Source: Candidatus Poribacteria bacterium
GTDB lineage: Bacteria > Poribacteria > WGA-4E > WGA-3G
Direction of reading: 5' to 3'
DNA length: 64,000 bases
Assembly: GCA_022826805.1 (NCBI GenBank)
Contig: JAJDUH010000044.1
Coordinates: 92,862 to 156,861 of the forward strand
Shown: one piece after another, positions 1 to 64,000 of the stretch
Position numbering within the stretch: the first letter of the stretch is position 1
Layout: the number at the start of each line of letters is the position of its first letter
Position numbers and translations under genes: made by a program
The notes under the pieces: generated by a model
The model's input: the letters and a program-made list of their open reading frames with translations, nothing else
Told to the model about the DNA's origin: nothing
Database searches by the model: none

Positions 1-131
1 GTTCAACAAGCAGAGGGACTCTTTGAAGCGGCACAGCTGGCAGTAACAGCAGCAAATTATGCGTAAAAATCAACGTTTCGACTGTGTAAGGTAAAACTTG
101 CAGAAAACTTAGGCTTGGGGAGAACCAACAC

Positions 132-1322
132 GTGGCAACACTTGAGTTAAAGGACATAGACGTTACAGGAAAACGTGTTCTCGTGCGGGTAGACTTTAAC
201 GTCCCTATGAAGGACGGAAAGATCACAGATGAAACCCGTATCACTGGTGCTTTGCCGACCCTTCTGGCACTCATCAACGCCGATGCTAAAATTATCTTGG
301 TGACACACTTAGGTAGACCCGAAGTGGGTTCAGCAGCCGATCAAGAGACCTTCACAACACAGCCGATTGCTATAGCACTTAGCCAAAAACTTGGTAAGCG
401 CGTCGAACACGTCAACGATTGTATCGGTGAGTCCGTACAGAGCGCTGTTGCTTCCATGCACAATGGTGAGGTGCTACTCCTTGAAAATGTCCGCTTCTAC
501 GCTGAAGAAACCGAAAACGATCCAAAATTTGCACAGGAACTTGCCTCGCTTGCCGATGTCTATGTTAATGATGCTTTCGGCACAGCGCACCGTGCACATG
601 CCTCAACGGAAGGTGTAACACATCATCTGAACCCGTGCGTCGCCGGATTCCTCATGTCACGTGAAATTTACTATCTCAGCACTACTCTTGAAGATCCTAA
701 ACGTCCTTACGTCGCTATTCTTGGTGGTGCGAAAATATCCGATAAAATTACACTGATTGAAAATCTACTGGGGAAAGTTGATAAACTCCTCATCGGTGGT
801 GGCATGGCATATACATTTTTGTCAGTGATAGGGCTTAGTATTGGCAACTCAATTGTCGAAACCGAAAAACTTGACATTGCCAAGTCTCTGGTCGACAGGG
901 AAGCATTCTCAGCGTCCACCCTACTACCTATAGACCACGTTGTTGGACGAGACTTTGATCCCGAAACCAAATCTCAGATTACTGACAAAGATACCATTCC
1001 TGACGGATGGCAGGGATTAGATATCGGTCCTGAAACGGTATCGGCGTTTGGAGAACAGATCGCAGCAGCGAAAACGGTGGTGTGGAACGGTCCTTTAGGT
1101 GTATATGAATTTGAGAAGTTTGCACAAGGCACAATTGCAGTAGCGAAACAGATCGCCGATTCGGAATCGGTGAGCATCATCGGCGGCGGCGACTGCGTCG
1201 CGGCGATACAGAAAGCCGGTGTTGCAGAGCGGATGACACATATTTCAACGGGTGGCGGTGCGTCCTTAGAATTTTTAGAAGGAAAATCTCTACCCGGTAT
1301 TGCCGCTTTGACGGACGTTTGA
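132..1322 (+). CDS. pgk: phosphoglycerate kinase
   Basis: The 396-aa ORF has a GTG start preceded by GGGGAG. The sequence is PGK-like over its full length (VLVRVDFNVPM..., GGGDC..STGGGASLE). Confidence 0.95.
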   Translation: MATLELKDIDVTGKRVLVRVDFNVPMKDGKITDETRITGALPTLLALINADAKIILVTHLGRPEVGSAADQETFTTQPIAIALSQKLGKRVEHVNDCIGESVQSAVASMHNGEVLLLENVRFYAEETENDPKFAQELASLADVYVNDAFGTAHRAHASTEGVTHHLNPCVAGFLMSREIYYLSTTLEDPKRPYVAILGGAKISDKITLIENLLGKVDKLLIGGGMAYTFLSVIGLSIGNSIVETEKLDIAKSLVDREAFSASTLLPIDHVVGRDFDPETKSQITDKDTIPDGWQGLDIGPETVSAFGEQIAAAKTVVWNGPLGVYEFEKFAQGTIAVAKQIADSESVSIIGGGDCVAAIQKAGVAERMTHISTGGGASLEFLEGKSLPGIAALTDV

Positions 1323-1345
1323 TTTAGAGTCGTAAAGGAAAAAAG

Positions 1346-2782
1346 ATGTTTGATAAAATAGTTCCCCGTAGTGAAGACTACGCAAAATGGTACACCCAAG
1401 TCATCCGTCAAGCGGAAATGGCAGATTACGCGCCCGTACGCGGATGCATGGTAGTGCGTCCTTATGGCTACGCGCTCTGGGAAAACGTCAAAGAACAACT
1501 GGATACCCGATTCAAAGAGACAGGACATCAAAACGCCGCTTTCCCACTCTTCATTCCTATGAGTTTCATTGAGAAGGAAGCCGAGCACGTCGAAGGCTTT
1601 AAACCGGAACTCGCTGTTGTTACCCACGGTGGCGGGAAAAAGTTAGAAGAGCCACTTGTGGTCCGCCCAACTTCCGAAACCATCATCGGCTACATGTATA
1701 GTCAATGGATCCAGTCTTACCGCGACCTACCGGTGCTTATTAATCAGTGGGCGAACGTAGTCCGATGGGAGTTACGTCCCCGCCTTTTCTTAAGAACGAT
1801 GGAATTCTTCTGGCAAGAAGGGCATACTGCGCACGCAACCCATGAAGAAGCAGAAGAAGAGACGCTGCGCATCCTTGATATCTACACCGACTTTGCAATC
1901 AACGAAGCCGCAATACCTGTTATCCCCGGTCGTAAGAGCGAAAGTGAAAAGTTCCCGGGGGCATTGACTTCTTACACGATTGAGGCAATGATGGGCGATA
2001 AACGCGCCTTACAAGCGGGGACATCACACGATCTCGGACAAAACTTCGCTAAAGCCTTTGATATCCGATACCTTGACGCGAACCAGAAACAACAACATTG
2101 TTGGACAACAAGTTGGGGCGTAAGCACTCGAATGATCGGTGCTATTATTATGACGCACGGAGATGACCAAGGATTGATTTTACCGCCGAGACTCGCGCCC
2201 ACACAACTCGTCATCGTCCCGATCGTCCCGAAAAACAGAGAAGACGACAAACAACCCGTTATGCAAGCCGTCGATGCGATCTGCGAAACACTGGGCAGTG
2301 TGCGTTACCACGTTGACGACAGACAGGATCAGTCACCGGGTAGGCGATTCAACGAATGGGAACTTAAAGGTGTTCCACTGCGCATAGAGATAGGTCCCCG
2401 GGACTTGCGTAACCAGCAGGTTGTCCTCGCACGACGCGATATACCCGGTAAGGAAGGTAAAACGTTTGTTCCGATCGCTAACGCTGCTGAGGCAGTAACG
2501 AAACTACTCGAAACAATTCAAGCGGATATGCTCAAACGGGCAACAGACTTCCGCGATGCGAATACTTTTGAACCTACTACCTACGAGGCATTCAAAGAGG
2601 TTATTGAAAACGGATTTGCACGCGCTTATTGGTGCGGTGACGCGGCATGCGAAGACAAAGCCAGAGAGGAAACACAGGCAACTATCCGATGCCTCCCAAT
2701 AGAACAATCCGATGGAGGTGGCGAATGCATTGTCTGTGGCAAACCCGCAGAAGACGTCACAATTTTCGCACGTGCGTACTAA
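1346..2782 (+). CDS. proS: prolyl-tRNA synthetase (archaeal/eukaryote-like class II type, C-terminal Tyr)
   Basis: The 478-aa ORF shows ProRS signatures (YAPVRGCMVVRPYGYALWE, FFWQEGHTAH). It ends in ...ARAY, as short-type ProRS does. Confidence 0.95.
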   Translation: MFDKIVPRSEDYAKWYTQVIRQAEMADYAPVRGCMVVRPYGYALWENVKEQLDTRFKETGHQNAAFPLFIPMSFIEKEAEHVEGFKPELAVVTHGGGKKLEEPLVVRPTSETIIGYMYSQWIQSYRDLPVLINQWANVVRWELRPRLFLRTMEFFWQEGHTAHATHEEAEEETLRILDIYTDFAINEAAIPVIPGRKSESEKFPGALTSYTIEAMMGDKRALQAGTSHDLGQNFAKAFDIRYLDANQKQQHCWTTSWGVSTRMIGAIIMTHGDDQGLILPPRLAPTQLVIVPIVPKNREDDKQPVMQAVDAICETLGSVRYHVDDRQDQSPGRRFNEWELKGVPLRIEIGPRDLRNQQVVLARRDIPGKEGKTFVPIANAAEAVTKLLETIQADMLKRATDFRDANTFEPTTYEAFKEVIENGFARAYWCGDAACEDKAREETQATIRCLPIEQSDGGGECIVCGKPAEDVTIFARAY

Positions 2783-2783
2783 G

Positions 2784-2896
2784 GCAATTGGTGATTAGTA
2801 ATTGGGGCGTTCGCCACGCTCACTTTTGGCGATTGGGTGTTGGCAACTTACCAACCGCCATTCGCCAATGACTAATAACTGAAAACTGAAGACTAA
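2784..2896 (+). repeat. L-family intergenic element, copy L1 (core GGGGCGTTCGCCACGCTCACTTTT flanked by imperfect inverted arms CAATTGGTGATTAGTAATTGG / CCAATGACTAATAAC)
   Basis: The core is shared with the copies at 36232, 37829, 46960(-), 51690(-) and 17110(-). The arms are self-complementary. Confidence 0.65.
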
Positions 2897-2902
2897 TAAA
2901 AT

Positions 2903-3775
2903 ATGAGTATACTTGTTAACAAAGATACGAAAGTGATTGTACAAGGCATCACAGGTCGTTCTGGACGTTTTCATACGGAGCAGTGCGCGGCTTACGGCAC
3001 CCAAATTGTCGCTGGTGCAGTCCCCGGTAGAGGTGGAGCTGATGTGAACGGCATTCCTGTATATGATACAGTAGCAGAAGGTGTTGCAGCAACAGGGGCA
3101 AATACATCAATGGTTTTCGTTCCCGCACGCTTCAACGCGGCGGACTCTATTATGGAAGCTGCCGAGGCAGGCGTCGAATTGATTGTCTGTATTTCCGAGC
3201 ATATACCTGTTCTTGACATGGTTAAAGCGAAGGCGTTTCTTCAAGGAAAATCGACTCGGTTAATCGGTCCAAACTGCCCTGGTGTTATCACACCCGGCGA
3301 ATGCAAAATTGGCGTGATGCCTGAGTTCGCCTATACTGCAGGCAACGTTGGCATCGTCTCGCGAAGCGGAACTTTAACTTACGAAGCTGCCTATCAGCTG
3401 AAACAACTCGGTATTGGTCAATCCACTTGTGTCGGCATCGGTGGTGACCCTGTGATTGGAACGAATTTTGTTGATGTTCTTAGACTGTTTGAAGCAGATG
3501 ATGACACACACGCTGTCGTTTTAATAGGGGAAATTGGTGGAACGGCTGAAGAGACAGCGGCGCAATTCGTGAAAAAGGAAATGACAAAACCTGTTGTCGG
3601 TTTTGTTGCCGGTCAGACTGCCCCACCCGGTAAACGAATGGGACACGCCGGTGCGATTATCTCCGGTGGGCAAGGCACTGCTGCGGATAAAATTCGAGCC
3701 CTCAAAGATGCAGAAATCATTGTGGCAGATAACCTCACGACTATTGGGAAAACCGTGGCAGAGGTCTTAGCTTAA
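2903..3775 (+). CDS. sucD: succinyl-CoA ligase (ADP-forming) alpha subunit
   Basis: The 290-aa ORF shows the typical SucD N-terminus ([15 protein letters not shown]) and the MGHAGAII phosphohistidine loop. No sucC is present in this window. Confidence 0.95.
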
Positions 3776-3788
3776 AACGATTTCTCGG

Positions 3789-4649
3789 TTGGGATTACGC
3801 GCGGAGGCAAGCGGAAAAGTGAAGAAAGACATCACTTACCTGCACACCAAAAAACGAGAGCAGCAACCGATCACCGTGTTAACCTGCTACGATTACCCGA
3901 CTGCCTGTTTGCAAAACGAGGCAGGAATCGACATTGTCTTTGTCGGGGATAGTGTCGGTACCAATGTGCTCGGCTACAAAAGCGAGGTAGAGGTAACAAT
4001 GGCAGATATGCGACACCATCTTCAAGCGGTGCGTCGCGGTGTGACAGATGCTTATCTTCTCGTCGATATGCCTTACGCTGCTGACCGAGATGTGAAGCAA
4101 GCCGTTACCAATGCCAATCTTTTTTTGGATGATGGGGCTGACGGTGTCAAATTGGAAGGTGGTATTGAAAAGGTTCCGATCGTTACTGCCCTCACCAAAG
4201 CAGGGGTAGAGATCTGCGCCCATATCGGACATAATCCGCAAATCCATGGCACTAAAGCGGCGACACACGGAAAAACATTTGCGAAAGCGAAGCGACTCAT
4301 CGAATCAGCAGTAGCACTCACAGATGCCGGTGCGAAACTCATTGTCCTCGAAAAAATCACCGAAGAGGTCAGCCAAATCATAACGGATACCCTTAATATC
4401 CCTACCATCGGTATTGGGGCGGGACGGTTCTGCGACGGACAAGTCCTCGTTATCAACGATATATTAGGGATAGGTCCTCCCTTCAAACACGCTAAACGCT
4501 ACCAAAATTACAACCATTTGACTTTTGAGGCAATCTGTAAGTATCGGGAAGAGGTAGCAAACGGCACATTCCCTACAGACGCGAATGTCTCACACATCCC
4601 GCCAGATAAACTCGTGCGAGTGCAGAAGTGGTTGGGATCAGAACGTTAA
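3789..4649 (+). CDS. panB: 3-methyl-2-oxobutanoate hydroxymethyltransferase
   Basis: The sequence is PanB-like (ITVLTCYDYPTA..., FVGDSVGTNVLGY). The track gives a TTG start. An in-frame GTG at 3819 with GGAGG 11 nt upstream is a plausible alternative start. Confidence 0.9.
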   Translation: MGLRAEASGKVKKDITYLHTKKREQQPITVLTCYDYPTACLQNEAGIDIVFVGDSVGTNVLGYKSEVEVTMADMRHHLQAVRRGVTDAYLLVDMPYAADRDVKQAVTNANLFLDDGADGVKLEGGIEKVPIVTALTKAGVEICAHIGHNPQIHGTKAATHGKTFAKAKRLIESAVALTDAGAKLIVLEKITEEVSQIITDTLNIPTIGIGAGRFCDGQVLVINDILGIGPPFKHAKRYQNYNHLTFEAICKYREEVANGTFPTDANVSHIPPDKLVRVQKWLGSER

Positions 4650-4891
4650 GGTGTTCCACATCTCACATCCGCTTTCGTAGTATAAATTGTCAGTCTGTGC
4701 CACCATCGCACAAACCCTTAGTAAACCGGGGTTCCGAATCGTTGACGATTTGTCTTTATTTTCTCCAAGTGCCTGGGGCTGTGAAACGCGTAGAAAAATC
4801 CCTTGATCTTTGAAAATTCAACCGAAAGGTGATACGAATCGTCCAAACTTTAGTTACTTCTTAGACCCAACTCACGTTAGTATAGTTGCCT

Positions 4892-7800
4892 TTATTTCTG
4901 TATGATCATCTTCCGTGTAGCCGTGAAGTCGTCTGCGGTGAGGGTGTAAAAATAGATACCACTCGCAACAGACTCACCAACTTCATTCTTTCCATCCCAA
5001 TAGACGGCACGACTCCGATGTTGATAGATACCCGCGGGTTGATGTCCTACCTCTAACGTCCGCACTAACACACCCCTCGCCGTGTAGACACGCACCGTCA
5101 CATCCGCAGATTTCGAAAGTTGATACGGTATCCACGTCTCCGGGTTGAACGGATTCGGGTAGTTGTGGAACATGATTGTCTTTTTAGGGACAAACAACGC
5201 CAGCAACTGCTCCAGTTTTGCGATACCACTCCGGAAGGTCGGGGACCCATCATCCGCAGCACGCAAGAGGTCTAAGGCATCTTGAACCGCTTTAAACGTG
5301 ACGGCTGAGGGTAACGTAAACGTCGCAGGGGCTGCGGGTTGATTTTTTTCACCGAGATGCTCGGCGACAAGTGCGACGTCCTTCGCATCTACGACACCAT
5401 CTCCATTGACATCAGAGCGTGGGTTCACTGGGGTTTTTCTATCCCTATCCGATAGCACGATGAGGAGGTCTGTGGCATCGGTTTCTCCATCTTCGTTGAC
5501 ATCCCAAGCAGGAACAGTCGGGGCAGCGTTATCAATCGTGACGGTACCGGGTGGAATAACAGTGTATTCCGTGCCGGGGGCGAACCCGAAGAACCCGCTC
5601 CAACCTCCGCTCCTTTCGTAGACAGCGACTAACAGTGTATTATACCCCTGTTTCAGACTGACCAGGAACCTATCCTGAAAATCACCGGCTCCTCGATTCA
5701 CAGGATTGTTATGAACCAATTCTCCGTTAAGCCAGATCTTAACAGCGTCGTCACTGCCGACCATCATGGTCACTTGTTGATTTTTCGGTGATTCTATGGT
5801 GAGGGCACCGTAAGCCACGTGATCGTCTATATTACCAAATCCCAAGCCGGTGTCGTTTGCCATGTCATTGAGGTTGTCGCTGCCGGTCGCCGATAACTCA
5901 CCGGCTTTCCAGACTTTATCGCCGACGGGGTTTCCTTCGGTGGTACCGTTGGTAGCGACTTTCAGTTCCGTTACTTTTCCGTTACTGGCGACTGATAGGA
6001 AATCCACACCGGAACGCGCTGCCGCCGCGCCGCCGCTATCACCTGTTGACACGATCATCCACAACCAGGGACCTGTTATTTTGAGTCCGAGTCTGCTTGG
6101 CACGCCGGGACCAGGATTCCCTTCTGTCCGAATCGTGGTTTGGAACGGTAGTTGGTCTAAAGGCGAAAAGTCGGTTATCGCGTTGTTCCGCAAGTCGAGA
6201 CGTTCCAAGTTTCTGAGGCCTGTGAGGGGTGAGACATCTGAGATAACGTTGTTTTCAAGGTATAATACTTCCAGATTTTTTAATTCTGTGAGGGGCGAGA
6301 CATCTGAGATGACGTTCGCATCCAGATTCAACGTTCTCAAATTTTTCAGAGAACGCAACGCCGAAATATCTGATATTGTGTTATTCACCAATTCCAGCCA
6401 CTCCAGTTGTGTGAATTCCTTCAAGGGAGAGAGGTCCCTGATACTACAGTTATTGAGTTCAAGCCGCCGCAGCCGCTTGATCCCCTTTAGGGACGGAATA
6501 GTCGTTACAGAAGCATCGTTCCCGAATTCTATCCACTCCAACTTCGGTAATTGTGTCAAGGACGAGAAATCCGTGATAGGTGTATTCCAAGCATCTATCC
6601 GTTCCAGACTGGTGAGACTGGCGAGGGATGACACATCGGTGACGAGGTTTTCCGAAATGCCGATCCCCTCCAATTTTACCAATCCCTTCAATGGCGACAA
6701 ATCCGTGATGACGTTCTCTTCAAGCCCCAACCAGTCCACACTGAGCAGGTTTGCGAGGGGTGAGACATCCGAGATGACGTTATCCCGCAACTTGATGTTA
6801 TTCAGTCTGATCAATCCTTGCAGCGGGGTCACGTCAGAGATAGCGTTACGGCGGAGTTCTATCCGCTCCAGGTTCGTCGCATACTCTAATCCGATTAGGT
6901 CTTGGATGCCTCTGCCATCGGCACGGAGTTGTCTCAATTGTTTCATATCTTCATCCGTAATCGGGGCATTCGCGGCTTTACCGAGTGTTTGCGCAATCGC
7001 CGCGCGGAGGTTCGTATCTGGAATATAAACGGTGCCACCCAGTAAGGGTTGGGTTACTGGATTGACGGCAATAACCGGTGCCGGTACATCTGGTGAATGC
7101 AACGCTAAAACTACATCCGAAAATTGTGAGGTCCACACGTCCCGTTTCACGTTCCCACCATTGACGAGACCCGTTAAACCGAGCCCCTGTAAACTCAACT
7201 TCTTACCGATCTCTGAAAGAAACGCCCCTGTTTCTAAACCGATCGATGCAGCGGCGTATGCAGCGTCTACAGGTCCCTGATAAGTTTCATAGAAACGATG
7301 CACAGGTTCAATGCCTCCAAACACGCCACCTGTTTTTTCTAAAGAGGCCTCGTAACGTTTCGTATCTTCATCCAAAAGACGATCCATCGTGGGTTTATCC
7401 ACATAGAGACGTAAGGTGTGTGCTTTATCAAAACTCGGATTGCGCGTCTGTTCAATAACGCCTCGTACTGCATCTTCAAACCGTTTCATCCCTTCCGTGT
7501 GGCAACCGATACACGATAAACCGTTGTGGACAGCCGGATCACTCGCCGCCGGGTTGGACACGATGTTTGTCGGTGCAACATCTATCCGATTTCCAGCACC
7601 GTCTGAGATATAGTACGCCTGTAAACCGTTGGGAAGGTTGAACACCACTTCACCGCCATCCTGTTGGAAAGACAGTGGGTGCGTGAAAATGTTCTGCGTC
7701 CCAACGCTCCCCGCAAAGTCGTAACTCTTCCAGTAGGCACCATACCGAGACGTGTGTCGTTCTACAACGCGGTTATGATTAGAAACTCCCGAATCGTTGA

Positions 7801-8737
7801 AACCCGCGCGCCAGACGCGACGCCCCGGCGCATTCTGGAGATTCCGCAAAACGTCCACCTCAAGGGCCCGTTCTAATTCACGATCCGTCTGTGGTAGGTC
7901 AAGGATGTCATGATAGAGCGGCGGAAGAACAGCTGTCGCTAAGAACCAATCGACATAAACGTAAGGCACTTCGCAGTTCATCTCCTGACGCAGCTTTGTG
8001 AGTCTCGTAAACAAAACAGGGCGCTTTGTGGCATCAAACTTAATCGCGTAGGGATAAAGGGCTTCAATCTGTGTCCACGCGTCACGGATATCCCACTCAT
8101 AATCGCGCAAGTCGATGTAGAAGATCGTTTCGGCAGCATCAATCGGTTGCGGATTGATAATCTCAAATCCCCACGAGAGACTATTGACGAGTTTTGCGAG
8201 TGCGATTTTGTACGCATTGAGGGCTTCAAGCGTTTCGCCCGCGTTATAGAGATGCGTCATCGTGAAATACCGCGCGAAGGGACGGTCAAACACATCAAGC
8301 GTTGCCAAATGCCTCTGAATGGCAGTAAGCATCGCACCGGTTGTAATGAAGGTGATATCGTGTTGGACCTCCCAACTGGGCGCGCCTGCTTGAATCCATT
8401 TCCTAATGGTGCTAATTGCTGCAGCGGAAAGTTGAGGTTGTCCGAGGGGCATCCGTTTGATGAAGTCATTTTCAAGGAGCCGCGTGTAGAGCTCAGAGGT
8501 ACTGGGGCTACCTGGAACAACGGCACCCGTATTCACCAAACCGGTTGCCGACTCAATGACGAGATTTTCGGTAAAAGAGCCGTGGGTGCCGTGGCAGTTG
8601 AGACAGTTTTGTTGCAGGATAAGATACGCTTCTTGTGCAAGATCCTGTTGTGCAAATGCCGTTGTCCACGCTATGAGAATAAGTACTAACAGCGTTAGTG
8701 TATAAAGCATAGGGTTGGTTTCTCTTTGTGTTTTCAC
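4892..8737 (-). CDS. 1281-aa secreted multidomain surface protein (PSCyt-type cytochrome c domain, second CXXCH, about 13 LRRs, beta-sandwich domain, dockerin-like repeats, T9SS/FlgD-like C-terminal domain)
   Basis: A signal peptide is present. The N-terminus has CLNCHG followed by ..MPLG...IRKWIQAGAP, and a second heme motif is CIGCHTEG. Regular 22-aa LxxLxLxxNxIxDxSPL repeats follow, then DVNEDGETDATDLL and DVNGDGVVDAKDV. The C-terminus reads NYPNPFNPETWIPY...GIYFYTL. Confidence 0.85.
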   Translation of the reverse strand: MKTQRETNPMLYTLTLLVLILIAWTTAFAQQDLAQEAYLILQQNCLNCHGTHGSFTENLVIESATGLVNTGAVVPGSPSTSELYTRLLENDFIKRMPLGQPQLSAAAISTIRKWIQAGAPSWEVQHDITFITTGAMLTAIQRHLATLDVFDRPFARYFTMTHLYNAGETLEALNAYKIALAKLVNSLSWGFEIINPQPIDAAETIFYIDLRDYEWDIRDAWTQIEALYPYAIKFDATKRPVLFTRLTKLRQEMNCEVPYVYVDWFLATAVLPPLYHDILDLPQTDRELERALEVDVLRNLQNAPGRRVWRAGFNDSGVSNHNRVVERHTSRYGAYWKSYDFAGSVGTQNIFTHPLSFQQDGGEVVFNLPNGLQAYYISDGAGNRIDVAPTNIVSNPAASDPAVHNGLSCIGCHTEGMKRFEDAVRGVIEQTRNPSFDKAHTLRLYVDKPTMDRLLDEDTKRYEASLEKTGGVFGGIEPVHRFYETYQGPVDAAYAAASIGLETGAFLSEIGKKLSLQGLGLTGLVNGGNVKRDVWTSQFSDVVLALHSPDVPAPVIAVNPVTQPLLGGTVYIPDTNLRAAIAQTLGKAANAPITDEDMKQLRQLRADGRGIQDLIGLEYATNLERIELRRNAISDVTPLQGLIRLNNIKLRDNVISDVSPLANLLSVDWLGLEENVITDLSPLKGLVKLEGIGISENLVTDVSSLASLTSLERIDAWNTPITDFSSLTQLPKLEWIEFGNDASVTTIPSLKGIKRLRRLELNNCSIRDLSPLKEFTQLEWLELVNNTISDISALRSLKNLRTLNLDANVISDVSPLTELKNLEVLYLENNVISDVSPLTGLRNLERLDLRNNAITDFSPLDQLPFQTTIRTEGNPGPGVPSRLGLKITGPWLWMIVSTGDSGGAAAARSGVDFLSVASNGKVTELKVATNGTTEGNPVGDKVWKAGELSATGSDNLNDMANDTGLGFGNIDDHVAYGALTIESPKNQQVTMMVGSDDAVKIWLNGELVHNNPVNRGAGDFQDRFLVSLKQGYNTLLVAVYERSGGWSGFFGFAPGTEYTVIPPGTVTIDNAAPTVPAWDVNEDGETDATDLLIVLSDRDRKTPVNPRSDVNGDGVVDAKDVALVAEHLGEKNQPAAPATFTLPSAVTFKAVQDALDLLRAADDGSPTFRSGIAKLEQLLALFVPKKTIMFHNYPNPFNPETWIPYQLSKSADVTVRVYTARGVLVRTLEVGHQPAGIYQHRSRAVYWDGKNEVGESVASGIYFYTLTADDFTATRKMIIQK

Positions 8738-8777
8738 GAATGTTCTCCTTAAATAGCTCTGCCCAAAATTGTGGACA

Positions 8778-9650
8778 CTACTCCTTGATCTCAGTTACGA
8801 ATGTAATGATACCCGGTCGTGACCAGTTACGTGCCTTATCCGACCATGAAATCTCTATTGTATAGACAGTGCTATCTTTCAAAGGAAGCCCCTCGTCAAG
8901 CGCGAGAAATATTACCTTTTTATCTTGTATGAAGTGGGTCCATTCCATATCAACTTTTCTACTATCGTCAATGAGTTTCAGAATTACAGCGTCTATTTCC
9001 TCATCAAAAGTGAAAACAAAGCGATCAATGTCTGAGTTAACACCTATATCACCATGACTTATAGTAGAAGCAATTAAACGAGGTGATTGATTATCTTGAG
9101 GACCTGCTCCCTCTGCTGAAGTTATAAACGTGATGAGGACCACTCTGGCGTTCTGGTGTTCATCTTCAACTGTGCCAGTTATCGAATACGGGCTTTCCAC
9201 TTCTAAACCCTGCCCATCAAGCTTAGTCAGAAGTACTTCTTTCCCCTTAATAAATAGCGTCCATTTCAAGTTTACATTGTCTTTGTTGACAATCTTCAAG
9301 TCGGATTTACTGATTTTTTCATCAAAATTGAGCGTAATGTCCTCTAAATCAACATCGACATCAACCGCTCCAAAAGGTATACTGCTCTTCAAAAGTTTCG
9401 GAGCTACTAAGTCCCGAGCGCCACCATGAGGTGGCACGGGTTCTGGTTCAGGTCCCTCGACAATCGGCTCTGGTTCTGGAATCGGTTGTAGTTCTGGAAC
9501 GCGAACAGGCTCTGGTGGTTGTGGTTGGGTTTCAGTTTCTATTATCACGGGTGGTGTCGCGAAGATAGATTCTGATCCATCATTACTGCTATCTGTTGAA
9601 CAACCAACGATGCAAAGTATCAGTAAAAATATGAGTGAAAATTTCATCAA
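8778..9650 (-). CDS. lipoprotein with Pro/Glu-rich linker and two Ig-like (SbsA/Big_5-type) domains
   Basis: A lipobox is present (LILCIVGCSTD). Two internally similar domains of about 95 aa end in ITFIT and ITFVT. Confidence 0.75.
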   Translation of the reverse strand: MMKFSLIFLLILCIVGCSTDSSNDGSESIFATPPVIIETETQPQPPEPVRVPELQPIPEPEPIVEGPEPEPVPPHGGARDLVAPKLLKSSIPFGAVDVDVDLEDITLNFDEKISKSDLKIVNKDNVNLKWTLFIKGKEVLLTKLDGQGLEVESPYSITGTVEDEHQNARVVLITFITSAEGAGPQDNQSPRLIASTISHGDIGVNSDIDRFVFTFDEEIDAVILKLIDDSRKVDMEWTHFIQDKKVIFLALDEGLPLKDSTVYTIEISWSDKARNWSRPGIITFVTEIKE

Positions 9651-9668
9651 ATTTTGTCTCCTCTAATA

Positions 9669-10936
9669 TTAGTTATTCACGGCACCTTCATCAATCCAGT
9701 CGATAAAGAGCTGGACCTGTTCCGCATTGAGAGATGGAGGGATAGGGGGCATGCCGCCACCGTCAATACGTTTAACTACAAGACTGTCTTTACCGTTACC
9801 AGGGATGAATGCTGCACCACCATTTCCACCTTTTTTGAAGGTATCGTATTGGTTGAGGTTAAGCCCCCGAGCTCCAAGTGCAGCATGGCACCCCGGAATG
9901 GCACACCGTTCGGCGAGAATAGGCTGAATATCGTTCTTAAAAGAGATTTTGACAATTTTTTCAAATATATGCGCGGGAGCGACTAAGGTTTTGATTTGCG
10001 TTCCAAACCTTCCATCTGTGTAATCAATTGCGCGAATTTTCCAGCCCTTGTTATCCTTCTTCAGTGCGGCAATCAGATCTCCCTTCTGATTGCCCCAATC
10101 ATACGTACCTCGCAAAACGGCCTCTTTGCCTCGACTATCAATAGCGATATAGGTAATGTCAACATTCATCTTCCCGCCGCGGAGCCGAAAAATTCCCACC
10201 CATGCCTTCGATACTGCCTTCGTTCCTTCGTTTTTTTCAAAGGTGCCAGCCCAAAATGCCCAAGCCGTAAAAATGTCTTTGCTCTCGTCTGAGAGCCAAA
10301 CCTTTGTGAGCGTATCCTCGTCTTGGTCGCCATGGGCGGCAGCGTACACTGCACAGAGGTCACGAATGGCTTGTTCCTCAGCCACAAAGTCGATAAACTC
10401 TGTCACAAAGGTAATATTGAAAGGTGCCGTCCAATTGTGGGATCCATCTGCAACGCGGATAGTGATTGTATAAACATGTCCGCCTATTAACTGCAATCCT
10501 GTTCCCAAATTATGGAATAATCTTGCTAATTCTACCTCTTTATTGCGCACAAAAGGTACCATCCCATATTAAGTCCTGTTGTGTTGTCAACGAGTTTTAT
10601 AAAATTCGTGGCAGCAATATCCTCACTAAAAGTGAAAATGAAGCGTTCTATATTTAGGTCAACATCTATATCCCCATGACGCACAGAACTATTGATGATC
10701 TGTGGGGCTATATTATCCATCAATTCTGCTGCTACCACAGGTTCAACAATAGGCTCTGGAACAGGCGGGTTCACCATCTCTATTTGAATTTCTGGAGTAG
10801 TTGTTTCTTTTTTATTTTCAGAAATTATTGGCGGAATTGGGAATATTGAATCAACATCACCATCATCGGTGCTTTGCGAAGTACACGCGATCAGACAACA
10901 CACCAGTAAACACACACACACAGAGTTGTATAGCAT
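9669..10936 (-). pseudogene. lipoprotein gene split by a -1 frameshift near 10556-10562 (lipobox + Ig-like domain + NTF2/SnoaL-like region + C-terminal PSCyt-type heme domain); pseudogene, sequencing error or recoding
   Basis: ORF 10532..10969 stops in the middle of an Ig-like domain (..LNMGW). ORF 9669..10562, in the -1 frame, continues the same domain (VPFVRNKEVELARL...ITFVTEF), matching both domains of the paralogue at 8778..9650. The start at 10936 is supported by AGGAGGTCGTATGCTATACAAC, which is duplicated at 11465. Confidence 0.6.
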
Positions 10937-10976
10937 ACGACCTCCTCTTAAAACTTCACTAGGCAGCACCGCATTA

Positions 10977-11465
10977 TTAGCGAAAAGAGAAGTTTGTCGT
11001 TAAATTTTTTACTAAAACGCCTTCCCAGATACCGGGTTCCCTTAATCGGTCTAATCTTACAAGCAAAATATCTTCATTCGTTATGACACGTCCAAGCTCC
11101 GGGGTTATACCTGGAGCAGCCTCAGCAAGAACGATCTGAATAAGAATTGAGTCGTTAATTTCTAATACCAATGTATAGTAGTATGCAAATGTCTTTTGAT
11201 TAATACTTTTTCGTCTATAATCGGATTTAGCTCTATCCAATTTACCGCTGATATACTCGCCTTGAAAATCAGGTAAACATTCAATAATGGGTTCAAGTAG
11301 GTTCTCTGACGAGTTGTTATTTTCGTTATTATCTCCCTGAGCCAGGTTATTATCTTCCTCAGCCCCTGTTGGCGGAACAGGAAATATCGGGTCATCCCTG
11401 TTCTGCGAAGTACAGGCAATAACGCAACACATCAACAGACACAGGCACAAAGCGTTGTATAGCAT
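10977..11465 (-). CDS. small lipoprotein, unknown function
   Basis: The 162-aa ORF has a lipobox (CCVIACTSQN). Its RBS, start and signal peptide nearly duplicate those of the next gene at the DNA level. Confidence 0.7.
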   Translation of the reverse strand: MLYNALCLCLLMCCVIACTSQNRDDPIFPVPPTGAEEDNNLAQGDNNENNNSSENLLEPIIECLPDFQGEYISGKLDRAKSDYRRKSINQKTFAYYYTLVLEINDSILIQIVLAEAAPGITPELGRVITNEDILLVRLDRLREPGIWEGVLVKNLTTNFSFR

Positions 11466-11473
11466 ACGACCTC

Positions 11474-12556
11474 CTACTGATTAATAAGCGTAAATGTATA
11501 GCGTATCGTAACACGTCTACTAATTGGTTCTCCACTCCATATAGCAGGATAGAAAATCGTTTTCTTCAACGCCTGAATCGCTGCTTCCTCCAGTCCAAAT
11601 CCGAGGTCTGTGAGTGCTACAATGTCTATCGGAATGCCCTTCTCATTGATAGTCGCTGCTAAAACGACTTCACCTATTTTGTCCGCGTTCTTTGCGTCCT
11701 CTGGATATTTCGGATCGACTTTGAATTTGTATTGGGGACCGGCTACCTCAATATGAGGATCGTAGTCAATACCACTCGCTCTGCTGACAAGTTCTGGAAT
11801 CCCTGACTCAATTCTGCTGGTTTGTGATCGCACTTGACGCGGTATATTCAGAGTGGGTGCCTGATAAAAGTTCAATCCAAAGCGATACAGCAATTCCGAA
11901 CTCTCGAACGAGAACTCAATACTCCCGATAGCACTCATCGTCTGGGACATCTCAAGTTCTACTCCCGCTTCGCCGGTAAAGAAATTCTGTGACGTGTTCA
12001 AATGCACTTGCTTAGTTGTAGAGACGTTATTCCACGCCTGCGTATAAAACATCCCAAAAAACGGTTTCAGACTCCACTCATAGTCTGTCTGTAGAATATG
12101 TAAAAAGCCTGCCCCCCCTCGGAGTGCCATGTTCACGGCGTGCAGCGGTAAGTTTCCAGTCCTAACAACATTCATATACTGCGTTCTAAAACCGCCCAAT
12201 ATGAAAAATTTCAAACCTGTCATGTTCATATCGTTGACGTTTAAAAGGCGAATATCAATAGAAGGACTCGGTGCTATCTCGTAGGGATTTTCGGTGTTAG
12301 CCTCAAAAAAAGAGACACCGGGCAGCAGCGATACCTTCAGATCACGGCTAAACGTATAATCGAGATTGCCTAAGATCGTTTGTGCACTAAAGCGGAAGGG
12401 GGCCTCGCTGCGTTTCGGAGGTCTATAACGTTGGTATCCCATACCAATTGCCATCTTTCCAGCTGGTAATCTATGAAAACCTGTCTGTGCAGATACGGAC
12501 ACGGAAAACATTACAAGTACAAAAAACAGGACAAAACCAAGAATTCGCTTATTCAA
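11474..12556 (-). CDS. TonB C-terminal domain protein with N-terminal beta-rich (outer-membrane-like) region
   Basis: The C-terminal 90 aa are TonB-C-like (PKYPEDAKNADKIGEVVLAATINEKG...IRYTFTL). I prefer a TTG start at 12556, with AAGGAG 10 nt upstream, giving the signal peptide NKRILGFVLFFVLVMFSVSVSA. The track ORF extends to 12616. Confidence 0.7.
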   Translation of the reverse strand: MNKRILGFVLFFVLVMFSVSVSAQTGFHRLPAGKMAIGMGYQRYRPPKRSEAPFRFSAQTILGNLDYTFSRDLKVSLLPGVSFFEANTENPYEIAPSPSIDIRLLNVNDMNMTGLKFFILGGFRTQYMNVVRTGNLPLHAVNMALRGGAGFLHILQTDYEWSLKPFFGMFYTQAWNNVSTTKQVHLNTSQNFFTGEAGVELEMSQTMSAIGSIEFSFESSELLYRFGLNFYQAPTLNIPRQVRSQTSRIESGIPELVSRASGIDYDPHIEVAGPQYKFKVDPKYPEDAKNADKIGEVVLAATINEKGIPIDIVALTDLGFGLEEAAIQALKKTIFYPAIWSGEPISRRVTIRYTFTLINQ

Positions 12557-12614
12557 TAGTGTATTTCTCCTTCCTTGATTACAATCAAATTCAGCACGCT
12601 GTTCCCGATGTAAC

Positions 12615-12664
12615 AAAAAATGCCCGCAACAAGCTACTGTCTAAAACAGAGCGCGTGCGGGGCA
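12615..12664 (-). terminator. terminator-like hairpin + T6 about 60 nt upstream of the TonB-like gene
   Basis: In minus sense the sequence is TGCCCCGCA...TGCGGGCA followed by TTTTTT. Its role, as insulator or attenuator, is unknown. Confidence 0.4.
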
Positions 12665-12741
12665 CGAAGCCATCCCATCTTGCATTTAACAGTGAGATAA
12701 AGATATGTATTAATAAAATACTTAACAGAGAATAAGTTGAC

Positions 12742-12749
12742 GGGGGGGG
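12742..12749. repeat. homopolymeric G8 tract in the 500-bp AT-rich region upstream of the surface operon
   Basis: The run was counted directly (cGGGGGGGGt). Confidence 0.9.
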
Positions 12750-12979
12750 TAAATCCTAACTTGATAAACTAAACAACCTGAAACACACAAACATGCCATA
12801 GAAATTCGCACAGCCGGAACAATACCCTGTGTACAAGCTGAGACTTGCGATAGAAAACTAACGGTGTGCATCTTCATATCTGTTACCTTGCAAGAATGTG
12901 ATTGTTCAGTAATCTGTAAGGTCTATAAATATTATACAGAAACTTAAAATAATTGTCAATTTTTTTTGAAACCCGCAAA

Positions 12980-13063
12980 AAAATGTAAGGCAAAGACAAA
13001 TTTTGCGGCGTAAATCAGAATCAAAATCAACGGTATGAATGCCTTATGGCATGAACTGCGGGC
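12980..13063 (+). repeat. H-family mosaic hairpin element, copy H1 (modules AATGTAAGGCAAAGACAAATT + AATCAGAATCAAAATCAACGGTAT + hairpin GAATGCC-ttat-GGCAT)
   Basis: Modules are shared with the copies at 14634, 17706(-), 30865, 33429, 54329(-) and 60157(-). Confidence 0.75.
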
Positions 13064-13116
13064 AAAATTTGGTCCATCAACAATGGTTGAAATCAGAGCA
13101 CTAATGTGTCCAGTTT

Positions 13117-13758
13117 TTACATTGCGGTTTCATATGTGAGGTAGTAGTATCCAGATGCCTCAACGACCTGTGTACTTGCTAACCCTACAGCTTCCTTGAA
13201 AAACGGGGCATCTAATACCCACGTGTGGTATTCACCTTGTTCTCCGCAAAGATCAATTGGTAACTGCTTTAACTCTAAGATGAGTTCCGCATCCAAATAT
13301 CTACCGGCGATAGTAGATTGGAAATATTTTTTGTAGGCGAGAGAGCAGACGACTTTAAATTGGTTGGCGATCAGTGTCTCTAATATCGCCTCCCGATCCA
13401 ATTCCCACAGCGGTTTATCAACATCCACCAAACCGGCAGCGACGCCATCAATCCAATTGGGCATTCCATCCACAATAGAAATGTCCCCGGTAATCAATAC
13501 TTCAATCCCATTGTCTCTTATAGTCTTAATTTGTTGACGATAACTCAATTCATAAGGCTCAGAAATCGGCATGAATTCAATAGGAATCCCGATTTTTCGC
13601 GCTTGTAAGGTCATGAGTTGTGTCGGGTGTGCATAGAATTGCCGGTTATCTGCTGGGACAAAACAGACAAGCCGCCTTATATCGTAAAGATTTAAGGAGA
13701 CTTGAAGTGCAAGGGCAGAATCTTTCCCACCCGTCCACAGGACCGCTGCTTGCTTCAT
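13117..13758 (-). CDS. PP-loop ATP pyrophosphatase, Dph6/MJ0570-like (DUF71) family
   Basis: The PP-loop is WTGGKDSALAL, and the family motif GEQGEYHT is present. Confidence 0.8.
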   Translation of the reverse strand: MKQAAVLWTGGKDSALALQVSLNLYDIRRLVCFVPADNRQFYAHPTQLMTLQARKIGIPIEFMPISEPYELSYRQQIKTIRDNGIEVLITGDISIVDGMPNWIDGVAAGLVDVDKPLWELDREAILETLIANQFKVVCSLAYKKYFQSTIAGRYLDAELILELKQLPIDLCGEQGEYHTWVLDAPFFKEAVGLASTQVVEASGYYYLTYETAM

Positions 13759-13771
13759 AATATTGCTAAAA

Positions 13772-14539
13772 TTATCCGTCTAAAGGTACTACATCAGCAT
13801 AGACGTATGTGGGCGAGGTGTTGTTTCGTGAGTGAATTTTGTCATCCTTGTCTTTAGCAGAGACAATATCCCTCTGAACAACCTGACCCGGTTTCGCGGC
13901 AACAGGCGAACTAAACATAGGTCCATCAACGACACATGTATGGAATTCACCGTTTTCGCCGAGTGGATCCACGCCATCTGGCAAATCTGCAAGGAGGTCA
14001 GCATCAAACCATCGTCCCGCAAAGTTGGCAGGTACCTTGGTAGGATTGAGTGCTGTGACAATCGCGCGCATGCCAGAGGTAATCATTTTTTCAGCAAGCT
14101 GGGTAGTATCCTCACCCCATACCGGAAAGATCGGTGTGAAGCCAGTTCCTTTGAGTTTATCCTCGCGGTATTCACGGATGTCTTCGAGGAACAGATCCCC
14201 GAACGCGAAATGTGATGCTCCCAAATGCTCAGGCAACGCTTCTACCTCGGCAAGAAACTTTCGCATCGCTGCCTCGTAAATTGCATTAGAACACGGATAA
14301 GGAATTGGTATCTCGTACAACGGCACCCCAAGCTTCTCAGATTGCTGTTTCAGCACCCACGCCGGCGTAGAGTGAATAGACACACGGTCAAACGTCTTTG
14401 TGACGGTGGTAAAGATACCGCGCACGTCATAGTGGTCCGGCTGCTGCCGTAGCGTATGTAGTGCCCATGCGGAATCTTTACCAGAAGACCAAGAAACCAA
14501 AACCGGCATGGGTGTTGTTTCGTTCGTCTGCTTTGTCAT
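13772..14539 (-). CDS. PP-loop ATP pyrophosphatase, Dph6/MJ0570-like (DUF71) family, tandem paralogue
   Basis: The PP-loop is WSSGKDSAWAL, and the family motif GENGEFHT is present. Confidence 0.8.
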   Translation of the reverse strand: MTKQTNETTPMPVLVSWSSGKDSAWALHTLRQQPDHYDVRGIFTTVTKTFDRVSIHSTPAWVLKQQSEKLGVPLYEIPIPYPCSNAIYEAAMRKFLAEVEALPEHLGASHFAFGDLFLEDIREYREDKLKGTGFTPIFPVWGEDTTQLAEKMITSGMRAIVTALNPTKVPANFAGRWFDADLLADLPDGVDPLGENGEFHTCVVDGPMFSSPVAAKPGQVVQRDIVSAKDKDDKIHSRNNTSPTYVYADVVPLDG

Positions 14540-14633
14540 TATTAAACCTTTCTATTACAGGACTTACGCAAATTGAGCAAATATCGGACATTTGGACCCA
14601 AAAAAGCGGTATTTTCTATATTTTTAACCCCCT

Positions 14634-14698
14634 CAAAAATCAACGGTATGAATGCCGTGTGGCATTCACCGCCCCTTATCAGGGGGACTTTAAGAAGC
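14634..14698 (+). repeat. H-family element, copy H2 (TCAACGGTAT + GAATGCC-gtgt-GGCATTC + terminal CCCCTTATCAGGGGGACTTTAAGAAG)
   Basis: The modules were compared directly with H3. Confidence 0.75.
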
Positions 14699-14719
14699 AG
14701 TGCGTAAGTACTATATTAT

Positions 14720-15283
14720 CTATAGTGCCAAAAAGTTATCCAGTAAGCTCTTTCCAGCAGCTGTCAAAATTGACTCCGGATGAAACTGCACACCCCAGAT
14801 AGGTAGCGTTTTGTGCCGAAGCCCCATGATTTCGTCCTGATCTGTCCATGCTGTAACCTCAAGGCAATCCGGCAGCGTCTCCTTCCGAACGATGAGCGAA
14901 TGGTAGCGCGTCGCCTCAAACGGGTTATCCAACCCTTCAAAAAGATCTGCCCCGTTATGGATTATCATAGAGGTCTTGCCGTGCATCAACCGATCCGCAC
15001 GAACGACATCTCCCCCGAATACATCACCGATGCATTGGTGCCCAAGACAGACCCCTAAAATTGGGACCTTTCCAGCAAAGTGCTTTATGACATCGTTGGA
15101 TATACCTGCTTCCCGCGGTGTACAAGGACCTGGGGATATTACAATCCGCTCCGGTTCCAGGGCGTCTAAGGCGTTCAATCCTATTTTTCGACTCCGATGA
15201 ACTTCCAATTCAGCACCGAGTTCGCCCAGATACTGCACGAGATTGTAGGTAAAGGAGTCGTAGTTGTCAATCATTAAAACCAT
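14720..15283 (-). CDS. trpG: anthranilate synthase component II / aminodeoxychorismate synthase glutamine amidotransferase
   Basis: The sequence is TrpG/PabA-like ([31 protein letters not shown]). The start was moved to the ATG at 15283. The track ORF extends upstream through non-homologous sequence. Confidence 0.9.
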
Positions 15284-15458
15284 CTTTTTAATTTTCCTTG
15301 CGGTTCGATGAAATGGGTTTGGACCTTGAGGTTCTTCTCCGCAGAGATGAAGAAACACCCAAGCAAACCCTTCCACTTCGTTTCAGGCTTGCGATCTTTA
15401 GAAACCAAAAGGAAGAAAGTTTTTTGTTCCTTTAACGACAAAAATCGACGATTATTCC

Positions 15459-16964
15459 TCACAATAAGAAACCTTGCTCTGCCAATGCAATAGCACTGAG
15501 CATTGCTCGCGCCTTACTGACGGTTTCGTAATACTCAGTTTCAGGAACTGAATCAGCAACGATACCACCACCTGCTTGCACATAAGCGGTGCCATCTTTG
15601 ATGACCGCGGTTCGGATCGTAATCGCTGTGTCTGCACTACCGGAAAAACTGAAATACCCCACCGTTCCGCCATACGTGCCACGCCGCGTCGGTTCAAGTT
15701 CATCAATGATTTCCATTGCGCGTATTTTCGGGGCACCAGAGAGCGTTCCAGCGGGAAGACAGGCGCGCAGCACATCAAAAGCCGTCAGATCCTCCCGTAA
15801 TTGTCCAATGACATGTGAAACGATGTGCATCACATGCGAAAAACGCTCAACGATCATAAGGTCGGTCACTTCAACGGTGTGATATTCACAGACCCTTCCG
15901 AGATCATTCCGTCCCAAATCAACAAGCATTACGTGCTCTGCCCGTTCCTTTGGATCGGAGAGAAGCTGCTGCTCCAATTCCCGATCCTCCTCAGGAGTTG
16001 TACCACGCGGGCGTGTCCCTGCAATTGGAACGGTCTGGACGAGCCGATCTTCCACTCTCACCATCATTTCCGGTGATGCCCCCACAATATCAAAACCATC
16101 AAACTTCAAATAATACATATACGGTGACGGATTGACCATTCGCAATGCCCGATATATTTCAAACGAATCTACAGACACCGGACAACTGAACCGCTGCGAA
16201 GGCACGACCTGGATGATGTCGCCTGCGGCTATGTATTCCTTAGCACGCCTGACCGCGGCTTCGTAATCGGATTTCGTAAAATTCGATTGGGGGTCGGATA
16301 TAATTTTCTCATACCCCTCCTGCCCCTCGCCGCTATTGGTGTGTAAACGCGTTTCAGAAACAGCTGCAAGTTTCTCGACCAACGCCTTAATCTTCGCAAC
16401 AGCATCTGCATAAGCCGCATCTACATCCCCATCAATATGTGCGTTCGCCACAACCTTGATCTGATGGTTCACATGATCAAATATCAACATTGTCTCAGCA
16501 ATCATGAAGAAGCAATCCGGAAGCTGCAGTTCATCTTCGGTATTATCTGGCAATTCCTCGACAAAACGCACCATATCATAACTCATATAACCGACTGCAC
16601 CACCGTGGAATTTTGGTAGTTCCTCATTGTCAACAGGTCGGTAATTCTGCATCAATTCCTCAAGAGCACTCAAAGGATCTTCACACTCTTGAACTACGGT
16701 TTCGTCTTTTTCCAAATATTCAATGGTAACCCGATGCCCTTTACTATAGAAAAGCACCGAGGGTTGACTTCCCAAGAAAGAGTAGCGTGCAACATTTTCA
16801 CCCCCTTCAACGCTTTCGAGTAAGAACGTATAATTATCTGGCATCAACTTGTAAAAAGCAGACACCGGCGTCTCCATATCCGCTAAAATCGATCGATATA
16901 CCGGTATTGTGTTTCCTGATTTTGCTTCCTCGCGAAAGTCTTCCAACGTCGGATAATACATCAT
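15459..16964 (-). CDS. trpE: anthranilate synthase component I
   Basis: The 501-aa ORF is TrpE-like throughout (LESVEGGE..., GAPKIRAMEII..E...RG.YGG). Confidence 0.95.
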   Translation of the reverse strand: MMYYPTLEDFREEAKSGNTIPVYRSILADMETPVSAFYKLMPDNYTFLLESVEGGENVARYSFLGSQPSVLFYSKGHRVTIEYLEKDETVVQECEDPLSALEELMQNYRPVDNEELPKFHGGAVGYMSYDMVRFVEELPDNTEDELQLPDCFFMIAETMLIFDHVNHQIKVVANAHIDGDVDAAYADAVAKIKALVEKLAAVSETRLHTNSGEGQEGYEKIISDPQSNFTKSDYEAAVRRAKEYIAAGDIIQVVPSQRFSCPVSVDSFEIYRALRMVNPSPYMYYLKFDGFDIVGASPEMMVRVEDRLVQTVPIAGTRPRGTTPEEDRELEQQLLSDPKERAEHVMLVDLGRNDLGRVCEYHTVEVTDLMIVERFSHVMHIVSHVIGQLREDLTAFDVLRACLPAGTLSGAPKIRAMEIIDELEPTRRGTYGGTVGYFSFSGSADTAITIRTAVIKDGTAYVQAGGGIVADSVPETEYYETVSKARAMLSAIALAEQGFLL

Positions 16965-16976
16965 AGCTCCTTGGAA

Positions 16977-17145
16977 TGGCTATCGGTGGTCAGGTCGGGT
17001 TGCCGCGCAACCCTTTCAGCCGTCAGGGATCAGTTATCGGACACGAGAACATTGTGGCAGGTAAAACCTTAGCAACTGCCAAAACACTGAACTGAAGATT
17101 GATAACTAATAATCGAAAGCGAACAAAGTGAGCAACCCGATAGCC
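16977..17145 (-). repeat. L-family element, copy L2, bounded by terminal inverted repeats GGCTATCGG / CCGATAGCC
   Basis: In minus sense the core variant is GGGTTGCTCACTTTGTTCGCTTTCG. The arms are CAGTTATCGG-type. The central module AACATTGTGGCAGGTAAAACCTT is shared with L3. Confidence 0.65.
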
Positions 17146-17149
17146 TTTG

Positions 17150-17530
17150 CTAATAGACAGCATCTGCATCGAAAATCTTTTCACCTACTACACGCGTTGA
17201 CTCTCCGTCGGGAGAGACTTCTCGAAAGAAGCAGGAACGATAGCCAACATGACACGCTGCGACCTTTTGCTCAACTTTAATGAGCAGGGCATCGCCGTCA
17301 CAATCAATCGCGACAGACTTAACCGTCTGTGTATGCCCTGAAGTCTCCCCCTTTATCCAGAGTTTCTGACGGGAACGGCTCCAGAAGCAGACGCGCCCGG
17401 TTGTTAGCGTCTCTTTTACTGCTTCCGTATTCATATAGCCTACCATCAAAATTTCGTTGTTCGTGTAATCTTGAATGACTGCAACGACTAAACCGTCACT
17501 GTTATATTTAAGTTCCGATAGAATGTCCAT
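17150..17530 (-). CDS. hisI: phosphoribosyl-AMP cyclohydrolase
   Basis: The sequence is HisI-like (GLVVAVIQD..., MVGYMN.EA...T...G...FWSRSR..LW.KGE.SG). The ATG at 17530 has GGAGAA upstream. The track ORF is N-terminally over-extended. Confidence 0.9.
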
Positions 17531-17575
17531 CTGGGTTCTCCTTTCAAAAGCAAGTTCTGGAAATCTATGCACTTT

Positions 17576-17620
17576 GCAAAAAAAACACCTTATGCTGCCG
17601 GGCTCGGTGTGCATAAGGCT
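17576..17620 (-). terminator. strong intrinsic terminator 45 nt upstream of hisI (candidate attenuator)
   Basis: In minus sense the sequence is CCTTATGC-15 nt-GCATAAGG followed by GTTTTTTTT (A8 on the plus strand at 17578-17585). Confidence 0.7.
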
Positions 17621-17669
17621 TCAATAGGATTTAAAAATAAAAAACGACGATCTTCAATCTCTGTTTTAG

Positions 17670-17810
17670 TTATCCATTTGAGCGCACACTCCCCAGCAAG
17701 CAATTGGAATGCCACCAAATTCTGCCCACACGGGCAGAATTTGTCTTTGCTTCACATTGCCAATGTTCGGATACGCTGTGCAAGTTGGAGTGTGAACGTA
17801 CAAGTGTCAT
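17670..17810 (-). CDS. candidate 46-codon leader ORF containing Trp-Trp-His (speculative)
   Basis: I translated the minus strand by hand as MTLVRSHSNLHSVSEHWQCEAKTNSARVGRIWWHSNCLLGSVRSNG. The WWH codons lie at 17709-17717. The Shine-Dalgarno is weak, and the ORF overlaps an H-family repeat copy. Confidence 0.3.
   Translation of the reverse strand: MTLVRSHSNLHSVSEHWQCEAKTNSARVGRIWWHSNCLLGSVRSNG
17706..17760 (-). repeat. H-family element, copy H7 (AATGTGAAGCAAAGACAAATT + hairpin AATTCTGCCC-gtgt-GGGCAGAATT)
   Basis: The module matches H1 at 19 of 21 positions. A perfect 10-bp stem is present. Confidence 0.65.
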
Positions 17811-17889
17811 GTTTATCACTCTTTGCAAATAGATCAACAACTGTTAAATACGCGCCTTCATCTGTGTCGCATTTCAAAGACTGACATTA

Positions 17890-17918
17890 ATAATAACACA
17901 TCTGCCTTACATTGTCAA
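17890..17918 (-). promoter_or_regulatory. sigma70-like promoter for the hisI-trpEG leader
   Basis: In minus sense the sequence is TTGACA, a 17-nt spacer, then TGtTATTAT. Confidence 0.55.
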
Positions 17919-17971
17919 ATTTTTATGGAAGAAAATTTTTGGTCAATATTTTCCAACGTTTCACAAAAAAT

Positions 17972-18000
17972 TTGCAAAAAACAGAGACACGTGATATAAT
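17972..18000 (+). promoter_or_regulatory. sigma70-like promoter with extended -10, driving the cobalamin riboswitch
   Basis: The sequence is TTGCAA, a 17-nt spacer ending in TGa, then TATAAT. It lies about 20-30 nt upstream of the riboswitch. Confidence 0.65.
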
Positions 18001-18021
18001 ATATGTATTACAATCGAATAA

Positions 18022-18215
18022 GCTGAACGGTTCAGGTGCCGGAAAAGCCGGAGAATAGGGAAGCGCGGTGAGAATCCGCCACGGCCCCGCCACTGTGAAC
18101 GATCATAAATATCCACTGAAAAAACCACTGTCAATTTACTGATGGGAAGGTTCAGCGGACTTTTGTAGGTGCAAACTACGTAAAAGATCGGAAGTCAGGA
18201 GACCTGCCTGAATCG
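18022..18215 (+). promoter_or_regulatory. cobalamin (B12-element) riboswitch aptamer
   Basis: The core is AATAGGGAAGCGCGGTGAGAATCCGCCACGGCCCCGCCACTGTGA, which includes the B12 box. Also present are CCACTG...GGGAAGG and GTCAGGAGACCTGCC. P1 is TTCAGG (18031-36) paired with CCTGAA (18207-12). Confidence 0.9.
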
Positions 18216-18355
18216 CGTTTCACACATCTGCTTTCGCGGGAAAGCAGTGGAACAGCGCGCAGCAATATCCTGTTAGACTACGGATCAAATACCAGCATAA
18301 GGTATGGAATTCTCACACATCATTACAGGATAAGACTTACACAGAATGTCGCCGT

Positions 18356-18414
18356 CCCCTCTGCTTCTCGGAGATGCTTGCTACAAAAAGCCACGAAAGC
18401 AGGGGTTTTTTGTT
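18356..18414 (+). terminator. riboswitch expression-platform terminator
   Basis: CCCCT(ct)GCTT pairs with AAGCAGGGG and is followed by TTTTTTGTTT. It ends 18 nt before the ATG at 18432. Its arms are also complementary to the hairpin at 18228-18247. Confidence 0.6.
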
Positions 18415-18431
18415 TCATTACGGAGGTTTTG

Positions 18432-19775
18432 ATGAACAAAGTTTTTTTCGCCTGGCGGCATTTATTGTGTTCACCATGTCACAAACCACTCTCACTCCTA
18501 CTTACAGGTATATTACTCCTAACGCTTCTCGTTAGTCCTGCCCTTGGACAAACAGAGGTACAAGACCTGGCGGTTGTCATAAATGCCTTGACACATCCCG
18601 ACTTGGGTATCACCGCTTCACTTTCACTCATCAATCAGGTGGAACCGAATGAAAGACGGGCGGTCGACAATGAAATACTCCGCTTCGGGATTGATCCTAT
18701 ACTGCGGCGGCGCGCAATTAGCCTCTCCATTCGTGGACATCTCGCGTATGTCCCGACTTTCAACTTACCCGTCACCGGCGGCACAAGTTCCGGCGACAAC
18801 ATCTTTATCATAAATTTGGAAGACCGAGAGTTTGTCGGCGAAATCCCGATCCAAGCGGGTACAACTCCGCAGCAGATCGCTTTCGTCAACGATCAGAAAC
18901 TATACGTCACGTGTGCAGCAACACATGAAGTGCATGTCGTTGACATTCCTAACCGTAACGTAACGAAGATTCTGACCGGCTCCTTCAACAAACCGACGGG
19001 CATCACGCTACTCAACGGCAAAGCTTACGTTTCAAATCCCGCATGGGAGTGGGATCCCGCTGCTGGGAAAGTAAACTATTACGATAGCACTGTCACAGTG
19101 ATTGATACGGAAACAGATTTCGTGTTGAAATCCATACCAGTGCCAACAAACGCAAGCACAATTGTTAACGATGGCGACTCTACCGTCATTCTCAAAACAA
19201 CTGGGAATTATAATGACATCCTGGGGCATCTCATTCTGATTGATACAGCGACCGATGAGATTGTCGAAACAGTTAAACTCGATTTCACGCCTGGCTCCAT
19301 CGCCCTTAATTCACAAAAGCAGCTGTTTATGCAAGGAAGCTGGCAAAATCCAGGTTTGCTCATTTACGATGTTGCAGCACGAGACTGGATCCGTGACGAA
19401 GACGATCCGATCGCTAATTTCAGCGACGATGCAGATGCGCCTATCAGCGGTTCCTTGGCTTTCGCACCCGATGGAAATCTCTATATCGCCAAGCCCGACT
19501 GGGGCGGCAGCGGGCAGGATTTCGTGCGCGTTATGAACGTGATAGATGCATCTCTTCTGAAAACCTATCACGTTGGACCCGGCGGCTCCATTGTCGGATT
19601 TGCACAGATCATTCCGCGCCCCGAAGATGTAAACAACGATGGATTTGTCAATGAGGCGGATTTAGTAATCGCGAGCCGGTTCTTGGGGGACGAGGGTCCC
19701 GGATTAGTCGCTGATGTCAATGGAGACGAAGTAGTCAATGTTCTTGATTTAGTGCTGATAGGTCAAGGACTCTAA
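18432..19775 (+). CDS. secreted beta-propeller (YVTN/YncE-like repeats) protein with C-terminal dockerin-like repeats
   Basis: GGAGG lies 5 nt upstream of the ATG at 18432. A signal peptide is present (LLLTLLVSPALGQ). Repeated blades are seen (KLYVTCAATHEVHVVD, KAYVSN.., VTVIDTETD). The C-terminus has DVNNDGFVNEADL and DVNGDEVVNVLDL. Confidence 0.8.
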   Translation: MNKVFFAWRHLLCSPCHKPLSLLLTGILLLTLLVSPALGQTEVQDLAVVINALTHPDLGITASLSLINQVEPNERRAVDNEILRFGIDPILRRRAISLSIRGHLAYVPTFNLPVTGGTSSGDNIFIINLEDREFVGEIPIQAGTTPQQIAFVNDQKLYVTCAATHEVHVVDIPNRNVTKILTGSFNKPTGITLLNGKAYVSNPAWEWDPAAGKVNYYDSTVTVIDTETDFVLKSIPVPTNASTIVNDGDSTVILKTTGNYNDILGHLILIDTATDEIVETVKLDFTPGSIALNSQKQLFMQGSWQNPGLLIYDVAARDWIRDEDDPIANFSDDADAPISGSLAFAPDGNLYIAKPDWGGSGQDFVRVMNVIDASLLKTYHVGPGGSIVGFAQIIPRPEDVNNDGFVNEADLVIASRFLGDEGPGLVADVNGDEVVNVLDLVLIGQGL

Positions 19776-19791
19776 CAACTGAACATTCGCG

Positions 19792-19812
19792 GGCGCGGTT
19801 TACAACCGCGCC
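19792..19812 (+). terminator. GC hairpin after the propeller gene (weak terminator / GTAGG-type palindrome relative)
   Basis: GGCGCGGTT-tac-AACCGCGCC is followed by TGTATTACTTTT. The T tract is poor. Confidence 0.4.
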
Positions 19813-19871
19813 TGTATTACTTTTAACGCCAAGAAATAGGCAACGGAATCGGTGATCTCAAAGGACACTGT

Positions 19872-21821
19872 ATGAGGCATTTTCTGAACCAGACCACAAC
19901 AATAGAGAAGGTTTGCTGGTGCCTGCCACTTTTCCTTTTCCTGCTCAGTTGTACCTCAGAACCTAAAAAGGAACCGTTCTCATGGAAAGTGACGTTTTTT
20001 TCATTGGGGGCAAAGGCACAATTGGGAGCAGAAGCACCGATACAGCGTCTGAATGCCTTTAATTCCGACGGCGTGATGGTTGCCCAACTCAATTTCCCCG
20101 CGCCGCCTCGCCAGACGGAATCGCTCTATTTTGAGTGGCGCGAAGGAGAAACCTACAGGTTTGAAGCGATCTTGTCAACAGGTGATGTGGATGTTCAAAT
20201 AGTAACTGCTCCGCGGACATACACACTGGGCACTTTAGAAATTGCCATCCCTTATGGCATTGCGACGCACTCGGATCCAGGAAACGTGTCAAACAACCAA
20301 GTTGCTCTTGTCTTGCACGAAAGCGAAATGACAGCCACAGTCGTTGTTACAAACGGAAAAACACCAGCAAACTTTGAAGTTGAACTTTGTCTACCACCAG
20401 CATTAACTGTTGTTCGTTTGCCTACAGACTGGAAGGCTGAAACAACTGATACTGGCGTCTGCCTCTCTACCACTGGCAGATTTCGTGTTGCATCGGAGGT
20501 GTGGTATCATGAGTTAGTCCTGAGGACCTCCACAGCCAATGACGCCAACAGTCAAAAAATTTTGGGGATGATTCGTTTCACAACAGATACTGGACAAACG
20601 TGGGAACAGCAAGCAACAGTGCAGTTACGTGTAGCAACCGTGCCAGAGATTGCTGAACATCTCTCAATAGCATCAATCGAGATGCCCACAGACGCAACAG
20701 GTACATCAGATCGGAGACAGCGGGAAGATACCATTTATTATTCACGTCCGTTATTCGGTTGGTTTGGAACATCGCAGACGAATCCATTCGAGCCGGTAAT
20801 GTATCAGACAGTCCGCCTCCTCAATCAAAGCGAGGAAACCATTCATGTAGTCGTATCATCAATCAACAGGGATCTGAAGAGTGGTGAAGTCGTAACATTT
20901 CTTGCACCACCGGAGTCAACTAACGGAGGCACGAATCAGAGCGTCGCCTTTGCGAGTCTGCCGGGTGGCGAAGTCACTGAGATTCCTCTACCTATCTATT
21001 TTCATCCGATTTACCTAAAACAGGGTAAGCCAGAACAAGCGACTCCTGGAGAATATACACGCGATATCGCCGTGAAGGTCTGGGGAAGCGATGTAACGAT
21101 TTTACGCGAAGAACGCTCACTGCGCCTGATTGTTCCGAACCAACAGGCACTCCTTGTTAGCTTATTGGCAATCATTAGCAGTAGCATCGGATTAGCAATC
21201 GTCCTAAAGTTGCACAAGCAACTGTTCGCCAGTTTCACAACGAAGCAACTCATCGTCATCGCACTTTTTGGCACAACGGTTTTTGTGGCAGTGATGGTCC
21301 CATCAACGCTGTTCCTTAACTTAATCCGTGCTGTCCTCGGACCGATCTCTGTACTACTGACGGGTTTGATAAATGAGACGCTTTACTATGCTTTGCTGAC
21401 TGCGCTGTTAATTTACATTAGCGGCGACCCCGAAAGCACCGAGCGTTCCGATTCAAGGTCATATAGTAAAGGTAGCGGTGTCATCTTGCTCGTCTCAGCA
21501 GTGCGTTTACTTCTCAGCGGTGTGACATTCGGGCAGTTCACACCAATGGCAATTGTTTATACTGGCACCAGTGTTCTCTTGTTAGAAACTGGCTTTCTGT
21601 TCGTGCGAGGACGGAGTTTGTTTACATGGGCAGTCGTGTTAGGTATGTGCGACGCGGTCGCCGTCTACGTCGATTTTCAAATTTCCATCTTGTTCTATCG
21701 GCTTTTTTACGCCGATTGGTATATTATTCTCCGGATTCTGATAGAGGGATTCGTCTATACATTTATCGGCGTCCTGCTCGGTGCAAAATTAGGACGCGGG
21801 CTCTGGCGTGTGGCAGATTAA
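19872..21821 (+). CDS. lipoprotein-type ectodomain (about 420 aa) fused to a C-terminal 7-TM (1+6) membrane module
   Basis: A lipobox is present (LFLLSCTSE). Seven hydrophobic segments were counted in the last 226 aa (21141-21818). No family was recognised. Confidence 0.75.
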   Translation: MRHFLNQTTTIEKVCWCLPLFLFLLSCTSEPKKEPFSWKVTFFSLGAKAQLGAEAPIQRLNAFNSDGVMVAQLNFPAPPRQTESLYFEWREGETYRFEAILSTGDVDVQIVTAPRTYTLGTLEIAIPYGIATHSDPGNVSNNQVALVLHESEMTATVVVTNGKTPANFEVELCLPPALTVVRLPTDWKAETTDTGVCLSTTGRFRVASEVWYHELVLRTSTANDANSQKILGMIRFTTDTGQTWEQQATVQLRVATVPEIAEHLSIASIEMPTDATGTSDRRQREDTIYYSRPLFGWFGTSQTNPFEPVMYQTVRLLNQSEETIHVVVSSINRDLKSGEVVTFLAPPESTNGGTNQSVAFASLPGGEVTEIPLPIYFHPIYLKQGKPEQATPGEYTRDIAVKVWGSDVTILREERSLRLIVPNQQALLVSLLAIISSSIGLAIVLKLHKQLFASFTTKQLIVIALFGTTVFVAVMVPSTLFLNLIRAVLGPISVLLTGLINETLYYALLTALLIYISGDPESTERSDSRSYSKGSGVILLVSAVRLLLSGVTFGQFTPMAIVYTGTSVLLLETGFLFVRGRSLFTWAVVLGMCDAVAVYVDFQISILFYRLFYADWYIILRILIEGFVYTFIGVLLGAKLGRGLWRVAD

Positions 21822-22069
21822 ACCATTACACCCAAAACTGGCAGATTCAGTTTCCTGACCACATCGAGCCATATATAAAAACCTGTACAATCTGCAACGC
21901 AAACAGCATAGAAAATCTATAAGACAACGGGAGTTTGATAATAGACGAGGTTAGGAAACCTCGCCAGCGGTACTGGGCGTTTTCGAAGCTAAAATTAGTT
22001 GAAATTACCCATTTACACCGGCAATTTACCATAAATCAAACTCACGTTATAAGGTAAGGAAATACATCA

Positions 22070-23767
22070 ATGAAGCGAATTCAATTTTTTACTCTGCTCT
22101 GTCTGTTTATCGTGTCGTCCATCAGTATTGTGACAGCCGATATGGACATCACATGGGTACGGACAGGTGTCGTACTTGAAGTTCAATCCAAAGACGGTGT
22201 TAAAGGCGAAATCAACGTCGCGACGATGTCCAAGGGCACAACGCATCCGTTAACCGAGCCCCCCACAATCCAACGAATTGATGCAAACCGTGTTCTGCTA
22301 CAGTTCGTTTGGCAACCGAACGAGAATTACCAATTTCGCTTGCGTAATAGCGAAATAACGACGACTTCACCGCTGAAGCCGGAACCCTATCTTATCCGTA
22401 CCGTTGCGTTAGATGGACTTCTATCGTTGATGGAAAACCTACGTCAACCCGCAACACCATCAGCAGTCGCCTTAGGAATCGGAAACGTGTCTAACAGAGA
22501 AAAATTGGCAATTGCGACGAACAGTGGTCACCTTGCGATCCTGCAGCCAATTACGGGTGAAACGCTTTGGAAAACTCGCATTTCGGAAGGCTACGTGAGA
22601 CGAATGGCGTTCAGTCCTGATAATACCTTGCTCTACGTTGGGGAACAGGCAGCAGATGGATTCATTTACTGCTACGATCTCACAGGTGATACACTAACAC
22701 TCCGCTGGAAATATCGTACCGCTGACGACATTGAAACCTCCACACCAAACGACCCAGGCAGTGTCTACGCATGGGTAAGCTACCCGGGTCCGTCTTGCAT
22801 GCGAACACTGATGGACGGCGATCTTCTGGTTGCGAGTGTACATTCATGGACAGAAAACGGGACGCCACTTAAGAAATCTCAACTCTATAGACTTGATAAC
22901 GAAACAGGAAACGTTATCTGGAAATGGCCCCATGACAGCGCGATCTCAAGAATAATTCGCTGGTTTGACGTAAGTGCTGACGGAGAAACAATCGCACTTG
23001 TAACAGATGCCGGACACAATTTACAAGGAGCGACAGGTAAAAACGGTGCTGGCAACGGAAAACTTGCTCTCCTTAACGCGAAAGATGGATCAGAAAAATG
23101 GCATACCGATATTGAACCCCTAACCCCCTATTTCGCACAGGTTACGTTTTGGCGTGGGGTGAGCGTATCGCCTGATGGTAAGTTTATCAACGTCACAACG
23201 GACGACGGGCGGGCATTCATTTTCGACGCGAATAAGCCCGAACCGATATGGAGCGAAAACTTGACGACCCCATTAGAGGTGAGCGGTATCCCGATTGTTG
23301 CAACTTCAGGAACAATTGGAGCGACGGATGCCGCGGCACTCTTTGTCACTGGCGATACATATATCCCCTATCATCTCCGAAAAGGCGCGCAACGACCTTC
23401 GGCATCACACCCAAATGGGATGACGCTGTTCGCCTACTCGTGGACCGGTGAAAAAGTCTGGCAGTGGCAACTTGAGAACATGCCACAAGGCTTACGGATC
23501 GATGCGAAGGATCGCTATGCCCTGTTATCTGTTTCTAAGCGTACTCAGGATCCAAATGAGAGTCTCCACGGCGTGTCGATGTTTGACCTGACAGCAGAAG
23601 GAAGCGGTTTATCGAAATACCTATATACCTACCGCACAGAGGGGCAACTCCCTTATGATACACTCGCGATTAGTGCAGATGGTGCGCTTGTCGTTGTGGT
23701 TGAGGTGCCGACCGCGATGCCAGATGAGACGCTGCGCGGGAAGAACCGGGTGCATGTGCTGTACTGA
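22070..23767 (+). CDS. secreted PQQ/WD40-like beta-propeller protein
   Basis: A signal peptide is present. Repeated motifs are G.TLWKTRI, GNVIWKWPHD, GSEKWHTDI and GEKVWQWQL. Confidence 0.8.
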   Translation: MKRIQFFTLLCLFIVSSISIVTADMDITWVRTGVVLEVQSKDGVKGEINVATMSKGTTHPLTEPPTIQRIDANRVLLQFVWQPNENYQFRLRNSEITTTSPLKPEPYLIRTVALDGLLSLMENLRQPATPSAVALGIGNVSNREKLAIATNSGHLAILQPITGETLWKTRISEGYVRRMAFSPDNTLLYVGEQAADGFIYCYDLTGDTLTLRWKYRTADDIETSTPNDPGSVYAWVSYPGPSCMRTLMDGDLLVASVHSWTENGTPLKKSQLYRLDNETGNVIWKWPHDSAISRIIRWFDVSADGETIALVTDAGHNLQGATGKNGAGNGKLALLNAKDGSEKWHTDIEPLTPYFAQVTFWRGVSVSPDGKFINVTTDDGRAFIFDANKPEPIWSENLTTPLEVSGIPIVATSGTIGATDAAALFVTGDTYIPYHLRKGAQRPSASHPNGMTLFAYSWTGEKVWQWQLENMPQGLRIDAKDRYALLSVSKRTQDPNESLHGVSMFDLTAEGSGLSKYLYTYRTEGQLPYDTLAISADGALVVVVEVPTAMPDETLRGKNRVHVLY

Positions 23768-23891
23768 TTTTGTAGAACGAAAATTAGTGTTGAAAAATTC
23801 TGCCCTGCTCTATATACTTATTACATCTACGAAAATCAGTTGTCGCTGAAAAAGAAACGATTAAGATGTCTCAAATCAATCGGAAATCAAA

Positions 23892-25115
23892 ATGCAAGAC
23901 TTTACAAACACAGAGTTGTTACAAATCATCGAAAACGATGAAGCTGATCGCGTTGAGTTCAAAGAGTCTTTATCTGGCAGTGCGCCAAAAGATATCCGGG
24001 AAGCAATCTGTGCTTTTGCTAATGATTTACCTAACTATGCCAAACCGGGCTTCGTTTTCGTCGGAGTAAGAAAAGATAAGACTATTGTAGGCTTTTCAGT
24101 TACAGATCAATTGCTGCGGCAATTAGCGGACATGAAAACTGATGGAAATATTGTGCCGCCACCATCACTGACAGTGGAAAAGCGTTTACTGCAAGGCAAA
24201 GAAGTGGCGGTAGTTAAAGTAGAACCATCCAATTCACCTCCGGTTCGATGCAGAGGCGCGATCCATATCCGAACTGGGCCCCGCCGAGATATCGCCACAG
24301 CACAAGATGAGAGTATTCTTAATGAAAGACGGAGATCAGGAGATTTGCCCTTTGACTTGTGTTCTATTCCAATTGCTAGTGTGTCAGATCTCAACTTAGT
24401 CCAATTTAGGTATGAGTACCTACCCCAAGCATTTTCCTCCGAGATATTAGAGGCCAATGACCGAACCTTGAATGAGCAATTAGCTGCCACAAAGATGATC
24501 ACTTCCGCCGATCAACTTACTGCCACTGTGCTCGGAATTCTCACGCTTGGAAAAAATACGCAGGATTTCCTGCCTGGTGCGTACGTACAGTTCCTCAAAA
24601 TTGATGGGAATGAACTCACCGATGACATCCTTGACAGCGAAGCAATACGTGGTTCAATCCCTGATCAGATCCGCCGTTTAGACGACAAACTGATGGCGCA
24701 TAATCGTATTGCAGTTGATATTACGTCGGGCCCTCTCGAAAAGCGAACTGCCCTCTATCCAATAGAAGCAGTGCAACAAATTACCCGAAATGCTGTTATG
24801 CACAGGACTTATGAAGCGACGAATGCACCAGTCCGTGTCCATTGGTACAACGATCGGATCGAGGTTTTAAGTCCTGGTGGTACATACGGAAGGGTAACTG
24901 TTGAAACTTTTGGGCTGTACGGAGTGACCGATTATCGCAATCCGAATTTGGCGGAGGCAATGAAAACCCTTAATTTAGTACAGCGTTTTGGGGTTGGAGT
25001 ACAGATAGCGAGAAGGTTGCTGGAAGAAACGGGACACCCAGAGCCGGAATTTAGAGAAATTGGGGGCAACGTCCTCGCTACGATAAGAATGGTGCAACAG
25101 CCTAAGGAGATATAA
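23892..25115 (+). CDS. AlbA_2 (Schlafen-like) + HATPase_c_4 putative DNA-binding ATP-binding protein (RecG-like regulator family)
   Basis: The N-terminus (E.DRVEFKESL....IREAICAFAN..G) is typical of AlbA_2. The C-terminal region (NAVMHRTY...) is typical of this family. Confidence 0.8.
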   Translation: MQDFTNTELLQIIENDEADRVEFKESLSGSAPKDIREAICAFANDLPNYAKPGFVFVGVRKDKTIVGFSVTDQLLRQLADMKTDGNIVPPPSLTVEKRLLQGKEVAVVKVEPSNSPPVRCRGAIHIRTGPRRDIATAQDESILNERRRSGDLPFDLCSIPIASVSDLNLVQFRYEYLPQAFSSEILEANDRTLNEQLAATKMITSADQLTATVLGILTLGKNTQDFLPGAYVQFLKIDGNELTDDILDSEAIRGSIPDQIRRLDDKLMAHNRIAVDITSGPLEKRTALYPIEAVQQITRNAVMHRTYEATNAPVRVHWYNDRIEVLSPGGTYGRVTVETFGLYGVTDYRNPNLAEAMKTLNLVQRFGVGVQIARRLLEETGHPEPEFREIGGNVLATIRMVQQPKEI

Positions 25116-25117
25116 CA

Positions 25118-26185
25118 ATGCCTGTTCCAGTCCTAACTTTTTTCAACAATAAAGGAGGTGTTGGCAAAACATCCCTTGTCTATCATCTGGCATGGATGCT
25201 ACACAACCTCGGTCATCGAGTGCTGGCCTGTGACCTTGATCCACAGGCAAATCTTACGGCTGCGTTTTTAGATGAGGAAGGTTTGGAAAGCCTCTGGGAC
25301 GAAAGTAATACCGCCTCGGTCCCTAGAAACACAATTTTCCAGTGTGTAAAACCGCTAATAGAAGTTGGTGATCTGCACTTGCCTCATCTTCAATCAATTT
25401 TATGGCAATTGGACTTCGGACTGAGTGATCTAAAATTGATTCCAGGCGACTTAGCGCTAGCAGAATTTGAGGACACCCTATCTGCTGAATGGCCAAATGC
25501 TATGGGATCCACCAGTCTTCATAGATCCTTTAGAATACTAACGGCGTTTTCGACTATTATGCAGCAGAGTGCTACGGAAATGAACGCCTCAATTATTTTA
25601 GCTGATGTTGGACCCAATTTGGGTGCGATCAACCGCTCCGCATTGATCGCAAGTGATTATGTTGTGGTTCCACTTGGAGCAGATCTATTTTCGCTCCGCG
25701 GGCTACGAAACCTCGGTCCAACCCTCGAACGATGGCGAGAGGATTGGCAACGCAGACGAAATAACTGGTTTGATTGGCAACACAGGCAAAATAACAAGAA
25801 TATGCCGAATTTCCCCCTTCCAGAAGGAGGCATGAAACCTATCGGGTACATAATGCAGCAACACGGCGTGCGTTTGGAACGTCCTGTTAAAGCTTACGAT
25901 AAATGGGTTAACCGAATGCCCGAAGAATACGCACGAAACCTGCGAGGAAATGAGACAGGTCCCTACGCTGCGACTCCAGAAAAGGATCCAGTAAATTCCT
26001 TAGCTATTCTTAAACACTATCGTAGTCTCATTCCTATGGCACAAGAAAAACGTAAACCCATTTTTCATCTCACCACAGCAGATGGAGCTTTTGGGAGCCA
26101 TGCAGCCGCTGCTAATATGGCGCGCCAAGATTTCAAAATTTTGGCAGAGAAAATAGAGGAAAGAACAGGTATTAAAAGGGTATAA
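25118..26185 (+). CDS. ParA/Soj-family P-loop ATPase with long Trp/Arg-rich insertion
   Basis: A deviant Walker A is present (FNNKGGVGKTS), followed by DLDPQANLT. The start lies 2 nt after the upstream stop, and its AAGGAG sits inside the upstream gene, indicating translational coupling. Confidence 0.85.
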   Translation: MPVPVLTFFNNKGGVGKTSLVYHLAWMLHNLGHRVLACDLDPQANLTAAFLDEEGLESLWDESNTASVPRNTIFQCVKPLIEVGDLHLPHLQSILWQLDFGLSDLKLIPGDLALAEFEDTLSAEWPNAMGSTSLHRSFRILTAFSTIMQQSATEMNASIILADVGPNLGAINRSALIASDYVVVPLGADLFSLRGLRNLGPTLERWREDWQRRRNNWFDWQHRQNNKNMPNFPLPEGGMKPIGYIMQQHGVRLERPVKAYDKWVNRMPEEYARNLRGNETGPYAATPEKDPVNSLAILKHYRSLIPMAQEKRKPIFHLTTADGAFGSHAAAANMARQDFKILAEKIEERTGIKRV

Positions 26186-26293
26186 GCATCCCGACGAGAC
26201 TTCTTAAACTATTGTGCGACCAACTGTATCTGACAATATTCTTAAGCTTTTATACCCCTTTCTGCTAGATAAGGTACAAACACAAAAAATATA

Positions 26294-26319
26294 GGGGAAC
26301 AACTGTCGTGTTGTTCCCC
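26294..26319. terminator. bidirectional intrinsic terminator between convergent genes
   Basis: The stem is GGGGAACAAC-tgtcgt-GTTGTTCCCC. A-rich sequence lies upstream (AAAAAATATA) and T-rich sequence downstream. Confidence 0.65.
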
Positions 26320-26428
26320 TTATTGCATTGAAACAGAAGAAAAATCAATTCAGAAGAAGAAGGTATGAAAGGTTTAACAGAAATAAATTGCACTTCGATT
26401 GCACAATTCAGAGATCGCTCCTACCGCT

Positions 26429-26626
26429 TCACTTCGACATTGTATACTGAGAAACCGCGTTTTGAGTAGAGACAAGCACACTTTGCAACGCCTGAAAGTA
26501 GTTCATTTCAGCCATCTTGATCGTGTGGTTATCCTCGGTTGCTCGTGCGCGTCTGAGTGCCTCCCAACTCAACGCCAGCATCCGATTCGTTTGCTCTAAA
26601 ATTCTCCAATCCGCGTTCGAAATCAT
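26429..26626 (-). CDS. 65-aa helical protein, unknown (second gene of RHH cassette)
   Basis: A strong SD (GGGAGGG) lies 5 nt before the ATG, and the gene starts 23 nt after the RHH gene stop. No family was recognised. Confidence 0.5.
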   Translation of the reverse strand: MISNADWRILEQTNRMLALSWEALRRARATEDNHTIKMAEMNYFQALQSVLVSTQNAVSQYTMSK

Positions 26627-26649
26627 GATACCCTCCCGGAATTCATGTC

Positions 26650-26889
26650 TTATGCTATTGGCGGCTTGTTGTTCCGCTCAAACAGCGCGTTCAAAGCCTC
26701 GCTTAGCAGGCTTTGAATACTCGTGTCTTTCTCAAGCGCGAGCATCTTTAACTGTCGATGCACATCTTTGGTGAAATGCCCAGAAATCATCTTTTTGCCC
26801 TGACGGGATGGCGGCGCCGTTGCGGTTGGTTTCGATGTTGTTCCAACGGCAGTTCCGTCCTTGTCCGACAGAATTGCTACTGTTCTCAT
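26650..26889 (-). CDS. ribbon-helix-helix (CopG/ParG-like) DNA-binding protein
   Basis: The C-terminus KKMISGHFTKDVHRQLKMLALEKDTSIQSLLSEALNALF has the RHH pattern. The ATG at 26889 has GGAGG 10 nt upstream. The track ORF start at 26934 would read through the repeat array. Confidence 0.65.
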   Translation of the reverse strand: MRTVAILSDKDGTAVGTTSKPTATAPPSRQGKKMISGHFTKDVHRQLKMLALEKDTSIQSLLSEALNALFERNNKPPIA

Positions 26890-26904
26890 ATCGTTTATGC
26901 CTCC

Positions 26905-26944
26905 GTACATGTAGACATGTGTACATGCAAACATGTAGATATGT
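26905..26944. promoter_or_regulatory. five tandem 8-bp boxes (GTACATGT AGACATGT GTACATGC AAACATGT AGATATGT), candidate RHH operator
   Basis: The boxes were counted directly. The array lies immediately upstream of the RHH gene RBS. Confidence 0.6.
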
Positions 26945-27090
26945 ATGAGAATATAAAACGTTGGCTTCGCGGATAAGTTTCAGAAAAACTCCCAAAAAAT
27001 TGAAAAAAAATGTTAAATATCTTTATGCAAAATTACGTAAAACTTTTAGTAAAAAAGTATCTGTAACCGCTCCAGTCTGTGGGATTCACG

Positions 27091-30000
27091 TTATTTAAGA
27101 ATTACCATCCTACGCGTGGTTTTAAGGTGCCCCACTTGCAGCGTATAAAAATAGCTACCACTCGCGACAGGTTCGCCTGCAGCATTACGGCCATCCCAGT
27201 ATGCAGCTCGAGATGAGGTCCGGTAGGTTCCAGCCGCCTGGAAGCCGAGTGATAACTGTCGAACAAGTTCTCCTTTTAAACTATAGATATGGATATGGAC
27301 ATCTGTGTCTTCGGCTAAATCGTAAGGTATCCAAGTCTCCGGATTGAAAGGATTTGGATAGTTGGCAAGAAGCTGGGTCGTTTCAGGGTTTGTTGACCCG
27401 GATAATGCGTATTGCGGTGCAGCGGGATCCACCGGTTGCTCAATACCAAGTGTAAAGTCTCCAGGCATATCTAACCCTGTGACGACAGCTTGAATTTTTG
27501 AATTCTTGAGGTTTGCCCACTGGATTTTTCCACCCGAGTTCGTCCAATACAACTTATCGCCTACACTATCAACGGCAATGCCAAAAGGAATACCCTGGAT
27601 TGAGATAAGCTCCTCAACGTTTGTGCCATCAAGGTTGGCACGCTTTACTGCTCCCATCTTCGCGTCTATCTTTTCTGTCCAATAAATCTTACCATTTACA
27701 ATAGTTATACGTCCCAGGGTTGCTAAGTCTGTAACCAATTCCTCTCGGTTTCGTCCGTTGAGGTTAGCACGCCAGAGGCTGTCCGGTTCTGCATAGTAGA
27801 TTTTACCGCCTCCCACATCCAAAGCAATGGCTTCTGGCGAATTCAAGTTTCGAATTAGGTTTTTAATTGACTTCCCGTTGAGATTGGCGCGCCGAATCCT
27901 CCCATGTGAATCCGTCCAATATAGTTTTCGGCCCACAGTATCAATAGCAAGGTCCAGAGGAATTCCCACTCGCGGTGAAGCAAGCATCTCAAGATTTGAA
28001 CCGTCAAGGTTCACACGATGGATTTCCCCTGTTTCATCGCTTGTTTTCCGTATGAAGTAGATTTTACCGTTCGTCGTATCTACAGCAACACTCGTTCCAT
28101 TCCGAACGCTCGGAGCTATCGTCTCCACTTTCGCACCCACGAGACGCTGAAGCTTACCAGACCTCGGGCTTACCCAGTACATTGGGGGACGCTGCGCTGC
28201 GGGGACGCGTATTTTAACACTTTTCTTGGGAGCCTCTGGTACCAAAACGTTTAACGCGAGATGTGTGGGTGTCCCTAAACCCGTAACAACATTTTGAATC
28301 CCTGAACCGTTGAGATTGGCCCTCCGAATTCTCCCACGGGAGTCTCCGTAGTAGAATTTCTCACCTATACCATCAACAGCTATACCCTTGAGAAAGACAT
28401 CTTCGGCTGAGATGAGTTTTTTAGGATATCTGCCATCAAGATTAGCACGTTTTACTACCCCGATATCAGCTTTCACCTGTTCCGTCCAGTAAATATGATT
28501 ACCAGCAACAGCGATGCCCCCGATTTCTCTCACGCCTGTGACTAATTCTTCTGCCTTTTCACCGTTGAGGTCGGCATGCCAGATACTGCCCTGCTGTGTC
28601 CAATAGAGTTTGCCACCTGCCACATCCAAGGTTATCGTCTTTGGTGAATCTAATTTTTTGATGAGGTTTTTAACCACCTTTCCCTTGAGATTTGAACGCT
28701 GGATCACCCCACGCGAGGTGGTCCAGTATAACCTGCCCCCTTTACTATCAACGGAAATACTGAGAGGAATGCTCGGTAAGGACTTCAACTCTTCAACTTC
28801 TGAACCGTCAAAGTTCGCCCGATAGATTTTTCCGGCTATCCGAGTTGTTTTCTCTGTCCAGTAAATTTTTTCACCTACTGTATCCATGGCGAAACTGGTT
28901 ACATTTTGGAAGTTTACCGCCACATTTTCCACCTGAGCACCTGTGAGGTATTGTAGGATTCCGAGCTCTGTGTTTAGCCAATAAATCGTTGGGTGCTTTG
29001 ATTTAGTAATATGTGCCTTCACTTCCCCACGAGCACCTGGCGAACCATAGTTTGTAGACAAAAAGTTCTCTCGTACGTTTGATGCCATCCAACTGGTCGC
29101 AAGGCTGCCATCTGGAACGGTTCCTGTTACGTAATCAATCACGCGGTACATCGAAACCGGAAATTCGGATGGCTGGAGGCCCGAACTACGCTCTGGTAGG
29201 GACCATGATAAGTGCTTTTGAGAGCCAGCGTTCTGAACTCTATCTATAACTTTCCATCCCGCATAGGGCTGAGTCGACGGGATCACTTCCCTGTCCAAAT
29301 ACGTCCCCGTGAACAGTAACGCGAAACGATTGTTCTCAAGCGTGATGCGTTTCTTTGGACTGTAAAGTTCTATCCACTGATTATCGGAAGGGGTTTCATG
29401 ACGTCCCCACATAATTTCACTAATGATAAGATCTCCAAACTCGACTTTCGTCCTGGGGTGCACAATGAGTTCGATAGTACCGCCCTGCCCGTCACTTCTA
29501 AAACTATCAAGCGTCTGGTTAATACGGTAAGACAGTGTTCGCAGTCCAGCATTATCCCCTCTGAATTCTGAACGCTTAAGAACCACGGGGTTAGCCTCAA
29601 TAAATGTCTGCCAATCCGGATAGATTATCTTTACTTTGCTTTTTTGAATAGAATGATTTTGACTTCGGCTCAAGACGATAAACTTGCCAGTTTCAACCAT
29701 TATGGAGTTAGCGGTCAGAGGGAAATTCACAGTTATTGGATTATCGTTAAGAGAGATAGACGCATTTTTCAATGTCGTGAGCGGACTTATATCAATAATG
29801 GCATTATTCTTGAGGTCCAACCACCTTAAGTTTTCTAATCCAGCGAGCGGACTAACATCAACAATAGCATTTCTCGAGAGTTTTAACCGCTTTAAGTTTT
29901 TCAATTTTGCAAGAGAACTCACGTCAGTAACGGCGTTGTCACGGAGATCTAAGACCTCTAACTGTGTCGCATATTCCAGCCCAGTGAGATTTTTTATCTC

Positions 30001-30195
30001 AGTGTTCCGAGCATATAGCAACATGAGGCGTTGCATTGCCTGCCTGCTGATAGGTCCGCCTGATGTTATGTTCAACTGCTTTCGAACCACCGCTGCTAAA
30101 TTCACATCCGGTATATTAACAATTTGGGCATTTACGATGTTAAACGAACAACTAAAGACGAAAAAAGTAACAAGAAATGTGCAAAATTTTTTCAT
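27091..30195 (-). CDS. 1034-aa secreted protein (LRRs, lamin-tail-like domain, two six-bladed YWTD/LDL-receptor class B propellers, T9SS/FlgD-like C-terminal domain)
   Basis: A signal peptide is present, followed by LRRs (L..L..LDLRDNAVTDVSSL). The motif ISEIMWG...NQWIELYS is LTD-like. I counted 12 blades with (I/L)YWT(E/D/Q/N)...ANL(N/D)G motifs. The C-terminus reads NYPNPFNPETWIPYDL...GSYFYTL. Confidence 0.85.
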   Translation of the reverse strand: MKKFCTFLVTFFVFSCSFNIVNAQIVNIPDVNLAAVVRKQLNITSGGPISRQAMQRLMLLYARNTEIKNLTGLEYATQLEVLDLRDNAVTDVSSLAKLKNLKRLKLSRNAIVDVSPLAGLENLRWLDLKNNAIIDISPLTTLKNASISLNDNPITVNFPLTANSIMVETGKFIVLSRSQNHSIQKSKVKIIYPDWQTFIEANPVVLKRSEFRGDNAGLRTLSYRINQTLDSFRSDGQGGTIELIVHPRTKVEFGDLIISEIMWGRHETPSDNQWIELYSPKKRITLENNRFALLFTGTYLDREVIPSTQPYAGWKVIDRVQNAGSQKHLSWSLPERSSGLQPSEFPVSMYRVIDYVTGTVPDGSLATSWMASNVRENFLSTNYGSPGARGEVKAHITKSKHPTIYWLNTELGILQYLTGAQVENVAVNFQNVTSFAMDTVGEKIYWTEKTTRIAGKIYRANFDGSEVEELKSLPSIPLSISVDSKGGRLYWTTSRGVIQRSNLKGKVVKNLIKKLDSPKTITLDVAGGKLYWTQQGSIWHADLNGEKAEELVTGVREIGGIAVAGNHIYWTEQVKADIGVVKRANLDGRYPKKLISAEDVFLKGIAVDGIGEKFYYGDSRGRIRRANLNGSGIQNVVTGLGTPTHLALNVLVPEAPKKSVKIRVPAAQRPPMYWVSPRSGKLQRLVGAKVETIAPSVRNGTSVAVDTTNGKIYFIRKTSDETGEIHRVNLDGSNLEMLASPRVGIPLDLAIDTVGRKLYWTDSHGRIRRANLNGKSIKNLIRNLNSPEAIALDVGGGKIYYAEPDSLWRANLNGRNREELVTDLATLGRITIVNGKIYWTEKIDAKMGAVKRANLDGTNVEELISIQGIPFGIAVDSVGDKLYWTNSGGKIQWANLKNSKIQAVVTGLDMPGDFTLGIEQPVDPAAPQYALSGSTNPETTQLLANYPNPFNPETWIPYDLAEDTDVHIHIYSLKGELVRQLSLGFQAAGTYRTSSRAAYWDGRNAAGEPVASGSYFYTLQVGHLKTTRRMVILK

Positions 30196-30425
30196 GGTTC
30201 TTTCCTTTTATTTCGTGAGGGTATCGCCCAACTAATCGTAGAATATATTATATTCATAGCGAATGGAACAAAGGGGTTCCAAAGCAAACCATTAGTAGGA
30301 TACTGAACAAAAATAGCCCGCGAAATACTCTGTGCCAGACCGAGTATTCGCGGGCGCGATAGCAGAACATCAGTGACTGCTGATGCTACCTGATTTAAGA
30401 GAATAAAACTAAACTTATGTGAAGT

Positions 30426-30438
30426 GGGGGGGGGGGGG
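30426..30438. repeat. homopolymeric G13 tract followed by a nested hairpin, 231 nt upstream of the LRR-YWTD gene
   Basis: The run was counted directly. The adjacent hairpin is GCCTTG..TGCCCT-ctga-AGGGCA..CAAGGC (30441-30473). Confidence 0.9.
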
Positions 30439-30864
30439 ATAGCCTTGTTAATGCCCTCTGAAGGGCACAAGGCATAGATGAACAAGCAATACAACACCGC
30501 ATAACATTACCGCGCACCGTAAATTTGAGGTGCGAGAAAATTGCTTTTGCTCTGTTAAAATTGATATGTCGATTTTGCATTCTTGTTTTCTTTATGAGGT
30601 TCAGATTATTGTGCGTGGTATCTATACGCGCTGCACGTTTCACTTGGTGCCATTAAACAAAAAATGCTAAAATTTGTCAACATTTTTGGGGTCATCGATG
30701 GCTACAAATGTATAATCGTTTGAATGTTGCGGTCAGGAGACCACTCCTACAGGATAGGATACCAATTCCCTCAAAATATACAAGCATAAAAATCCAGAAT
30801 GTGCTAAACTATGGTGAAGTTTAGAATTAATTAGACACTATAAATGCACACTCAACCCCCTAAC

Positions 30865-30992
30865 GAATCAGAATCAAAATCAACGGTATCAATGCCTTAA
30901 TGGCATTGCCCGGGTATAAAGCCTATAAAGGCTTTACCGGGGTATGAATGCCTTATGGCATTCCCCACCCTTATCAGGGGGGAATTTAGAAG
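30865..30992 (+). repeat. H-family element, copy H3 (leader + three hairpin modules + terminal module)
   Basis: The element reads GAATCAGAATCAAAATCAACGGTAT, CAATGCC-ttaat-GGCATTG, CCCGGGTAT, AAAGCC-tataa-AGGCTTT, ACCGGGGTAT, GAATGCC-ttat-GGCATTC, CCCACCCTTATCAGGGGGGAATTTAGAAG. Confidence 0.8.
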
Positions 30993-31073
30993 TTTCACCC
31001 ACCGAGAAGTGTTTATTTATTTTTAGATTTTACCATAATTGTAAACTGGAGTCCGGATAATAGGAGAAGAAAC

Positions 31074-33317
31074 ATGGAAAAATGGACAATATGCTTAGCA
31101 ATAATTCTCTGTTTCGGGGTTGCATCCCAAAATACCAGTGCAAAAAAACTCACATTAGACGATATTTTCCCAACCGATCGGGTCATAGACGTACAGATTA
31201 CGATCTCGCAGCGGGATTGGGATACAATTCGGTTTCAGTCGCGGGATATCAGGACAGCACTCAGCGCTTCGCGGCAATTTGCGCCGATGGAGAGTCCGTA
31301 TAGCTACGTTGAAGCAACTGTCAGCATCAATGGCGTTGTTTTCCCGAAAGTTGGGTTGCGTAAAAAAGGGTTCATCGGTTCGCTCAGTCATACTCGTCCG
31401 TCTCTCAAGATCAAACTAAATCATGTCAATAAAGAGGGTGAAATTGAAGGGTTAACGAACCTAACACTTAATAACAACAAACAAGACACAAATCTAATGA
31501 GCCAATTTATGGGATATGCGCTGTTTAATGCGATTGGATTGCCGGCACCGCGATGCGCTTATGCGAAAGTGACTGTGAATGGCGAAAATCTGGGGATATA
31601 CTCACACGTGGAAACTGTTCGGAAACCCTTGTTGGAACGCGCCTTCGGGAACAGCGATGGTCCCCTCTATGAAGGGACAGTTGTAGACTTTTACAAAAAT
31701 TGGGAGAACAGTTTTGAACATAAACGGGGTGATGACACACGCGGCAGAGCACACATTAAGGACTTGATTGACCTTCTGTCGGACCCGAAAGCAACAGAGG
31801 CTGAGATCGGTGAATTGGTGGATTTGGAATTATTCTATAAATTCTGGGCAGCTGAAAGTTTAGTCGGATTCTGGGATGGTTACTCCGGAAACAAAAACAA
31901 CTTCTTTGCCTACTTGAACCCTGAAGACAACAAATTTTACTTCATTCCGTGGGGGATGGACTCCATCTTTACCAAGCAGAGCAAACTTGAGTTCATGAAT
32001 GACCCACGGGCACCCATATCTGTAAAGACACAGGGTCTGATCGCCTACAAGTTGTATCAATTCGAGGCAGGACGGCAACGCTATAGAGAAGTGCTCACCG
32101 AGATTTTAGACAAACACTGGAATACAGCAGAATTGTTAGCGACGTTAGACAAAATCGCTGTGATGGTCGAGCCGCATTTAGTGCCTGCTCAGCGTGTGAT
32201 TGCGGAAGAATGGAGCAGAGGCAGAAATTGGGGAGCACCCAAGCCAACTTTTGAGAGCGAATTAGCGGCAGCACGCAACTTCATGCACAATCGCAAAAGT
32301 GATATAGAGAAAGAAATTGCGAACGGGATGCCGGTATGGAACAAACGCCCCGACCCGCCGTTCGCTATTCCTGAAAATGGCGATTTCATGGAAGGATTCC
32401 TAAAATCAATAGAAAACACCTTAGTAGGTGCTGCGCGTATGGGGAATATCGAAGCCATCAAACGTTACATAGCGGAAGGTGCCAATGTTAATGATATGCG
32501 TTTTGAAATGCCACCGTTGGCATGGGCAGTGATGATGGGACAGACAGCCGCCGCTGAACTCCTACTTCAACACGGGGCGGATATCAACGGCAGAAACACG
32601 GACGATAACACGGCTTTGCATCTCGCAGTATTCTTAGGACATGCTGAAACTGCCGAGCTGCTTCTAAAGAACGGTGCTGACGTAACTGCAAGAAACGACG
32701 ACGGGGCGACACCTATAGATATGTTAACGGTCCCTTGGGAAATGACAAAGATGTTATCGGAGCCGTTAGGCATAAAGTTGGAACAGAAGCAGGTCGAAAT
32801 GGGAAAAACCAAGATTGCTGAGATGCTCAATGTGAAATCATCAAACTTATCTAAGGGAAAAAGCACTCTCCCGGTAGAAGAGGTATGGGATGCAGCATCC
32901 ACAGGTAATCTCAATGTGGTGAAACAGGCAATGGCAAATGGAATGGATGTCAACATGAAAGACCCAAAATCGGGAGGCACGTTGTTGGCTACTGCCGCAC
33001 TGATGGGACACACGGAAATTGTGGCATTACTTCTCGCACACGGTGCGGATGTCAATGCGAGAAGCAAAGATGGTGGAACAGCTTTGCATGCGGCGGCTTT
33101 TCTTGGGCGGGTCGAGACAGTGAAACTCTTACTGGATAAAGGCGCGGATACCACGCTTCGGCATAAGATGGGCGGTACAGCGATAGATGGTGCGAAACTG
33201 AACTGGCTGTTGACGAAGGGGATACTCAGCACGATGAAAATCAAAGTAGATGCGGCAGAAGTAAAAGTAGGACGAGCCGAAGTTGTGAAACTCATTACTC
33301 AGCACAATAAGAGATAA
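31074..33317 (+). CDS. secreted CotH kinase-like domain protein fused to two ankyrin-repeat blocks
   Basis: A signal peptide is present. CotH-like motifs include PSLKIKLN, LTLNNNKQD...M..F.GYALFNAIGLPAPR and KNNFFAYL...FYFIPWGMD. ANK consensus repeats are present (G.TALH.AA..GH.E...LLL..GAD). Confidence 0.85.
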   Translation: MEKWTICLAIILCFGVASQNTSAKKLTLDDIFPTDRVIDVQITISQRDWDTIRFQSRDIRTALSASRQFAPMESPYSYVEATVSINGVVFPKVGLRKKGFIGSLSHTRPSLKIKLNHVNKEGEIEGLTNLTLNNNKQDTNLMSQFMGYALFNAIGLPAPRCAYAKVTVNGENLGIYSHVETVRKPLLERAFGNSDGPLYEGTVVDFYKNWENSFEHKRGDDTRGRAHIKDLIDLLSDPKATEAEIGELVDLELFYKFWAAESLVGFWDGYSGNKNNFFAYLNPEDNKFYFIPWGMDSIFTKQSKLEFMNDPRAPISVKTQGLIAYKLYQFEAGRQRYREVLTEILDKHWNTAELLATLDKIAVMVEPHLVPAQRVIAEEWSRGRNWGAPKPTFESELAAARNFMHNRKSDIEKEIANGMPVWNKRPDPPFAIPENGDFMEGFLKSIENTLVGAARMGNIEAIKRYIAEGANVNDMRFEMPPLAWAVMMGQTAAAELLLQHGADINGRNTDDNTALHLAVFLGHAETAELLLKNGADVTARNDDGATPIDMLTVPWEMTKMLSEPLGIKLEQKQVEMGKTKIAEMLNVKSSNLSKGKSTLPVEEVWDAASTGNLNVVKQAMANGMDVNMKDPKSGGTLLATAALMGHTEIVALLLAHGADVNARSKDGGTALHAAAFLGRVETVKLLLDKGADTTLRHKMGGTAIDGAKLNWLLTKGILSTMKIKVDAAEVKVGRAEVVKLITQHNKR

Positions 33318-33428
33318 ACGCTAAAAAAGAGGTCAGAAAACCTCACCAATATAAGAGAAAACCAACGCTTAATTCGCAAACAAACCTTAAGACTACTCAA
33401 AATATATAGAGCGGACACGCAAACTAAC

Positions 33429-33530
33429 AAATCAGAATCAACGGTATCAAGTCCGTGTGGACTTGCCCGGGTATGAATGCCTTGAATCAACGGTATGAAG
33501 TGCTTATGCACTTCCCCGGGCATTCCCCGT
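33429..33530 (+). repeat. H-family element, copy H4, containing a unit nested in the loop of another unit
   Basis: GAATGCC (33475-81) and GGCATTC (33519-25) are separated by GAATCAACGGTAT-GAAGTGC-ttat-GCACTTC-CCCG. Confidence 0.75.
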
Positions 33531-33646
33531 GCACTACAAAAGAGGTGTCCAAGCAATTTTAAAATTTACTATAACTGTTTGAATAGAAAGCCTGAGCGAA
33601 CATAGGGACCTACCCGAATACCTAAAAGAAATGGAGACATGGCACA

Positions 33647-35611
33647 ATGGCAAAACCGATTAACTATACTGATATTTTGGAAACTGGCGATAGCAGTATC
33701 TATGACCTCCAAACGCACGCTGCCGGTCCTGAAGGCAGCCTACCGCTCACGGCAGAAATGCTCCTCACCCGACCGAGCGGGGATGTATTTGGCTTGACCC
33801 ACAATGCTGCTATGGGCTGGGCACCAACTGAACTGAGACGTGAAGAATTTCTGATTCTCAGCACGCAAGGCGGTATTCGTGCACCTGATGGCACGCCTAT
33901 TGCCCTCGGGTACCACACTGGGCATTGGGAGGTCGGACTCCTTATGCAGGCAGTTGCGCACGAACTCAAGAAACTCGCAACGATTCCGTTCGCAGGCTAC
34001 TGCTCTGATCCGTGTGACGGACGCACACAAGGCACCGTTGGTATGATGGACAGCCTCGCCTATCGCAACGATGCAGCACAGGTTCTTCGCCGACTCATCC
34101 GTTCCCTACCGACGCGAAAGGGGGTCGTCGGTGTAGCCACCTGTGATAAAGGCTTACCTGCAATGATGATGGCACTCGCCTCAATGCGAGAATTACCGGC
34201 TGTCCTCGTTCCGGGTGGCGTGACACTACCGCCTACGACAGGCGAAGATGCCGGAAAAATCCAGACCATCGGTGCACGCTTTGCACACGGTGAAATTAGC
34301 CTGCAAGATGCTGCTGATATGGGATGTCGCGCCTGTGCAACCCCCGGTGGTGGATGCCAATTTCTTGGAACTGCAGCGACCTCACAGGTCGTCGGTGAAG
34401 CGTTAGGAATGAGCCTGACACACACGGCATTAGCCCCGTCTGGACAGAATATTTGGTCAGATATGGGACTCCGCTCAGCACGCGCTGTGACGAACTTAGC
34501 AGCGAAGGGCCTGACGATGAACGATATTGTCACACCGGCGTCAATTCGGAACGCGATGGTAGTGCACGCGGCGTTTGGTGGATCAACCAACCTCCTACTG
34601 CATGTTCCAGCGATTGCACATGCCGCAGGACTCCAACGTCCAAGCGTAGACGACTGGACCGAAGTCAACCAGAACGTCCCACGTCTCGTTGATGTGCTAC
34701 CGAATGGACCGGTTGGACACCCCACGGTCCGTGTTTTTCTCGCGGGTGGCGTACCGGAAGTTATGCTACACCTCCGCGAACTCGGATGCCTCAACGAAGA
34801 TGTACTAACGGCAACAGGTGAAACCCTCGGCAGCAACCTTGATTGGTGGGAAACTTCTGAACGACGAGGACGCGTCCGTGAAATTCTGGAGACCAAGGAT
34901 AACATCGCTCCTGATGAAGTGATCCTGAGTCCGGATGCAGCACAGGCAGCGGGCTTGACAAGCACTGTCACGTTCCCACGAGGCAACATCGCTCCAGAGG
35001 GCTCTGTCATCAAAAGCACAGCTATTGACCCAAGTGTCGTTGATGCTGACGGTGTGTATCGAATGACAGGACCTGCGCGTGTGTTTGTCCGTGAATCCGA
35101 TGCAATACAAACCCTTAAAGGTCAAAGGGAGAGTAGCATGCAACCCGGAGACATTATGGTTCTGTGTTGTCGGGGTCCACAAGGCACAGGCATGGAAGAA
35201 GTTTATCAACTAACAGCAGCACTGAAACATCTTTCGTTCGGTAAAAACATTGCCCTGATCACCGATGCGCGATTCTCTGGGGTGTCAACGGGGGCATGTA
35301 TTGGGCATGTCGGACCAGAGGCACTCGCAGGCGGTCCCATCGGGAAGGTGCTTGATGGCGACATAATTCAGATCGAGATTGACACCCGACAACTGGTAGG
35401 CAGTATCGATCTGGTAGGACACGGTAGCGAGCATTTCGGCGCAGAAGCGGGTGAACGCCTGTTAGCGGAACGCCAACCGCGACCAGATCTCTCGCCAGAT
35501 GAAGCACTGCCAGATGATACGCGACTCTGGGCGGCGCTGCAATCTGTTGGTGGGGGCACATGGGGTGGCTGTGTTTACGATGTTGATGCAATCCTTAATG
35601 CCTTGAAGTAA
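33647..35611 (+). CDS. IlvD/Edd-family dehydratase, YjhG/YagF (xylonate dehydratase)-like
   Basis: The protein is 654 aa. The N-terminal region and the [20 protein letters not shown] and [20 protein letters not shown] motifs fit the long YjhG/YagF branch as I recall it. Confidence 0.8.
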
Positions 35612-35612
35612 G

Positions 35613-35688
35613 GAGCGGTCAGCAGTCAGTAAGAAACATTTGTAGTAGGCACAATAGAAAACCTTGCCACACGATTAACTGACCGCTG
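35613..35688. repeat. L-family element, copy L3 (arms GAGCGGTCAGCAGTCAG / CTGACCGCT; central module shared with L2)
   Basis: The arms are inverted repeats. The central AACATTTGTAGTAGGCACAATAGAAAACCTTGCC resembles the L2 centre. Confidence 0.55.
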
Positions 35689-35846
35689 AAAGCATTCCGA
35701 ATGAGGATTCACAAATAAATTGGGTAATTCCGGTGCGGTTGCAAACCGCACCTCCTTGATTCCTTGATCGGGATAAATTGGTATTACCCGATTAAATTCT
35801 TAAACTTCATAAGGAATGCGCCCTGATCGCTGACTGCCAATACAAT

Positions 35847-37148
35847 ATGCGAATCTTGAAGTATTGGGCACCGCCCCTTCTGTACATGGTCCTCATTTTC
35901 GTCATCTCGTCCATGGAGCAACCACCGCTCCCGATGCCGGAGTTTGAGTGGCTGACAATTGACAAACTCTACCATTTTATCGAATATGCCATACTCGGTG
36001 GATTACTCACACGCGCCTTTGTAGGGGCGAAACCTTCAATAGTACCATCACAATTGGTATGGTATATCGCAGCACTGCTCTCGATTCTTTATGGCGCGAG
36101 CGATGAATGGCATCAGACCTTCGTCCCGGGCAGATTTGCTACCATTGCGGATTGGGTTGCAGACGTGTTAGGATCAATTGCCGGTGCGTTTGGTGTCTAT
36201 CTCTATTATGGTTATCAGTCATCAGTACGTTCGCTACGCTCACTTTCGTTTATCAGCCCAGAGCCTACTGTGGACATTAATAACTTTAGCAATCGCCATA
36301 AGAACGTCCCGACAACTGACAGCCGACAACCGACAACGATAAAAAAAGGAATTAATATGCATTCACTTGTTGACTTAAAGGTGCCAGAAGGTGCTGTTGC
36401 TGTTCACTGGTTTGAACAGAGCAGTTTCGCGCTGAAAGATTCAGCGGGCACGATTGTCCAAATTGATCCCTATTTCCCGCGGGAACGTCCCGCCGACCGT
36501 TTTATTCATACCCAACCCCCACTCGATGAATCAACACTTCCAACTAATTTTGTTCTCTTGACTCACGCGCATGGAGATCACACCTGCTCAGAAACCATAC
36601 GCCGCATCTGGGAAACTTCCAATGCCACTCGGTTTGTTGGACCTGAAGAGAGCACACGCCAAATCTCGGAAGAAACAGATGTCTCGACAGAGAACATTTC
36701 AGAGATCCGAGCGGGAGAATCAGTAACGCTAAACAGACTCACTGTGCATGCCGTTTATGCAAAACCGCCCGACGGTGACCCGTCCGCGGATATAGCACCC
36801 CCCGATGTCACGCATTTAGGCTACATCATCGCCAGCAACGGCGTAACACTTTACTTCAGTGGCGATCCGATTAACAATTTCGCCGAGCATAACAAACTAA
36901 TTTCGGCAGTGGCAGCACACAAACCAGATGTCGGTTTCCTGACGAATCATCCCACCGAAGGTGAGTTCCCATTCTACGATGGATGCGTGAAAATGGCAAC
37001 GCGAATCGGGCTGACACACGCTGTGCCGGTGCATCGCGCCTGTTTTGTCACTCGCGATTACGATCCGAACGAGTGGGCATCCAACTTTCCTGCCGGCGGT
37101 CCTGAACCACTTATCATTGAGAGAAATTCACACATTATTTATTCATAG
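35847..37148 (+). CDS. VanZ-like membrane domain and MBL-fold metallohydrolase in one 433-aa ORF (possibly two genes bridged by repeat L4)
   Basis: The N-terminus is VanZ-like (YHFIEYAILG...SDEWHQ.FVPGR). The C-terminus is MBL-like (LLTHAHGDHT). An internal in-frame ATG at 36357 has AAGGA 6 nt upstream. Confidence 0.7.
   Translation: MRILKYWAPPLLYMVLIFVISSMEQPPLPMPEFEWLTIDKLYHFIEYAILGGLLTRAFVGAKPSIVPSQLVWYIAALLSILYGASDEWHQTFVPGRFATIADWVADVLGSIAGAFGVYLYYGYQSSVRSLRSLSFISPEPTVDINNFSNRHKNVPTTDSRQPTTIKKGINMHSLVDLKVPEGAVAVHWFEQSSFALKDSAGTIVQIDPYFPRERPADRFIHTQPPLDESTLPTNFVLLTHAHGDHTCSETIRRIWETSNATRFVGPEESTRQISEETDVSTENISEIRAGESVTLNRLTVHAVYAKPPDGDPSADIAPPDVTHLGYIIASNGVTLYFSGDPINNFAEHNKLISAVAAHKPDVGFLTNHPTEGEFPFYDGCVKMATRIGLTHAVPVHRACFVTRDYDPNEWASNFPAGGPEPLIIERNSHIIYS
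36210..36338 (+). repeat. L-family element, copy L4, lying inside ORF 35847..37148
   Basis: The sequence reads GGTTATCAGTCATCAGTA, then CGTTCGCTACGCTCACTTTCG, then ...CCGACAACTGACAGCCGACAACCGACAACG. The core matches L1 at nearly every position. Confidence 0.65.
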
Positions 37149-37156
37149 AAAGGAGT

Positions 37157-37228
37157 AGTTGTCAGCCATCAGTTGTCACGCCCAGTTTTTTAACTGAAAA
37201 CCGATAACTGAAAACCGATAACTGATAA
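37157..37228. repeat. L-family arm-type element, copy L5 (AGTTGTCAGCCATCAGTTGTCA ... AACTGAAAACCGAT x2)
   Basis: The word composition is inverted between arms, and a direct 13-mer repeat is present. Confidence 0.55.
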
Positions 37229-37231
37229 GAT

Positions 37232-37759
37232 ATGTCGCTTCAAGAACAGAAAACTCCCCTTGTTGGTATTGTAATGGGAAGTGATTCCGACTTAGAGAAA
37301 ATGGCAGAAGCCGCAAAGATTTTAGAGGAATTTGAGGTCCCATTTGAGATAACCGTCTCCTCGGCGCACCGTTCACCAGAACGGACAGTCGCGTGGACGG
37401 AAAAAATCAAAGCAGAAGGCGGACAAGTAATTATTGCTGGTGCCGGACGCGCAGCGCACCTTGCCGGTGTTATTGCAGCACACACAACACTACCAGTGAT
37501 TGGTGTCCCAATTGACGGTGGTCCGCTCAACGGTGTGGACGCCCTTTATGCAACAGTGCAGATGCCTCCAGGTATCCCTGTCGGAACGATGGCAATTGGA
37601 TCCGGCGGTGCACGAAACGCTGGACTTTTTGCTGTCCAAATCCTGGCACTCCAATTCCCTGAACTGGATGCAAAATTGTTAGCATACAAAGAAAAGTTGA
37701 GTGATGGTGTCGCGGAGAAAGCGGCGCGCCTCCAAGAAGTCGGTTATCAGAATTATTAA
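37232..37759 (+). CDS. purE: N5-carboxyaminoimidazole ribonucleotide mutase
   Basis: PurE motifs are present (GIVMGSDSD, SAHRSP, IIAGAG.AAHL.GV.AA.T.LPVIGVP). Confidence 0.95.
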   Translation: MSLQEQKTPLVGIVMGSDSDLEKMAEAAKILEEFEVPFEITVSSAHRSPERTVAWTEKIKAEGGQVIIAGAGRAAHLAGVIAAHTTLPVIGVPIDGGPLNGVDALYATVQMPPGIPVGTMAIGSGGARNAGLFAVQILALQFPELDAKLLAYKEKLSDGVAEKAARLQEVGYQNY

Positions 37760-37760
37760 A

Positions 37761-37930
37761 TGGTTTTCAGTCTTCGGTTATCAGTTGTCGGAGGAAAGGT
37801 CATCGGTTTTCAGTGCGTTCACTTTCGGTTTTCAGTCACATATCGAGCAGGGAACGTCCTTTTATAAACGCCGGAACCGACAACCGAAAGCCTGCGTAGC
37901 AGGCGAACCGACAACTATGTAACCGACACC
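37761..37930 (+). repeat. L-family element, copy L6
   Basis: The arms are GGTTATCAGTTGTCGG and CCGACAACTATGTAACCG. The short core is GTGCGTTCACTTTCGG, and an inner hairpin is GCCTGC-gta-GCAGGC. Confidence 0.65.
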
Positions 37931-37954
37931 TATTTAACGAGAGGAGGCTTCTGC

Positions 37955-38635
37955 ATGTCCAACGAACAGAAACAAGGGCGAGACGATACAGAACTGTTTG
38001 ATATGATGGAAAAGCAGCTATACGCTGCTGTCCTTTCGGACGCTTTGGACGCAGCCGGGTACCGCGAGCAGGTACTACGACACACAATCCGTCCGCTGTA
38101 TCCTGATGCGATTGTCGTGGGCCGGGCGATGCCTGTGCTATGCGTAGAGGTTTACGAGATGCCAGATGAACCCTACCAGCAGGAAATCGCGGCGGTGGAC
38201 AGCCTTAAACCGAACGATGTGCTTGTCTGTTCCACTAACGAGAGTCCACGCATCTGCATTTGGGGCGAACTCCTTTCAACGGCAGCACGTGCGCGTGGGG
38301 CGCGTGGGGCTGTCATCGAAGGCTTCATCCGAGATGCTCGCCAGATCATGGCGATGCAGTTCCCTGTGTTTATGACGGGTTTATCGCCTATTGATTCTTA
38401 CGGACGTGGCGATGTGATGGCATACAATGTTCCAATCGAATGTGGTGGTGTCACGGTTAATCCAGGTGACATCGTTTTCGGGGACATAGATGGCCTCGTT
38501 GTTATTCCACAAGCGGTGGAAGTAGAAGTGATTGAGGCAGCGTTGGCAAAGGTGAGCGGTGAAAACCGCACACGAGACGAACTCCGCGCCGGTGCGACAC
38601 TTCGGGAAGTTTATGATAAGTACGGAATTTTGTGA
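37955..38635 (+). CDS. RraA-family protein (RNase E regulator A / HMG-CHA aldolase-like)
   Basis: The sequence is RraA-like (GELLSTAARARGARGAVIEGFIRD, GD....D.DG.VVIP). Confidence 0.85.
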   Translation: MSNEQKQGRDDTELFDMMEKQLYAAVLSDALDAAGYREQVLRHTIRPLYPDAIVVGRAMPVLCVEVYEMPDEPYQQEIAAVDSLKPNDVLVCSTNESPRICIWGELLSTAARARGARGAVIEGFIRDARQIMAMQFPVFMTGLSPIDSYGRGDVMAYNVPIECGGVTVNPGDIVFGDIDGLVVIPQAVEVEVIEAALAKVSGENRTRDELRAGATLREVYDKYGIL

Positions 38636-38702
38636 TGAATAGGACTTACGCAAAATTGTGTTGAAACACGTATCTTTGACAATAAAGATATTTCCCACCA
38701 GA

Positions 38703-38775
38703 GGATCGGTGCGGAATGTAAAGCTAAGACAAATTGCGCTTTAATACCACAATTTGAAACCGCTCCTACCAGTGG
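38703..38775 (+). repeat. B-family (GTAGG-stem) palindromic element, copy B1
   Basis: The copy GGATCGGTGCGGAATGTAAAGCTAAGACAAATTGCGCTTTAATACCACAATTTGAAACCGCTCCTACCAGTGG is about 88 percent identical to 60235-60306 by eye. Confidence 0.8.
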
Positions 38776-38793
38776 AAAAGGAAAATTAGAAAA

Positions 38794-39123
38794 ATGATTT
38801 ATGAACTACGCACGTATCAGGTCGTGCCGGGAAAAATGAAAAACCTGAACGACCGGTTTGCAAACATCACTGTCCCCTTGTTTGAAAAGCACGGGATGAA
38901 GGTTATCGGTTTTTGGGAGACCGCTATCGGTGAGTCAACAACAACAGAGCTTATCTACATGCTCGCTTTTGAGGATTTAGGACACTATCAGCGAGCGTGG
39001 GACGCGTTCATTGCTGATCCCGCATGGCAAGAAGCGAAACGACTGACCGAAGTCGGCGGTCCGTTGGTAAACGTGGCGGGTTCCAAAATCCTGGAACCGA
39101 CGGATTATTCACCATTGCAATAA
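38794..39123 (+). CDS. NIPSNAP-family protein
   Basis: The protein is 109 aa. MIYELRTYQV.PGKM......F and the remainder of the sequence are typical of NIPSNAP. Confidence 0.8.
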   Translation: MIYELRTYQVVPGKMKNLNDRFANITVPLFEKHGMKVIGFWETAIGESTTTELIYMLAFEDLGHYQRAWDAFIADPAWQEAKRLTEVGGPLVNVAGSKILEPTDYSPLQ

Positions 39124-39179
39124 AGTAAGTGAAGTCCGAAAATACGTCTCGTCTCCACGGTAGAGATCTACACACCCCT

Positions 39180-39208
39180 CGTAGGGGTTGGGTTACCTAA
39201 CCCCTACG
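39180..39208. repeat. perfect 10-bp-stem GTAGG-type hairpin between convergent genes (possible bidirectional terminator)
   Basis: The hairpin is CGTAGGGGTT-gggttacct-AACCCCTACG. There is no clear T tract. Confidence 0.5.
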
Positions 39209-39250
39209 GTGCCCGCCGAATGCACAAATAATTATGGGCTTTACTATAAT

Positions 39251-39287
39251 CAGAAACCTCTTTAACCAACAACTAACAACCAATAAT
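39251..39287. repeat. L-family arm-type fragment (AAACCTCTTT + AACCAACAACTAACAACCAATAATC)
   Basis: AAACCTCTTT is shared with L9, and the word structure resembles the L arms. Confidence 0.4.
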
Positions 39288-39290
39288 CAT

Positions 39291-42200
39291 TCAACGTAAA
39301 ATGGCAAGTTTCCCTATCTGCTCAATTTTACTTCCATCTTCCGTGCGGGCAATGACCCGATAAAAATACACACCGTTGGCACACCGCACTCCCGTCTCAT
39401 CCCTACCATCCCAACGGGTTTCGTTAACTCCGCGTTTGGCACTCGCATCAGCAAGTGTGCGCAGCAGTCTACCGCTGACGCTGTAAATTTTGATTGTGAC
39501 AGTGTCCGGTGCTTGTGCAAGGTGATAGGTGAAAAAGGTCTTTCCATCAACCGTTGGGTTTGGAACGTTGAATACCTCACTCAGTGTGACCTCCTCATTT
39601 AAGATAAAGGTCACAGCAAGTTCCGCTGTGTTTTCACTGGTATCCGCAGCAGTGATCTGGAACTGATACTCACCATTAGCGAGATCCGGGGCATAAGTGA
39701 TAGCGGCGTCTGCTGGCGCGGCAGGATCAAAGGTTTCGGTATAATCACTCGTCTCTAACAGTTCAAGGGTTTCGTATAGATTACCGAAATCGAGACGAAA
39801 AGAGGTTTCGTCAAGGGCACTGTCATCGGTGAGTGTAATTTTAAACCTGGGTTGTTCTGTGAGTACTGCGCCATCTATTAAGGGTTCGTCGACCGGCTCA
39901 CGCGCTGAACCTGTGCCGAGTGCAGTTATTTGGACGTCAATAGTAGGAGGTGTGAGGTCGGGGGCTTCAGTGACAAAAAATCTGTAACTAATGATTCCCT
40001 CGTCGTCCCCGACAGTGTTTCCATTGAAATCCCGCACAGTGATATTAAACGTATGTTCGCCCGGAAAGAGAATTGGTTGGTAATCAACCGGCACCGTCTG
40101 CGTATTCTCCTGTACCCGAAGTTCATAGTCGGTGACAGGTTCAAAGGGCCCTCCATCCTTTTTTCTTTCAAAGGTAAAGAATTCTGTATCAATACCGTTG
40201 GCATCTGCCAACACGATAGAGATAGTAGGGCGTGGCGGAATCACACTCCCGGTTTGCGGTTGAATGCCATCTACCCATATATTGAACGTAGGCGGCTCAG
40301 TATCGGTGCTCCGCATGAGCGCAAATTGTGTAAGCTCGCTGACCTCCGCTGTAATGGTTCCAATCTGAGCACTGCTAAACTTAATCTTATCACCGAATTC
40401 AAAGCTTTCGGAACTCCCAGTGACGAGAATCTCCAATCCGAGGTGACTGAGATAAATCGGTTCATTTACCTTGCCTCTGATTTTAACCCCATTCGGGTAA
40501 TGCGTAGGTTCGGCAGAAGCATCGCGAAGTTCATAGCGTTCAGGTTCGACAAAGAAGATAAACCAATCGCCTATTGCGAATTCCCCCTTGGCTCCGGGTC
40601 TACTCTCCACCGTGGCATTGCCATTACCCATGTTAGTGTTCCACGTGCGCCTAAGAACGACATCGCCTTGTGGGTTATAATCGGTTTTAAAAGCAAGAAT
40701 ATCGGCAAATTCAAAGGTGTAATTGACCCCTAACGGCGTGCTCTCTTGTCGTGGGATCCGCAACTCTAAACCGAAACCTTCCTCTCTGAACGGATTATCT
40801 AATTGCCCCGCCTGATCAAGCTTCTGCACAGTTGATTCTCCCTTCCGCTGGAGAAACACTTCGTATTCATCAGTATCCAAAAATAGAACTACCCAAGTCC
40901 CAGCAGGCGTAAGATTCGGATTAATCCTAATAAAGGAAGCCTCCAATTCCTGCTCGCTGGCATTCTCCATTTGCGTCGGCGTGACATAGTTTTCGAGCAG
41001 AAAATCCTTTTCAGAGGTGTAACCAATTTGAGATGACAAACGCCGCCACGCCGAAAAATCCGCTTGCCAGGCATAGACAGCCAACTGATCGGCAGTTTCC
41101 GCCAACGCTGCTTGAAATGCTGGTGTCCCAGATTGGAGCAATGTCTCTTCCCGAACAATATCCTCCAGAGCACTCACATCGAAGCGGAGCTTGATCTCAG
41201 CTGGTTTAGCGAGTTCTGTTATACCTGTACGAAAGGTGGGTTCGTAGTATTGGGCGACCTCTGTTCCCTGTCGGATGAGTCCGCGCCGGAGTGCAGCAAC
41301 CCGCGGAATGGGTGCGAATCGAATATCCGGTTGGGATGGATCAGTAGGCGACTGTGAAGAAACAGAAAGTGGAACACCAGCATTACCTTTTACCTCAGTG
41401 TCGAGTGCATTCGTCGGGAAATGGATGTCAAACACCCTATCCAAACTAAACGCTGTTAGTTCCTCTTGTGGTTTATAATTAAACTCATTGACAATAAAAG
41501 AGACGTGTTGTTTGTTATCAAATTGGCGCGATTCTTGGACATTCCCGAGGATTTGGTCATCAATTCCTGGATCATCAGGATCTGCGATGACATAGATTTT
41601 GTGTACACCCGTTACAAGAGGCTTTTCAAGTTCCAGCGTCGCGGTCACATATTGCAATACAAATGTGCCCTCCACCCAATCAGTGGGTTTGATGGTCAGA
41701 CGCCCTAAGATATTAGCATCTTCGTCAATGATGCTATCCCCTTCTGCATCCGGATTGCCCTCAGCAAACACTACCTCAATATCAGCGCGAACAGGACGAC
41801 CACCGGCATTGACGATTTCCGCGACGAGTTGGTAGCCGTTTTTCTCTTCATCAAACTCATATCGGATAGGTGCCTTGTCTGCTTCATCCGTACCAACAGC
41901 AATATTGGGACCTTCGGGGACTTTAACGATATTACGTTCTAATTTCGATGGAATGGCTATCTCATGCCCTGTCCTATCAGTGATAAGGATTCGATATCGG
42001 ACCTGCCGTCCGCCTTGCGGAAGCGGGATAGGTGTTTGGAGTTGATACCACTGTCCACCCAGCGGCACATCACCAAGGGGTACAGGGGCTTTAACCATAG
42101 GTATTGTTTCGTCTTTGAAGGTAGCGGTATCATCCCATAAGACGTTGATACTTCGTATACCCGCTGGCCCGCGATCATCAACAATAAGGGCACTGATATT

Positions 42201-45200
42201 GAGCGTATCGGTGACTTTGATGTCGAGTGTTTCTCGAATGTCGTGTACAACCGGGGTTTCGACCCAGAATCGGGCACCGCCGACAGCGGCACGGATATCG
42301 TCATAAGCAAAGACGCGAGCGACACCGCCGCCCGGTAACGCGCTATTTGGAACATCAATGCGAATCGTTCCATATTCGCCCTGCCAAACTCTACCACGGG
42401 TCCGTGGGGATAGTTCATTATTAAGGTCATCGTCGAAATTATTTGCGAAGACCGCGACAGCAGAAAGTGATTCTGTACTAAAATCGGAAGCACGGGTGAA
42501 AGTCGGACTTCCTGTAACCCCAATCTCCGAATTTTCAATTATACCTACCTCGCCCGCCTTTATGACAATCTCATGCGTCTTGTTGACTGCGATGCGTTCC
42601 AATTCGACCTTTATATCAAATTCGGGGAGGGCGAGGCGAGATGCTGGATCACCAAAGAGCGTATATTGCTCGGTACCGGGAATCCACTGCGTGTTCCTGA
42701 TACGGGTAAGAAAACTAATCTTCGCATTGGCAATAACATGTCCTACTGTCGCTGAAGTGGACGGTGTCTGAAACCCTGTATCTAAATTCCCGGCGCGACC
42801 GACCTCGAATAAAGCCTCAAAGAGATCCTCGTCAAACTCAGCATTTGCTGCCCCATACGTCAAGCGCGTTGCCGAAAGCGCCGCAATAGCACCATGTTCA
42901 CCCAACAAAAATTGCTCACTAAGACAATGGTTTCCTGCCTGCTGCGGTTTATCAAACTGCCCATTAAGGCAGGTTGTCGTTATAACAAAAGGCAGGTTTC
43001 GGTTTCGTAATTCGAGAACATCCTCAAGCCGGAAAATAGATTCATCCGCCCAAGTTTGAATGCCACCGTGTCCCGTGTACTCAATTAGGAGCGCGCCTTG
43101 ATTGATTGCGGAACGGATTCGGAAGCGTGTAAGTTCTGGACTTCTAATCTTTCGGAGATAGATTTGGCGGGTGTTGTAGCCTACCGGTATAATTTCCTCT
43201 ATTAGTTGGTCGCGCGATACCTCAAAAACGCCATCGGACGGGTTGTCCGTGTGATCATCAGCTACCTGGATTAATGTACCTTGCCACGATCCTGTTTTAA
43301 GATTCTTTTCATAGTTGATGATCTTTTCAACCATAGTTGTGAGATCTTCAGGGTTTTGAACAGAGAGTCTCCCAATTAGCATATCAGGCAGCGCATCATC
43401 ACCACTGACGTTGACGAAGCGCTGATCCATAGCAGTTTCACCACTTTCAGGTGACCAACCGTGGAACGTCGGCACGAAGATTGGATAGAGGTTATAAGTG
43501 CCTCGGAATGATGGATCTCGACGATAAAGTTCAACGGTAGCCCTCTTGTAATCGTAGTGAGCATCCCCAATCAGAACAACGTAAGTAGGAACAGGCTGTT
43601 GCCAATTGTTATAGACATATCGGAGAAACTTTTGAATAGCGAGCGGGTTGAAAAGACCATCACTAAATTCGTTGTAGATGTCGCCAATATCAACCACCAT
43701 AGCAGTTAAACCTTGTGAACGCCGGAACTCAACAAGAGGCTGGATGGCCTTAGTAAAGGTCGGATGTGTTATGACAACGTAGTCAGCTTGATTGGCGGGG
43801 TTCCGAAGCAACGTTGGTGGTGTCGGAACAAGGGCATTGATACTGCGATAAGCGGTACGACCTATGACAAAATAGCGCGTATGTCGATTGACGGTATCCT
43901 CAAAGAGGATTTGATAACTGGCACCTCTCCGAGAAACCTCACCGCCAGTGAGTTTACTCGTAATGCCGTTATCATCAAGCTGATACACATCTATCGTTTC
44001 CTGGAAAATGTTACTCACCCGATATTGGACTTTACCGCGGTTGCGAGGTTCGGTATTGGTATTAAATTCCAAGCGGTTGGTATTTGCCTGAAAGTTCCGC
44101 CAATAATCGAGTTCATACCAATCCAGATAGAAATCAGTGGAACCTGCGGGGGTTTTATTCGCATCAAGTGCATCAATACGCATAAAATTCACTTGGTTAT
44201 GGTGGATGCGCGCCTGTGGAATATTGCGGGTTGCGATCTGCGACGCTTGACGTTTCCACTCCTCAATCCTACCAAGTTGAAGTCCATTGAAGGAGATTCG
44301 TGCCAAGTGGAGTGCCGACCCTCTGCGGGAAGCTCCTTGGAACTTGAGACGTAGGAGTGCATTGCGATTGACCTCAAGACGCGGTACTGCCATAGGCAAT
44401 TCTATAGGGAAATCCTTTCGACTCGTGTTAATATTTCCACCACGGAAGGAAACCCAGAAATAATGATCAGCAAGTTCAGACTTAACATCAACACCGGACA
44501 AAGTATCGTGATGCACGTTTTGTTCAAAACGTTCGCGTGTTAGAAAGGCGGTTGGCGCTACCAAGTTTTCCGTACGTGGTGTCGCGTCTCGCGTCGTCAC
44601 ACCGGAAGGCTCAAGATTTCCGGCAGGTGCTCCGCGCAAAGCAAAAAGGAGCCAATAGACATTCTCATCAGTAAATTTATTGTCCGACAATGCACGCCCG
44701 TAAAAGACGATCTGTTCACCAGTGTCAAGGACATCGTTTTCATTTTCATCAAAGATGTAAACGCCCTGTTTCTGTCCCCCGCTTTCCAACTGAAGTGTAT
44801 CAAGATTAATATCCTCTGGTTCAACACCAGCAGCCTTAATGTTATTATAAGTAATGCGATAGAGATCTGTTTTGACAACCGGGATTTTAAAGCGGTATGT
44901 GTTAGCACCCGTTAATGCTGGTGCCCCAGGAATGTTGTTCCCACGCGCGGCACTATAGGACATCCGCCGCCGACTCCGCCACAATTTCGCTTGCTCGTAG
45001 TTTCGCAATGTATCCCGGAACATGCTCTCAAAGACGGGACTGGCACCTTGAACAGATTTTTGAGCAGGAGAAAATGTGTTGCCGACAGATGTTCCGCCCG
45101 CTACTGGCGCGTAGGGAAAATTAATGCGGAACGTCACAGACGTGAATATTCGCAACTGTTTTGTCCGTGAATTGTATTGCACTGGGTTGATTTGCAGGCT

Positions 45201-45686
45201 GGCGATGCGCTGATCACGTACAAAGCCGCTGGGGATAATCTCTACGAGTTTCGAGGGATAAAATCCTTGCAAAGCACGGCGAGGTGTAGAAACCGAAGTT
45301 GGAAAAATGGGGTCGTCGGGTGTGACACGTACATTCTCAACACTTCTTACCTCTGGACGAGCCTGAATGACTGTAACAATCGGGGTTCCAGCGACAGGAA
45401 TCCCGATGCACTGGGCGTAGATAGGGAGTCGAGGTCTACCTACGTCAAGCGTTCGATCTGCACCCGCAAAATGGATCTCGGTTCCCAAATCTGCAGCATC
45501 TCCTGCAACAGAAGGGGAAGGGGTCTTTATCTGAAGTTCTGGTAACTCAAAACGCGCCGTGAGTATATCCCCTGTGATCGAAAGCACCCTTAGAGGTGAC
45601 GCTGGATATGTCTGTCCTATCGCAATGGACATTGAATCAGCATAGAGTACAAGAACTATCAATACAAAAATGTAAGTCTTTTTCAT
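39291..45686 (-). CDS. 2131-aa secreted peptidase C25 (gingipain-like) family protein with many Ig-like domains and T9SS/FlgD-like C-terminal domain
   Basis: A signal peptide is present. C25 hallmarks are YVVLIGDAHYDYK, YTGHGG (catalytic His) and TTTCLNGQFD (catalytic Cys). The C-terminus reads FNVPNP...IYSVSGRLL...GVYFYRV. Confidence 0.85.
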   Translation of the reverse strand: MKKTYIFVLIVLVLYADSMSIAIGQTYPASPLRVLSITGDILTARFELPELQIKTPSPSVAGDAADLGTEIHFAGADRTLDVGRPRLPIYAQCIGIPVAGTPIVTVIQARPEVRSVENVRVTPDDPIFPTSVSTPRRALQGFYPSKLVEIIPSGFVRDQRIASLQINPVQYNSRTKQLRIFTSVTFRINFPYAPVAGGTSVGNTFSPAQKSVQGASPVFESMFRDTLRNYEQAKLWRSRRRMSYSAARGNNIPGAPALTGANTYRFKIPVVKTDLYRITYNNIKAAGVEPEDINLDTLQLESGGQKQGVYIFDENENDVLDTGEQIVFYGRALSDNKFTDENVYWLLFALRGAPAGNLEPSGVTTRDATPRTENLVAPTAFLTRERFEQNVHHDTLSGVDVKSELADHYFWVSFRGGNINTSRKDFPIELPMAVPRLEVNRNALLRLKFQGASRRGSALHLARISFNGLQLGRIEEWKRQASQIATRNIPQARIHHNQVNFMRIDALDANKTPAGSTDFYLDWYELDYWRNFQANTNRLEFNTNTEPRNRGKVQYRVSNIFQETIDVYQLDDNGITSKLTGGEVSRRGASYQILFEDTVNRHTRYFVIGRTAYRSINALVPTPPTLLRNPANQADYVVITHPTFTKAIQPLVEFRRSQGLTAMVVDIGDIYNEFSDGLFNPLAIQKFLRYVYNNWQQPVPTYVVLIGDAHYDYKRATVELYRRDPSFRGTYNLYPIFVPTFHGWSPESGETAMDQRFVNVSGDDALPDMLIGRLSVQNPEDLTTMVEKIINYEKNLKTGSWQGTLIQVADDHTDNPSDGVFEVSRDQLIEEIIPVGYNTRQIYLRKIRSPELTRFRIRSAINQGALLIEYTGHGGIQTWADESIFRLEDVLELRNRNLPFVITTTCLNGQFDKPQQAGNHCLSEQFLLGEHGAIAALSATRLTYGAANAEFDEDLFEALFEVGRAGNLDTGFQTPSTSATVGHVIANAKISFLTRIRNTQWIPGTEQYTLFGDPASRLALPEFDIKVELERIAVNKTHEIVIKAGEVGIIENSEIGVTGSPTFTRASDFSTESLSAVAVFANNFDDDLNNELSPRTRGRVWQGEYGTIRIDVPNSALPGGGVARVFAYDDIRAAVGGARFWVETPVVHDIRETLDIKVTDTLNISALIVDDRGPAGIRSINVLWDDTATFKDETIPMVKAPVPLGDVPLGGQWYQLQTPIPLPQGGRQVRYRILITDRTGHEIAIPSKLERNIVKVPEGPNIAVGTDEADKAPIRYEFDEEKNGYQLVAEIVNAGGRPVRADIEVVFAEGNPDAEGDSIIDEDANILGRLTIKPTDWVEGTFVLQYVTATLELEKPLVTGVHKIYVIADPDDPGIDDQILGNVQESRQFDNKQHVSFIVNEFNYKPQEELTAFSLDRVFDIHFPTNALDTEVKGNAGVPLSVSSQSPTDPSQPDIRFAPIPRVAALRRGLIRQGTEVAQYYEPTFRTGITELAKPAEIKLRFDVSALEDIVREETLLQSGTPAFQAALAETADQLAVYAWQADFSAWRRLSSQIGYTSEKDFLLENYVTPTQMENASEQELEASFIRINPNLTPAGTWVVLFLDTDEYEVFLQRKGESTVQKLDQAGQLDNPFREEGFGLELRIPRQESTPLGVNYTFEFADILAFKTDYNPQGDVVLRRTWNTNMGNGNATVESRPGAKGEFAIGDWFIFFVEPERYELRDASAEPTHYPNGVKIRGKVNEPIYLSHLGLEILVTGSSESFEFGDKIKFSSAQIGTITAEVSELTQFALMRSTDTEPPTFNIWVDGIQPQTGSVIPPRPTISIVLADANGIDTEFFTFERKKDGGPFEPVTDYELRVQENTQTVPVDYQPILFPGEHTFNITVRDFNGNTVGDDEGIISYRFFVTEAPDLTPPTIDVQITALGTGSAREPVDEPLIDGAVLTEQPRFKITLTDDSALDETSFRLDFGNLYETLELLETSDYTETFDPAAPADAAITYAPDLANGEYQFQITAADTSENTAELAVTFILNEEVTLSEVFNVPNPTVDGKTFFTYHLAQAPDTVTIKIYSVSGRLLRTLADASAKRGVNETRWDGRDETGVRCANGVYFYRVIARTEDGSKIEQIGKLAILR

Positions 45687-45704
45687 AATTTACAGTTTGT
45701 GAGT

Positions 45705-46838
45705 CTACGACTTTGTGAGTTGTGAAGCACACCTGAGCGCTGCTACCAAACTTGTTGCGTTAGCAAGCCCTTTACCAGCTATGTCAAACGCAGTGCCGTG
45801 GTCAACGCTCGTGCGAACTATCGGCAAACCCAAAGTGACATTTACAATCTCACCGAACCCCAAAAGCTTTATCGGGATATTGCCCTGATCATGATACATA
45901 GCAATAACAGCGTGCCACTCTCCTTGTATTGCTTTCACAAAAAGTGCATCGGCGGGGAGCGGTCCGTCTATTCTGCCGACTTGTGCTTGTACCTGCTCGA
46001 TGGCTGGACAGATAAATTGCGTCTCCTCTTTTCCGAACATGCCCTCTTCACCAGCGTGTGGATTCAGTCCCGCAACAACGAGCCGTGGTTCAGAAATACC
46101 ACTACGCATAAGCGCACGATGGGTGATGCGAATAACATCAGCGATTCGTTGGACAGATAAGTGCTTTGGCACATCAGCCAAGGCAATATGGTTCGTCACA
46201 AAAGAGACAGCAAGAGAGACCCTATCGTAGATTGGTTTGGCACGGGTTGTACCCAAAATAGGTTCGGGCAACAGGGCACCAGCCGTACAGAGCATCATCA
46301 CTGCATCGGGTGTGTTGGTTAATGCGGCAAGCATTTCTGTGTGTCCAGGATAGGGCATTCCGGCACGGTGTATAGAAGCTTTACAGATCGGCGCGGTTGT
46401 AATAGCGTCCAGTTCACCGCCCATTGCAAGACGTGTCGCCGTTTCAATCGCTTTGATAGCAGCACCACCAGCACTGGCATCTATAGTGCCGATGGAAATA
46501 TCTTGTGGAGAGAGCGAAGAGACCCTCAAAACATCAATTGTCCCGCGTGTTGCAATCGCCTGCGCCGGCGTTTCGATGATATTGAGTTTTAATTGTGGGA
46601 CATTAGGGGGAGTGAATCGAACAACCGCTTCCCGAAAAATATCTGGACTACCAATGACGATCGGGCGGCACACCGAATATATGCTTTTACATGCGAGTGC
46701 CTTGACGATGATCTCGGGACCGATGCCAGCTGCATCGCCCATCGTCACTCCAATCTTTGGTGTACGTACATCGGATGACGTACTTGTTGGGTGGGTTTCC
46801 GCTGCTTCGTGTCGGATTTGGACATCTTCGCGAGTCAT
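45705..46838 (-). CDS. pdxA: 4-hydroxythreonine-4-phosphate dehydrogenase
   Basis: PdxA motifs are present (GDAAGIGPEI, GHTE, NPHAGE.G.FG.EE, HDQG, VDHGTAFDIAG). The ATG at 46838 has AAGGAAG upstream. The track ORF (GTG at 46874) would overlap repeat L7. Confidence 0.88.
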   Translation of the reverse strand: MTREDVQIRHEAAETHPTSTSSDVRTPKIGVTMGDAAGIGPEIIVKALACKSIYSVCRPIVIGSPDIFREAVVRFTPPNVPQLKLNIIETPAQAIATRGTIDVLRVSSLSPQDISIGTIDASAGGAAIKAIETATRLAMGGELDAITTAPICKASIHRAGMPYPGHTEMLAALTNTPDAVMMLCTAGALLPEPILGTTRAKPIYDRVSLAVSFVTNHIALADVPKHLSVQRIADVIRITHRALMRSGISEPRLVVAGLNPHAGEEGMFGKEETQFICPAIEQVQAQVGRIDGPLPADALFVKAIQGEWHAVIAMYHDQGNIPIKLLGFGEIVNVTLGLPIVRTSVDHGTAFDIAGKGLANATSLVAALRCASQLTKS

Positions 46839-46868
46839 TGCACGGTTCTCTTCCTTGATCAAGTTAGT

Positions 46869-47005
46869 TGGCACTTGGCAATTAGCGATTAACTATTAGC
46901 AAGAGGTCATTCGGAACTCGTAATCTCTCTGTTCTTTCTTGCTCTCTGCGAATTGCCATAAGTGGAGCGTAGCGGAACGCCCTAATTGCTGTCCGCTAAT
47001 TACCA
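46869..47005 (-). repeat. L-family element, copy L7 (CAATTAGC-type arms; core GGGCGTTCCGCTACGCTCCACTT in minus sense)
   Basis: The core and arm pattern were compared with L1 and L9. Confidence 0.65.
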
Positions 47006-47019
47006 TCAAGAGATAGAGG

Positions 47020-47316
47020 CTACGGGCTAATTTTGCGATAGAGTGTTGTGGCACGGGCACGCGAGACGTTCCCCGAAGGCAGCTCAAGAACCTCATATTC
47101 AGGTTCAACAGTTTCCTCTCCATCGGGATGCCCCTTCCCAGTAACAGGTGGGATGGGTTCGGCTTTCGGCAAACGGATCACATCACCGATAGCGAGCATT
47201 TTCCCGGCTTTTGCGATGTGTCCGTTGACCCTAACTGCCCCTCTGCTACAGAGCGTGTTGGCAATCGTCCGTCGTTTTACGAGGCGGCTCACCTGTAGAA
47301 ATTTGTCCAATCGCAT
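47020..47316 (-). CDS. S4-domain RNA-binding protein (Hsp15-like)
   Basis: MRLDKFLQVSRLVKRRTIA......G.V.VNG fits the S4 domain. The start was set at the ATG at 47316. Confidence 0.75.
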   Translation of the reverse strand: MRLDKFLQVSRLVKRRTIANTLCSRGAVRVNGHIAKAGKMLAIGDVIRLPKAEPIPPVTGKGHPDGEETVEPEYEVLELPSGNVSRARATTLYRKISP

Positions 47317-47500
47317 CTTTTTAACGATTCGCAAGCGTTCAATCAAACACTTGGTTTAATAATAATTTCGCTCAAGAGTCGCCTGCGCGGTTGTTGCAGG
47401 CTGCCATCATTTCTAAGTTTTCTCTCTGCAGACCTTGTAAGCCTAATAGCGTTTCTAAAAGGGTTCTATCCTTCACCGCAACAAATAAGAAACCCTGGCG

Positions 47501-49942
47501 CTACACAGACGGTTGAGAGGCAACCGGTACTTCTACAGGAACTTCGGATTCCACAATTGGTTCCCTGAGTGCCTGTTCCAGTACCTGCGTCATATCGTTG
47601 ACTTTGTGGAAACGGATCCCCTCCCGAATCTCGGTCGGAATATCAACTTCATCTTTCTCGTTTTCTCCTGGAATGATGATGTCGAAAATACCGTTACGGT
47701 AGGCGGCAAGCGCCTTCTCTTTTAAGCCACCGATCGGTAGCACTCTGCCGCGGAGCGTAATCTCTCCGGTCATAGCGACATCCTTTCGGACAGATTTTCC
47801 TGTTAAGGCAGAGAGAATGGCAGTAGCAACAGTGATACCTGCCGAGGGACCATCTTTCGGTACAGCACCTTCTGGAATGTGGATGTGAATATCTTGCTTC
47901 TCAAACTGCTTTTCAGAGATTCCAAAAGAATCCGCACGGGATCGAATGTATGCAACAGCCGTTTGGACTGATTCGCGCATCACTTCCTGCAGCTGCCCTG
48001 TCATATTGAGTTTGCCTTCGCCCGGCATTGTTGTCGCCTCAACGGAAACAATGTCGCCACCAATCTGTGTCCATACCAGCCCCGTAGCGACTCCAACTTC
48101 ATCGCTTTCTTCAGCTTTTGTGCGGGTCCATTTCGCCGGGCCCAGATAGTCGCTCAAATTCGCTGGCGTTATCTCAATATTGAAGTCAGGTTTCTCTTCA
48201 GTGACAATTTCTTTCGCTACCTTTCGCATGACAGTTGTGATTGTCCGTTCGAGACTTCGTACACCAGCCTCACGCGTGTATTTGTGAATCATCTCATAGA
48301 TAGCTTCGTCGGTGAAAGCAATGTTATCAGATGAAAGCCCGTGGCGCTCAAGCTGCTTCGGTATAAGACCATTCGGTGTGAAAGTAGCGATGTTATGTTT
48401 CTCGAAATCGGTGTAACCCGGCAATTCGATAATCTCCATACGGTCTTGGAGCGGCGGCGGAATCGTGACACGGGTGTTAGCCGTTGTGATGAACATCACA
48501 TCAGAGAGGTCAAACGCAATATCCATATAGTGGTCTCGGAAAGTCGAATTCTGCTCTGGATCAAGCACTTCAAGGAGTGCTGATGCGGGGTCTCCACGAA
48601 AATCTGAGCTCAGTTTATCAATCTCATCAAGTAGAAACAGCGGATTTTTTGAGTTGACATCTCGGAGCCCTTGGATAATTCGACCTGGAATCGCGCCGAT
48701 ATAGGTGCGTCTGTGCCCACGAATTTCAGCCTCATCGCGTACCCCGCCGAGGGACATTCTAACGAACTTTCTACCGGTGGCACGAGCAACCGATTTACCG
48801 AGTGAAGTCTTTCCAACGCCTGGCGGACCGACGAGACAGATAATAGGGCCTTTCAAATGTTTGACGAGTTGCAAAACAGCGAGATATTCAAGTACATTCT
48901 CTTTCGGCTTCTCCAACCCATAATGGTCCTCGTCGAGTATACGTTCAGCTTCAGGCAGGTGGAGTTGATGTTCAGTACTCTCTTTCCACGGTAGTGCGAG
49001 TATCCAATCAACATAAGTACGGATGACGCCAGATTCAGCGGATTGTGGTGGAATCTGTGAGAGTCGATCAAGCTCCTTGAGTGCCTTCTCTTCCGCTTCT
49101 TCGGACATCCCTGCGTTTTTCACCTGCTCTCGCAGTTCGTCAACTTCAGCGATATCATCGCGACCGAGCTCTTTCTGGATAACCTTCATTTGTTCTTGCA
49201 GGTAAAATTCACGATGCGTTTTCTGAATTGATTCGCGGACCTGATTATGAATGTCATCGCGTAACTCATTCCGCTCCATCCCTTCCTTCAAGTACTGAAT
49301 GATGAGTTGGAGCCGCTTGATAGGGTTAAGCTCATCAATGACATCTTGACGTTCTGGTGCTGTGAGATTTAGAAATCCAGCGATCGTATCAGCGAGATGT
49401 CCAGGCTCCTCCTGTTCCGTAATAGCGCGTTTGACTTCTTCGGAGGTCAATGCATGGGACTGCGAGCCTTGTCCTTGATCTTTCTGTCGCGCTTTTGCGT
49501 AACTATTGAAAAGTTTCCTCGCCTCTTTCATGAGAGACTCAGAGGTATTCGCCAAGCCTATCTCCTCATGCACAATTTGCACGTCCGCCTTTAGAAAGTC
49601 ATCAGCTTTAGTATAACGGAGGACAATCGCGCGTTGCTCGGCTGTAATAGCAATACGGATAGTGCCGTCGCCAGGTTCATAAGATTCAATGATATTCGCG
49701 ACAGCACCAATAGCGTGGAGGTGTTCGGGTGCTGCTTCTTCCTCTTCATCCAACTCCACTTTTTGGTGGAGAAGAAGTACATGCCGCTTTGAACGGAGCG
49801 CAGCATGCGTCGCTGCAACGCCCATTTTGCGAGCGACATTTAAAACAGATTTCGTCCTCGGAAAGATTGTGTCAAAATCCGGAGGCAAATAGATAACGGG
49901 TAAACTTACCGTTTCATATTCTTTCGTTGCTGTCGAGTTCAT
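47501..49942 (-). CDS. lon: ATP-dependent Lon protease
   Basis: The protein is 813 aa. The Walker A is GPPGVGKTS, the catalytic Ser lies in [10 protein letters not shown], and a LON N-domain is present. Confidence 0.95.
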
Positions 49943-49955
49943 GATTCTTATCCTT

Positions 49956-50081
49956 TTCGGTTACTGGTTCGCCTGCTGCGCAGGCTTTCAGTTGTCGGTT
50001 ATCAGTTAGGAGCAATTGACGCGTGTCAAGCCCCTCCTACTGATAACCGAAAGGATTGCACAGCAATCCGAACTGACAACC
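49956..50081. repeat. L-family element, copy L8 (arms CAGTTGTCGGTTATCAGTTA / TACTGATAACCG..GAACTGACAACC; inner hairpins GCCTGC-tgc-GCAGGC, GATTGC-aca-GCAATC)
   Basis: The inverted arms and hairpins were read directly. The element fills the lon-clpX spacer. Confidence 0.6.
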
Positions 50082-50082
50082 A

Positions 50083-51582
50083 TTATGCAGTTTTCAGTTC
50101 TTCGGATTTTCTGTAGATTAGTTGCGGTGGTTCACTCTTGCGCACAGAGTCTTCGGTAATATGACAGGCTTCGACATCTTCAAGCGAAGGAAGACGATAG
50201 AGCGTATCAAGCATAATCTTTTCAAAAACCGCTCTCAACCCGCGCGCCCCTGTTTCTCGTTCGATCACTTCATCTGCGATAGCAGTTAGTGCTGCATCGG
50301 TCACGTGGAACTCCACACCCTCATAAGCCAAAAGATGACTATATTGTTTCACAAGGGCGTTCCTCGGCTCAGTAAGAATCTGAATTAACGCCGCGGCATC
50401 TAACTCGTGGAGGGTTGTGACAATCGGCAGTCGCCCAATTAACTCCGGTATAAAACCGTATTTAATAAGATCCTTCGGTGTTCCCTGGGCAAGGATCTCA
50501 TGAATCCTTGTTTCATTTTTGGATTGTATAGCAGTCCCAAAGCCGATGCTCTGTTTTCCGAGCCTGTCCTTAATTGCCTTTTCCAACCCGATAAAGGTCC
50601 CACCACAGATAAATAACACTTTGGTGGTATCGACCTCAATCATCTCTTGGTGTGGGTGTTTCCTACCCCCACGCGGCGGCACATTCGCTGTCGTCCCTTC
50701 AAGAATTTTAAGCAATGCTTGCTGGACGCCTTCACCAGAGACATCACGGGTAATCGACGGGTTCTCGGACTTACGTGTAATCTTGTCAATTTCATCAATA
50801 TAGATGATACCCGTTTCAGCGCGGGCAACATCGCCATCCGCTGCCTGTATCAATTTTAAGATGATATTTTCAACATCCTCACCAACATAGCCAGCTTCGG
50901 TCAATGTTGTTGCATCGGTAATAGCAAAAGGAACATCTAAAACTTTAGCGAGCGTTTGGGCGAGTAGTGTTTTTCCTGTACCCGTTGGACCTATGAGCAA
51001 GATATTGCTCTTGTCTAATTCAACTTCATCCGCAGTTTCGCCATGATGTAAGCGCTTATAGTGGTTATAAACAGAGACAGATAAGTTCTTTTTTGCTTCT
51101 TCTTGACCTATTACATATTCATCAAGTTTTGCTTTTATTTCTTTAGGCGTAGGCGGTCGTGCGAGTGCCTCTTGTTGCGTTTGTGTCTCCGAATGCGTTG
51201 CGCTGGCAGCATCTCGGGCTTGTACACGCTTTGCCCGTGAACGCTGTCTGCTACCAACCCCGTGGTGTTCCTCTGAATCTTCTTCCATCGACACATCAAA
51301 GCTACCATCTGGCTGGTGAGCGAGAATGTCGTTACAAACAGCGATACACTCAGCAAGACATTTTTCACAGATATTCGCGTCAACGCCATTAAAGAGTCTT
51401 TCAACTTCTGTATTATCGCGCCTACAAAATGCACAAGCAGCATCTTCTGCAGTAGATGCTGACAGCCGGACAATACATTCAACGCAAATATTTGCTTCTC
51501 TGCCTTGTAGGAGGCGCCGAACTTGTGTACTATCCCTTTGGCAGAAAGAACAGAACAACTCACGATGGATGGATTGTGACAT
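50083..51582 (-). CDS. clpX: ATP-dependent Clp protease ATP-binding subunit ClpX with two tandem N-terminal zinc-binding domains
   Basis: ClpX AAA+ motifs are present ([20 protein letters not shown], the GYVG pore loop and the LRAV/IGF-region context). The ATG at 51582 has GAGGAG upstream. C-x2-C-x18-C-x2-C occurs twice. Confidence 0.95.
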
Positions 51583-51600
51583 ACAGATTTCTCCTCTCTT

Positions 51601-51730
51601 GGCAATTAGCAATTAGCAATTGGCAGATAGCAATTGGCAAGAAAAAAAGAGGTTTCCGAGTTATCCAATTACCAATTGCCAAAAATGGCTTCGGCTTTCA
51701 AAGTGAACGCCCTAATAGCCAATAGCCGAA
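51601..51730 (-). repeat. L-family element, copy L9 (AATTAGC heptad arms; core GGGCGTTCACTTTGAAAGCC in minus sense)
   Basis: One arm is GGCAATTAGCAATTAGCAATTGGCAGATAGCAATTGGC and the other is CCAATTACCAATTGCC. The element fills the clpX-clpP spacer. Confidence 0.7.
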
Positions 51731-51737
51731 TCAAACT

Positions 51738-52340
51738 TCAATCCTGCTGGACGGCACGTTGCGTAACAACCTGATCAACCAAGCCATATTCAAGTGCCTG
51801 TTCCGAAGTCATATAAAAATCTCTGTCGGCATCGGCGGCAATTTTCTCAACATCTTGACCGGTATGTTTGGCTAAAATAGCGTACAGTCGATCTCGCTCA
51901 TGTAAAATTTCCGTCGCATGAATACTGATATCTGAAGCTTGCCCACCAATGCCATTCGCTATTGGTTGATGAATAAGTGCTTTCGCATGTGGTAGCGCAT
52001 AGCGTTTGCCTGGTGCACCCGCAGCGAGCAAGATAGCCCCCATACTATAGGCTCTCCCCAAACACCAAGTTTGTACATCTGCTTTGATGTATTGCATTGT
52101 ATCGTAAATCGCCAAACCGGCAGACACAGAACCACCGGGAGTGTTAATATAGAGCACAATGTCGGCATCTGGATCTTTTCCTTCAAGGAAAAGCATCTGT
52201 GCTGTTACGATATTTGCAACGGCATCATCATTAATGGGAGTCCCAATCATGATAATACGATCTTCAAGCAGGCGAGAATAAATATCGTATGACCGTTCGC
52301 CCCGGCTTGTCTGTTCAACGACGACAGGTATCAGATTCAT
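51738..52340 (-). CDS. clpP: ATP-dependent Clp protease proteolytic subunit
   Basis: ClpP motifs are present ([14 protein letters not shown], the active-site context GRAYSMGA, and IHQP). The start was set at the ATG at 52340. Confidence 0.95.
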
Positions 52341-52504
52341 TTCTTTAACTTTCCTTGCGGTTCGGTCAGGCAAGTTTTGCAAAAACAATCCTTGGCGTAT
52401 ATCCAGCCCGGCCCGTTGGTTGGGCTTACGAACTTTTGGCTATAAGACGTGCAGAATTATTAACGCCTCCCCGTCAAATCCGATGCCTTAGCGTGTGAGT
52501 TGGA

Positions 52505-53824
52505 TCACGTAATTATCAACGCCTGTTTAGCAGAGGCACGGTTAATGAGGAACTGATAGATTTTTTCGTGTTGCAGCTGCCCGCGAAAATCCTCTAATCG
52601 ATTGCTTGATTTGAGGAGCGCAGCATATTTTTGCGCATCGCGATTTTGCTGCTCGGCAGCACGCCGAATCTCATACTCCAGTTCATCATCAGATACAGAA
52701 ATGCCTTCCTTCTCGGCTATAGTCTCAAAAATCCATGATTGCTTCGTCTGTTGAATAACATCCTTCCGCAATTCAGCGGGCAGCGTATCCATGTCAATCC
52801 CAGCCTCTTCTGGCGTTCTATGTTCATTTTCTAACTGCCGTGTGACATTCTGAAGGGTGTGTTGCACATACTGATCCACCAACGGCTCAGGAATGGCAAT
52901 ATCAATTTTTTCAATGAGCTGCTCCAACAATTCCGCTTTCTGCTTGTCGACCTGTAGGCTTGTCTCCTCTTCAACAAGATTATTCCATATTAACCCATAA
53001 AGTTGAGAATAACTCTCATATCCAAGATCCTTCGCGAACTCATCATCTAAATCAGGAAGTTGTTTTTGCGTGATGGCATGGAGCGTAACTTCATATTGAG
53101 CAGATTTACCAGCAAGTTCAGCGAGATTGTGTTCTGCTGGAAACTCAATATCCACAGATTTTGTATCCCCAATTTGCATTCCAAGCAGTGCCTGTTCAAG
53201 CTTTTCGTGTATTGCAGCGACGCCGAGCTCTATGTCAACGTCTTGTCGCGATTCAGGGTCTATGCGCTCACCATTGCGAACACATTCCCAGTCGACCCGT
53301 ACACAGTCATTTTCCTCTACTGGACGTTCAACATCAAGAGGTTCATAAGTCGCAGATTGCTCCTGTAACCGTGTAATATAGGCATCAACGTCTTCGCGAG
53401 GCACATCAACTGGACTTTTATCTGCTACGAGTTCATCGTAATTCGGGAGACTGATACTGGGGCGGATATCCACCGTGGCTGAAAATGCGAATGTTTCATT
53501 TTCTTTAACCTGTAATTCATTGAGCGGAGGGGCAAAAGTAGGTTGGGCAAGCGGATTTAGTCTTTCTCTATCAATTGCTTCTTCGTAAGCAGGAGCAACG
53601 AGGTATCGGACAGCTTCGGTGCTGACATACTCGGGAAATCGAGATTTAAGGATTGCTACAGGGACGCGTCCTTTGCGAAAACCAGGTATAGAGACTTGCG
53701 AGCGCAAAGTCTCATAAGTTTCTGCCAACGCTGCGTTAACGTCTTCAGAAGGAACCTCTATGTCCAGACGAACTCGCGTGGCATCCAACCTTTCAATTTG
53801 AACTTTCAAATCTTTTGTCCTCAT
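52505..53824 (-). CDS. tig: trigger factor
   Basis: The protein is 439 aa. The IPGFRKGRVP ribosome-binding signature is present, and the gene sits upstream of clpP-clpX. Confidence 0.9.
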   Translation of the reverse strand: MRTKDLKVQIERLDATRVRLDIEVPSEDVNAALAETYETLRSQVSIPGFRKGRVPVAILKSRFPEYVSTEAVRYLVAPAYEEAIDRERLNPLAQPTFAPPLNELQVKENETFAFSATVDIRPSISLPNYDELVADKSPVDVPREDVDAYITRLQEQSATYEPLDVERPVEENDCVRVDWECVRNGERIDPESRQDVDIELGVAAIHEKLEQALLGMQIGDTKSVDIEFPAEHNLAELAGKSAQYEVTLHAITQKQLPDLDDEFAKDLGYESYSQLYGLIWNNLVEEETSLQVDKQKAELLEQLIEKIDIAIPEPLVDQYVQHTLQNVTRQLENEHRTPEEAGIDMDTLPAELRKDVIQQTKQSWIFETIAEKEGISVSDDELEYEIRRAAEQQNRDAQKYAALLKSSNRLEDFRGQLQHEKIYQFLINRASAKQALIIT

Positions 53825-54212
53825 GCCGAGACTACAAAGCCCCGATACTTTAAATCACAGTTCGCTTTCTATTTCATCCTACCAAAACGCGAACTAACAC
53901 ACTTCACAAAATAGACACCCTGTTAGCCAGTGCTTCGTCAAGTTTGATTTGATGGAGAGCAGTCGGGATTTGGAAATCCCTCCTACCGGTAGCAGTTAGG
54001 TTTCTTGTGAAATCTAACCGTCCTTTTAAGGTGAACAAAGCACCAGATGCCACGTTTACAGCCAACGATAGAAAAATTTGGCAATACTTATAAAAACAAA
54101 AAGTTTCGGCTATTAAGTACTACCAAACTCGAAAAACGGAACTTAAGAGAGAGTTGTTGCCTTAGAAATGCTGACTGCTATAAACTATTGTCCTGACTAA
54201 AACTTACGACTA

Positions 54213-54297
54213 TGGGCGAGGAGGGACTTGAACCCTCACGAGGCGTAACCCCAATAGATCCTAAGTCTATCCTGTCTACCAATTCCAGCACCCGCCC
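54213..54297 (-). tRNA. tRNA-Leu (anticodon TAG)
   Basis: I hand-folded the cloverleaf. The acceptor is GGGCGGG/CTCGCCC, the anticodon arm is ATAGA-CTTAGGA-TCTAT, a long variable arm is present, and the T-arm is GAGGG-TTCAAGT-CCCTC. Confidence 0.9.
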
Positions 54298-54328
54298 AAA
54301 TTTTGTTCCACGGACTCTCACTGCGAGA

Positions 54329-54484
54329 CCGGGGAATGCCATTAAGGCATTCATACCCGGTAAAGCCTTTATAGGCTTTATACCCGGGGAATGCTTTATA
54401 GCATTCATACCGTTGATTTTGATTCTGATTTACGCGCATTCCGCTGTTGGTTGACGCGGCAAAATTTATTTTTCCCTTACATTC
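54329..54484 (-). repeat. H-family element, copy H5 (full mosaic: AATGTAAGGG... module, leader, three hairpin modules)
   Basis: The reverse complement aligns module by module with H1 and H3. Confidence 0.8.
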
Positions 54485-54502
54485 GTCCTAAATTATAAGG
54501 AT

Positions 54503-54575
54503 TGCGCCGTGAAGGAATCGAACCTTCAACCGCCTGATTAAGAGTCAGATGCTCTGCCAATTGAGCTAACGGCGC
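54503..54575 (-). tRNA. tRNA-Lys (anticodon CTT)
   Basis: Hand-folded. The acceptor is GCGCCGT/ACGGCGC, the anticodon loop is CTCTTAA, and the T-arm is GAAGG-TTCGATT-CCTTC. Confidence 0.9.
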
Positions 54576-54664
54576 GTCTGTTGTCTGTCTTTAATACCGA
54601 GACACATTTTATACGCATCCACTCTTAACTCTGGTGCGATAGGTCCTCGGTACTCCATTAGCAA

Positions 54665-54705
54665 TGCGCCGTGAAGGAACCGAACCTTCAACCGCTATTA
54701 ATGTC
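54665..54705 (-). pseudogene. 3' half of a tRNA-Lys copy (no D-arm or 5' acceptor)
   Basis: TGCGCCGTGAAGGAACCGAACCTTCAACCGC matches the 3' 31 nt of the tRNA-Lys gene with one mismatch, and similarity decays into the anticodon loop. Confidence 0.7.
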
Positions 54706-54772
54706 CGTATTCACCTGAACGCCCCTTCCCAGTAACGGGCAGGGTGCCGGGTAGCCCCCGGATACGAATGAA

Positions 54773-54845
54773 GGTGGATGATGGGATTTGAACCCACGAC
54801 CACTTGATCCACAGTCAAGTGCTCTACCCCTGAGCTACATCCACC
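54773..54845 (-). tRNA. tRNA-His (anticodon GTG, encoded G-1)
   Basis: Hand-folded. G-1 plus GTGGATG pairs with CATCCAC, and the anticodon loop is CTGTGGA. Confidence 0.9.
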
Positions 54846-54878
54846 ACATGCTGACGCTGCCTTGAGCCGTATGAAAAG

Positions 54879-54952
<74 letters not shown>

Positions 54953-54981
54953 TTGTGTTAAAAACCTTATTCTGTTTTGAG

Positions 54982-55056
54982 TCGGGGCGAGAGGATTCGA
55001 ACCTCCGACCTTCTGCTCCCAAAGCAGACGCGCTAGCCGGGCTGCGCTACGCCCCG
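54982..55056 (-). tRNA. tRNA-Pro (anticodon TGG)
   Basis: Hand-folded. The acceptor is CGGGGCG/CGCCCCG and the anticodon arm is TCTGC-TTTGGGA-GCAGA. Confidence 0.9.
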
Positions 55057-55166
55057 AAATTTATCTACAGCATACACTTACAAGCAACAGAGCGGTAATT
55101 AAAGACCGCATTTGCAGATTTAATACGTGCCTGCAAGTCACGCTGTCCATCTTTTCCTGTGTCTAA

Positions 55167-55195
55167 ATTATACATCATTTTTTCCGACCTGTCAA
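55167..55195 (-). promoter_or_regulatory. consensus sigma70 promoter for the Pro-Arg-His-Lys-Leu tRNA cluster
   Basis: In minus sense the sequence is TTGACA, a 17-nt spacer, then TATAAT. It lies about 105 nt upstream of tRNA-Pro. Confidence 0.7.
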
Positions 55196-55560
55196 GTTAA
55201 ATATCAAAAATCCTTGTCTTTTTCTTACGACTCATGCTAATATAACCCAAGTTGCTACTTAGAAGATTTTAGGCATATAGGGTTACTTTTTTCACTGGAA
55301 ACGTTGAGGATCCACAGGGTTTTGTAGTATATCCTGTTAGGTTGCGTGCTTAAGATGCACAATGTAAAAGATTGTGCTACAACTCGCAACTTGCGCTAAT
55401 ACAGTGAATCATTAAAATACATAGACTCTTCAATGAACCAAAGACGCGAAAACGCACCTCTCCTCAATGGTGAGGTCCCTTAATCTCGCTCCCTTACACG
55501 ATAACTGTAAGCCATACTACATAATATATACACACATAACTGCAAATCCTGTTCCCAATA

Positions 55561-56460
55561 ATGCTTACACCACAATTCCTGAAACAACTTGACCCCTTCC
55601 ACATCGGCGCGAAACACTCGTTTCGAGGAAAATTCAGAGGTGAACGGCGAAGTCTCAACCGTGGCACAGGTATGGAATTTGCCGATTATCGGGCTTATGA
55701 ACCTGGAGACGACCTACGGTATGTCGATTGGAACATTTATGCACGCTTAGGCAAACTATTTATCAAACTCCATCATACCGATGAGAATCTGCCACTTGCA
55801 CTCCTCCTCGACAGCAGCCGATCTATGGAATTCGGAACACCCACCAAGTTGACATGTGCGAAGCAGATTGTAGCTGCACTCGGTTACATAGCTTTAGCAC
55901 ACGCCGACAGTGTCGCAATTTACACCTGTACCGAACGCCTCTCGGTAGCACTGCCGCCCACGTCAGGCAAATCACAATTCTCAAGGCTCACAAAAGCAAT
56001 CACCGCAATTGCAGCAGATGGACAAACACGATTGACGGAGTGCCTCAAGCAACTCCCGATGTATCAACGGTCCCCTGGAATGGTTGTCATCCTTTCGGAT
56101 TTTTTGGACCCAGACAGTTACGCAGCAGACTTCAAATCACTCTTAGGACGCGGATTCTTAATCACAGCCATACATCTGGTGAGCCAAGAAGAAATAGATC
56201 CACAAGCACACATGGAAAACGTGGCTACAGGCAGTGATTGGTTGGTCGAAGACGCTGAAACCGGTGAAACAAGAGCCATTACACTTAATACCGAAATCCT
56301 AACGCAATACCAAGCGCAACAGCAAACTTTCTGTGCCGACTTGCAACGCTTCTGTATCGATCAAGGTATTGGTTACGCCCAATTAAAAAATAATAGTCCT
56401 ATAGAACCCTTTGTTTTACAGGAGTTGTACAGGACAGGCTTGATTCAGAGAAACCGATAA
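55561..56460 (+). CDS. DUF58 (vWA-like) domain protein
   Basis: The motif G.EFADYRAYEPGDDLRYVDWN is typical of DUF58. No MoxR ATPase gene is adjacent in this window. Confidence 0.8.
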   Translation: MLTPQFLKQLDPFHIGAKHSFRGKFRGERRSLNRGTGMEFADYRAYEPGDDLRYVDWNIYARLGKLFIKLHHTDENLPLALLLDSSRSMEFGTPTKLTCAKQIVAALGYIALAHADSVAIYTCTERLSVALPPTSGKSQFSRLTKAITAIAADGQTRLTECLKQLPMYQRSPGMVVILSDFLDPDSYAADFKSLLGRGFLITAIHLVSQEEIDPQAHMENVATGSDWLVEDAETGETRAITLNTEILTQYQAQQQTFCADLQRFCIDQGIGYAQLKNNSPIEPFVLQELYRTGLIQRNR

Positions 56461-56495
56461 CGAATCCTATCTAAGAAAAACAAGGAGGCAGTTCA

Positions 56496-57062
56496 ATGAC
56501 TACACAGACGTCAGAACCAGATTTATCGCTCACTCAAGGCGACATCACGAAAGCACAGGTTGACGCTATCGTGAATGCAGCAAATAGCGAACTCATCGGT
56601 GGAGGCGGTGTGGATGGAGCAATACGCCGCGCTGGTGGTGACGAAATCGAGCAAGCTTGTGGGGAAATTCGTAGGCGTGAAGGCGGCTGTCCGACAGGTA
56701 AGGCAGTTATCACACCGGGTGGTAATCTCCACGCGAAATATGTTATTCATACAGTCGGCCCGGTGTGGGAAGGCGGCAATTCAGGTGAACCAGAATTGCT
56801 TGCGAGTTGTTATCAAGAGAGCCTTCGACTCGCTGCAGACAACAGTATTCAGAGCATCGCTTTTCCTTCTATTAGCACCGGTATCTACGGATACCCAATA
56901 GAAAAAGCAGCAGTCGTTGCTCTGACAGCGGTAAAAGATTTTATCAAAGAGAACAATGTCGCGCCAAAAAAGATCCAGTTTGTCCTGTTTGATGAAGCAA
57001 CCCACAAGCACTATATGGACGCTTTGTCCGCCGTTTTCCTGAAATCGGAAACAACACATTAG
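56496..57062 (+). CDS. macro domain protein (O-acetyl-ADP-ribose deacetylase, YmdB-like)
   Basis: Macro-domain motifs are present (GDIT...VDAIVNAAN..L.GGGGVDGAI..AGG and SIAFP.ISTGIYGYP). Confidence 0.88.
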   Translation: MTTQTSEPDLSLTQGDITKAQVDAIVNAANSELIGGGGVDGAIRRAGGDEIEQACGEIRRREGGCPTGKAVITPGGNLHAKYVIHTVGPVWEGGNSGEPELLASCYQESLRLAADNSIQSIAFPSISTGIYGYPIEKAAVVALTAVKDFIKENNVAPKKIQFVLFDEATHKHYMDALSAVFLKSETTH

Positions 57063-57092
57063 GAAGCCAGTGGTGCTGAAAGTCATCCAAAA

Positions 57093-58271
57093 TTGAACAA
57101 CCCTAAATTTAGCCGAGTCTCGTTGATTCTTCCGATCTATATTCCAGCATTTTTGTTGGCGATAGGTGGGGGCATCGTTTCACCAACGCTCTCAATTTAC
57201 GTTAAATCGTTTGAGTTATCCTATACCTTGACAACGGTTGTTCTTGCTGTCGGTGTACTTGGAAATATCCCAGCGGGTATCTTGGTGGAACGGCTGGGTC
57301 GCAAACTGTCGATGTTGCTCGGTTTGGTAATGATAGGGATATCAACCGTTGGCATGGGCACAGCGACGCATTTCTTTCAACTGATCGTGTCACAATTATT
57401 CGGCGGTATTGGAATGGCGTTGTGGATGCTCGCTCGGCATGCGTATATGACAGATGTCATTCCCATCGCAAATCGTGGGAGAGCAATTGCCCTCTTCGGC
57501 GGTGTAAATCGGATGGGCACCTTCGTCGGTCAGTTCTGCTCTATCTTCCTCGGTGTGAACCTCCGCCTTCCCTTCTTTATTTATACAGGTATTTTGGTGT
57601 TGAACTTTGTCCTCTGTCTGTTTTTTATTCCAGAAACACGTCGCACCATACATCAAACCACCGATAAGAAGGTGCCGTATCTTAAACAACTGATCCAGAT
57701 ATCGCGTCAACATGCGCGGCTCCTCGCTACTGCTGGAGTAGGGCAGGTGTGTGTACAGACGCTACGCCGCGGTTGTAATATCATTATTCCGCTCTATGCC
57801 GACGAGGTCGTTGGATTAACAACACAGCAAGTGCGATCAGTGGTTATGATTTCCTCGGCGGTAGATATGTCAATGTTCCCGATCGCAGGCTACATGATGG
57901 ATCGATTTGGTCGCAGATATGCGACAGTACCGGGTGTTTGCATTTTTGCCACTGGCATGGTATTGATGTCGTTTACAGGCACATTTACATGGTTGCTGCT
58001 CACAACGACCTTCATGAAAATGGGCAATGGTATCGCTTCAGGTACAATGATGACGCTTGGAGCAGACCTCGCGCCGCGCGAGGGAACAGGGGAATTCTTA
58101 GGCTTGTGGAGACTCACGGGAGATTTCGGTGGTTCCGCGGGACCGGTTATCGTCGGTAATCTTGCCGATTTGTTCGGCTTGAGCTATTCCGGCTTCGCAT
58201 TAGGAGGTATCGGCTACCTCGCAGTGGGTATTTTTCTGTGGTTAGTGCCAGAAACCCTTAAAAAAGAATAA
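57093..58271 (+). CDS. MFS transporter
   Basis: The 392-aa ORF has a TTG start, about 12 hydrophobic segments, and an MFS-like loop (VERLGRK). Confidence 0.8.
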   Translation: MNNPKFSRVSLILPIYIPAFLLAIGGGIVSPTLSIYVKSFELSYTLTTVVLAVGVLGNIPAGILVERLGRKLSMLLGLVMIGISTVGMGTATHFFQLIVSQLFGGIGMALWMLARHAYMTDVIPIANRGRAIALFGGVNRMGTFVGQFCSIFLGVNLRLPFFIYTGILVLNFVLCLFFIPETRRTIHQTTDKKVPYLKQLIQISRQHARLLATAGVGQVCVQTLRRGCNIIIPLYADEVVGLTTQQVRSVVMISSAVDMSMFPIAGYMMDRFGRRYATVPGVCIFATGMVLMSFTGTFTWLLLTTTFMKMGNGIASGTMMTLGADLAPREGTGEFLGLWRLTGDFGGSAGPVIVGNLADLFGLSYSGFALGGIGYLAVGIFLWLVPETLKKE

Positions 58272-58328
58272 AGCATGTAGATATGTTTGAAAAACAAATC
58301 TGCATGCTTCAAGTGTCCTTGCTACAGA

Positions 58329-58413
58329 TGCCGGGAAAGGGGCTCGAACCCTTACGCGCGTAATGCACACTAGACCCTGAACCTAGCCTGTCTACCAATT
58401 CCAGCATCCCGGC
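58329..58413 (-). tRNA. tRNA-Leu (anticodon CAG)
   Basis: Hand-folded. The acceptor is GCCGGGA/TCCCGGC, the anticodon arm is CTAGG-TTCAGGG-TCTAG, a long variable arm is present, and the T-arm is AAGGG-TTCGAGC-CCCTT. Confidence 0.9.
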
Positions 58414-58602
58414 GAGCAATTATAGTATACTCTAATTCTCGGTCCTTGTCAAATTAAATTCCGAGGCGCAGACGAGCAGAAATCAGGTTAAACCTATAAT
58501 GCTCTTGGCAAGTCTAACACAATTACACAGTAATCACATTTCTGCCAGTGGGGCGAATCCGTGGTTACGACTCCCCACCTAATACAAAAGGACGGCAAAC
58601 CC

Positions 58603-59349
58603 ATGGAAACAAAATTATTTTTCTGCATTGTCCTGGTACTAAGCCTTACTATCAGTTACACGCACGCCGAGATTGACCCAGACAGAATCGTTGGTATTTG
58701 GTTACTCGATGAAGGCAAGGGCGATATCGCTGAAGACGCTTCTGAAAACGGACGTGAAGGTGCGATTACACAAGGTAAATGGGAAGAAGGTAAGTTTGAT
58801 GGTGCCCTTGAAATCAAGAAAGGTGGAACTGTCACCATTCCGCTGGGTAAAGGCATTATTGAAGATAAGGTGACTTTCACCCTTTGGCTACAGTTTACCG
58901 ACATCGGCGGTCAGCAGAACTATTTCTCTATATGGGATCAGAGCAACAACCGCTATGTGCCTTATAAAAACGGTGGAAATCTCCTCCGCAGCTGGACGAA
59001 TACTTGGGACATCGCCAGCGGCGTGACCGTCAAGGATGGGACATGGTATCACGTTGCTAACGTCTACAGCGGAGAAAGCTGTAGTATCTATATTGATGGT
59101 GAAGAAAAAGTTTCACAAAAGGTCCCGAAGTTTCAACTCCAAGACCAAGATCAGACCGCATGGCTCGCCACTGATAGAGGCACCGGTTTCCTCTCCGCCG
59201 TTATTATGGATGAGGTCGGACTCTTTAACGATGCGCTCACTGAAGATGAAATTCAGGGTATTATGAAGGACGGCATCTATCATACCGCTTTTGCTGTGGA
59301 ACCGTCGGATAAACTCTCTGTCCTTTGGGGAAAACTGAAGGCGTGGTAA
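58603..59349 (+). CDS. secreted LamG-like (concanavalin A-like lectin) domain protein
   Basis: A signal peptide follows the ATG at 58603. The pattern FTLWLQF...WYHVANVY....IYIDGE......LFNDALTEDEI is typical of Laminin_G_3. Confidence 0.75.
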   Translation: METKLFFCIVLVLSLTISYTHAEIDPDRIVGIWLLDEGKGDIAEDASENGREGAITQGKWEEGKFDGALEIKKGGTVTIPLGKGIIEDKVTFTLWLQFTDIGGQQNYFSIWDQSNNRYVPYKNGGNLLRSWTNTWDIASGVTVKDGTWYHVANVYSGESCSIYIDGEEKVSQKVPKFQLQDQDQTAWLATDRGTGFLSAVIMDEVGLFNDALTEDEIQGIMKDGIYHTAFAVEPSDKLSVLWGKLKAW

Positions 59350-59410
59350 CAATTGTGAGGTCCCCATGTTTGTCTCACGTGGGGACCTCTCTTTGCAAAC
59401 GGAACAATTG

Positions 59411-59896
59411 ATGAAATATTTCGCCTACGGCTCCAATATGAACTTCTCGCACATGCAAGAGCGATGCCCCGGTATCACTCGTATAGGGAAGTTCCTCCTC
59501 GAAGGTTTCCGTCTCGTTTTCAACTATCACGCCGATATTATTCCTGAGGACGGATGTTTCGTTCACGGTGGACTCTGGCAAATCACAAGAGACCACGAAA
59601 AAGCACTTGATAGTTACGAAGGCTACCCAGACTACTACGGGAAATATTACCAAGACGATCTCATGTTTTACAGGATGGCAAAAGCGTACACGAACCCAGA
59701 ACCTCCCGCAAAATGGTATCTGCAAATGGTTGTTCAAGGCTACCACTATTTTGGGCTAACACAAGAAGACTTTGAAGAGAGCCTTGGTGTCGAACAACTT
59801 GGATTAACGCAGACAGCACTGCAAAAGAGCCTCGGTGTGTCAATGGCTGAATTAAAGTATATGTTTTCCAGTGCCACGCCCACTTGTACCGATTAG
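59411..59896 (+). CDS. gamma-glutamylcyclotransferase (AIG2/GGCT-like) family protein
   Basis: MKYFAYGSNM....M..RCP and ...LD.YEGYP..Y are typical of the family. The start was set at the ATG at 59411. Confidence 0.8.
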   Translation: MKYFAYGSNMNFSHMQERCPGITRIGKFLLEGFRLVFNYHADIIPEDGCFVHGGLWQITRDHEKALDSYEGYPDYYGKYYQDDLMFYRMAKAYTNPEPPAKWYLQMVVQGYHYFGLTQEDFEESLGVEQLGLTQTALQKSLGVSMAELKYMFSSATPTCTD

Positions 59897-60156
59897 CACC
59901 TTCCATCATCTCAGATGTCGTAGGTTGGGTTGAACAGTGTTGAAAAGCAAGTGCCGAACCGCCAAAATATATCAAGTCTAACATACCCGTGTATACACCC
60001 AAGAAACCAGTGAAACCCAACACGCTTGGCGTGAAACGCTGGAAATTGGCATTAAGTTTGCGTTGGGTTTCGCTATAGTTTCCTTGATTTCTATGAAGGT
60101 GTAGGGTGCCGAAGTGTACTTGGCGGTATCAATATGGCTTTTCTGGGTTCTGCTCA

Positions 60157-60195
60157 ACCCCGGTGAATGCCCTAAGGCATTCATACCGTTGATTT
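60157..60195 (-). repeat. H-family element, copy H6 (single hairpin unit)
   Basis: The reverse complement reads AAATCAACGGTAT-GAATGCC-ttag-GGCATTC-ACCGGGG. Confidence 0.75.
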
Positions 60196-60234
60196 CCTAC
60201 ACTGCTTTAGACATTAAAGGTGCTGATAACCATT

Positions 60235-60306
60235 GGATCGGTGCGGCATGTAAAGCTAAGACAAATTGTGCTTTAATAGCACAATTTCAAACCGCACCTA
60301 CTGGTG
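60235..60306 (+). repeat. B-family (GTAGG-stem) palindromic element, copy B2
   Basis: The outer stem is GGTGCGG...CCGCACC and the inner perfect hairpin is AAATTGTGC-tttaat-a-GCACAATTT. It lies 18 nt from the sulfatase stop. Confidence 0.8.
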
Positions 60307-60323
60307 AAGCGCGTAAGTCCTAT

Positions 60324-62054
60324 TCAGATGACCCGCTTCACATAGACGTAATACGCCCCGATTGACAATTCGCCAGTTTCGTCGGCGAACTCGGTATGCA
60401 TCCGCGTTTGACCCGCGGTGAGATCAAATGTAAAGGTCACACCTTTCGCATCCGGCGCAATCGCTTGCGTCGCAGATTGGTTACCAACCCGGATCTGTGC
60501 CTTCTTTAAGTCCAACGCCTTGCCACCGTTGTAGAGATCAATGTGTTCACCGGGTATGCCGTCTGTTATCGCTCTATCCTCTGCGTAGGGCCAGCGTCGC
60601 AATTCAAAACTGTACGCCCCATCTTCGGGAATCTCAATCGCCCAATACCCGTTACATTCCATCCCGCGACGGATCATCCCTTGACTCCACGCGTGTGCCT
60701 CCCCGTGCCAATCGTGTGTTGTGATACACGTAACAGGTTCATTCTGGGTCCCGATTACAATCGGACAGTCCTCATCAAACCGCTCTGAAACCAGTTTCCA
60801 CCACGCTTCATAATGCTCGCGGAGTTCGGCTACCACTCCTGGATGCCCGTCGGCTACATCACGCTGTTGACCGGGATCCGCTTGTATATCGTAAAGTTCA
60901 GTGCCGTTGATGAGCCGCCACCGTTGCGACATTGTTGCACTGTCTTTCCACTTGATCGGATTTTCAACGCGCTGTGAATCGGTGACGATAACCCGTTCTT
61001 CCCATGCCTCCGTTTCATTTTTCAGCAACGGGACAATACTGGTTCCGTGGAAATTCGCACTTGAGGAGACTTCGAGATCACAAAGATCAATCAGCGTTGG
61101 AAGTAGATCGATGTTTGCGGTGAGTTCATGCACCTCATGTTTTTCAGTGAAACCTCCATCGGGCCAATGCATAAAGAGTGGCACGCGATGCCCACCTTCA
61201 TAAGGCGACCCTTTTCTACCGCGCATTCCGGCGTTGTAACCCGCTGTGACAAACTGCTGGACATCCAGATCGCATCCCATTGCAGAGCCGTTATCGGTCA
61301 TGAAGATAAGAATTGTGTTCTCTTCAATCCCTAAGACTCGGAGGTGGTGCCGCAGCCGCGCCATATTGTCGTCGATATTGGTTACCATACCCCAGAAATT
61401 CGCACGTTCCCCTTGCACGCCCTTCCTTCGGTATACCTCACTGTAGTCATCGGGAACGCGGAAGGGCCCGTGGGGCGCATTTGTGGCGAGATAGCAGAAA
61501 AACGGGCGGTTCTGATCGCCATCAACCTGTCTCTCAATAAACGCCATTGCCTCCTGAAACCAGACATCCGTGCAGTAACCATCGAACGGTTGTTCGGAAC
61601 CGTTGCGAAAATAGGTATCATCAAAATAGTCGTTGCCCCAATAGTCCGGGGTTTGACTGATACCGCCACCACCGTGATAGAGTGCCTCATCAAAGCCTCT
61701 ATCGTGTGGACGGAACGGGTAGTTGTCGCCGAGGTGCCACTTGCCGAACATACCGGTTTTATAACCGTTGCGCCGGAAGATATCTGCCATCGTGACCTCA
61801 TCGCTGCGGAGAAGCGAACGTCCACCAATGGTATGCCACACACCCGTAGAGTTGCAGTAGTGCCCCGTCATTATACCCGCACGTGTCGGGGAACAAGTGG
61901 GTCCCACGTGTAGATTTTGCAGTTGGACGCTCTCCGCGGCGAGGGCGTCCAGATTCGGTGTATTGATAACGGGATTTCCGGTACTTCCCAAATCGCCGTA
62001 ACCTTGGTCATCGGTGATAACAAAGACGAGGTTTGGTGTCGTCTGTTCTGCCAC
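60324..62054 (-). CDS. arylsulfatase (formylglycine-dependent sulfatase family), no obvious signal peptide
   Basis: The N-terminus is PNLVFVITDDQGYGDLG, and the CSPTR formylglycine motif is followed by AGIMTG. The protein is 576 aa. Confidence 0.88.
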   Translation of the reverse strand: MAEQTTPNLVFVITDDQGYGDLGSTGNPVINTPNLDALAAESVQLQNLHVGPTCSPTRAGIMTGHYCNSTGVWHTIGGRSLLRSDEVTMADIFRRNGYKTGMFGKWHLGDNYPFRPHDRGFDEALYHGGGGISQTPDYWGNDYFDDTYFRNGSEQPFDGYCTDVWFQEAMAFIERQVDGDQNRPFFCYLATNAPHGPFRVPDDYSEVYRRKGVQGERANFWGMVTNIDDNMARLRHHLRVLGIEENTILIFMTDNGSAMGCDLDVQQFVTAGYNAGMRGRKGSPYEGGHRVPLFMHWPDGGFTEKHEVHELTANIDLLPTLIDLCDLEVSSSANFHGTSIVPLLKNETEAWEERVIVTDSQRVENPIKWKDSATMSQRWRLINGTELYDIQADPGQQRDVADGHPGVVAELREHYEAWWKLVSERFDEDCPIVIGTQNEPVTCITTHDWHGEAHAWSQGMIRRGMECNGYWAIEIPEDGAYSFELRRWPYAEDRAITDGIPGEHIDLYNGGKALDLKKAQIRVGNQSATQAIAPDAKGVTFTFDLTAGQTRMHTEFADETGELSIGAYYVYVKRVI

Positions 62055-62126
62055 GATTCTATCTCCTTTATCGTTTGATCGTCTATTTAATGTAAGAGGT
62101 GCAATGAATTGCGGACTACAAGGTGG

Positions 62127-62321
62127 TTAGCGTAAAACGCCCTGTGCTTTCAATCGAGAAATTAATTCGGCTTGTGTGCCTTGCCCTTTTGTGGAGTTGC
62201 AGGCACCGCAGAGGAGTTGTAGGTTGTCCTCGTGATGGGTGTTTGGTTGTCGGTTTTGCGTTATGGGTTGTTGGGTTTCGCTGCGCTCTACCCAACCTAC
62301 AGATTTCCACAGAATGTCCAA
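62127..62321 (-). pseudogene. remnant of an HNH endonuclease C-terminus fused to palindromic-repeat sequence
   Basis: Only the last 36 or so codons look genuine (HHEDNLQLLCGACNSTKGQGTQAELISRLK). The upstream part translates the GTTGGGTTTCGCTGCGCTCTACCCAAC palindrome. Confidence 0.5.
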
Positions 62322-62476
62322 GAGGCAATGAATTGTGCAACTACAAACGAAGATATTCTTAAAATCGGCGTAGTCTGCGTAATCCGCGATTCAGACAATG
62401 GCGGGGCACAGAAACCCCGCCTCTACAATAAGGCAAAAGTTGGGTTTACAAAATCCTCCTACAAGAAAGCATCATA

Positions 62477-63664
62477 CTATTGCAACGCCTTTTTGATGCG
62501 ATCCAATCCGCGATTAATCTCCTCTAACGAAGTCGCGAAGGAGAGACGCAAATGGTTATCTGCTCCGAACCCGTCTCCCGGCACAACGCCAACCCCCGCC
62601 GAATTGAGCAGGTAATCGGTCATATCCATTGAATTTTTGATTTTGTTCCCATCAAGCGTTCTACCGTAGTGCCCAGAAAAATCGGGGAAAATATAAAACG
62701 CACCCTGCGGTCTGGCATAACTAATTCCCTCGATCTCATCAAAACGTTGACAGATGACATCCCGGCGTTCTTCAAATGCTTTACGCATCTCTTCGACAGC
62801 ATCCTGTGGTTCATTGAGTGCGACGACAGCGGCTTTCTGTGCAATCGAGGTCGGATTTGAAGTGCTGTGCGATTGGATACGCGACATCGCCGAAACAGCG
62901 TCTTCGGGACCCGCGGTATACCCAATCCGCCATCCTGTCATCGAGTAGGCTTTAGACATCCCGTTGACAACAAAGGTAATCGATTTCGTCTCTTCGTTGA
63001 AGGAAGCTGGACTCTGATGTGTTGCACCATCGTAGAGCAACGCCTCATAAATTTCATCGGAGATGAGATAGACCTGGTGTTTGACGGCAAGATCTGCAAT
63101 CGCTTTGAGTGTATCCGGATCATACGTAGTGCCGGTGGGATTACTTGGACTGTTAACGAGAATCGCTTTCGTCTTTGAAGTGATAGCGGCTTCAACTTGA
63201 TCGGGTGCCATGCAGAAGTTTTGTACAGGCGTTGTCTCAATGACGCGGGGGACTGCCCCGGCGAGTTTGACCTGCTCTGGATAACTCACCCAATACGGCG
63301 CAGCGAAGATGACCTCGTCGCCTGGGTCACAGATCGCTTGGAAGATGTTATAGATCGTGTGTTTGGCACCGCATGAGACGATAACTTCGGAGGGTTCATA
63401 ACTCAATCCGTTGTCCCGTTTGAATTTCTCTGTGATTGCTTCACGGAGTTCAGGGGTGCCGGGGACAGGGGTGTATTTTGTAAAACCTGCATTGAGTGCC
63501 TCAATTGCAGCATCTTTGATGTAATCGGGTGTATCGAAATCGGGTTCGCCTGCCCCGAATTTGACGATATCTACGCCATCTGCGATCAAGGCGTTAATTT
63601 TGGCGGTGATCGCTAAGGTAGATGATGGTGTTACGCTTTGACTTCGTTGTGATAATGAGATCAT
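62477..63664 (-). CDS. PLP-dependent aminotransferase class I (aspartate aminotransferase-like)
   Basis: The protein is 395 aa. It shows FGAGEPDFDTP, the PLP lysine context NGMSKAYSMTGWRIGY, and LRLSFA. Confidence 0.88.
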   Translation of the reverse strand: MISLSQRSQSVTPSSTLAITAKINALIADGVDIVKFGAGEPDFDTPDYIKDAAIEALNAGFTKYTPVPGTPELREAITEKFKRDNGLSYEPSEVIVSCGAKHTIYNIFQAICDPGDEVIFAAPYWVSYPEQVKLAGAVPRVIETTPVQNFCMAPDQVEAAITSKTKAILVNSPSNPTGTTYDPDTLKAIADLAVKHQVYLISDEIYEALLYDGATHQSPASFNEETKSITFVVNGMSKAYSMTGWRIGYTAGPEDAVSAMSRIQSHSTSNPTSIAQKAAVVALNEPQDAVEEMRKAFEERRDVICQRFDEIEGISYARPQGAFYIFPDFSGHYGRTLDGNKIKNSMDMTDYLLNSAGVGVVPGDGFGADNHLRLSFATSLEEINRGLDRIKKALQ

Positions 63665-63727
63665 TCGTTCTCCTTAAATTCTTTTGAATATGAACAACAA
63701 TAGCTTAAGTTTCTGCCAAGAGCAAAT

Positions 63728-64000
63728 TTAGCCTATCAGACAAGATAAACCGAATCCAAGGTTTGAAAATTCCCTAATATAACAGTTATAAGCTTCCTCA
63801 TCAAACAAGACAAATTGAATGCGTTCTGGAACCATCTCGCTATTTTGTTGTTCCTGTTCTACAAATTCTTTCACGGCATTCAGGGCAATAAAGGTTGCTT
63901 CTTCAATAGGATAGAGATAGTTACCCGTGCTAATGGCAGGAAAAGCAATGGATCTGACTCCGTTTTCCACTGCCAACCGAAGGCTGTTTTTATAGCAATT
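63728..64000 (-). CDS. macro domain protein, 3' part (continues beyond the window end)
   Basis: SIAFPAISTGNYLYP is present. The frame stays open upstream of the track Met (…CYKNSLRLAVENG), and the sequence is paralogous to 56496..57062. Confidence 0.75.
   Translation of the reverse strand, partial: NCYKNSLRLAVENGVRSIAFPAISTGNYLYPIEEATFIALNAVKEFVEQEQQNSEMVPERIQFVLFDEEAYNCYIREFSNLGFGLSCLIG

Follow-up and report, generated by a model that had tools for sequence, protein, structure and literature searches.

A lineage-restricted gene cluster of Candidatus Poribacteria linking a two-haem leucine-rich-repeat giant to a barrel-like TonB_C protein and lipoproteins: a candidate surface-display system

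Background

TonB draws on ExbBD through its inner-membrane anchor. Type IX secretion has been characterised in the FCB group, outside which the phylum Poribacteria lies; PorP and PorE are associated with its cargo, and in Bacteroidota the genes of type-B cargo proteins adjoin those of their cognate PorP/SprF barrels. PorE, which belongs to the type IX system, binds the cell wall through an OmpA_C-like domain (PMC12773672). In Myxococcus xanthus, the surface receptor TraA combines a signal peptide and a variable binding domain with a sorting tag at its C-terminus; it is held or positioned by the co-encoded TraB, whose barrel lies in the outer membrane and whose anchoring domain lies in the periplasm (PMC12045341). 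Kamke et al. 2014 (PMC3909097) described poribacterial eukaryote-like repeat proteins that end in a TIGR04183 tail; neither a haem head nor the gene neighbourhood analysed here is described there.

Here we analyse five minus-strand genes in a 64,000-nucleotide stretch of DNA (the window) from the genome of a sponge-symbiont Candidatus Poribacteria: the barrel-TonB_C gene (g1), three lipoprotein genes (g2, g3 and g4) and the gene of a 1281-aa giant (g5). What is new is the linkage of the giant to the barrel-TonB_C gene and the lipoproteins. We lean, with some reserve, towards the view that g1-g5 form a lineage-restricted cell-envelope cluster for surface display in part of one poribacterial genus, and not an energised transporter.

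Results

Organisation of the cluster

The features of the locus are the following:

12931..12959, minus strand: sigma-70 consensus promoter-like site (TTGACA-17-TATAAT, 12/12 positions), ~370 nt upstream of g1
11474..12556, minus strand: g1; signal peptide (..VSVSA/QT), ~215-aa beta-rich domain, ~40-aa linker, TonB_C domain (11486-11713)
10977..11465, minus strand: g2; 162-aa lipoprotein, lipobox VIAC
10532..10936, minus strand: g3, 5' part; lipoprotein signal (LIAC), Pro-rich linker, first half of an Ig-like domain
9669..10562, minus strand: g3, 3' part; remaining Ig-like domain, 137-aa insert (9990-10400), PSCyt1-like domain with CAIPGCH (9744-9890)
8778..9647, minus strand: g4; lipoprotein (IVGC), long Pro/Glu-rich linker, two Ig-like domains
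4892..8737, minus strand: g5; 1281 aa, signal peptide at the N-terminus
8378-8605, minus strand: g5, class-I cytochrome c domain (PSCyt1, 23.8 bits, cut-off 22)
7073-8377, minus strand: g5, ~440-aa domain with the second CxxCH motif (7499-7513), fold without match
6068-7030, minus strand: g5, ~12 internalin-type LRRs (LRR_4, 123.9 bits)
5468-6040, minus strand: g5, beta-sandwich
5288-5440, minus strand: g5, dockerin (Dockerin_1, 37.3 bits, cut-off 22.9)
4895-5161, minus strand: g5, T9SS-type A C-terminal domain (TIGR04183, 33 bits, cut-off 23)

The first-pass annotation had described five close-set genes on one strand, which holds for their number and strand, but g3 is not a single ORF. The gaps, given there as 7-40 nt, measure 8 nt (g1-g2), 40 nt (g2-g3), 18-21 nt (g3-g4) and 40 nt (g4-g5). 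Most of its domain calls (TonB_C, two PSCyt1, Big_5, LRR, dockerin and TIGR04183) were recovered with Pfam and NCBIfam, and the 22-nt repeat that it noted over the ribosome-binding site and start of g2 and g3 occurs exactly twice, with 0 occurrences expected by chance. The promoter-like site is the sole perfect match within 4500-13300; such sites in total are not more numerous than in shuffles, and the leader upstream of g1 matches no Rfam family.

A barrel-like protein with a TonB_C domain

The longest ORF of g1 extends to 12616, and its homologues begin at MNKR; the true start is probably the TTG at 12556, preceded by a GGAAGGAG ribosome-binding site, rather than 12616. The TonB_C domain reported earlier is genuine, with residues 302-377 of the 380-aa ORF scoring 44.3 bits in Pfam (cut-off 24.6), a TIGR01352 match of 34.1 bits (cut-off 27.1) and a match to TonB2 in PDB (2k9k, 1.6e-8). 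Over its last ~126 residues g1 shares 44% identity with the canonical, TM-anchored TonB of 317 aa that the same genome encodes away from the cluster, at C60, and 44-51% with ~320-aa TonBs of sister genomes; as judged by these identities, the domain is evidently derived from the resident TonB.

The signal peptide and the beta-rich domain of g1 align with barrel-only homologues, whose ends coincide exactly with the domain border and whose C-terminal residue is Tyr in three and His in two. The beta-rich domain is probably a small outer-membrane barrel. It matches nothing in Pfam or PDB, and neither the OMP_b-brl nor the PorP/SprF HMM matches g1, which counts against surface display.

The role of TonB-like energy transducer that had been assigned to g1 does not fit a protein with a cleavable signal peptide and a barrel-like domain, devoid of an inner-membrane anchor. 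Since this reading is unsupported, so is that of an uptake apparatus; neither exbBD nor a TonB-dependent receptor is encoded in the cluster.

Fast-changing lipoproteins

g2 is a 162-aa lipoprotein, as annotated, without a family match in Pfam or NCBIfam. Its orthologues (44-90% identity) follow g1 in L011, L017, L018 and L019, its place is occupied by 161-aa lipoproteins in L025, L027 and L028, and a paralogue is found elsewhere in the genome (C26). g3, presented in the first pass as one ORF, consists of two overlapping reading frames (10532-10969 and 9669-10562) that would require a -1 shift. Compared with the intact 284-aa gene of the closest relative, L011, which has one extra A (TGG ATA CCT vs TGG-TACCT), g3 has lost 1 nt near 10563, which disrupts its reading frame, and there is no slippery heptamer at the break. 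Its supposed NTF2/SnoaL-like region (SnoaL_4 E=0.64, no PDB match) is instead a 137-aa inserted module that L011 lacks; a stand-alone lipoprotein encoded elsewhere in the present genome (C29) is 81% identical to it. The cytochrome c domain of g3 is recognised by PSCyt1 (26.6 bits, cut-off 22), but its motif is C-x4-CH and not CxxCH, as it is also in the C3 lipoprotein, to which this part is 84% identical. By such comparisons g3 is a mosaic of modules that exist also as stand-alone lipoproteins in its own genome.

The description of g4 as a lipoprotein with two Ig-like domains agrees with a Big_5 match in Pfam on the second of them (34.2 bits, cut-off 23.6); its orthologues in L011 and L013 are 87-94% identical, and versions with a single Ig domain are present at other loci. 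The lipoproteins of the cluster have in common a conserved tether motif at the N-terminus (C-S/T-S/T-D-S-x-D/N-D-x-S-I/L-F-P/A-V/T-P-P), spacers rich in Pro and Ig-like domains of the Big_5 type, and they change fast, through tandem duplication and module swapping. A profile comparison by hhalign finds no similarity of their Ig domains to cohesin (probability 0.3%), which speaks against the display reading.

The two-haem giant and its family

In g5, the PSCyt domain, the dockerin and the T9SS-type tail named in the first pass all score above Pfam/NCBIfam cut-offs, and a FlgD_ig match (37.7 bits) is also found; the LRR block stands, but hand counting gives ~12 repeats of 22 residues in place of ~13. 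The second CxxCH motif, also noted earlier, corresponds to C409/C412/H413 and is invariant in 78 diverse homologues; both CxxCH motifs and Met96 are invariant in the head. As to the expectation that the CxxCH regions match haem-binding profiles, it is borne out for the first region of g5 (PSCyt1; PDB profile matches to FoxE, 2.4e-9, and cytochrome c-552, 1.7e-7). The AF2 model of residues 1-560 has a pLDDT of 93.2 and a pTM of 0.89, and a Foldseek comparison of this model with the PDB returned nothing below E=1.

The g5 family is poribacterial and combines the two-haem head with LRRs, a dockerin and a sorting tail, in some members also with a cohesin; the present genome has 5-7 copies. The orthologue group of g5 (1256-1281 aa) is devoid of cohesin, and cohesins (PF00963) are found in paralogues. 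The head is 60-79% identical among paralogues, the remainder of the protein being far less conserved. This conservation, together with the second haem-type domain in g3, favours the first-pass proposal of a surface apparatus for redox or haem-dependent binding and uptake, in which the haem domains of g3 and g5 would serve in electron transfer or ligand binding, with energy or gating supplied by the TonB-like protein. However, the haem domain of g3 is broken here and absent from most orthologous loci, and in other phyla the two-haem head is fused to TPR, WD40, VWA, FGE-sulfatase and kinase domains, a pattern more in keeping with a general sensor or enzyme head than with a component of a transporter.

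Recurrence of the gene order

An orthologue of g5 lies downstream of g1 and the lipoprotein(s) in 9/9 loci examined (the window, L011, L012, L013, L022, L025, L026, L027 and L028), hence the objection that the gene order might be conserved in no relative fails. The five-gene make-up, on the other hand, is not a fixed set: relatives have one to three lipoproteins, and the orthologous giant is absent from 5/14 g1 loci, which weighs against surface display. A lipoprotein follows g1 in 14/14 loci, and the barrel-only paralogues (L020, L021) are likewise followed by one.

Another explanation is that g1 and the lipoproteins are an envelope module, and that the giant, an unrelated surface protein, came to lie beside them in an ancestor of the clade and has stayed a neighbour by descent only, uncoupled from them. 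The g1-lipoprotein pair is found without a giant in L017, L018, L023 and L024, and with only a paralogous giant nearby in L019; in L025 and L027 a Uma2 gene lies between the lipoproteins and the giant; and the other giant paralogues of this genome have neither g1 nor lipoprotein neighbours, the last two observations also counting against display. Moreover, the slot after the lipoproteins varies: in G014 it is filled by a 387-aa lipoprotein, in G008 by an LRR/C-terminal-domain protein of 737 aa together with a paralogue giant. Full-length g1 was found in only 6/25 same-genus genomes searched, the present one included, and all linkage loci belong to one narrow clade, which is a point against the display reading and the reason why much of the synteny is due to shared descent. 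Nevertheless, all nine examined orthologues of the cohesin-less giant are behind g1, and the replacement downstream genes possess the giant's beta-sandwich, the one in G008 having its LRR, dockerin and sorting tail as well. The block occurs in two genomic contexts: in one it is flanked by trpG/dph6 and panB, in the other by a multihaem-TPR gene and a caspase-PEGA-FGE-sulfatase gene. It has therefore been kept together through relocation, while the present genome has neither of the ancestral flanking genes. We consider neighbourhood by descent only to be rather unlikely.

The multihaem neighbour, upstream of the block in the second context, is an 893-aa membrane protein with an above-cut-off Cytochrome_C554 match (32.6 bits), TPR repeats and a sub-threshold MtrC-like match, and as such would suit the redox proposal, but its gene is absent from the present genome. 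P0367, in which a two-haem module, TonB_C and FGE-sulfatase are joined in a single chain, is a possible domain-fusion hint that may speak for the display reading as well as for the redox proposal. With g1 deprived of an inner-membrane anchor, we regard the redox or uptake apparatus as improbable.

Secretion route

The genome contains >45 ORFs with a TIGR04183-type C-terminal domain, three PorU-like ORFs with adjoining PorV-like ORFs, and a SprA-like ORF of 2252 aa; cytochrome c maturation genes score above cut-off. None of the SprA-, PorU- and PorV-like matches reaches its family cut-off, and the genome yielded no match to GldL or GldM; both results count against surface display. It could be argued that g1 and the lipoproteins are dedicated type IX helpers of g5, analogous to PorP/SprF and PorE and serving export, not anchoring. 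The adjacency of type-B cargo and PorP/SprF genes in Bacteroidota offers a precedent, and g1 would follow the logic of PorE with its OmpA_C-like domain (PMC12773672), combining a barrel with a periplasmic binding domain. Yet the PorP/SprF HMM does not recognise g1, and dozens of other proteins of this genome with a TIGR04183-type domain have no such neighbours. The tail of the giant is of type A (TIGR04183), and we know of no type IX system in which type-A tails need a private barrel. To this explanation we give very little credence.

Discussion

In the surface-display reading that we prefer, g1 would be a small outer-membrane beta-barrel whose C-terminal domain was taken over from the TonB of the same cell, with an OmpA-like layout that places the barrel in the outer membrane and the binding domain in the periplasm, and it would be unconnected to ExbBD and the proton-motive force. 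It would be followed by one to three lipoproteins (three here). The giant would be exported by Sec, receive its haems in the periplasm and, by virtue of its C-terminal domain, pass the outer membrane via divergent SprA/PorV/PorU-like type IX components, to be displayed as an adhesin or receptor built on LRRs, with a dockerin that could bind cohesins of paralogues. It is most likely that g1 and the lipoproteins make up a periplasm-tethered outer-membrane platform that holds or positions the giant.

Comparison with known systems

A close analogue of such a platform is TraA/TraB (PMC12045341), with which the cluster would share a surface protein and a barrel partner with a periplasmic domain. In place of the OmpA domain of TraB and the MYXO-CTERM tag of TraA, the cluster has TonB_C and a type-IX-like C-terminal domain, and it adds lipoproteins and haem domains; we claim no homology. 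The C-terminal ~80 residues of g1 are a genuine TonB_C as in E. coli TonB and Vibrio TonB2 (PDB 2k9k), but, unlike TonB, g1 starts with a cleavable signal peptide followed by the beta-rich barrel-like domain, and has neither membrane anchor, nor Pro-rich periplasm-spanning spacer, nor exbBD neighbours. As in Bacteroidota type IX systems (PorU/PorV/SprA), the type-A C-terminal domain of g5 is above the NCBIfam cut-off and PorU-like C25 peptidases adjoin PorV-like genes; unlike there, the poribacterial machinery matches fall below cut-offs and GldL/GldM are not detected. The N-terminal ~75 residues of g5, with CxxCH and axial Met, match planctomycete PSCyt1 proteins and class-I cytochromes (FoxE, 5mab; cytochrome c-552), unlike which g5 continues with a ~440-aa domain that has no Pfam family, PSD/PSCyt2-3 match or PDB fold neighbour. 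Its canonical two-loop dockerin (DVNEDG.., DVNGDG..) and the cohesins of its paralogues recall cellulosome cohesin-dockerin assemblies, from which it differs in that cohesin is absent from g5 and the cluster and no carbohydrate-active enzyme domain is attached. In its TIGR04183 tail the g5 family resembles the repeat proteins of Kamke et al. 2014 (PMC3909097). With its paralogues g5 has in common the two-haem head, the internalin-type LRRs, the beta-sandwich, the dockerin and the sorting tail; it belongs, however, to a cohesin-less orthologue group and is the only copy in its genome tied to a barrel-TonB_C gene and lipoproteins.

Organization of the locus

The genome of this member of Candidatus Poribacteria (5.09 Mb in 80 contigs, 94% complete) contains five genes on the minus strand of the window, flanked by panB and a pair of Dph6-like genes:

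11474-12556 (-): g1, TonB_C protein with a predicted barrel; the longest ORF reaches to 12616, while homologues start at MNKR, which is preceded by the ribosome-binding site GGAAGGAG
10977-11465 (-): g2, ORF of a lipoprotein
10532-10936 and 9669-10562 (-): g3, lipoprotein in two overlapping frames
8778-9647 (-): g4, ORF of a lipoprotein
4892-8737 (-): g5, ORF of a giant protein of 1281 aa

The intergenic gaps from g1 to g5 are 8, 40, 18-21 and 40 nt, no convincing internal terminator was seen in g1-g5, and a consensus promoter-like site, a perfect TTGACA-17-TATAAT, is located upstream of g1 at 12959-12931. The operon proposed in the first-pass annotation is consistent with genes on one strand, gaps of 8-40 nt and a gene order that is kept in relatives (see below). 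The reading towards which we incline, if only a little, is a lineage-restricted cluster for surface display, in which an OmpA-style barrel, predicted in g1, would carry TonB_C as a binding domain on the periplasmic side, the Ig-like lipoproteins would be tethered, and g5 would be sorted as a two-haem LRR-dockerin adhesin.

There are exactly two copies of the 22-nt string AGGAGGTCGTATGCTATACAAC, one at the start of g2 and one at that of g3, where 0 would be expected by chance. A leader of ~370 nt (12557-12930) separates the promoter-like site from g1; at 12666-12654 and 12634-12622 it has two weak sites of the hairpin-plus-U-run type. No Rfam family was matched in 4500-13300, the leader included. 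Opposite the LRR-coding part of g5, on the plus strand, is a 392-aa ORF (5850-7028) that is also open in orthologues from two relatives (392 aa in G012, 427 aa in G007); the codon content of the repeat most likely accounts for it.

Conservation of the gene block in relatives

Orthologues of g5 were examined in nine loci (the window, L011 of the closest relative, the genomes G012 and G007, and loci L022, L025, L026, L027 and L028), and in 9/9 the giant is found downstream of g1 and the lipoprotein gene(s), in this order. The five-gene set described earlier is kept in order but not in composition, as there are one to three lipoproteins per locus, and in two loci an inserted gene of the Uma2 (endonuclease-like) family separates the giant from the lipoproteins (L025:11290-12087 and L027:6057-6875). 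In L022, the region upstream of g1 contains genes for a Uma2 protein and a DNA methyltransferase.

The block has been found in two genomic contexts, which indicates that it stayed together through a relocation. In the first context, that of the window, it is placed between trpG/dph6 and panB. In the second, the gene on one side encodes a membrane protein in which a multihaem cytochrome region is combined with TPR, and that on the other side a Peptidase_C14-PEGA-FGE-sulfatase protein (L013:10995-13676 and L013:1098-3188; the same flanking genes are present in L025-L028). The membrane protein (893-911 aa) contains TPR repeats together with a match to Cytochrome_C554 and a weak one of the MtrC-like type. 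Neither of these flanking genes was found in the window's genome, where they were looked for as an 'empty' ancestral site.

A tighter unit is formed by g1 and a lipoprotein gene, which occur together in 14/14 loci, and a lipoprotein gene follows also the paralogues of g1 that comprise the predicted barrel only. The giant is absent from four g1 loci and represented only by a paralogue in one more, and the other giant paralogues in the window's own genome have no g1- or lipoprotein-like neighbours. These observations favour, and the joint relocation speaks against, the view that the g1-lipoprotein unit and the giant are neighbours by descent, with no coupling between them, which we regard as unlikely, if still worth weighing.

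A predicted barrel carrying a TonB C-terminal domain

The assignment of g1 as a TonB C-terminal-domain protein is upheld by agreement between Pfam (PF03544, 44.3 bits, cut-off 24.6), NCBIfam (TIGR01352, 34.1 bits, cut-off 27.1) and a PDB profile match of the C-terminus to TonB2 (2k9k, 1.6e-8). The N-terminus, as read from the sequence, exhibits a cleavable signal peptide (cut between VSVSA and QT), followed by a beta-rich stretch of ~215 residues with alternating hydrophobic residues. This stretch is common to proteins of 224-250 aa that stop exactly at its end, and the C-terminal residue of the five aligned barrel-only proteins is Tyr in three and His in two. The alternating hydrophobics and the homologues ending at the domain border are as expected for a small outer-membrane barrel, and we infer that this domain folds as one; searches with the OMP_b-brl and PorP/SprF HMMs, Pfam at E<=10 and PDB returned nothing for it.

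Over its last ~126 residues, g1 shares 44% identity with the C-terminus of the canonical TonB encoded at C60 in the same genome (317 aa, with an internal His-bearing transmembrane helix), and 44-51% with TonBs of ~320 aa from sister genomes. Judging from these similarities, g1 is a predicted barrel that captured a copy of the TonB C-terminal domain. The family with this fusion is small and narrow, comprising 128 proteins and found in 6 of 25 searched genomes of the genus, the window's genome included; the best 80 loci from a genome-contig search were from Poribacteria only and added nothing on wider distribution. The fusion and its tie to one giant subfamily are new details of a narrow clade.

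The first-pass annotation had assigned g1 a TonB-like energy-transducer domain and suggested that, with the c-type haem modules, it could belong to a cell-surface redox or haem-dependent binding or uptake apparatus. In place of an inner-membrane anchor helix, g1 appears to have only the signal peptide and the beta-rich domain, and neither exbB, exbD nor a TonB-dependent receptor gene adjoins g1 in the 14 g1 loci examined. This argues that g1 would be unable to act as a TonB-type energy transducer, and it contradicts the energised-uptake part of the proposal; the redox/uptake apparatus as a whole seems to us highly unlikely.

Lipoproteins with a conserved N-terminal motif

In the display cluster that we favour, the lipoproteins would be the tethered components. 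All cluster lipoproteins (window 8778-11465 and L011-L028) share, from the lipid-anchor Cys onward, the motif C-S/T-S/T-D-S-x-D/N-D-x-S-I/L-F-P/A-V/T-P-P, and possess long Pro-rich spacers and variable downstream domains. Their acidic, Ser-rich start is reminiscent of the surface-export signals of Bacteroidota lipoproteins. Between neighbouring lipoprotein genes the signal peptides are in many cases almost the same, which suggests that 5' ends have been duplicated repeatedly or have undergone gene conversion. For g4, in which two Ig-like domains had been reported, Pfam gives a Big_5 match above cut-off. Lipoprotein Ig domains were considered as cohesin-like receptors of dockerin, and this homology was rejected at a hhalign probability of 0.3%.

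The description of g3 as a single gene with NTF2/SnoaL-like and cytochrome c domains had to be revised. The gene is interrupted, with one A missing after a Trp codon in comparison with the intact gene of L011 (284 aa). A programmed frameshift was rejected, since no slippery site is present and L011 simply has one additional base at this point; from this comparison, g3 in this assembly is a presumed pseudogene or assembly error. The cytochrome c domain is retained as a PSCyt1 match (26.6 bits, cut-off 22), but with a C-x4-CH site rather than CxxCH. The 'NTF2-like' region gave no significant match in Pfam or PDB searches; it is an insert that L011 lacks, and it shares 81% identity with a lipoprotein of 205 aa that stands alone at C29. 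A small lipoprotein at C3 is 84% identical to the haem-type end, with the C-x4-CH site in both. Taken together with the L011 comparison, these identities indicate that g3 was recently put together as a mosaic from three lipoprotein modules.

A small family of lipoproteins with the PSCyt1-like C-x4-CH site (variants CAIPGCH, CSIPGCH and CALAGCH) was observed at window 9744-9890, C3:126286-126837 and C27:127301-127951, the last of them ending in a long Asp/His-rich tail.

The LRR giant with a predicted two-haem head

The make-up proposed for g5 (PSCyt1, LRRs, dockerin and a type-IX C-terminal domain) agrees with matches above Pfam/NCBIfam cut-offs to PSCyt1 (23.8 bits, cut-off 22), LRR_4/LRR_8, Dockerin_1 (PF00404, 37.3 bits, cut-off 22.9, with both DVNxDG loops visible), FlgD_ig and TIGR04183. 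A PDB search with the beta-sandwich domain gave nothing significant. The g5 orthologue group (1256-1281 aa) lacks cohesin, while most paralogues carry one.

A PDB profile search matched the first ~115 residues to class-I cytochromes (FoxE 2.4e-9, c-552 1.7e-7), so that, together with PSCyt1, the CxxCH region fits haem-binding profiles, as anticipated, and is a candidate haem site. Residues C45, C48, H49, M96 and P97, as well as the second site C409/C412/H413, are invariant in 78 diverse homologues of the head (residues ~1-560), and cytochrome c maturation genes are present in the genome (PF01578, three matches above cut-off), in indirect support of covalent haem attachment. Beyond the cytochrome c part, the head matches no Pfam family, and a PDB sequence search matched that part only. 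An AF2 model from 33 close homologues was unusable (pLDDT 49); repeated with the 78 diverse sequences, it reached pLDDT 93.2 and pTM 0.89, and a Foldseek search of this model against PDB returned nothing below E=1.

The window's own genome has seven matches to the head, five of them full-length copies and two weak and limited to the cytochrome c region, and sister genomes have up to 14 matches each. A word-indexed search found >4,400 matching proteins, and the ~440-aa second domain alone falls into 3,725 clusters at 50% identity from several phyla. Proteins of other lineages, Gemmataceae and Chthonomonadaceae among them, join the head to TPR, WD40, FGE-sulfatase, VWA, beta-helix or kinase domains. 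No description of the two-haem giant family was found in the literature searched.

In P0367, a metagenomic protein of 928 aa, a two-haem head, TonB_C (56.8 bits) and FGE-sulfatase are combined in one chain, a weak hint that head and TonB_C work together. A stronger version of the display reading would unite g1, the Ig-like lipoproteins and the cohesin-less giant in one dedicated outer-membrane complex, with TonB_C, no longer coupled to the proton-motive force, put to a second use in keeping a haem-bearing surface receptor in place; we consider it distinctly unlikely.

Possible secretion route

TIGR04183 tails have been found on poribacterial repeat proteins by Kamke et al. in 2014, who found no Por genes (PMC3909097). 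The g5 tail scores 33 bits with TIGR04183 (cut-off 23) over residues 1193-1280 of 1281, whereas in Pfam it matches FlgD_ig (37.7) and falls below the Por_Secre_tail cut-off (20.5 vs 27); the signal peptide, as read from the sequence, ends in TAFA before QQ. PorU-, PorV- and SprA-like ORFs below the family cut-offs are located at:

window 39291-45686 (-)
C15:76057-81119
C31:49329-50606
C10:23707-27504

The SprA-like ORF (2252 aa) matches over four collinear segments, the best of them scoring 59.6 bits (cut-off 200). Three PorU-like giants of the C25-peptidase type, one of which falls within the window, reach 269 bits (cut-off 420), and PorV-like ORFs, some of which adjoin PorU-like ones, reach 83.5 bits (cut-off 250). 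For the GldL/GldM (PorL/PorM) motor, TIGR03517 gave no match and TIGR03513 gave E=0.067 only in this 94% complete genome. More than 45 ORFs in the genome have a TIGR04183-type tail, and that the neighbours of g5 serve as a private secretion helper for this one giant is hardly probable at all.

Significance

Poribacteria are dominant, uncultured sponge symbionts, and their LRR, WD40 and TPR surface proteins are the main genomic lead to their dealings with the host. The locus links one LRR-protein subfamily with a possible membrane platform, and makes the hunt for partners concrete: what binds the dockerin, TonB_C or the conserved lipoprotein tether. g1 illustrates cleanly how a TonB C-terminal domain can be copied onto a predicted outer-membrane protein, and the two-haem head, with >3,700 clusters in several phyla and a confident model of no known fold, merits biochemical study. 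The dedicated complex, if true, would represent a novel type of surface device for redox sensing or adhesion among sponge symbionts. The divergent SprA/PorU/PorV-like genes are relevant to the exit of tail-bearing proteins, which was left open in the 2014 single-cell study (PMC3909097).

Comparison with known systems

g1 shares TonB_C with TonB energy transducers, but appears to lack their inner-membrane anchor and has no exbBD or receptor neighbours; it differs also from PorP/SprF barrels, as TIGR03519 misses it and has its sole match in the genome at C17 (E=0.011). With Listeria class-1 internalins, g5 shares the 22-residue LRR region alone, which aligns with the repeat region of the internalin_A model far under the full-length cut-off (167 bits vs 1600). 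With type-IX type-A cargo it shares the extreme C-terminal TIGR04183 domain and a signal peptide, although in a genome with no detected GldL/GldM. By analogy, the proposed cluster of g1, lipoproteins and giant may parallel in function TraAB of Myxococcus (PMC12045341) or PorP/PorE with type-IX cargo.

Follow-up and report, generated by a model that had tools for sequence, protein, structure and literature searches.

The hisI-trpE-trpG operon of this Candidatus Poribacteria genome is most likely controlled by ribosome-mediated (leader-peptide) transcription attenuation, a reading that draws on the comparison of related leaders and on RNA folding models. In the window, by which we mean the whole stretch of 64,000 nucleotides that was analysed, the minus strand carries in order a promoter, a leader open reading frame (ORF) with Trp and His codons, an intrinsic terminator and the genes hisI-trpE-trpG. 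The original prediction, a leader-peptide attenuator with a Trp-Trp-His run, is supported by the in-frame conservation of the regulatory codons and by joint changes in the two competing RNA helices. The mechanism itself is of the textbook type and unsurprising. Its occurrence here would bring Candidatus Poribacteria, a phylum of uncultured bacteria that live mostly in association with sponges, within the range of classical leader-peptide attenuation; the literature that we searched describes no regulatory RNA of this type for the phylum, and annotators gain a conserved, so far unannotated small ORF and terminator.

Leader ORF, terminator and downstream operon

The elements of the locus are as follows.

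17890 to 17918, minus strand: sigma-70-type promoter, TTGACA-17-(TG)nTATTAT, with 11/12 consensus matches and a TG extension
17670 to 17810, minus strand: leader ORF of 46 codons, with ATG at 17810 and TAA at 17672-17670; translation MTLVRSHSNLHSVSEHWQCEAKTNSARVGRIWWHSNCLLGSVRSNG
17760 to 17765, minus strand: His16-Trp17 codons (CAT TGG), the 5' half of the split H-W-H-W-W core
17719 to 17757 (about), minus strand: window-specific, in-frame and stop-free insertion of 39 nt, delimited in the leader alignment; a copy of a short interspersed repeat
17709 to 17717, minus strand: Trp32-Trp33-His34 codons (TGG TGG CAT), the proposed stall site; TGG TGG is retained in nearly all homologues
17578 to 17619, minus strand: intrinsic terminator (segments 3:4), a 9-bp stem and an inner 3 bp, then G + U8
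17150 to 17530, minus strand: hisI (phosphoribosyl-AMP cyclohydrolase), the first structural gene, scoring above the NCBIfam NF000768 cut-off
15459 to 16964, minus strand: trpE (anthranilate synthase component I), TIGR00564, 602.7 bits against a cut-off of 517.7
14720 to 15376, minus strand: trpG (glutamine amidotransferase component II), passing the trpG_papA subfamily model TIGR00566

The promoter that had been predicted, TTGACA-17-TGtTATTAT, and the 46-codon ORF with its Trp-Trp-His codons are both present at the coordinates first given for them, and NCBIfam/TIGR matches bear out the predicted content of the downstream operon. Transcription of the leader RNA would start near 17883, and inspection of the sequences upstream of every homologous leader revealed the same promoter layout, TTGACA/TTTGCA-17-GGTATYAT. 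Within the window ORF, His occupies codons 7, 11, 16 and 34, and Trp occupies codons 17, 32 and 33. The earlier caution about a weak Shine-Dalgarno sequence holds, as that of the leader ORFs is weak to moderate (GAG, GGAAG or AAAGG in an A-rich context); hisI has AAGGAG, starting 34 nt past the U-tract in the window. Further downstream, the 185-nt spacer between hisI and trpE yielded neither an intrinsic terminator nor a second leader. TrpG reached no cut-off among the equivalog models, and as its family matches begin at residue 32, translation probably starts downstream of the listed GTG. On the plus strand, a cobalamin riboswitch (Rfam match) neighbours the leader.

We assessed conservation in contigs that encode members of 10 clusters of Poribacteria HisI proteins (76-92% identity). 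A homologous leader that keeps the Trp and His codons in frame was present 5' of hisI in 9 of the 10 clusters, and further homologues were obtained from metagenome matches (5 of the 53 matches of a pattern scan were genuine); 18 distinct leaders were compared. In nine hisI-linked leaders, a single frame is open from an ATG and has His-flanked Trp at codons 17, 19 and 20, and the core H-x-W-H-W-W at codons 16-20 recurs across the homologous leaders. All 18 leaders have the ATG, and 17 of them have stops in both other frames. The first Trp is codon 17 in most leaders, even with the first 15 codons unalignable between clades. Before or inside the Trp cluster, insertions and deletions have lengths divisible by three, namely 39 nt for the window and 3 or 6 nt for clade B, with the exception of a 5-nt insertion in L096; a 1-nt insertion in L083, L084 and L095 falls 3' of the Trp codons. 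The ORFs of L096 and L152 are frame-shifted, and the L092/L093 lineage is without a leader. Leader length is 46 codons in the window, 45 in L111 and 25-35 in most homologues; Trp codons number three to four in most leaders (two in L081 and L111), and His codons two to five in most of those linked to hisI. Codon-position variability is flat (0.22, 0.18 and 0.21 for positions 1-3 across the 18 leaders), and neither the 5' UTR nor the spacer 3' of the stop codon is conserved. Because the promoter-ORF-terminator arrangement is conserved in related genomes, we consider it to be more than chance. An nhmmer search with the leader found it in Poribacteria-type loci only, with no further copy elsewhere in the window and no match among 79 trpE loci of other phyla; a scan of a genome collection with TrpE returned at least one Poribacteria locus among the matches listed.

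The 39-nt insertion in the window leader includes a perfect 12-bp hairpin (17743-17716, -20 kcal/mol). Its motif of about 21 nt recurs together with the hairpin near 38715 and 60248, and more weakly near 12990. The ORF had been said to overlap a copy of an H-family repeat: a repeat copy does lie inside the ORF, and its family identity was verified in part. A simple terminator scan reported only this palindromic insert, on the plus strand, and missed the leader terminator, its loop limit being 8 nt. The terminator, originally described as strong and as ending in U8 just before hisI, is formed by the stem GCCUUAUGC (17619-17611) : GCAUAAGGU (17595-17587) with an inner CCG:CGG and G + U8 at 17586-17578, and its hairpin has an energy of -15.7 kcal/mol. 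Since this helix is paired in 96.9% of alignment cells and two of its pairs have changed on both sides, from U-A to G-C, the alignment argues that the terminator is real.

In the window, 47 nt separate the U-tract from hisI, and a scan of this gap found no promoter-like site. Most homologues have a gap of about 25-50 nt, and L090 has one of about 95 nt; the distance from the U-tract to the hisI ribosome-binding site is 15-50 nt in most loci (about 85 nt in L090). With so short a gap and no promoter in it, hisI therefore most likely has to be transcribed through the terminator, and expression of hisI-trpE-trpG is implied to come from ordinary read-through. This gap weighs against an independent gene, for a small RNA or a small protein, that would consist of the promoter, the ORF and a constitutive terminator, hisI-trpEG being expressed otherwise. 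A strong promoter and a strong terminator do bound a unit of about 300 nt, the leader-like copy L111 has no hisI or trpE after it, and the terminated trp attenuator RNAs of Sinorhizobium meliloti, as well as their leader peptides, have functions in trans (PMC6614838, PMC7298713). However, with the sole exception of the L111 relic, hisI-trpE or trpE always accompanies the unit, the peptide is poorly conserved between clades outside the Trp/His codons and the pairing segments, and a function in trans would be additional to attenuation rather than a substitute for it. We regard such a gene as highly improbable. An independent small RNA may be a second function of the unit, but it would leave the in-frame conservation unexplained.

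Competing RNA segments and the proposed switch

Four segments upstream of the 3' arm of the terminator (segment 4) enter into the alternative pairings.

17787 to 17794, minus strand: segment 1, CACACUCC (codons 6-8, Ser-His-Ser), with 8 bp of perfect pairing to segment 2
17706 to 17715, minus strand: segment 1', GUGGCAUUCC, overlapping the Trp codons; from the RNAalifold consensus of clade A, -9.5 kcal/mol
17682 to 17697, minus strand: segment 2, GCUGGGGAGUGUGCGC, the 5' strand of the antiterminator, with its GUGUGC core at 17689-17684
17597 to 17613, minus strand: segment 3, UGCACAC (17613-17607) and CCCGGC (17602-17597), pairing with segment 2

Segment 3 spans the terminator loop and the upper part of the 5' arm. 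All homologous leaders retain GUGUGC at or near the leader stop, and the 7-bp antiterminator core GUGUGC(G/C):(U/G)GCAYAC is paired in 100% of alignment cells, four of the metagenome-derived leaders having come from a pattern that required GUGUGC and GCAYAC. Since the segment 2 motif GGAGUGUGCGC is kept while falling in different reading frames between leaders, the alignment indicates that the constraint on this segment is at the RNA level and not on the peptide. The two main clades differ at a segment 3 base shared by both helices: U in clade A becomes G in clade B, with the terminator partner changing from A to C and the antiterminator partner from G to C; this co-change of the two helices amounts to essentially one evolutionary event. 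In single leaders, the 2:3 complementarity is mostly non-significant against shuffled sequence (z about -0.3 to -3). GCACAC and GCAUAAGG are the sites where compensatory changes would restore the pairing of GUGUGC. We also considered, and set aside, an outer helix in which the terminator loop pairs with the purines that precede GUGUGC; it is strong in the window and paired in only 56% of cells in a fixed register among homologues.

Folding of the window RNA gave two states. The minimum-free-energy fold of the RNA 3' of a ribosome at Trp-Trp (17702-17578) is the antiterminator, at -36.0 kcal/mol and with no terminator, and it contains the pairing of CUGGGGAGUGUGC with GCACAC..CCCGG that had been predicted; the RNA that remains when a ribosome at the stop codon masks GUGUGC (17668-17578) folds into the terminator. 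The caveat attached to that prediction, a modest antiterminator, is correct for most homologues and incorrect for the window, where the antiterminator is strong. In leaders outside the window, the terminator is more stable than the antiterminator by 5-12 kcal/mol even with segment 2 free, so that a kinetic switch would be required in these leaders. When folds were stopped before segment 4, using ribosome footprint sizes assumed from E. coli, the minimum-free-energy fold contained 2:3 in 20/20 leaders with the ribosome at Trp-Trp and in 0/20 with the ribosome at the stop codon. Equilibrium folds of whole leaders with a 30-nt footprint gave the terminator as the minimum-free-energy fold in both states and do not discriminate between them. 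Across leaders, 16-27 nt separate the end of the last codon in the Trp-Trp pair from GUGUGC, and the leader stop begins at -8 to +17 nt, counted from the GUGUGC start.

Segment 1 would act as an anti-antiterminator. The 1:2 duplex has an energy of -16.2 kcal/mol, or -9.4 with loop cost; in clade A the helix CACACUCC:GGAGUGUG is paired in 91.5% of cells, with one-sided changes only and no better than shuffles. Segment 1' is a predicted alternative partner of segment 2. Clade B has neither segment 1 nor segment 1', and the only pairing seen there is with the Shine-Dalgarno region of the leader. A ribosome stalled at the Trp codons leaves segment 1 uncovered, and in equilibrium folds 1:2 can form around the footprint of the stalled ribosome in 5/20 leaders.

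These pairings, and the position of the ORF among them, suggest a sequence of events along the lines of the general leader-peptide attenuation mechanism of trp and his leaders (PMC1183508). As transcription proceeds from the 17918-17890 promoter, the leader ORF would be translated while it emerges. When charged tRNA-Trp is plentiful, the ribosome would reach the stop codon (17672-17670) and cover segment 2 (GUGUGCGC, 17689-17682), leaving segment 3 to pair with segment 4 in the terminator at 17619-17578, and transcription would stop before hisI. When charged tRNA-Trp is scarce, the ribosome would stall at the Trp codons 17717-17712, and at 17762-17760; with its leading edge at about 17700, segment 2 would be free to capture segment 3 as soon as that is made, no terminator would form and the polymerase would enter hisI-trpE-trpG. 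If the leader is not translated, or after ribosome release, segment 1 (CACACUCC) or 1' would hold segment 2, with termination as the default. The His codons beside the Trp codons may provide a second input, histidine, fitting the presence of hisI in the operon. Leader translation, stall positions, timing and any response to Trp or His are parts of the model that we infer.

The same terminator and antiterminator might instead be run by a ligand, a tRNA or an RNA-binding protein, as in riboswitch-, T-box- or TRAP-like systems, the ORF being incidental. This would account for the flat codon-position variability, which is no ordinary protein-coding signature, and for the weak Shine-Dalgarno sequences; moreover, the 1:2 helix of clade A encloses a conserved hairpin and loop nucleotides (UUGCAUAG), possibly an aptamer-like domain. 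However, the leader matched no Rfam family in the window or in six homologous loci, at gathering or at permissive thresholds (only the cobalamin riboswitch and tRNAs were matched), and the window has no array of (G/U)AG repeats at 2-nt spacing. Clade B and L113, which lack segment 1 and the hairpin, nevertheless keep the ATG, the frame, the Trp codon numbers and the stop beside segment 2. The frame stays open through all indels up to and within the Trp cluster, bar the L096 insertion, and the lack of conservation in the 5' UTR and in the spacer after the stop also counts against a switch of this kind, which we consider quite improbable.

Tryptophan and histidine as inputs

Leader-peptide attenuation still allows two views of the His codons. 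We put forward, tentatively, a two-input attenuator that reads the charging of both tRNA-Trp and tRNA-His through its interleaved codons (H-x-W-H-W-W-H). In most hisI-linked leader peptides, about 10-16% of residues are His, and hisI-linked relatives have runs such as HHWHWWW (L085) and HHWRWW (L153). In L113 and L144, the leader lies directly 5' of trpE-trpG, with no hisI, and its peptide MQTRWPRSKVISCVKRWWYTSWGRSVPV has four Trp and 0/28 His. This relative, which lacks both hisI and His codons and represents one lineage, suggests a role for the His codons. An extra search for relatives without hisI recovered only L152, whose leader is frame-shifted, and L153, which in fact has hisI; the association between His codons and hisI was therefore not strengthened.

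To be held with reserve as well is the possibility that the attenuator responds to tryptophan only, the His codons being by-products of RNA constraints and hisI being co-regulated with trpEG by Trp. Where CAU precedes UGG, the resulting AUUGG would form a local hairpin with CCAAU, a pairing that is 92% retained in clade A, and a CAC (His7) lies inside segment 1 and its CACACUCC helix. Codon 16 is NAT in most clade A leaders, that is CAT, AAT, GAT or TAT (His, Asn, Asp or Tyr), with AT kept before TGG (L095 has ACG), and this variation suggests a constraint on the RNA rather than a need for His. The conservation of the Trp codons is far above that of the His codons, and the hisI-linked L081 and L094 retain only two of the latter. 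However, His18, and less so His16, persist in clade B without CCAAU and segment 1, and the changes at His 7, 11 and 18 include synonymous CAT-to-CAC changes, among them those in L096 and L098. The contrast between the His content of most hisI-linked peptides and its absence from L113/L144, with no hisI downstream, likewise speaks against a tryptophan-only response.

If the two-input reading is true, codon content would track operon content, His codons having been lost where hisI left (L113/L144). In the controlled operon, a single histidine gene (hisI) is combined with the first enzyme of the tryptophan pathway (trpEG), and the leader would represent a natural 'programming' of an attenuator by codon choice, for two unrelated pathways and in a candidate phylum without genetics. 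The mixed His/Trp core and its natural variants, namely the joint loss of hisI and His codons, an in-frame repeat, a leader replaced by repeats and a relic before a different gene, make a compact system for the gain and loss of attenuator inputs.

Comparison with known systems

Leader-peptide attenuators have been predicted in Actinobacteria by comparative genomics (PMC1262725), and a survey of predicted attenuators covers other phyla (Lopatovskaya et al. 2010, as cited in PMC4833913). These belong to the same class, and by nhmmer none is homologous to the Poribacteria leader. In loci of Syntrophales and Gemmatimonadaceae we found candidate leader ORFs with WW to WWWW before trpE, several of them followed by U-runs; where hisI and trpE are adjacent in Planctomycetia, Verrucomicrobia, Actinomycetota and Acidobacteria loci, no WW/WxW leader ORF was found 5' of hisI. 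The TRAP- and Trp T-box-controlled leaders of Bacillus subtilis share the choice between terminator and antiterminator in a trp leader. They differ in that the conserved element of the Poribacteria leader appears to be a reading frame: no run of four (G/U)AG triplets at 2-nt spacing occurs anywhere in the window, and the T-box model had no match in the window region (E up to 10) or in the six homologous loci (E up to 1).

Close parallels in arrangement lie in the trpL leader of E. coli and Salmonella (RF00513), where, according to the general model (PMC1183508), the switch is likewise largely kinetic and the terminator is the more stable helix. Both leaders have a promoter-proximal short ORF with adjacent Trp codons and a terminator before trpE. 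In trpL, segment 2 has two alternative partners, an upstream segment and the 5' arm of the terminator, and a ribosome at the stop codon masks it; the same is predicted for the Poribacteria leader, with a putative upstream partner. However, the Poribacteria leader has no sequence or covariance-model similarity to trpL (the Trp_leader model gave 14.5 bits against a gathering threshold of 41, E = 8.6, and no match in the six homologous loci). The peptide of E. coli trpL has 14 codons, whereas the Poribacteria peptide, with 25-46, is two to three times longer. Moreover, its Trp codons are located between segments 1 and 2, outside the strongest segment 1, and are interspersed with His codons; hisI is the first structural gene, and the phylum is another.

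The trpE(G) attenuator of Sinorhizobium meliloti (trpL/rnTrpL/peTrpL) is similar in that it precedes a separate trpE(G) unit and not a whole trp operon (PMC6614838). Its sequence is unrelated, and the Poribacteria unit also has hisI and His codons; furthermore, trans roles have been shown for the S. meliloti RNA and peptide and would be hypothetical for the Poribacteria leader. Among the multivalent attenuators of Enterobacteria, the thr leader has Thr and Ile codons and the ilvGMEDA leader has Ile, Leu and Val codons, in each case for amino acids of linked pathways. The Poribacteria leader resembles these in having a single leader peptide with regulatory codons for several amino acids, and differs in that Trp and His come from different pathways whose genes (hisI, trpEG) share an operon, the action of His being putative. 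The Poribacteria leader is most likely a new sequence family of a known kind of attenuator.

Organization of the leader and its operon

All of the elements of the original prediction, which had placed a promoter, a leader ORF, a terminator and hisI-trpE-trpG in that order, were found on the minus strand of the window.

Features of the leader and operon
17918-17890, minus: promoter TTGACA-17-TATTAT with TG extension, the best sigma-70-like site in the intergenic region (pattern scan)
17810-17670, minus: leader ORF of 46 codons, from ATG at 17810 to TAA at 17672-17670
17765-17760, minus: CAT TGG codons in the leader ORF
17717-17709, minus: TGG TGG CAT codons in the leader ORF
17619-17587, minus: terminator stem-loop GCCUUAUGC...GCAUAAGGU with inner CCG:CGG, -15.7 kcal/mol
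17586-17578, minus: G plus eight U after the stem-loop
17530-17150, minus: hisI, passing the curated NCBIfam cut-off
16964-15459, minus: trpE, passing the curated NCBIfam cut-off
15376-14720, minus: trpG, passing the trpG_papA subfamily model only
13117-14539, minus: two adjacent Diphthamide_syn_2 / PP-loop ATP pyrophosphatase paralogues, 3' of trpG in the same orientation
12959-12931, minus: perfect (12/12) sigma-70 promoter TTGACA-17-TATAAT, upstream of the TonB-like gene and starting a TonB/ExbD-like block

The pattern scan missed the terminator solely owing to its 8-nt loop limit. In the window, 47 nt separate the U-tract from hisI, and the scan found no promoter-like site there; the corresponding gap is short in most homologues (~25-50 nt; ~95 nt in locus L090), and the leader unit is joined to hisI-trpE or trpE at every locus save a leader-like copy in contig L111. 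Transcription of the structural genes therefore most likely has to pass through the leader terminator. The transcription unit likely ends at the promoter at 12959-12931. That promoter, ORF and terminator constitute a separate gene for a small RNA or small protein is very improbable, as this would leave the absence of a downstream promoter unexplained. A role in trans for the leader RNA or peptide on top of attenuation, of the kind demonstrated with the S. meliloti attenuator (PMC6614838, PMC7298713), is possible.

Divergent from the leader promoter lies a cobalamin riboswitch (18017-18225, plus strand, 105.6 bits), which controls the divergent gene and is separate from the leader; a beta-propeller/dockerin protein gene (18378-19775) follows it. 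The same riboswitch occurs upstream of hisI in L088 and farther upstream in L083, a locus where a gene related to the PP-loop ATPases of the window lies divergently upstream of hisI. Five tRNA genes are clustered at 54213-55056 (minus strand).

Distribution of the leader and conservation of its reading frame

The closest genome locus among the matches listed belongs to a Candidatus Poribacteria MAG, with a TrpE 83% identical. The 120 best HisI matches listed share 76-92% identity with it, which puts the number of relatives at 120 at least, and several of them carry Poribacteria as source name. In all ten HisI protein clusters whose contigs were examined hisI and trpE occur together, with trpG directly after trpE in most; an extra ORF breaks the latter order in the L085 group, and in L088, L092/L093, L096 and L098 trpG was not found within reach. 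A homologous leader lies within 200-300 nt upstream of hisI in nine of the ten clusters and is absent from the tenth, L092/L093 (HisI 81% identical), where the region upstream of hisI (L092 1649-2000, L093 1698-2000) consists of tandem GC-rich palindromic repeats, GTAGGGCGAGGGCCTGTCCCTCGCC... and CGCGGGGGACAGGCCCCCGCG. In L153 (1256-5957), a methyltransferase gene splits hisI from trpE and a DDE transposase gene splits trpE from trpG. Searching with the leader alignment (nhmmer) returned the window's single copy and no match in 79 trpE loci of other phyla. A metagenome scan, whose pattern was built from the RNA switch with the ORF left out, gave 53 matches, of which five were genuine leaders and the rest mostly chance. 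L111 (11000-11640) carries a full leader-like unit with promoter, ORF starting MIFLRSHSNLHS..., GGAGTGTGCGC motif and the same terminator, in which the Trp-Trp core is replaced; neither hisI nor trpE lies downstream, and an ABC exporter gene starts ~300 nt away in that direction. This unit represents a relic or else an attenuator put to new use.

As the original prediction would have it, orthologous leaders keep Trp and His codons in frame. All 18 distinct leaders have an ATG and one open frame, while stops interrupt the other two frames in 17 of them; typical peptides are MKYIRSHSSLHRNSNHWHWWCSNSIKEECAR (L001), MLFSDLHLSLHSTTHNWHWWRFQFR (L083) and MQTRNRQPQFQIVFHHWHWWWCVEGSGVPLLR (L085). Trp occupies codons 17, 19 and 20 in both main groups of homologous leaders, clades A and B, between which codons 2-15 cannot be aligned. 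Up to and including the Trp cluster, the reading frame survives every indel (39 nt in the window; 3 and 6 nt in clade B) except one of 5 nt, inserted in L096; L083, L084 and L095 carry one extra nucleotide, 3' of the Trp codons. Several contigs are long-read assemblies, where an isolated indel may reflect an error. Among the His codons, CAC and CAT replace each other synonymously. Codon positions 1, 2 and 3 are equally variable (0.22, 0.18 and 0.21); the peptide is therefore under no ordinary selection as a protein, which is what a regulatory frame would show. Towards the ORF's 3' end the GGAGUGUGCGC motif, which lies 3' of the stop codon in L083 and L095, is conserved as nucleotides across different reading frames and is therefore an RNA element. 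Control by a riboswitch, a T-box or a TRAP-like system, with the ORF incidental, is unlikely: Rfam gave no match to the leader in the window or at six homologous loci, no TRAP-like triplet arrays were found in the window, and clade B, which lacks the stems of clade A, still has the same frame, codons and stop-codon position.

The window also holds a small interspersed repeat, ATGTrAAGCwAAGACAAATT followed by a variable hairpin, with copies at 17716-17757, ~38715-38760, ~60248-60295 and ~12985-13015. The first sits in the leader ORF, in frame and stop-free; those at 38715 and 60248 are both intergenic and have ~70 nt in common.

Alternative RNA structures and ribosome position

The terminator, formed by segments 3 and 4 (its 5' and 3' arms), is paired in 96.9% of alignment cells, and two of its pairs change from U-A to G-C between clades, in agreement with RNAalifold. 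Segment 2, GUGUGC(G/C), is complementary to (U/G)GCAYAC at the top of the 5' arm and adjoining loop, and the 7-bp core of this antiterminator (2:3) is paired in all sequences. The segment 3 base common to both helices is U in clade A versus G in clade B, where its partners have changed from A to C in the terminator and from G to C in segment 2. This three-way change, a single evolutionary event, is what alternative pairing would predict. Segment 2 is also complementary over 8 bp to segment 1, CACACUCC (codons 6-8); in clade A this helix is paired in 91.5% of cells, all changes being one-sided, and did no better than in shuffled sequence. A further pairing of segment 2 with the Trp-codon region GUGGCAUUCC (1':2) is predicted.

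Across leaders, 16-27 nt separate the end of the Trp-Trp pair from GUGUGC, and the stop codon starts between -8 and +17 nt relative to the start of GUGUGC. With footprint sizes borrowed from E. coli, a ribosome at the Trp codons would leave segment 2 free, and one at the stop codon would cover it. When folding was limited to the RNA transcribed ahead of segment 4, the minimum-free-energy structure contained the 2:3 helix in 20 of 20 leaders with the ribosome at Trp-Trp and in 0 of 20 with the ribosome at the stop codon. For the window, RNA 17702-17578 formed a long antiterminator (-36.0 kcal/mol, terminator absent) joining GCUGGG:CCCGGC, GUGUGC:GCACAC and GCUCAA:UUGAAGC, the very pairing sketched beforehand; RNA 17668-17578 folded as the terminator. 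In the other leaders the terminator is 5-12 kcal/mol more stable than the antiterminator even with segment 2 free, and the choice there must therefore be kinetic. The terminator of the E. coli trp leader is likewise more stable, and its choice is kinetic. A race model of attenuation has been described (PMC1183508). Leader translation, stalling, termination and an amino-acid response are what we infer from these features, and a classical trp-type attenuator is the most probable mechanism.

A possible histidine input and comparison with known attenuators

Most hisI-linked peptides contain 3-5 His residues (10-16%), those of L081 and L094 two each, and His16 and His18 are common to both clades. 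In loci L113/L144 a homologous leader directly precedes trpE-trpG without hisI; the peptide that it encodes, MQTRWPRSKVISCVKRWWYTSWGRSVPV, contains four Trp and zero His, both His codons of its relatives being replaced. The leader of L152, a 91%-identical relative, is frame-shifted. A second, histidine input fits the His-free leader, which represents one lineage only, and the variation of codon 16 as NAT across leaders suggests a constraint on the RNA. We thus propose a two-input (Trp and His) attenuator tentatively, as somewhat more doubtful than probable.

The leader is a non-member of RF00513 (14.5 bits versus 41), and nhmmer detected no homologue outside Poribacteria-type loci. Candidate leader ORFs with WW to WWWW precede trpE in other phyla sampled, which agrees with published surveys (PMC1262725, PMC4833913); among them are WWW or WWWW peptides in Syntrophales, where U-runs follow them, and in Gemmatimonadaceae. 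In a survey of trpE loci (L002-L080), hisI lies immediately upstream of trpE at 16 loci from Planctomycetia, Verrucomicrobia, Actinomycetota and Acidobacteria, and a leader ORF with WW or WxW is missing upstream of hisI at all 16. The literature searched described neither attenuators in Poribacteria nor a His/Trp leader for hisI-trpE. The Poribacteria leader most likely combines an already known mechanism with a new sequence family, and possibly with His/Trp bivalency.

Follow-up and report, generated by a model that had tools for sequence, protein, structure and literature searches.

The locus described here is probably an operon for corrinoid acquisition, repressed by cobalamin, in a sponge symbiont of the Candidatus Poribacteria. 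In the window (the whole 64-kb stretch of DNA that was analysed), a cobalamin riboswitch stands in the leader of a gene for an exported propeller protein, ORF1, which fold match and profile comparison identify as a remote, divergent homologue of the BtuG/DUF5074 family, and two further genes, ORF2 and ORF3, follow downstream (Table 1). In the proposed mechanism, a conserved sigma-70 promoter would drive a leader carrying the RF00174 aptamer. When B12 is abundant in the cell, the bound aptamer would lead to formation of the terminator at 18358-18415 and transcription would end before the genes, and when B12 is scarce, read-through into the genes would be expected. ORF1 would be exported via its Sec signal peptide, fold as a seven-bladed propeller and capture cobalamin or other corrinoids on one propeller face, and its dockerin would hold it at the cell envelope by binding an anchor protein that bears a cohesin. 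ORF2 and ORF3, which take the operon position of BtuB and BtuFCD in other phyla, would receive the captured corrinoid and pass it on, this being the least certain step.

Table 1. Features of the riboswitch locus, in window coordinates (nucleotides unless residues are given).
Feature	Position	Strand	Description and basis
Sigma-70-type promoter	17972..18000	+	TTGCAA, 17-nt spacer, extended -10 TGATATAAT; consensus scan
Cobalamin riboswitch aptamer RF00174	18017..18225	+	P1 = TTCAGG/CCTGAA; cmscan
8-bp hairpin	18228..18247	+	CTGCTTTC-GCGG-GAAAGCAG, directly 3' of P1; sequence
Intrinsic terminator	18358..18415	+	Stem 18358-18405 (CCUCUGCUU.UCG...CGAAAGCAGGGG), U-tract 18406-18415 (TTTTTTGTTT); MFE fold
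Shine-Dalgarno (SD) and start codon of ORF1	18422..18434	+	GGAGG 18422-18426, ATG at 18432; sequence
ORF1, 447 aa	18432..19775	+	Signal peptide, propeller, dockerin; Pfam, AF2, Foldseek, profiles
ORF1 Sec signal peptide	~residues 1-39	+	Sequence
ORF1 propeller	~residues 45-393	+	Seven-bladed, YVTN/YncE/DUF5074-type, BtuG homologue; AF2, Foldseek, profiles
ORF1 type I dockerin	residues 398-443, nt 19623-19760	+	Pfam Dockerin_1 (PF00404)
Hairpin after ORF1	19789..19815	+	GC-rich, 12 bp, no clean U-tract; scan, fold
ORF2, 649 aa	19872..21821	+	Lipobox-like N-terminus, about four beta-sandwich domains, C-terminal membrane domain; translation, AF2
ORF2 membrane domain, ~225 aa	21141-21821	+	6-7 helices; AF2 secondary structure
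ORF3, 565 aa	22070..23767	+	Signal peptide, ~110-aa N-terminal domain, PQQ/BamB/WD40-like propeller; Pfam

The BtuG proteins of Bacteroides thetaiotaomicron comprise BT1954, BT2095 and the BtuG domain of BT1490 (Pfam PF16819, DUF5074). The AF2 model of ORF1 has core pLDDT values of 85-95, and in a Foldseek comparison with the PDB the matches ranked 1-15 are all BtuG1, BtuG2 or BtuG3 (E 1e-14 to 5e-13), with TM-scores of 0.77-0.81 when normalised to the target, followed by the S-layer YVTN protein 1L0Q (TM 0.60) and by generic propellers at about E 1e-9. An hmmsearch of the PDB with a profile of the ORF1 family retrieved BtuG1 with an E value of 2.4e-19 over 290 residues, as well as BtuG2 and BtuG3 at about 1e-12, and hhalign of the sponge-Poribacteria ORF1 family against BtuG1 and riboswitch-linked relatives gave a probability of 99.9% (E 1e-32, 306 columns). 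The BtuG1 propeller itself scores 37.0 on PF16819, above the cut-off, which identifies DUF5074 as the Pfam family of BtuG; a Gracilimonas homologue scores 67.6. DUF5074 is also the best propeller-family match of ORF1 in Pfam, at 21.9 bits, below the gathering score of 27.2, and further weak matches concern YncE, hydrazine-synthase beta and PQQ-associated propellers, with no catalytic-family model of Pfam or NCBIfam at its cut-off.

An earlier note on this DNA had read a signal peptide, a YVTN/YncE-like propeller and a dockerin from the frame at 18432-19775, an architecture on which Pfam, AF2 and Foldseek agree, and its comparison of the protein with BtuG-type propellers is borne out by the fifteen top structural matches. 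The protein had been regarded as an analogue of BtuG arising in a different lineage; the likeness stands, but ORF1 is a homologue rather than an analogue, given the fold match together with the profile-profile comparison at 99.9% probability. The contention that the riboswitch controls this gene rather than a known B12 gene was overstated, since ORF1 is homologous to BtuG/DUF5074.

BtuG and ORF1 are both seven-bladed propellers of one superfamily, both exported and both encoded behind a cobalamin riboswitch. Nonetheless, BtuG is lipid-anchored, whereas ORF1 combines a Sec signal peptide with a C-terminal dockerin and shows neither a lipobox cysteine (the signal peptide ends ...SPALG/QTE) nor a T9SS sorting domain. 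The BtuG1 contacts R141, R244, E249 and Y290 are not kept in ORF1, nor are most of the BtuG2 contacts (E55, F58, W149, Y239, W272, Y316 and Y335). None of the 16 BtuG2 contact positions checked is clearly identical in ORF1, with similar residue types occurring only near S131 (T145 in ORF1), W194-Y196 (W205) and Q219 (N240). BtuG1 and BtuG2 share just about 60% of contacts with each other (bioRxiv 10.1101/2024.02.16.580637). ORF1 is a putative corrinoid binder.

The BtuG gene adjoins btuB, and relatives of ORF1 in other lineages likewise adjoin a TonB-dependent receptor. RF00174-headed operons with such relatives were detected in Thermodesulfobacteriota (loci L055 and L061), Calditrichaceae (L056), Deferribacteres (L057), Gracilimonas (L063), an unclassified MAG (L059) and a divergent Poribacteria MAG (L054). 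A TonB-dependent receptor is encoded in all of these operons except L059, whose contig stops just past the propeller gene, and in L054, L056, L057 and L063 a btuB-type transporter adjoins the ORF1 relative. BtuR is present in the L054 and L057 operons and a Peripla_BP_2/ABC_tran/FecCD set in that of L056, while lipobox-like LxGC motifs occur in the relatives from L054, L055, L059, L061 and L063. In contrast to BtuG, ORF1 in sponge Poribacteria lacks a neighbouring btuB as well as the conserved corrin contacts: no btuB-type TonB-dependent transporter adjoins it in the sponge-Poribacteria loci, and the 64-kb window holds neither a TonB-dependent receptor nor a BtuFCD gene. The pairing of riboswitch and propeller from which the earlier note had argued recurs among homologues, the riboswitch being found in the leader of B12-related genes, by way of the BtuG homologue, in 51 of the 54 Poribacteria loci (by motif; Rfam-confirmed in L011, L041, L047, L052 and L054) and in six other lineages with Btu-type operons. 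No riboswitch was found in any of the 14 other non-Poribacteria loci scanned, which hold more distant YncE-like homologues, mostly proteobacterial.

Capture of B12 by BtuG-type proteins has been presented as a speciality of the Bacteroidetes that aids competition in the gut (PMC6143338, PMC10404256), and BtuG has been reported as exclusive to the Bacteroidetes (PMC6143338), whereas ORF1 comes from the Poribacteria. The present data indicate the BtuG family, under riboswitch control, in MAGs of Poribacteria, Thermodesulfobacteriota, Calditrichaceae and Deferribacteres. Poribacteria, which are dominant uncultivated sponge symbionts, have been suggested to take up B12 for the degradation of 1,2-propanediol in microcompartments, with no receptor named (PMC5087111), and the operon offers a concrete and testable candidate for a B12 receptor in these organisms.

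The dockerin of ORF1 scores 38.5 bits against a Pfam cut-off of 22.9 and contains two Ca-binding repeats, DVNNDGFVNEAD and DVNGDEVVNVLD, with the duplicated Ca-binding loop-helix motif DVNNDGFVNEADL ... DVNGDEVVNVLDL. No cohesin gene occurs within the 64-kb window, and no cohesin-like domain was detected in ORF2 or ORF3. In three other Poribacteria loci (L041, L045 and L051), the gene right after that of the dockerin-propeller encodes a cohesin with a T9SS-type C-terminal sorting domain, and stand-alone cohesins with lipoprotein signals are also encoded in Poribacteria (e.g., P0412 and P0415), with P0412 and the window-type operon L006 each recorded on a 6,349,053-bp contig or chromosome. Tethering through the dockerin, as had been suggested earlier, is supported by this adjacency of a cohesin/sorting-domain gene and the dockerin-propeller gene. 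In the sister clades the next gene would supply the anchor, and for the window's clade a stand-alone lipoprotein cohesin from another part of the genome is the probable candidate. The arrangement resembles the cellulosome-type cohesin-dockerin system (PF00404/PF00963) in its above-cut-off type I dockerin and in the adjacent cohesin gene of the three loci. However, the cellulosome cargo is a glycoside hydrolase and its scaffoldin carries multiple cohesins, whereas here the cargo is a putative vitamin-binding propeller, the scaffold consists of one cohesin, either joined to a T9SS-type sorting domain or in the form of a small lipoprotein, and the host belongs to a lineage reported as Gram-negative. 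The same propeller appears to be cell-attached in at least three ways: through a lipid anchor, a T9SS-type sorting domain or a dockerin-cohesin pair.

ORF2 and ORF3 were found in Poribacteria only, and Pfam, NCBIfam and PDB profile searches link neither of them to a known B12 protein. As conserved, phylum-specific proteins, they receive a strong functional hint from their place behind a B12 riboswitch. ORF2, for which no Pfam, NCBIfam or PDB match was obtained, has an invariant Cys27 in its lipobox-like N-terminus, and its C-terminal helical domain is comparable in size and helix number to BtuM and CbrT, which are solitary ECF-type B12 S-components, and to PF09819 (ABC_cobalt). The latter is the top family, faintly, in 3 of 15 ORF2-family members (best 14.4 bits, E 0.0011), far under the cut-off of 25.2 bits and with no match for the window's own ORF2, and PDB profile and NCBIfam searches gave no match. 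ORF2 further differs from these families by its beta-sandwich ectodomain of 400 aa and its lipobox, neither of which is known in BtuM, CbrT or PF09819 proteins. ORF3 reaches 43.8 bits on Pfam PQQ_2, and a PDB profile search with it returned generic propellers only. A candidate parallel to ORF3, itself part of a B12 riboswitch locus, is provided by BtuK1 and BtuK2 of B. thetaiotaomicron (N-terminal PKD and propeller; PDB 9S6C, 4R5O), in which a small N-terminal domain likewise precedes a quinoprotein-like propeller (PMC13616437); neither 9S6C nor 4R5O is retrieved with the ORF3 profile at E values up to 10.

It is conceivable, though doubtful, that sponge Poribacteria have swapped BtuB and BtuFCD within the B12 regulon for a new route, in which a dockerin-tethered BtuG-like propeller would capture the corrinoid and deliver it, aided by ORF3, to ORF2 as a transporter of a new type. 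ORF2 would then consist of a beta-sandwich ectodomain fused to an ECF-S/BtuM-like membrane domain, with no dedicated ABC module. Should this be the case, it would constitute the first cohesin-dockerin assembly used for vitamin scavenging.

There is also some, albeit limited, likelihood that the system is periplasmic, with ORF1 not surface-exposed but docked to a membrane lipoprotein cohesin and acting like a substrate-binding protein, which would hand B12 to ORF2 as a solitary ECF-S/BtuM-like permease with ORF3 assisting, while passage across the outer membrane would depend on an unlinked TonB-dependent receptor. Kamke et al. found no T9SS structural genes in Poribacteria (PMC3909097), which places the surface route of sorting-domain proteins in question and suggests that ORF1 might stay periplasmic, consistent with its plain Sec signal peptide, which is accompanied by neither lipobox nor sorting domain. 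Even so, the cohesin of L041, L045 and L051 has a T9SS-type sorting domain, a mark of surface proteins in other bacteria, and in other phyla the homologues, like BtuG, stand beside outer-membrane receptors, as lipoproteins or as proteins with a sorting domain. The stand-alone lipoprotein cohesins would suit a periplasmic system, as would the helical transmembrane segments of ORF2, which imply an inner-membrane location, its large ectodomain and the faint PF09819 resemblance in its family, but this resemblance amounts to 14 bits against the required 25.2, is absent from the window's ORF2 and finds no echo in NCBIfam and PDB profiles.

In the cobalamin-repressed acquisition operon favoured here, control would lie with the sole riboswitch that cmscan detected within the 64-kb window. 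The aptamer scores 105.6 bits on RF00174 (E 2.1e-25; Rfam gathering score 31.5 bits) and is untruncated, covering model positions 1-189 of 189; the B12 box is present and nothing in its make-up is out of the ordinary. The earlier note had described this B12 element, a near-consensus promoter (TTGCAA-17-TATAAT with TG) and a stem with T-run terminator ahead of ORF1, and all of the sequence elements that it quoted were located where it had placed them. The promoter scores 10/12 with TG in the consensus scan. Promoter-like sites are not in excess regionally (14 observed vs 13.4 expected), and a comparable promoter, defined as TTGCAA or TTGACA, a 16-18 nt spacer and a TATAAT-like -10, precedes the aptamer at the same position in 43 of 52 Poribacteria loci, with a variable spacer sequence and, in most of them, a TG two bases upstream of the -10.

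As in known RF00174 switches with an intrinsic-terminator platform, a full-length aptamer is followed by a terminator before the first gene; what sets the present switch apart from these is a long expression platform (~190 nt), in which two more conserved stem-loops are found. The terminator, which is the predicted MFE structure of the leader with a modest fold z-score of -1.44, has a GC-rich stem of 9+3 bp followed by UUUUUUGUUU. Stem and T-run recur in the group L001-L040 with variable loop insertions, and 88.5% of the terminator alignment cells are paired, against 45-54% in slid controls (whole structure). The region 18358-18415 is thus a GC-rich stem-loop with a U-tract directly after it, kept in relatives, as expected of an intrinsic terminator. 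A double change was seen in only 1 of the 11 pairs of its stem, which leaves almost no compensatory changes. The hairpin at 18228-18247 is nearly invariant across loci (99% of alignment cells paired) and its arms are complementary to the terminator arms, so that the alternative terminator and antiterminator pairings proposed previously are possible on paper; covariation lends them no support.

A switch acting chiefly on translation, through occlusion of the ribosome-binding site rather than through termination, is rather unlikely at this locus. Many RF00174 riboswitches regulate translation, e.g., that of E. coli btuB, and in the present leader the U-tract, GGAGG and ATG, all invariant, lie within 30 nt of one another, with no variation of TTTCATTACGGAGG at the SD/ATG region in 19 aligned loci. 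RNAalifold also pairs the invariant UGGAACAG (18248-18255) with UUGUUUCA (18409-18416), beside the SD. However, this long-range helix is devoid of covariation because every pair is invariant or altered on one side only, the SD is unpaired in the consensus fold, and the canonical GC-rich stem followed by its T-run is both present and conserved.

Repression by termination would extend to all three genes of the proposed operon. The earlier note had treated ORF1 as the lone regulated gene, which does not hold, as the conserved unit takes in two more genes on the same strand, at 19872-21821 and 22070-23767. About 50 of 54 Poribacteria species genomes retain the order riboswitch-ORF1-ORF2-ORF3, with ORF2 following ORF1 in about 50 loci and ORF3 following ORF2 in about 48, and this arrangement outlasts both a fall in ORF1 identity from 84% to 34% and a change of neighbouring genes. 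In L033, L034, L037 and L052 no gap separates ORF1 from ORF2, or the two overlap, an argument for co-transcription; across loci, the distance between them ranges from -5 to about 620 nt. In the window, the hairpin region at 19789-19815 folds at -31.9 kcal/mol (z -3.35), with related hairpins in L003, L004, L011, L015, L018 and L024. This element may be a partial terminator or stabilise the mRNA, and, being strong, it could release ORF2 and ORF3 from riboswitch control in this lineage.

Taking the hairpin and the variable gap into account, the riboswitch might govern ORF1 only, with ORF2 and ORF3 separately transcribed in a non-B12 role (e.g., envelope or host interaction) and their adjacency a relic of ancestral gene order; the riboswitch operons outside Poribacteria lack ORF2 and ORF3, and neither protein resembles a known B12 protein. 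This arrangement is nevertheless improbable, considering that the hairpin has no U-tract, that the gene order has survived the divergence of ORF1 and the change of both flanks, and that several lineages have these genes end to end or overlapping. Furthermore, the scan found no promoter-like site in the ORF1-ORF2 and ORF2-ORF3 gaps of the window, unlike ORF4, which has one, and in L045 the cohesin gene has been inserted between ORF1 and ORF2 with the cluster otherwise intact.

It is very improbable that the propeller binds no corrinoid and that the riboswitch represses a B12-independent substitute or an enzyme (lactonase/PQQ-type propeller activity), in parallel with the B12 riboswitches that repress metE or B12-independent ribonucleotide reductases: the loss of the BtuG contact residues, the weak matches of ORF1 to YncE, hydrazine-synthase beta and PQQ-associated propellers and the PQQ_2/BamB-like nature of ORF3 would agree with such a role, but no catalytic-family model reaches its cut-off for ORF1, a metabolic substitute would not usually be exported and tethered, BtuG gives the best matches in structure and profile and leads by a clear TM-score margin, and relatives in five other lineages stand in operons with TonB-dependent receptors, where BtuR or BtuFCD-type genes are in some cases also present, a context of transport and not of isozymes.

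The whole unit behind the cobalamin riboswitch in this Poribacteria contig is best explained as a corrinoid-acquisition operon, a reading that we consider probable and in which expression would be repressed by B12. Homologous proteins and genome records place the source in Candidatus Poribacteria, a phylum of sponge symbionts. In the product of the first gene of the unit, ORF1 (447 aa), a Sec signal peptide is followed by a propeller and then by a type I dockerin (38.5 bits, cut-off 22.9); among propeller families the best hit is PF16819 (DUF5074), whose 21.9 bits fall short of the cut-off of 27.2. A sequence search of the PDB with ORF1 returned an archaeal S-layer YVTN propeller (1L0Q) first and then a series of entries that are, according to the paper of their depositors, BtuG1, BtuG2 and BtuG3 (PMC10404256), the B12-capture propellers of Bacteroides. 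BtuG1/2/3 occupy ranks 1-15 of the PDB matches to the AlphaFold2 model of ORF1 (pLDDT 85-95 in the core, 75.5 overall), with E of 1e-14 to 5e-13 and target-normalised TM of 0.77-0.81, followed by 1L0Q (TM 0.60) and by generic propellers at E about 1e-9. Searched as a profile, the ORF1 family matches BtuG1 along about 290 residues with E 2.4e-19, and BtuG2/3 with E near 1e-12; when the sponge-Poribacteria family is compared, profile against profile, with BtuG1 and the riboswitch-linked relatives, the probability is 99.9% (E 1e-32, 306 columns). The BtuG1 propeller sequence was rebuilt from printed alignments, its numbering having been checked at R141, T164, R244, E249 and Y290, which are named in the papers; it matches DUF5074 at 37 bits, above the cut-off, which makes DUF5074 the Pfam family of BtuG. 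Taken together, the fold, the profile matches and the shared DUF5074 indicate that ORF1 is a divergent homologue of BtuG. The earlier note had proposed, from sequence alone, a riboswitch-controlled, dockerin-tethered capture protein analogous to BtuG; riboswitch, fold and context support this interpretation, with corrections such as the replacement of a mere analogue by a homologue. A DUF5074 protein from Gracilimonas (locus L063, 5716-6774) also matches BtuK1 (9S6C; E 8e-8), and the BtuK and BtuG propellers therefore appear related in sequence.

The riboswitch itself is ordinary. It matches RF00174 over the whole model length at 105.6 bits (gathering score 31.5, E 2.1e-25) and is the sole riboswitch detected by Rfam in the 64-kb window. 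The B12 riboswitch described in the earlier note was thus recovered in full, every sequence string quoted there was found in place, and the arms of the hairpin following P1 are indeed complementary to those of the terminator (see the table of features). The promoter-like sequence is among the best in the region, where such sites show no enrichment (14 found vs 13.4 expected), and 43 of 52 related loci carry a similar site that precedes the aptamer by an equal distance, its spacer sequence differing between loci. Sites were counted as TTGCAA or TTGACA with a 16-18 nt spacer and a TATAAT-like -10, preceded in most loci by a TG two bases upstream.

Features of the riboswitch leader and the genes behind it (window positions)
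Feature	Position	Strand	Location or character
Promoter-like TTGCAA-N17-(TG)ATATAAT	17972-18000		upstream of aptamer
RF00174 match	18017-18225	+	cobalamin riboswitch
Hairpin CTGCTTTC-GCGG-GAAAGCAG	18228-18247	+	3' of P1
Second conserved stem ATCCTGT/ACAGGAT			3' of P1; encloses variable hairpin
Stem-loop, then TTTTTTGTTT	18358-18405	+	form of intrinsic terminator
GGAGG; ATG	18422-18426; 18432	+	ORF1 start
ORF1	18432-19775	+	downstream of riboswitch
ORF2	19872-21821	+	downstream of ORF1
ORF3	22070-23767	+	downstream of ORF2
Schlafen AlbA_2/HATPase_c_4 gene and ParA-like ATPase gene	23892-26185	+	after ORF3

Among the loci with ORF1 homologues in other genomes (denoted by L and a number), the terminator stem and U-tract are kept throughout the L001-L040 group, with loop insertions that vary, and the expression platform differs in the most divergent Poribacteria clades. 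In a 19-sequence alignment, 90% of cells in the proposed leader helices are paired, compared to 45-54% with slid partners; double changes occur in 3 of 41 pairs, which is not above shuffles, the helices being almost invariant. As the hairpin following P1 is invariant, covariation speaks neither for nor against the antiterminator pairing noted earlier. Based on this leader evidence, a conserved terminator form and pairing with no usable covariation, termination in the B12-bound state seems somewhat likely and is taken as the likeliest mode of control, the alternative being that the riboswitch acts on translation instead. RNAalifold also pairs UGGAACAG (18248-18255), right after the conserved hairpin, with UUGUUUCA (18409-18416), the terminator tail beside the Shine-Dalgarno sequence; as both segments are invariant, there is evidence neither for nor against this pairing.

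With each GTDB species represented by one genome, the search for related loci yielded 54 in Poribacteria, where ORF1 identity ranges between 84% and 34%, and 26 in other phyla. In 51 of the 54 Poribacteria loci, the homologue is preceded on its own strand by the B12-core motif, at a distance of 330-430 nt; Rfam confirmed RF00174 in the divergent loci tested and also in L011, where the motif had given no match. The regular expression used for the motif missed several true riboswitches outside Poribacteria that were later found by Rfam, and counts derived from it are therefore lower bounds. In L055 and L061 (Thermodesulfobacteriota) and L059 (unclassified), the riboswitch is directly upstream of the propeller gene; TonB-dependent receptors are found downstream in the first two, and the L059 contig stops right after the propeller gene. 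Riboswitch-headed operons with a TonB-dependent receptor just before the propeller gene occur in L056 (Calditrichaceae), L057 (Deferribacteres), L063 (Gracilimonas) and L054 (a divergent Poribacteria MAG), with BtuR in the L054 and L057 operons and a Peripla_BP_2/ABC_tran/FecCD set in L056. No riboswitch was found in the 14 other scanned non-Poribacteria loci, which hold distant, mostly proteobacterial YncE-like homologues. This difference between the riboswitch-linked best relatives and the distant ones assigns the ORF1 family to B12 uptake by its genomic context, adding to the assignment by fold. In L055 (4632-6563) and L061 (7003-8139), the BtuG-like gene is separated from the TonB-dependent receptor by one or two genes with no above-threshold Pfam match, which are candidates for further accessory B12 proteins; one such Thermodesulfobacteriota gene has a faint MopE-like metal-binding motif.

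In the 64-kb window, no genes for a TonB-dependent receptor, BtuFCD or a cohesin were found. ORF2 and ORF3 follow ORF1 in about 50 Poribacteria loci, with identities falling from 94% to 38% for ORF2 and from 94% to 50% for ORF3, and both are confined to Poribacteria among the loci compared. In L033, L034, L037 and L052, ORF2 directly adjoins or overlaps ORF1. The flanks vary: hisI and trpE lie upstream of the window's riboswitch on the opposite strand, hisI is upstream in only some other loci, and HtrA-like or QueG genes are found elsewhere. Behind ORF3, the Schlafen/AlbA_2 gene has its own promoter-like site (23790-23818), and such a gene is found after ORF3 in roughly half of the Poribacteria loci. 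In L052, a gene (4426-5610, +) for QueG (epoxyqueuosine reductase), a cobalamin-dependent enzyme, is immediately upstream of the riboswitch. Just 3' of ORF1 is a 12-bp GC-rich hairpin with no U-tract (19789-19815, +; -31.9 kcal/mol, z -3.35), kindred GCGCGGTT...AACCGCGC hairpins occupying the same place in L003, L004, L011, L015, L018 and L024; the hairpin may determine how much ORF1 is expressed relative to ORF2/ORF3.

The role of ORF2 (649 aa) and ORF3 (565 aa) is potentially the most novel part of the system. ORF2 has no match in Pfam, NCBIfam or the PDB. Members of its family share a lipobox-like sequence with an invariant cysteine (LLSC), a stretch of about 400 residues predicted to form four beta-sandwich domains, and 6-7 well-conserved C-terminal helices. 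The AlphaFold2 model of ORF2 is poor (pLDDT 58, membrane part below 50) and Foldseek returned with it only generic tandem Ig-like matches (TM below 0.4). PF09819 (ABC_cobalt), which we take to be an ECF S-component-type family, appears faintly in 3 of 15 diverse ORF2-family members (best E 0.0011, far under the cut-off); it has no match in the window's own ORF2, and NCBIfam and the PDB offer nothing for an ECF S-component. The membrane domain as a putative ECF S-component is thereby a lead and not a finding. ORF3 begins with a signal peptide, followed by an N-terminal domain of some 110 residues and then a propeller of PQQ_2/BamB/WD40-like type. BtuK is made up of a PKD domain and a quinoprotein-like propeller (PMC13616437), and ORF3 is similar to it in architecture alone; as ORF3 has no sequence match to the BtuK structures, the reading of ORF3 as BtuK was rejected. 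An N-terminal module shared by ORF2 and ORF3 (motifs LYFEWREGETYRF and LQFVWQPNENYQF) was rejected (BLASTP E 0.68, hhalign 0.7%), the two proteins being unrelated to each other. Rejected too was, at the sequence level, a divergent cohesin in either protein for the ORF1 dockerin, with hhalign giving 0.2% and 0.4% against a Poribacteria cohesin profile and Pfam cohesin unmatched at E up to 10.

None of the contact residues named for BtuG1 is kept in ORF1. BtuG2 was rebuilt from printed alignments as well, and its numbering agreed with 15 of the 16 contacts named; at none of these 16 positions does the alignment show a clear identity with ORF1. Residue-level conservation of the BtuG pocket was accordingly not found for either protein. 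Residue types are similar near BtuG2 S131 (T145 in ORF1), W194-Y196 (N202-P-A-W205) and Q219 (N240). The nearly invariant family-wide residues N51, P146, N240 and P287 sit in loops that bear BtuG2 contacts, and may just belong to the repeating blade motif. Even between BtuG1 and BtuG2, only about 60% of the contacts are in common (bioRxiv 10.1101/2024.02.16.580637). We infer corrinoid binding by ORF1 from homology and context.

BtuG is a surface lipoprotein (PMC6143338), and several modes of anchoring occur among the relatives of ORF1. Lipobox-like N-termini are present in L054, L055, L059, L061 and L063, a T9SS-type sorting domain stands at the C-terminus in L056 and L057, and a dockerin ends most sponge-Poribacteria versions. 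The homologues of one clade (L047-L050, L052, L053) have neither dockerin nor sorting domain; that of L047 ends in a short tail (...TSWGKLKSSN), and no cohesin gene adjoins in this clade. In L041, L045 and L051, the gene right after the dockerin-propeller encodes a cohesin (about 40 bits, cut-off 24.1) with a T9SS-type C-terminal sorting domain, which lends support to the dockerin tether suggested in the earlier note. The gene order in L045 is ORF1-cohesin-ORF2-ORF3. In L041, an IS4/5-family transposase fragment (8945-9409, +) follows the cohesin gene and is probably the reason that ORF2 and ORF3 do not adjoin there. The operon of the window's own clade does not encode a cohesin partner, nor was one located for the window's genome. 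A search with the cohesin domain encoded beside the dockerin-propeller gene returned 39 proteins, small stand-alone lipoprotein cohesins among them. One of these (P0412) is encoded on a contig of 6,349,053 bp, the chromosome bearing the window-type locus L006 also being 6,349,053 bp long; no B12 operon was found near the P0412 gene.

A study using BLASTP criteria reported BtuG to be confined to Bacteroidetes (PMC6143338), and lipoprotein-capped TonB transporters have been called Bacteroidetes-specific (PMC10404256). In the passages searched, a 2026 review treats BtuH and BtuJ beyond Bacteroidota, and does not do so for BtuG (PMC13616437). In Poribacteria, B12 import has been proposed to proceed via TonB-dependent systems, for propanediol-type microcompartments, with the receptor not named (PMC5087111). 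Full-text literature searches for Poribacteria with dockerin, or with cobalamin and riboswitch, gave nothing relevant. Considering the Bacteroidetes-only reports and this literature, what is new is the presence in further phyla of a putative capture protein of the BtuG family, and its probable anchor of the dockerin-cohesin kind. Also new is that, in Poribacteria, two conserved proteins stand with the BtuG-like gene instead of BtuB and BtuFCD.

According to a published report, Poribacteria have no T9SS structural genes (PMC3909097). In the window, three very large proteins of secreted type, all encoded on the minus strand, end in a T9SS-type sorting domain matching the tail of the L041 cohesin protein: one with LRR, Dockerin_1 and FlgD_ig (4892-8737), one with LRR, a DUF5050/LDL-receptor-B propeller and FlgD_ig (27091-30195), and a 2131-aa gingipain-like Peptidase_C25 with FlgD_ig (39291-45686). 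Beyond the genes around the riboswitch, the window's content is typical of Poribacteria and includes LRR, ankyrin and sulfatase proteins as well as a C25 peptidase. Several of these proteins carry C-terminal domains of the FlgD_ig/T9SS type, and a further dockerin is present in one. Also observed were a CotH-kinase domain joined to ankyrin repeats (31074-33317, +) and a cluster of five tRNA genes (54213-55056, -).
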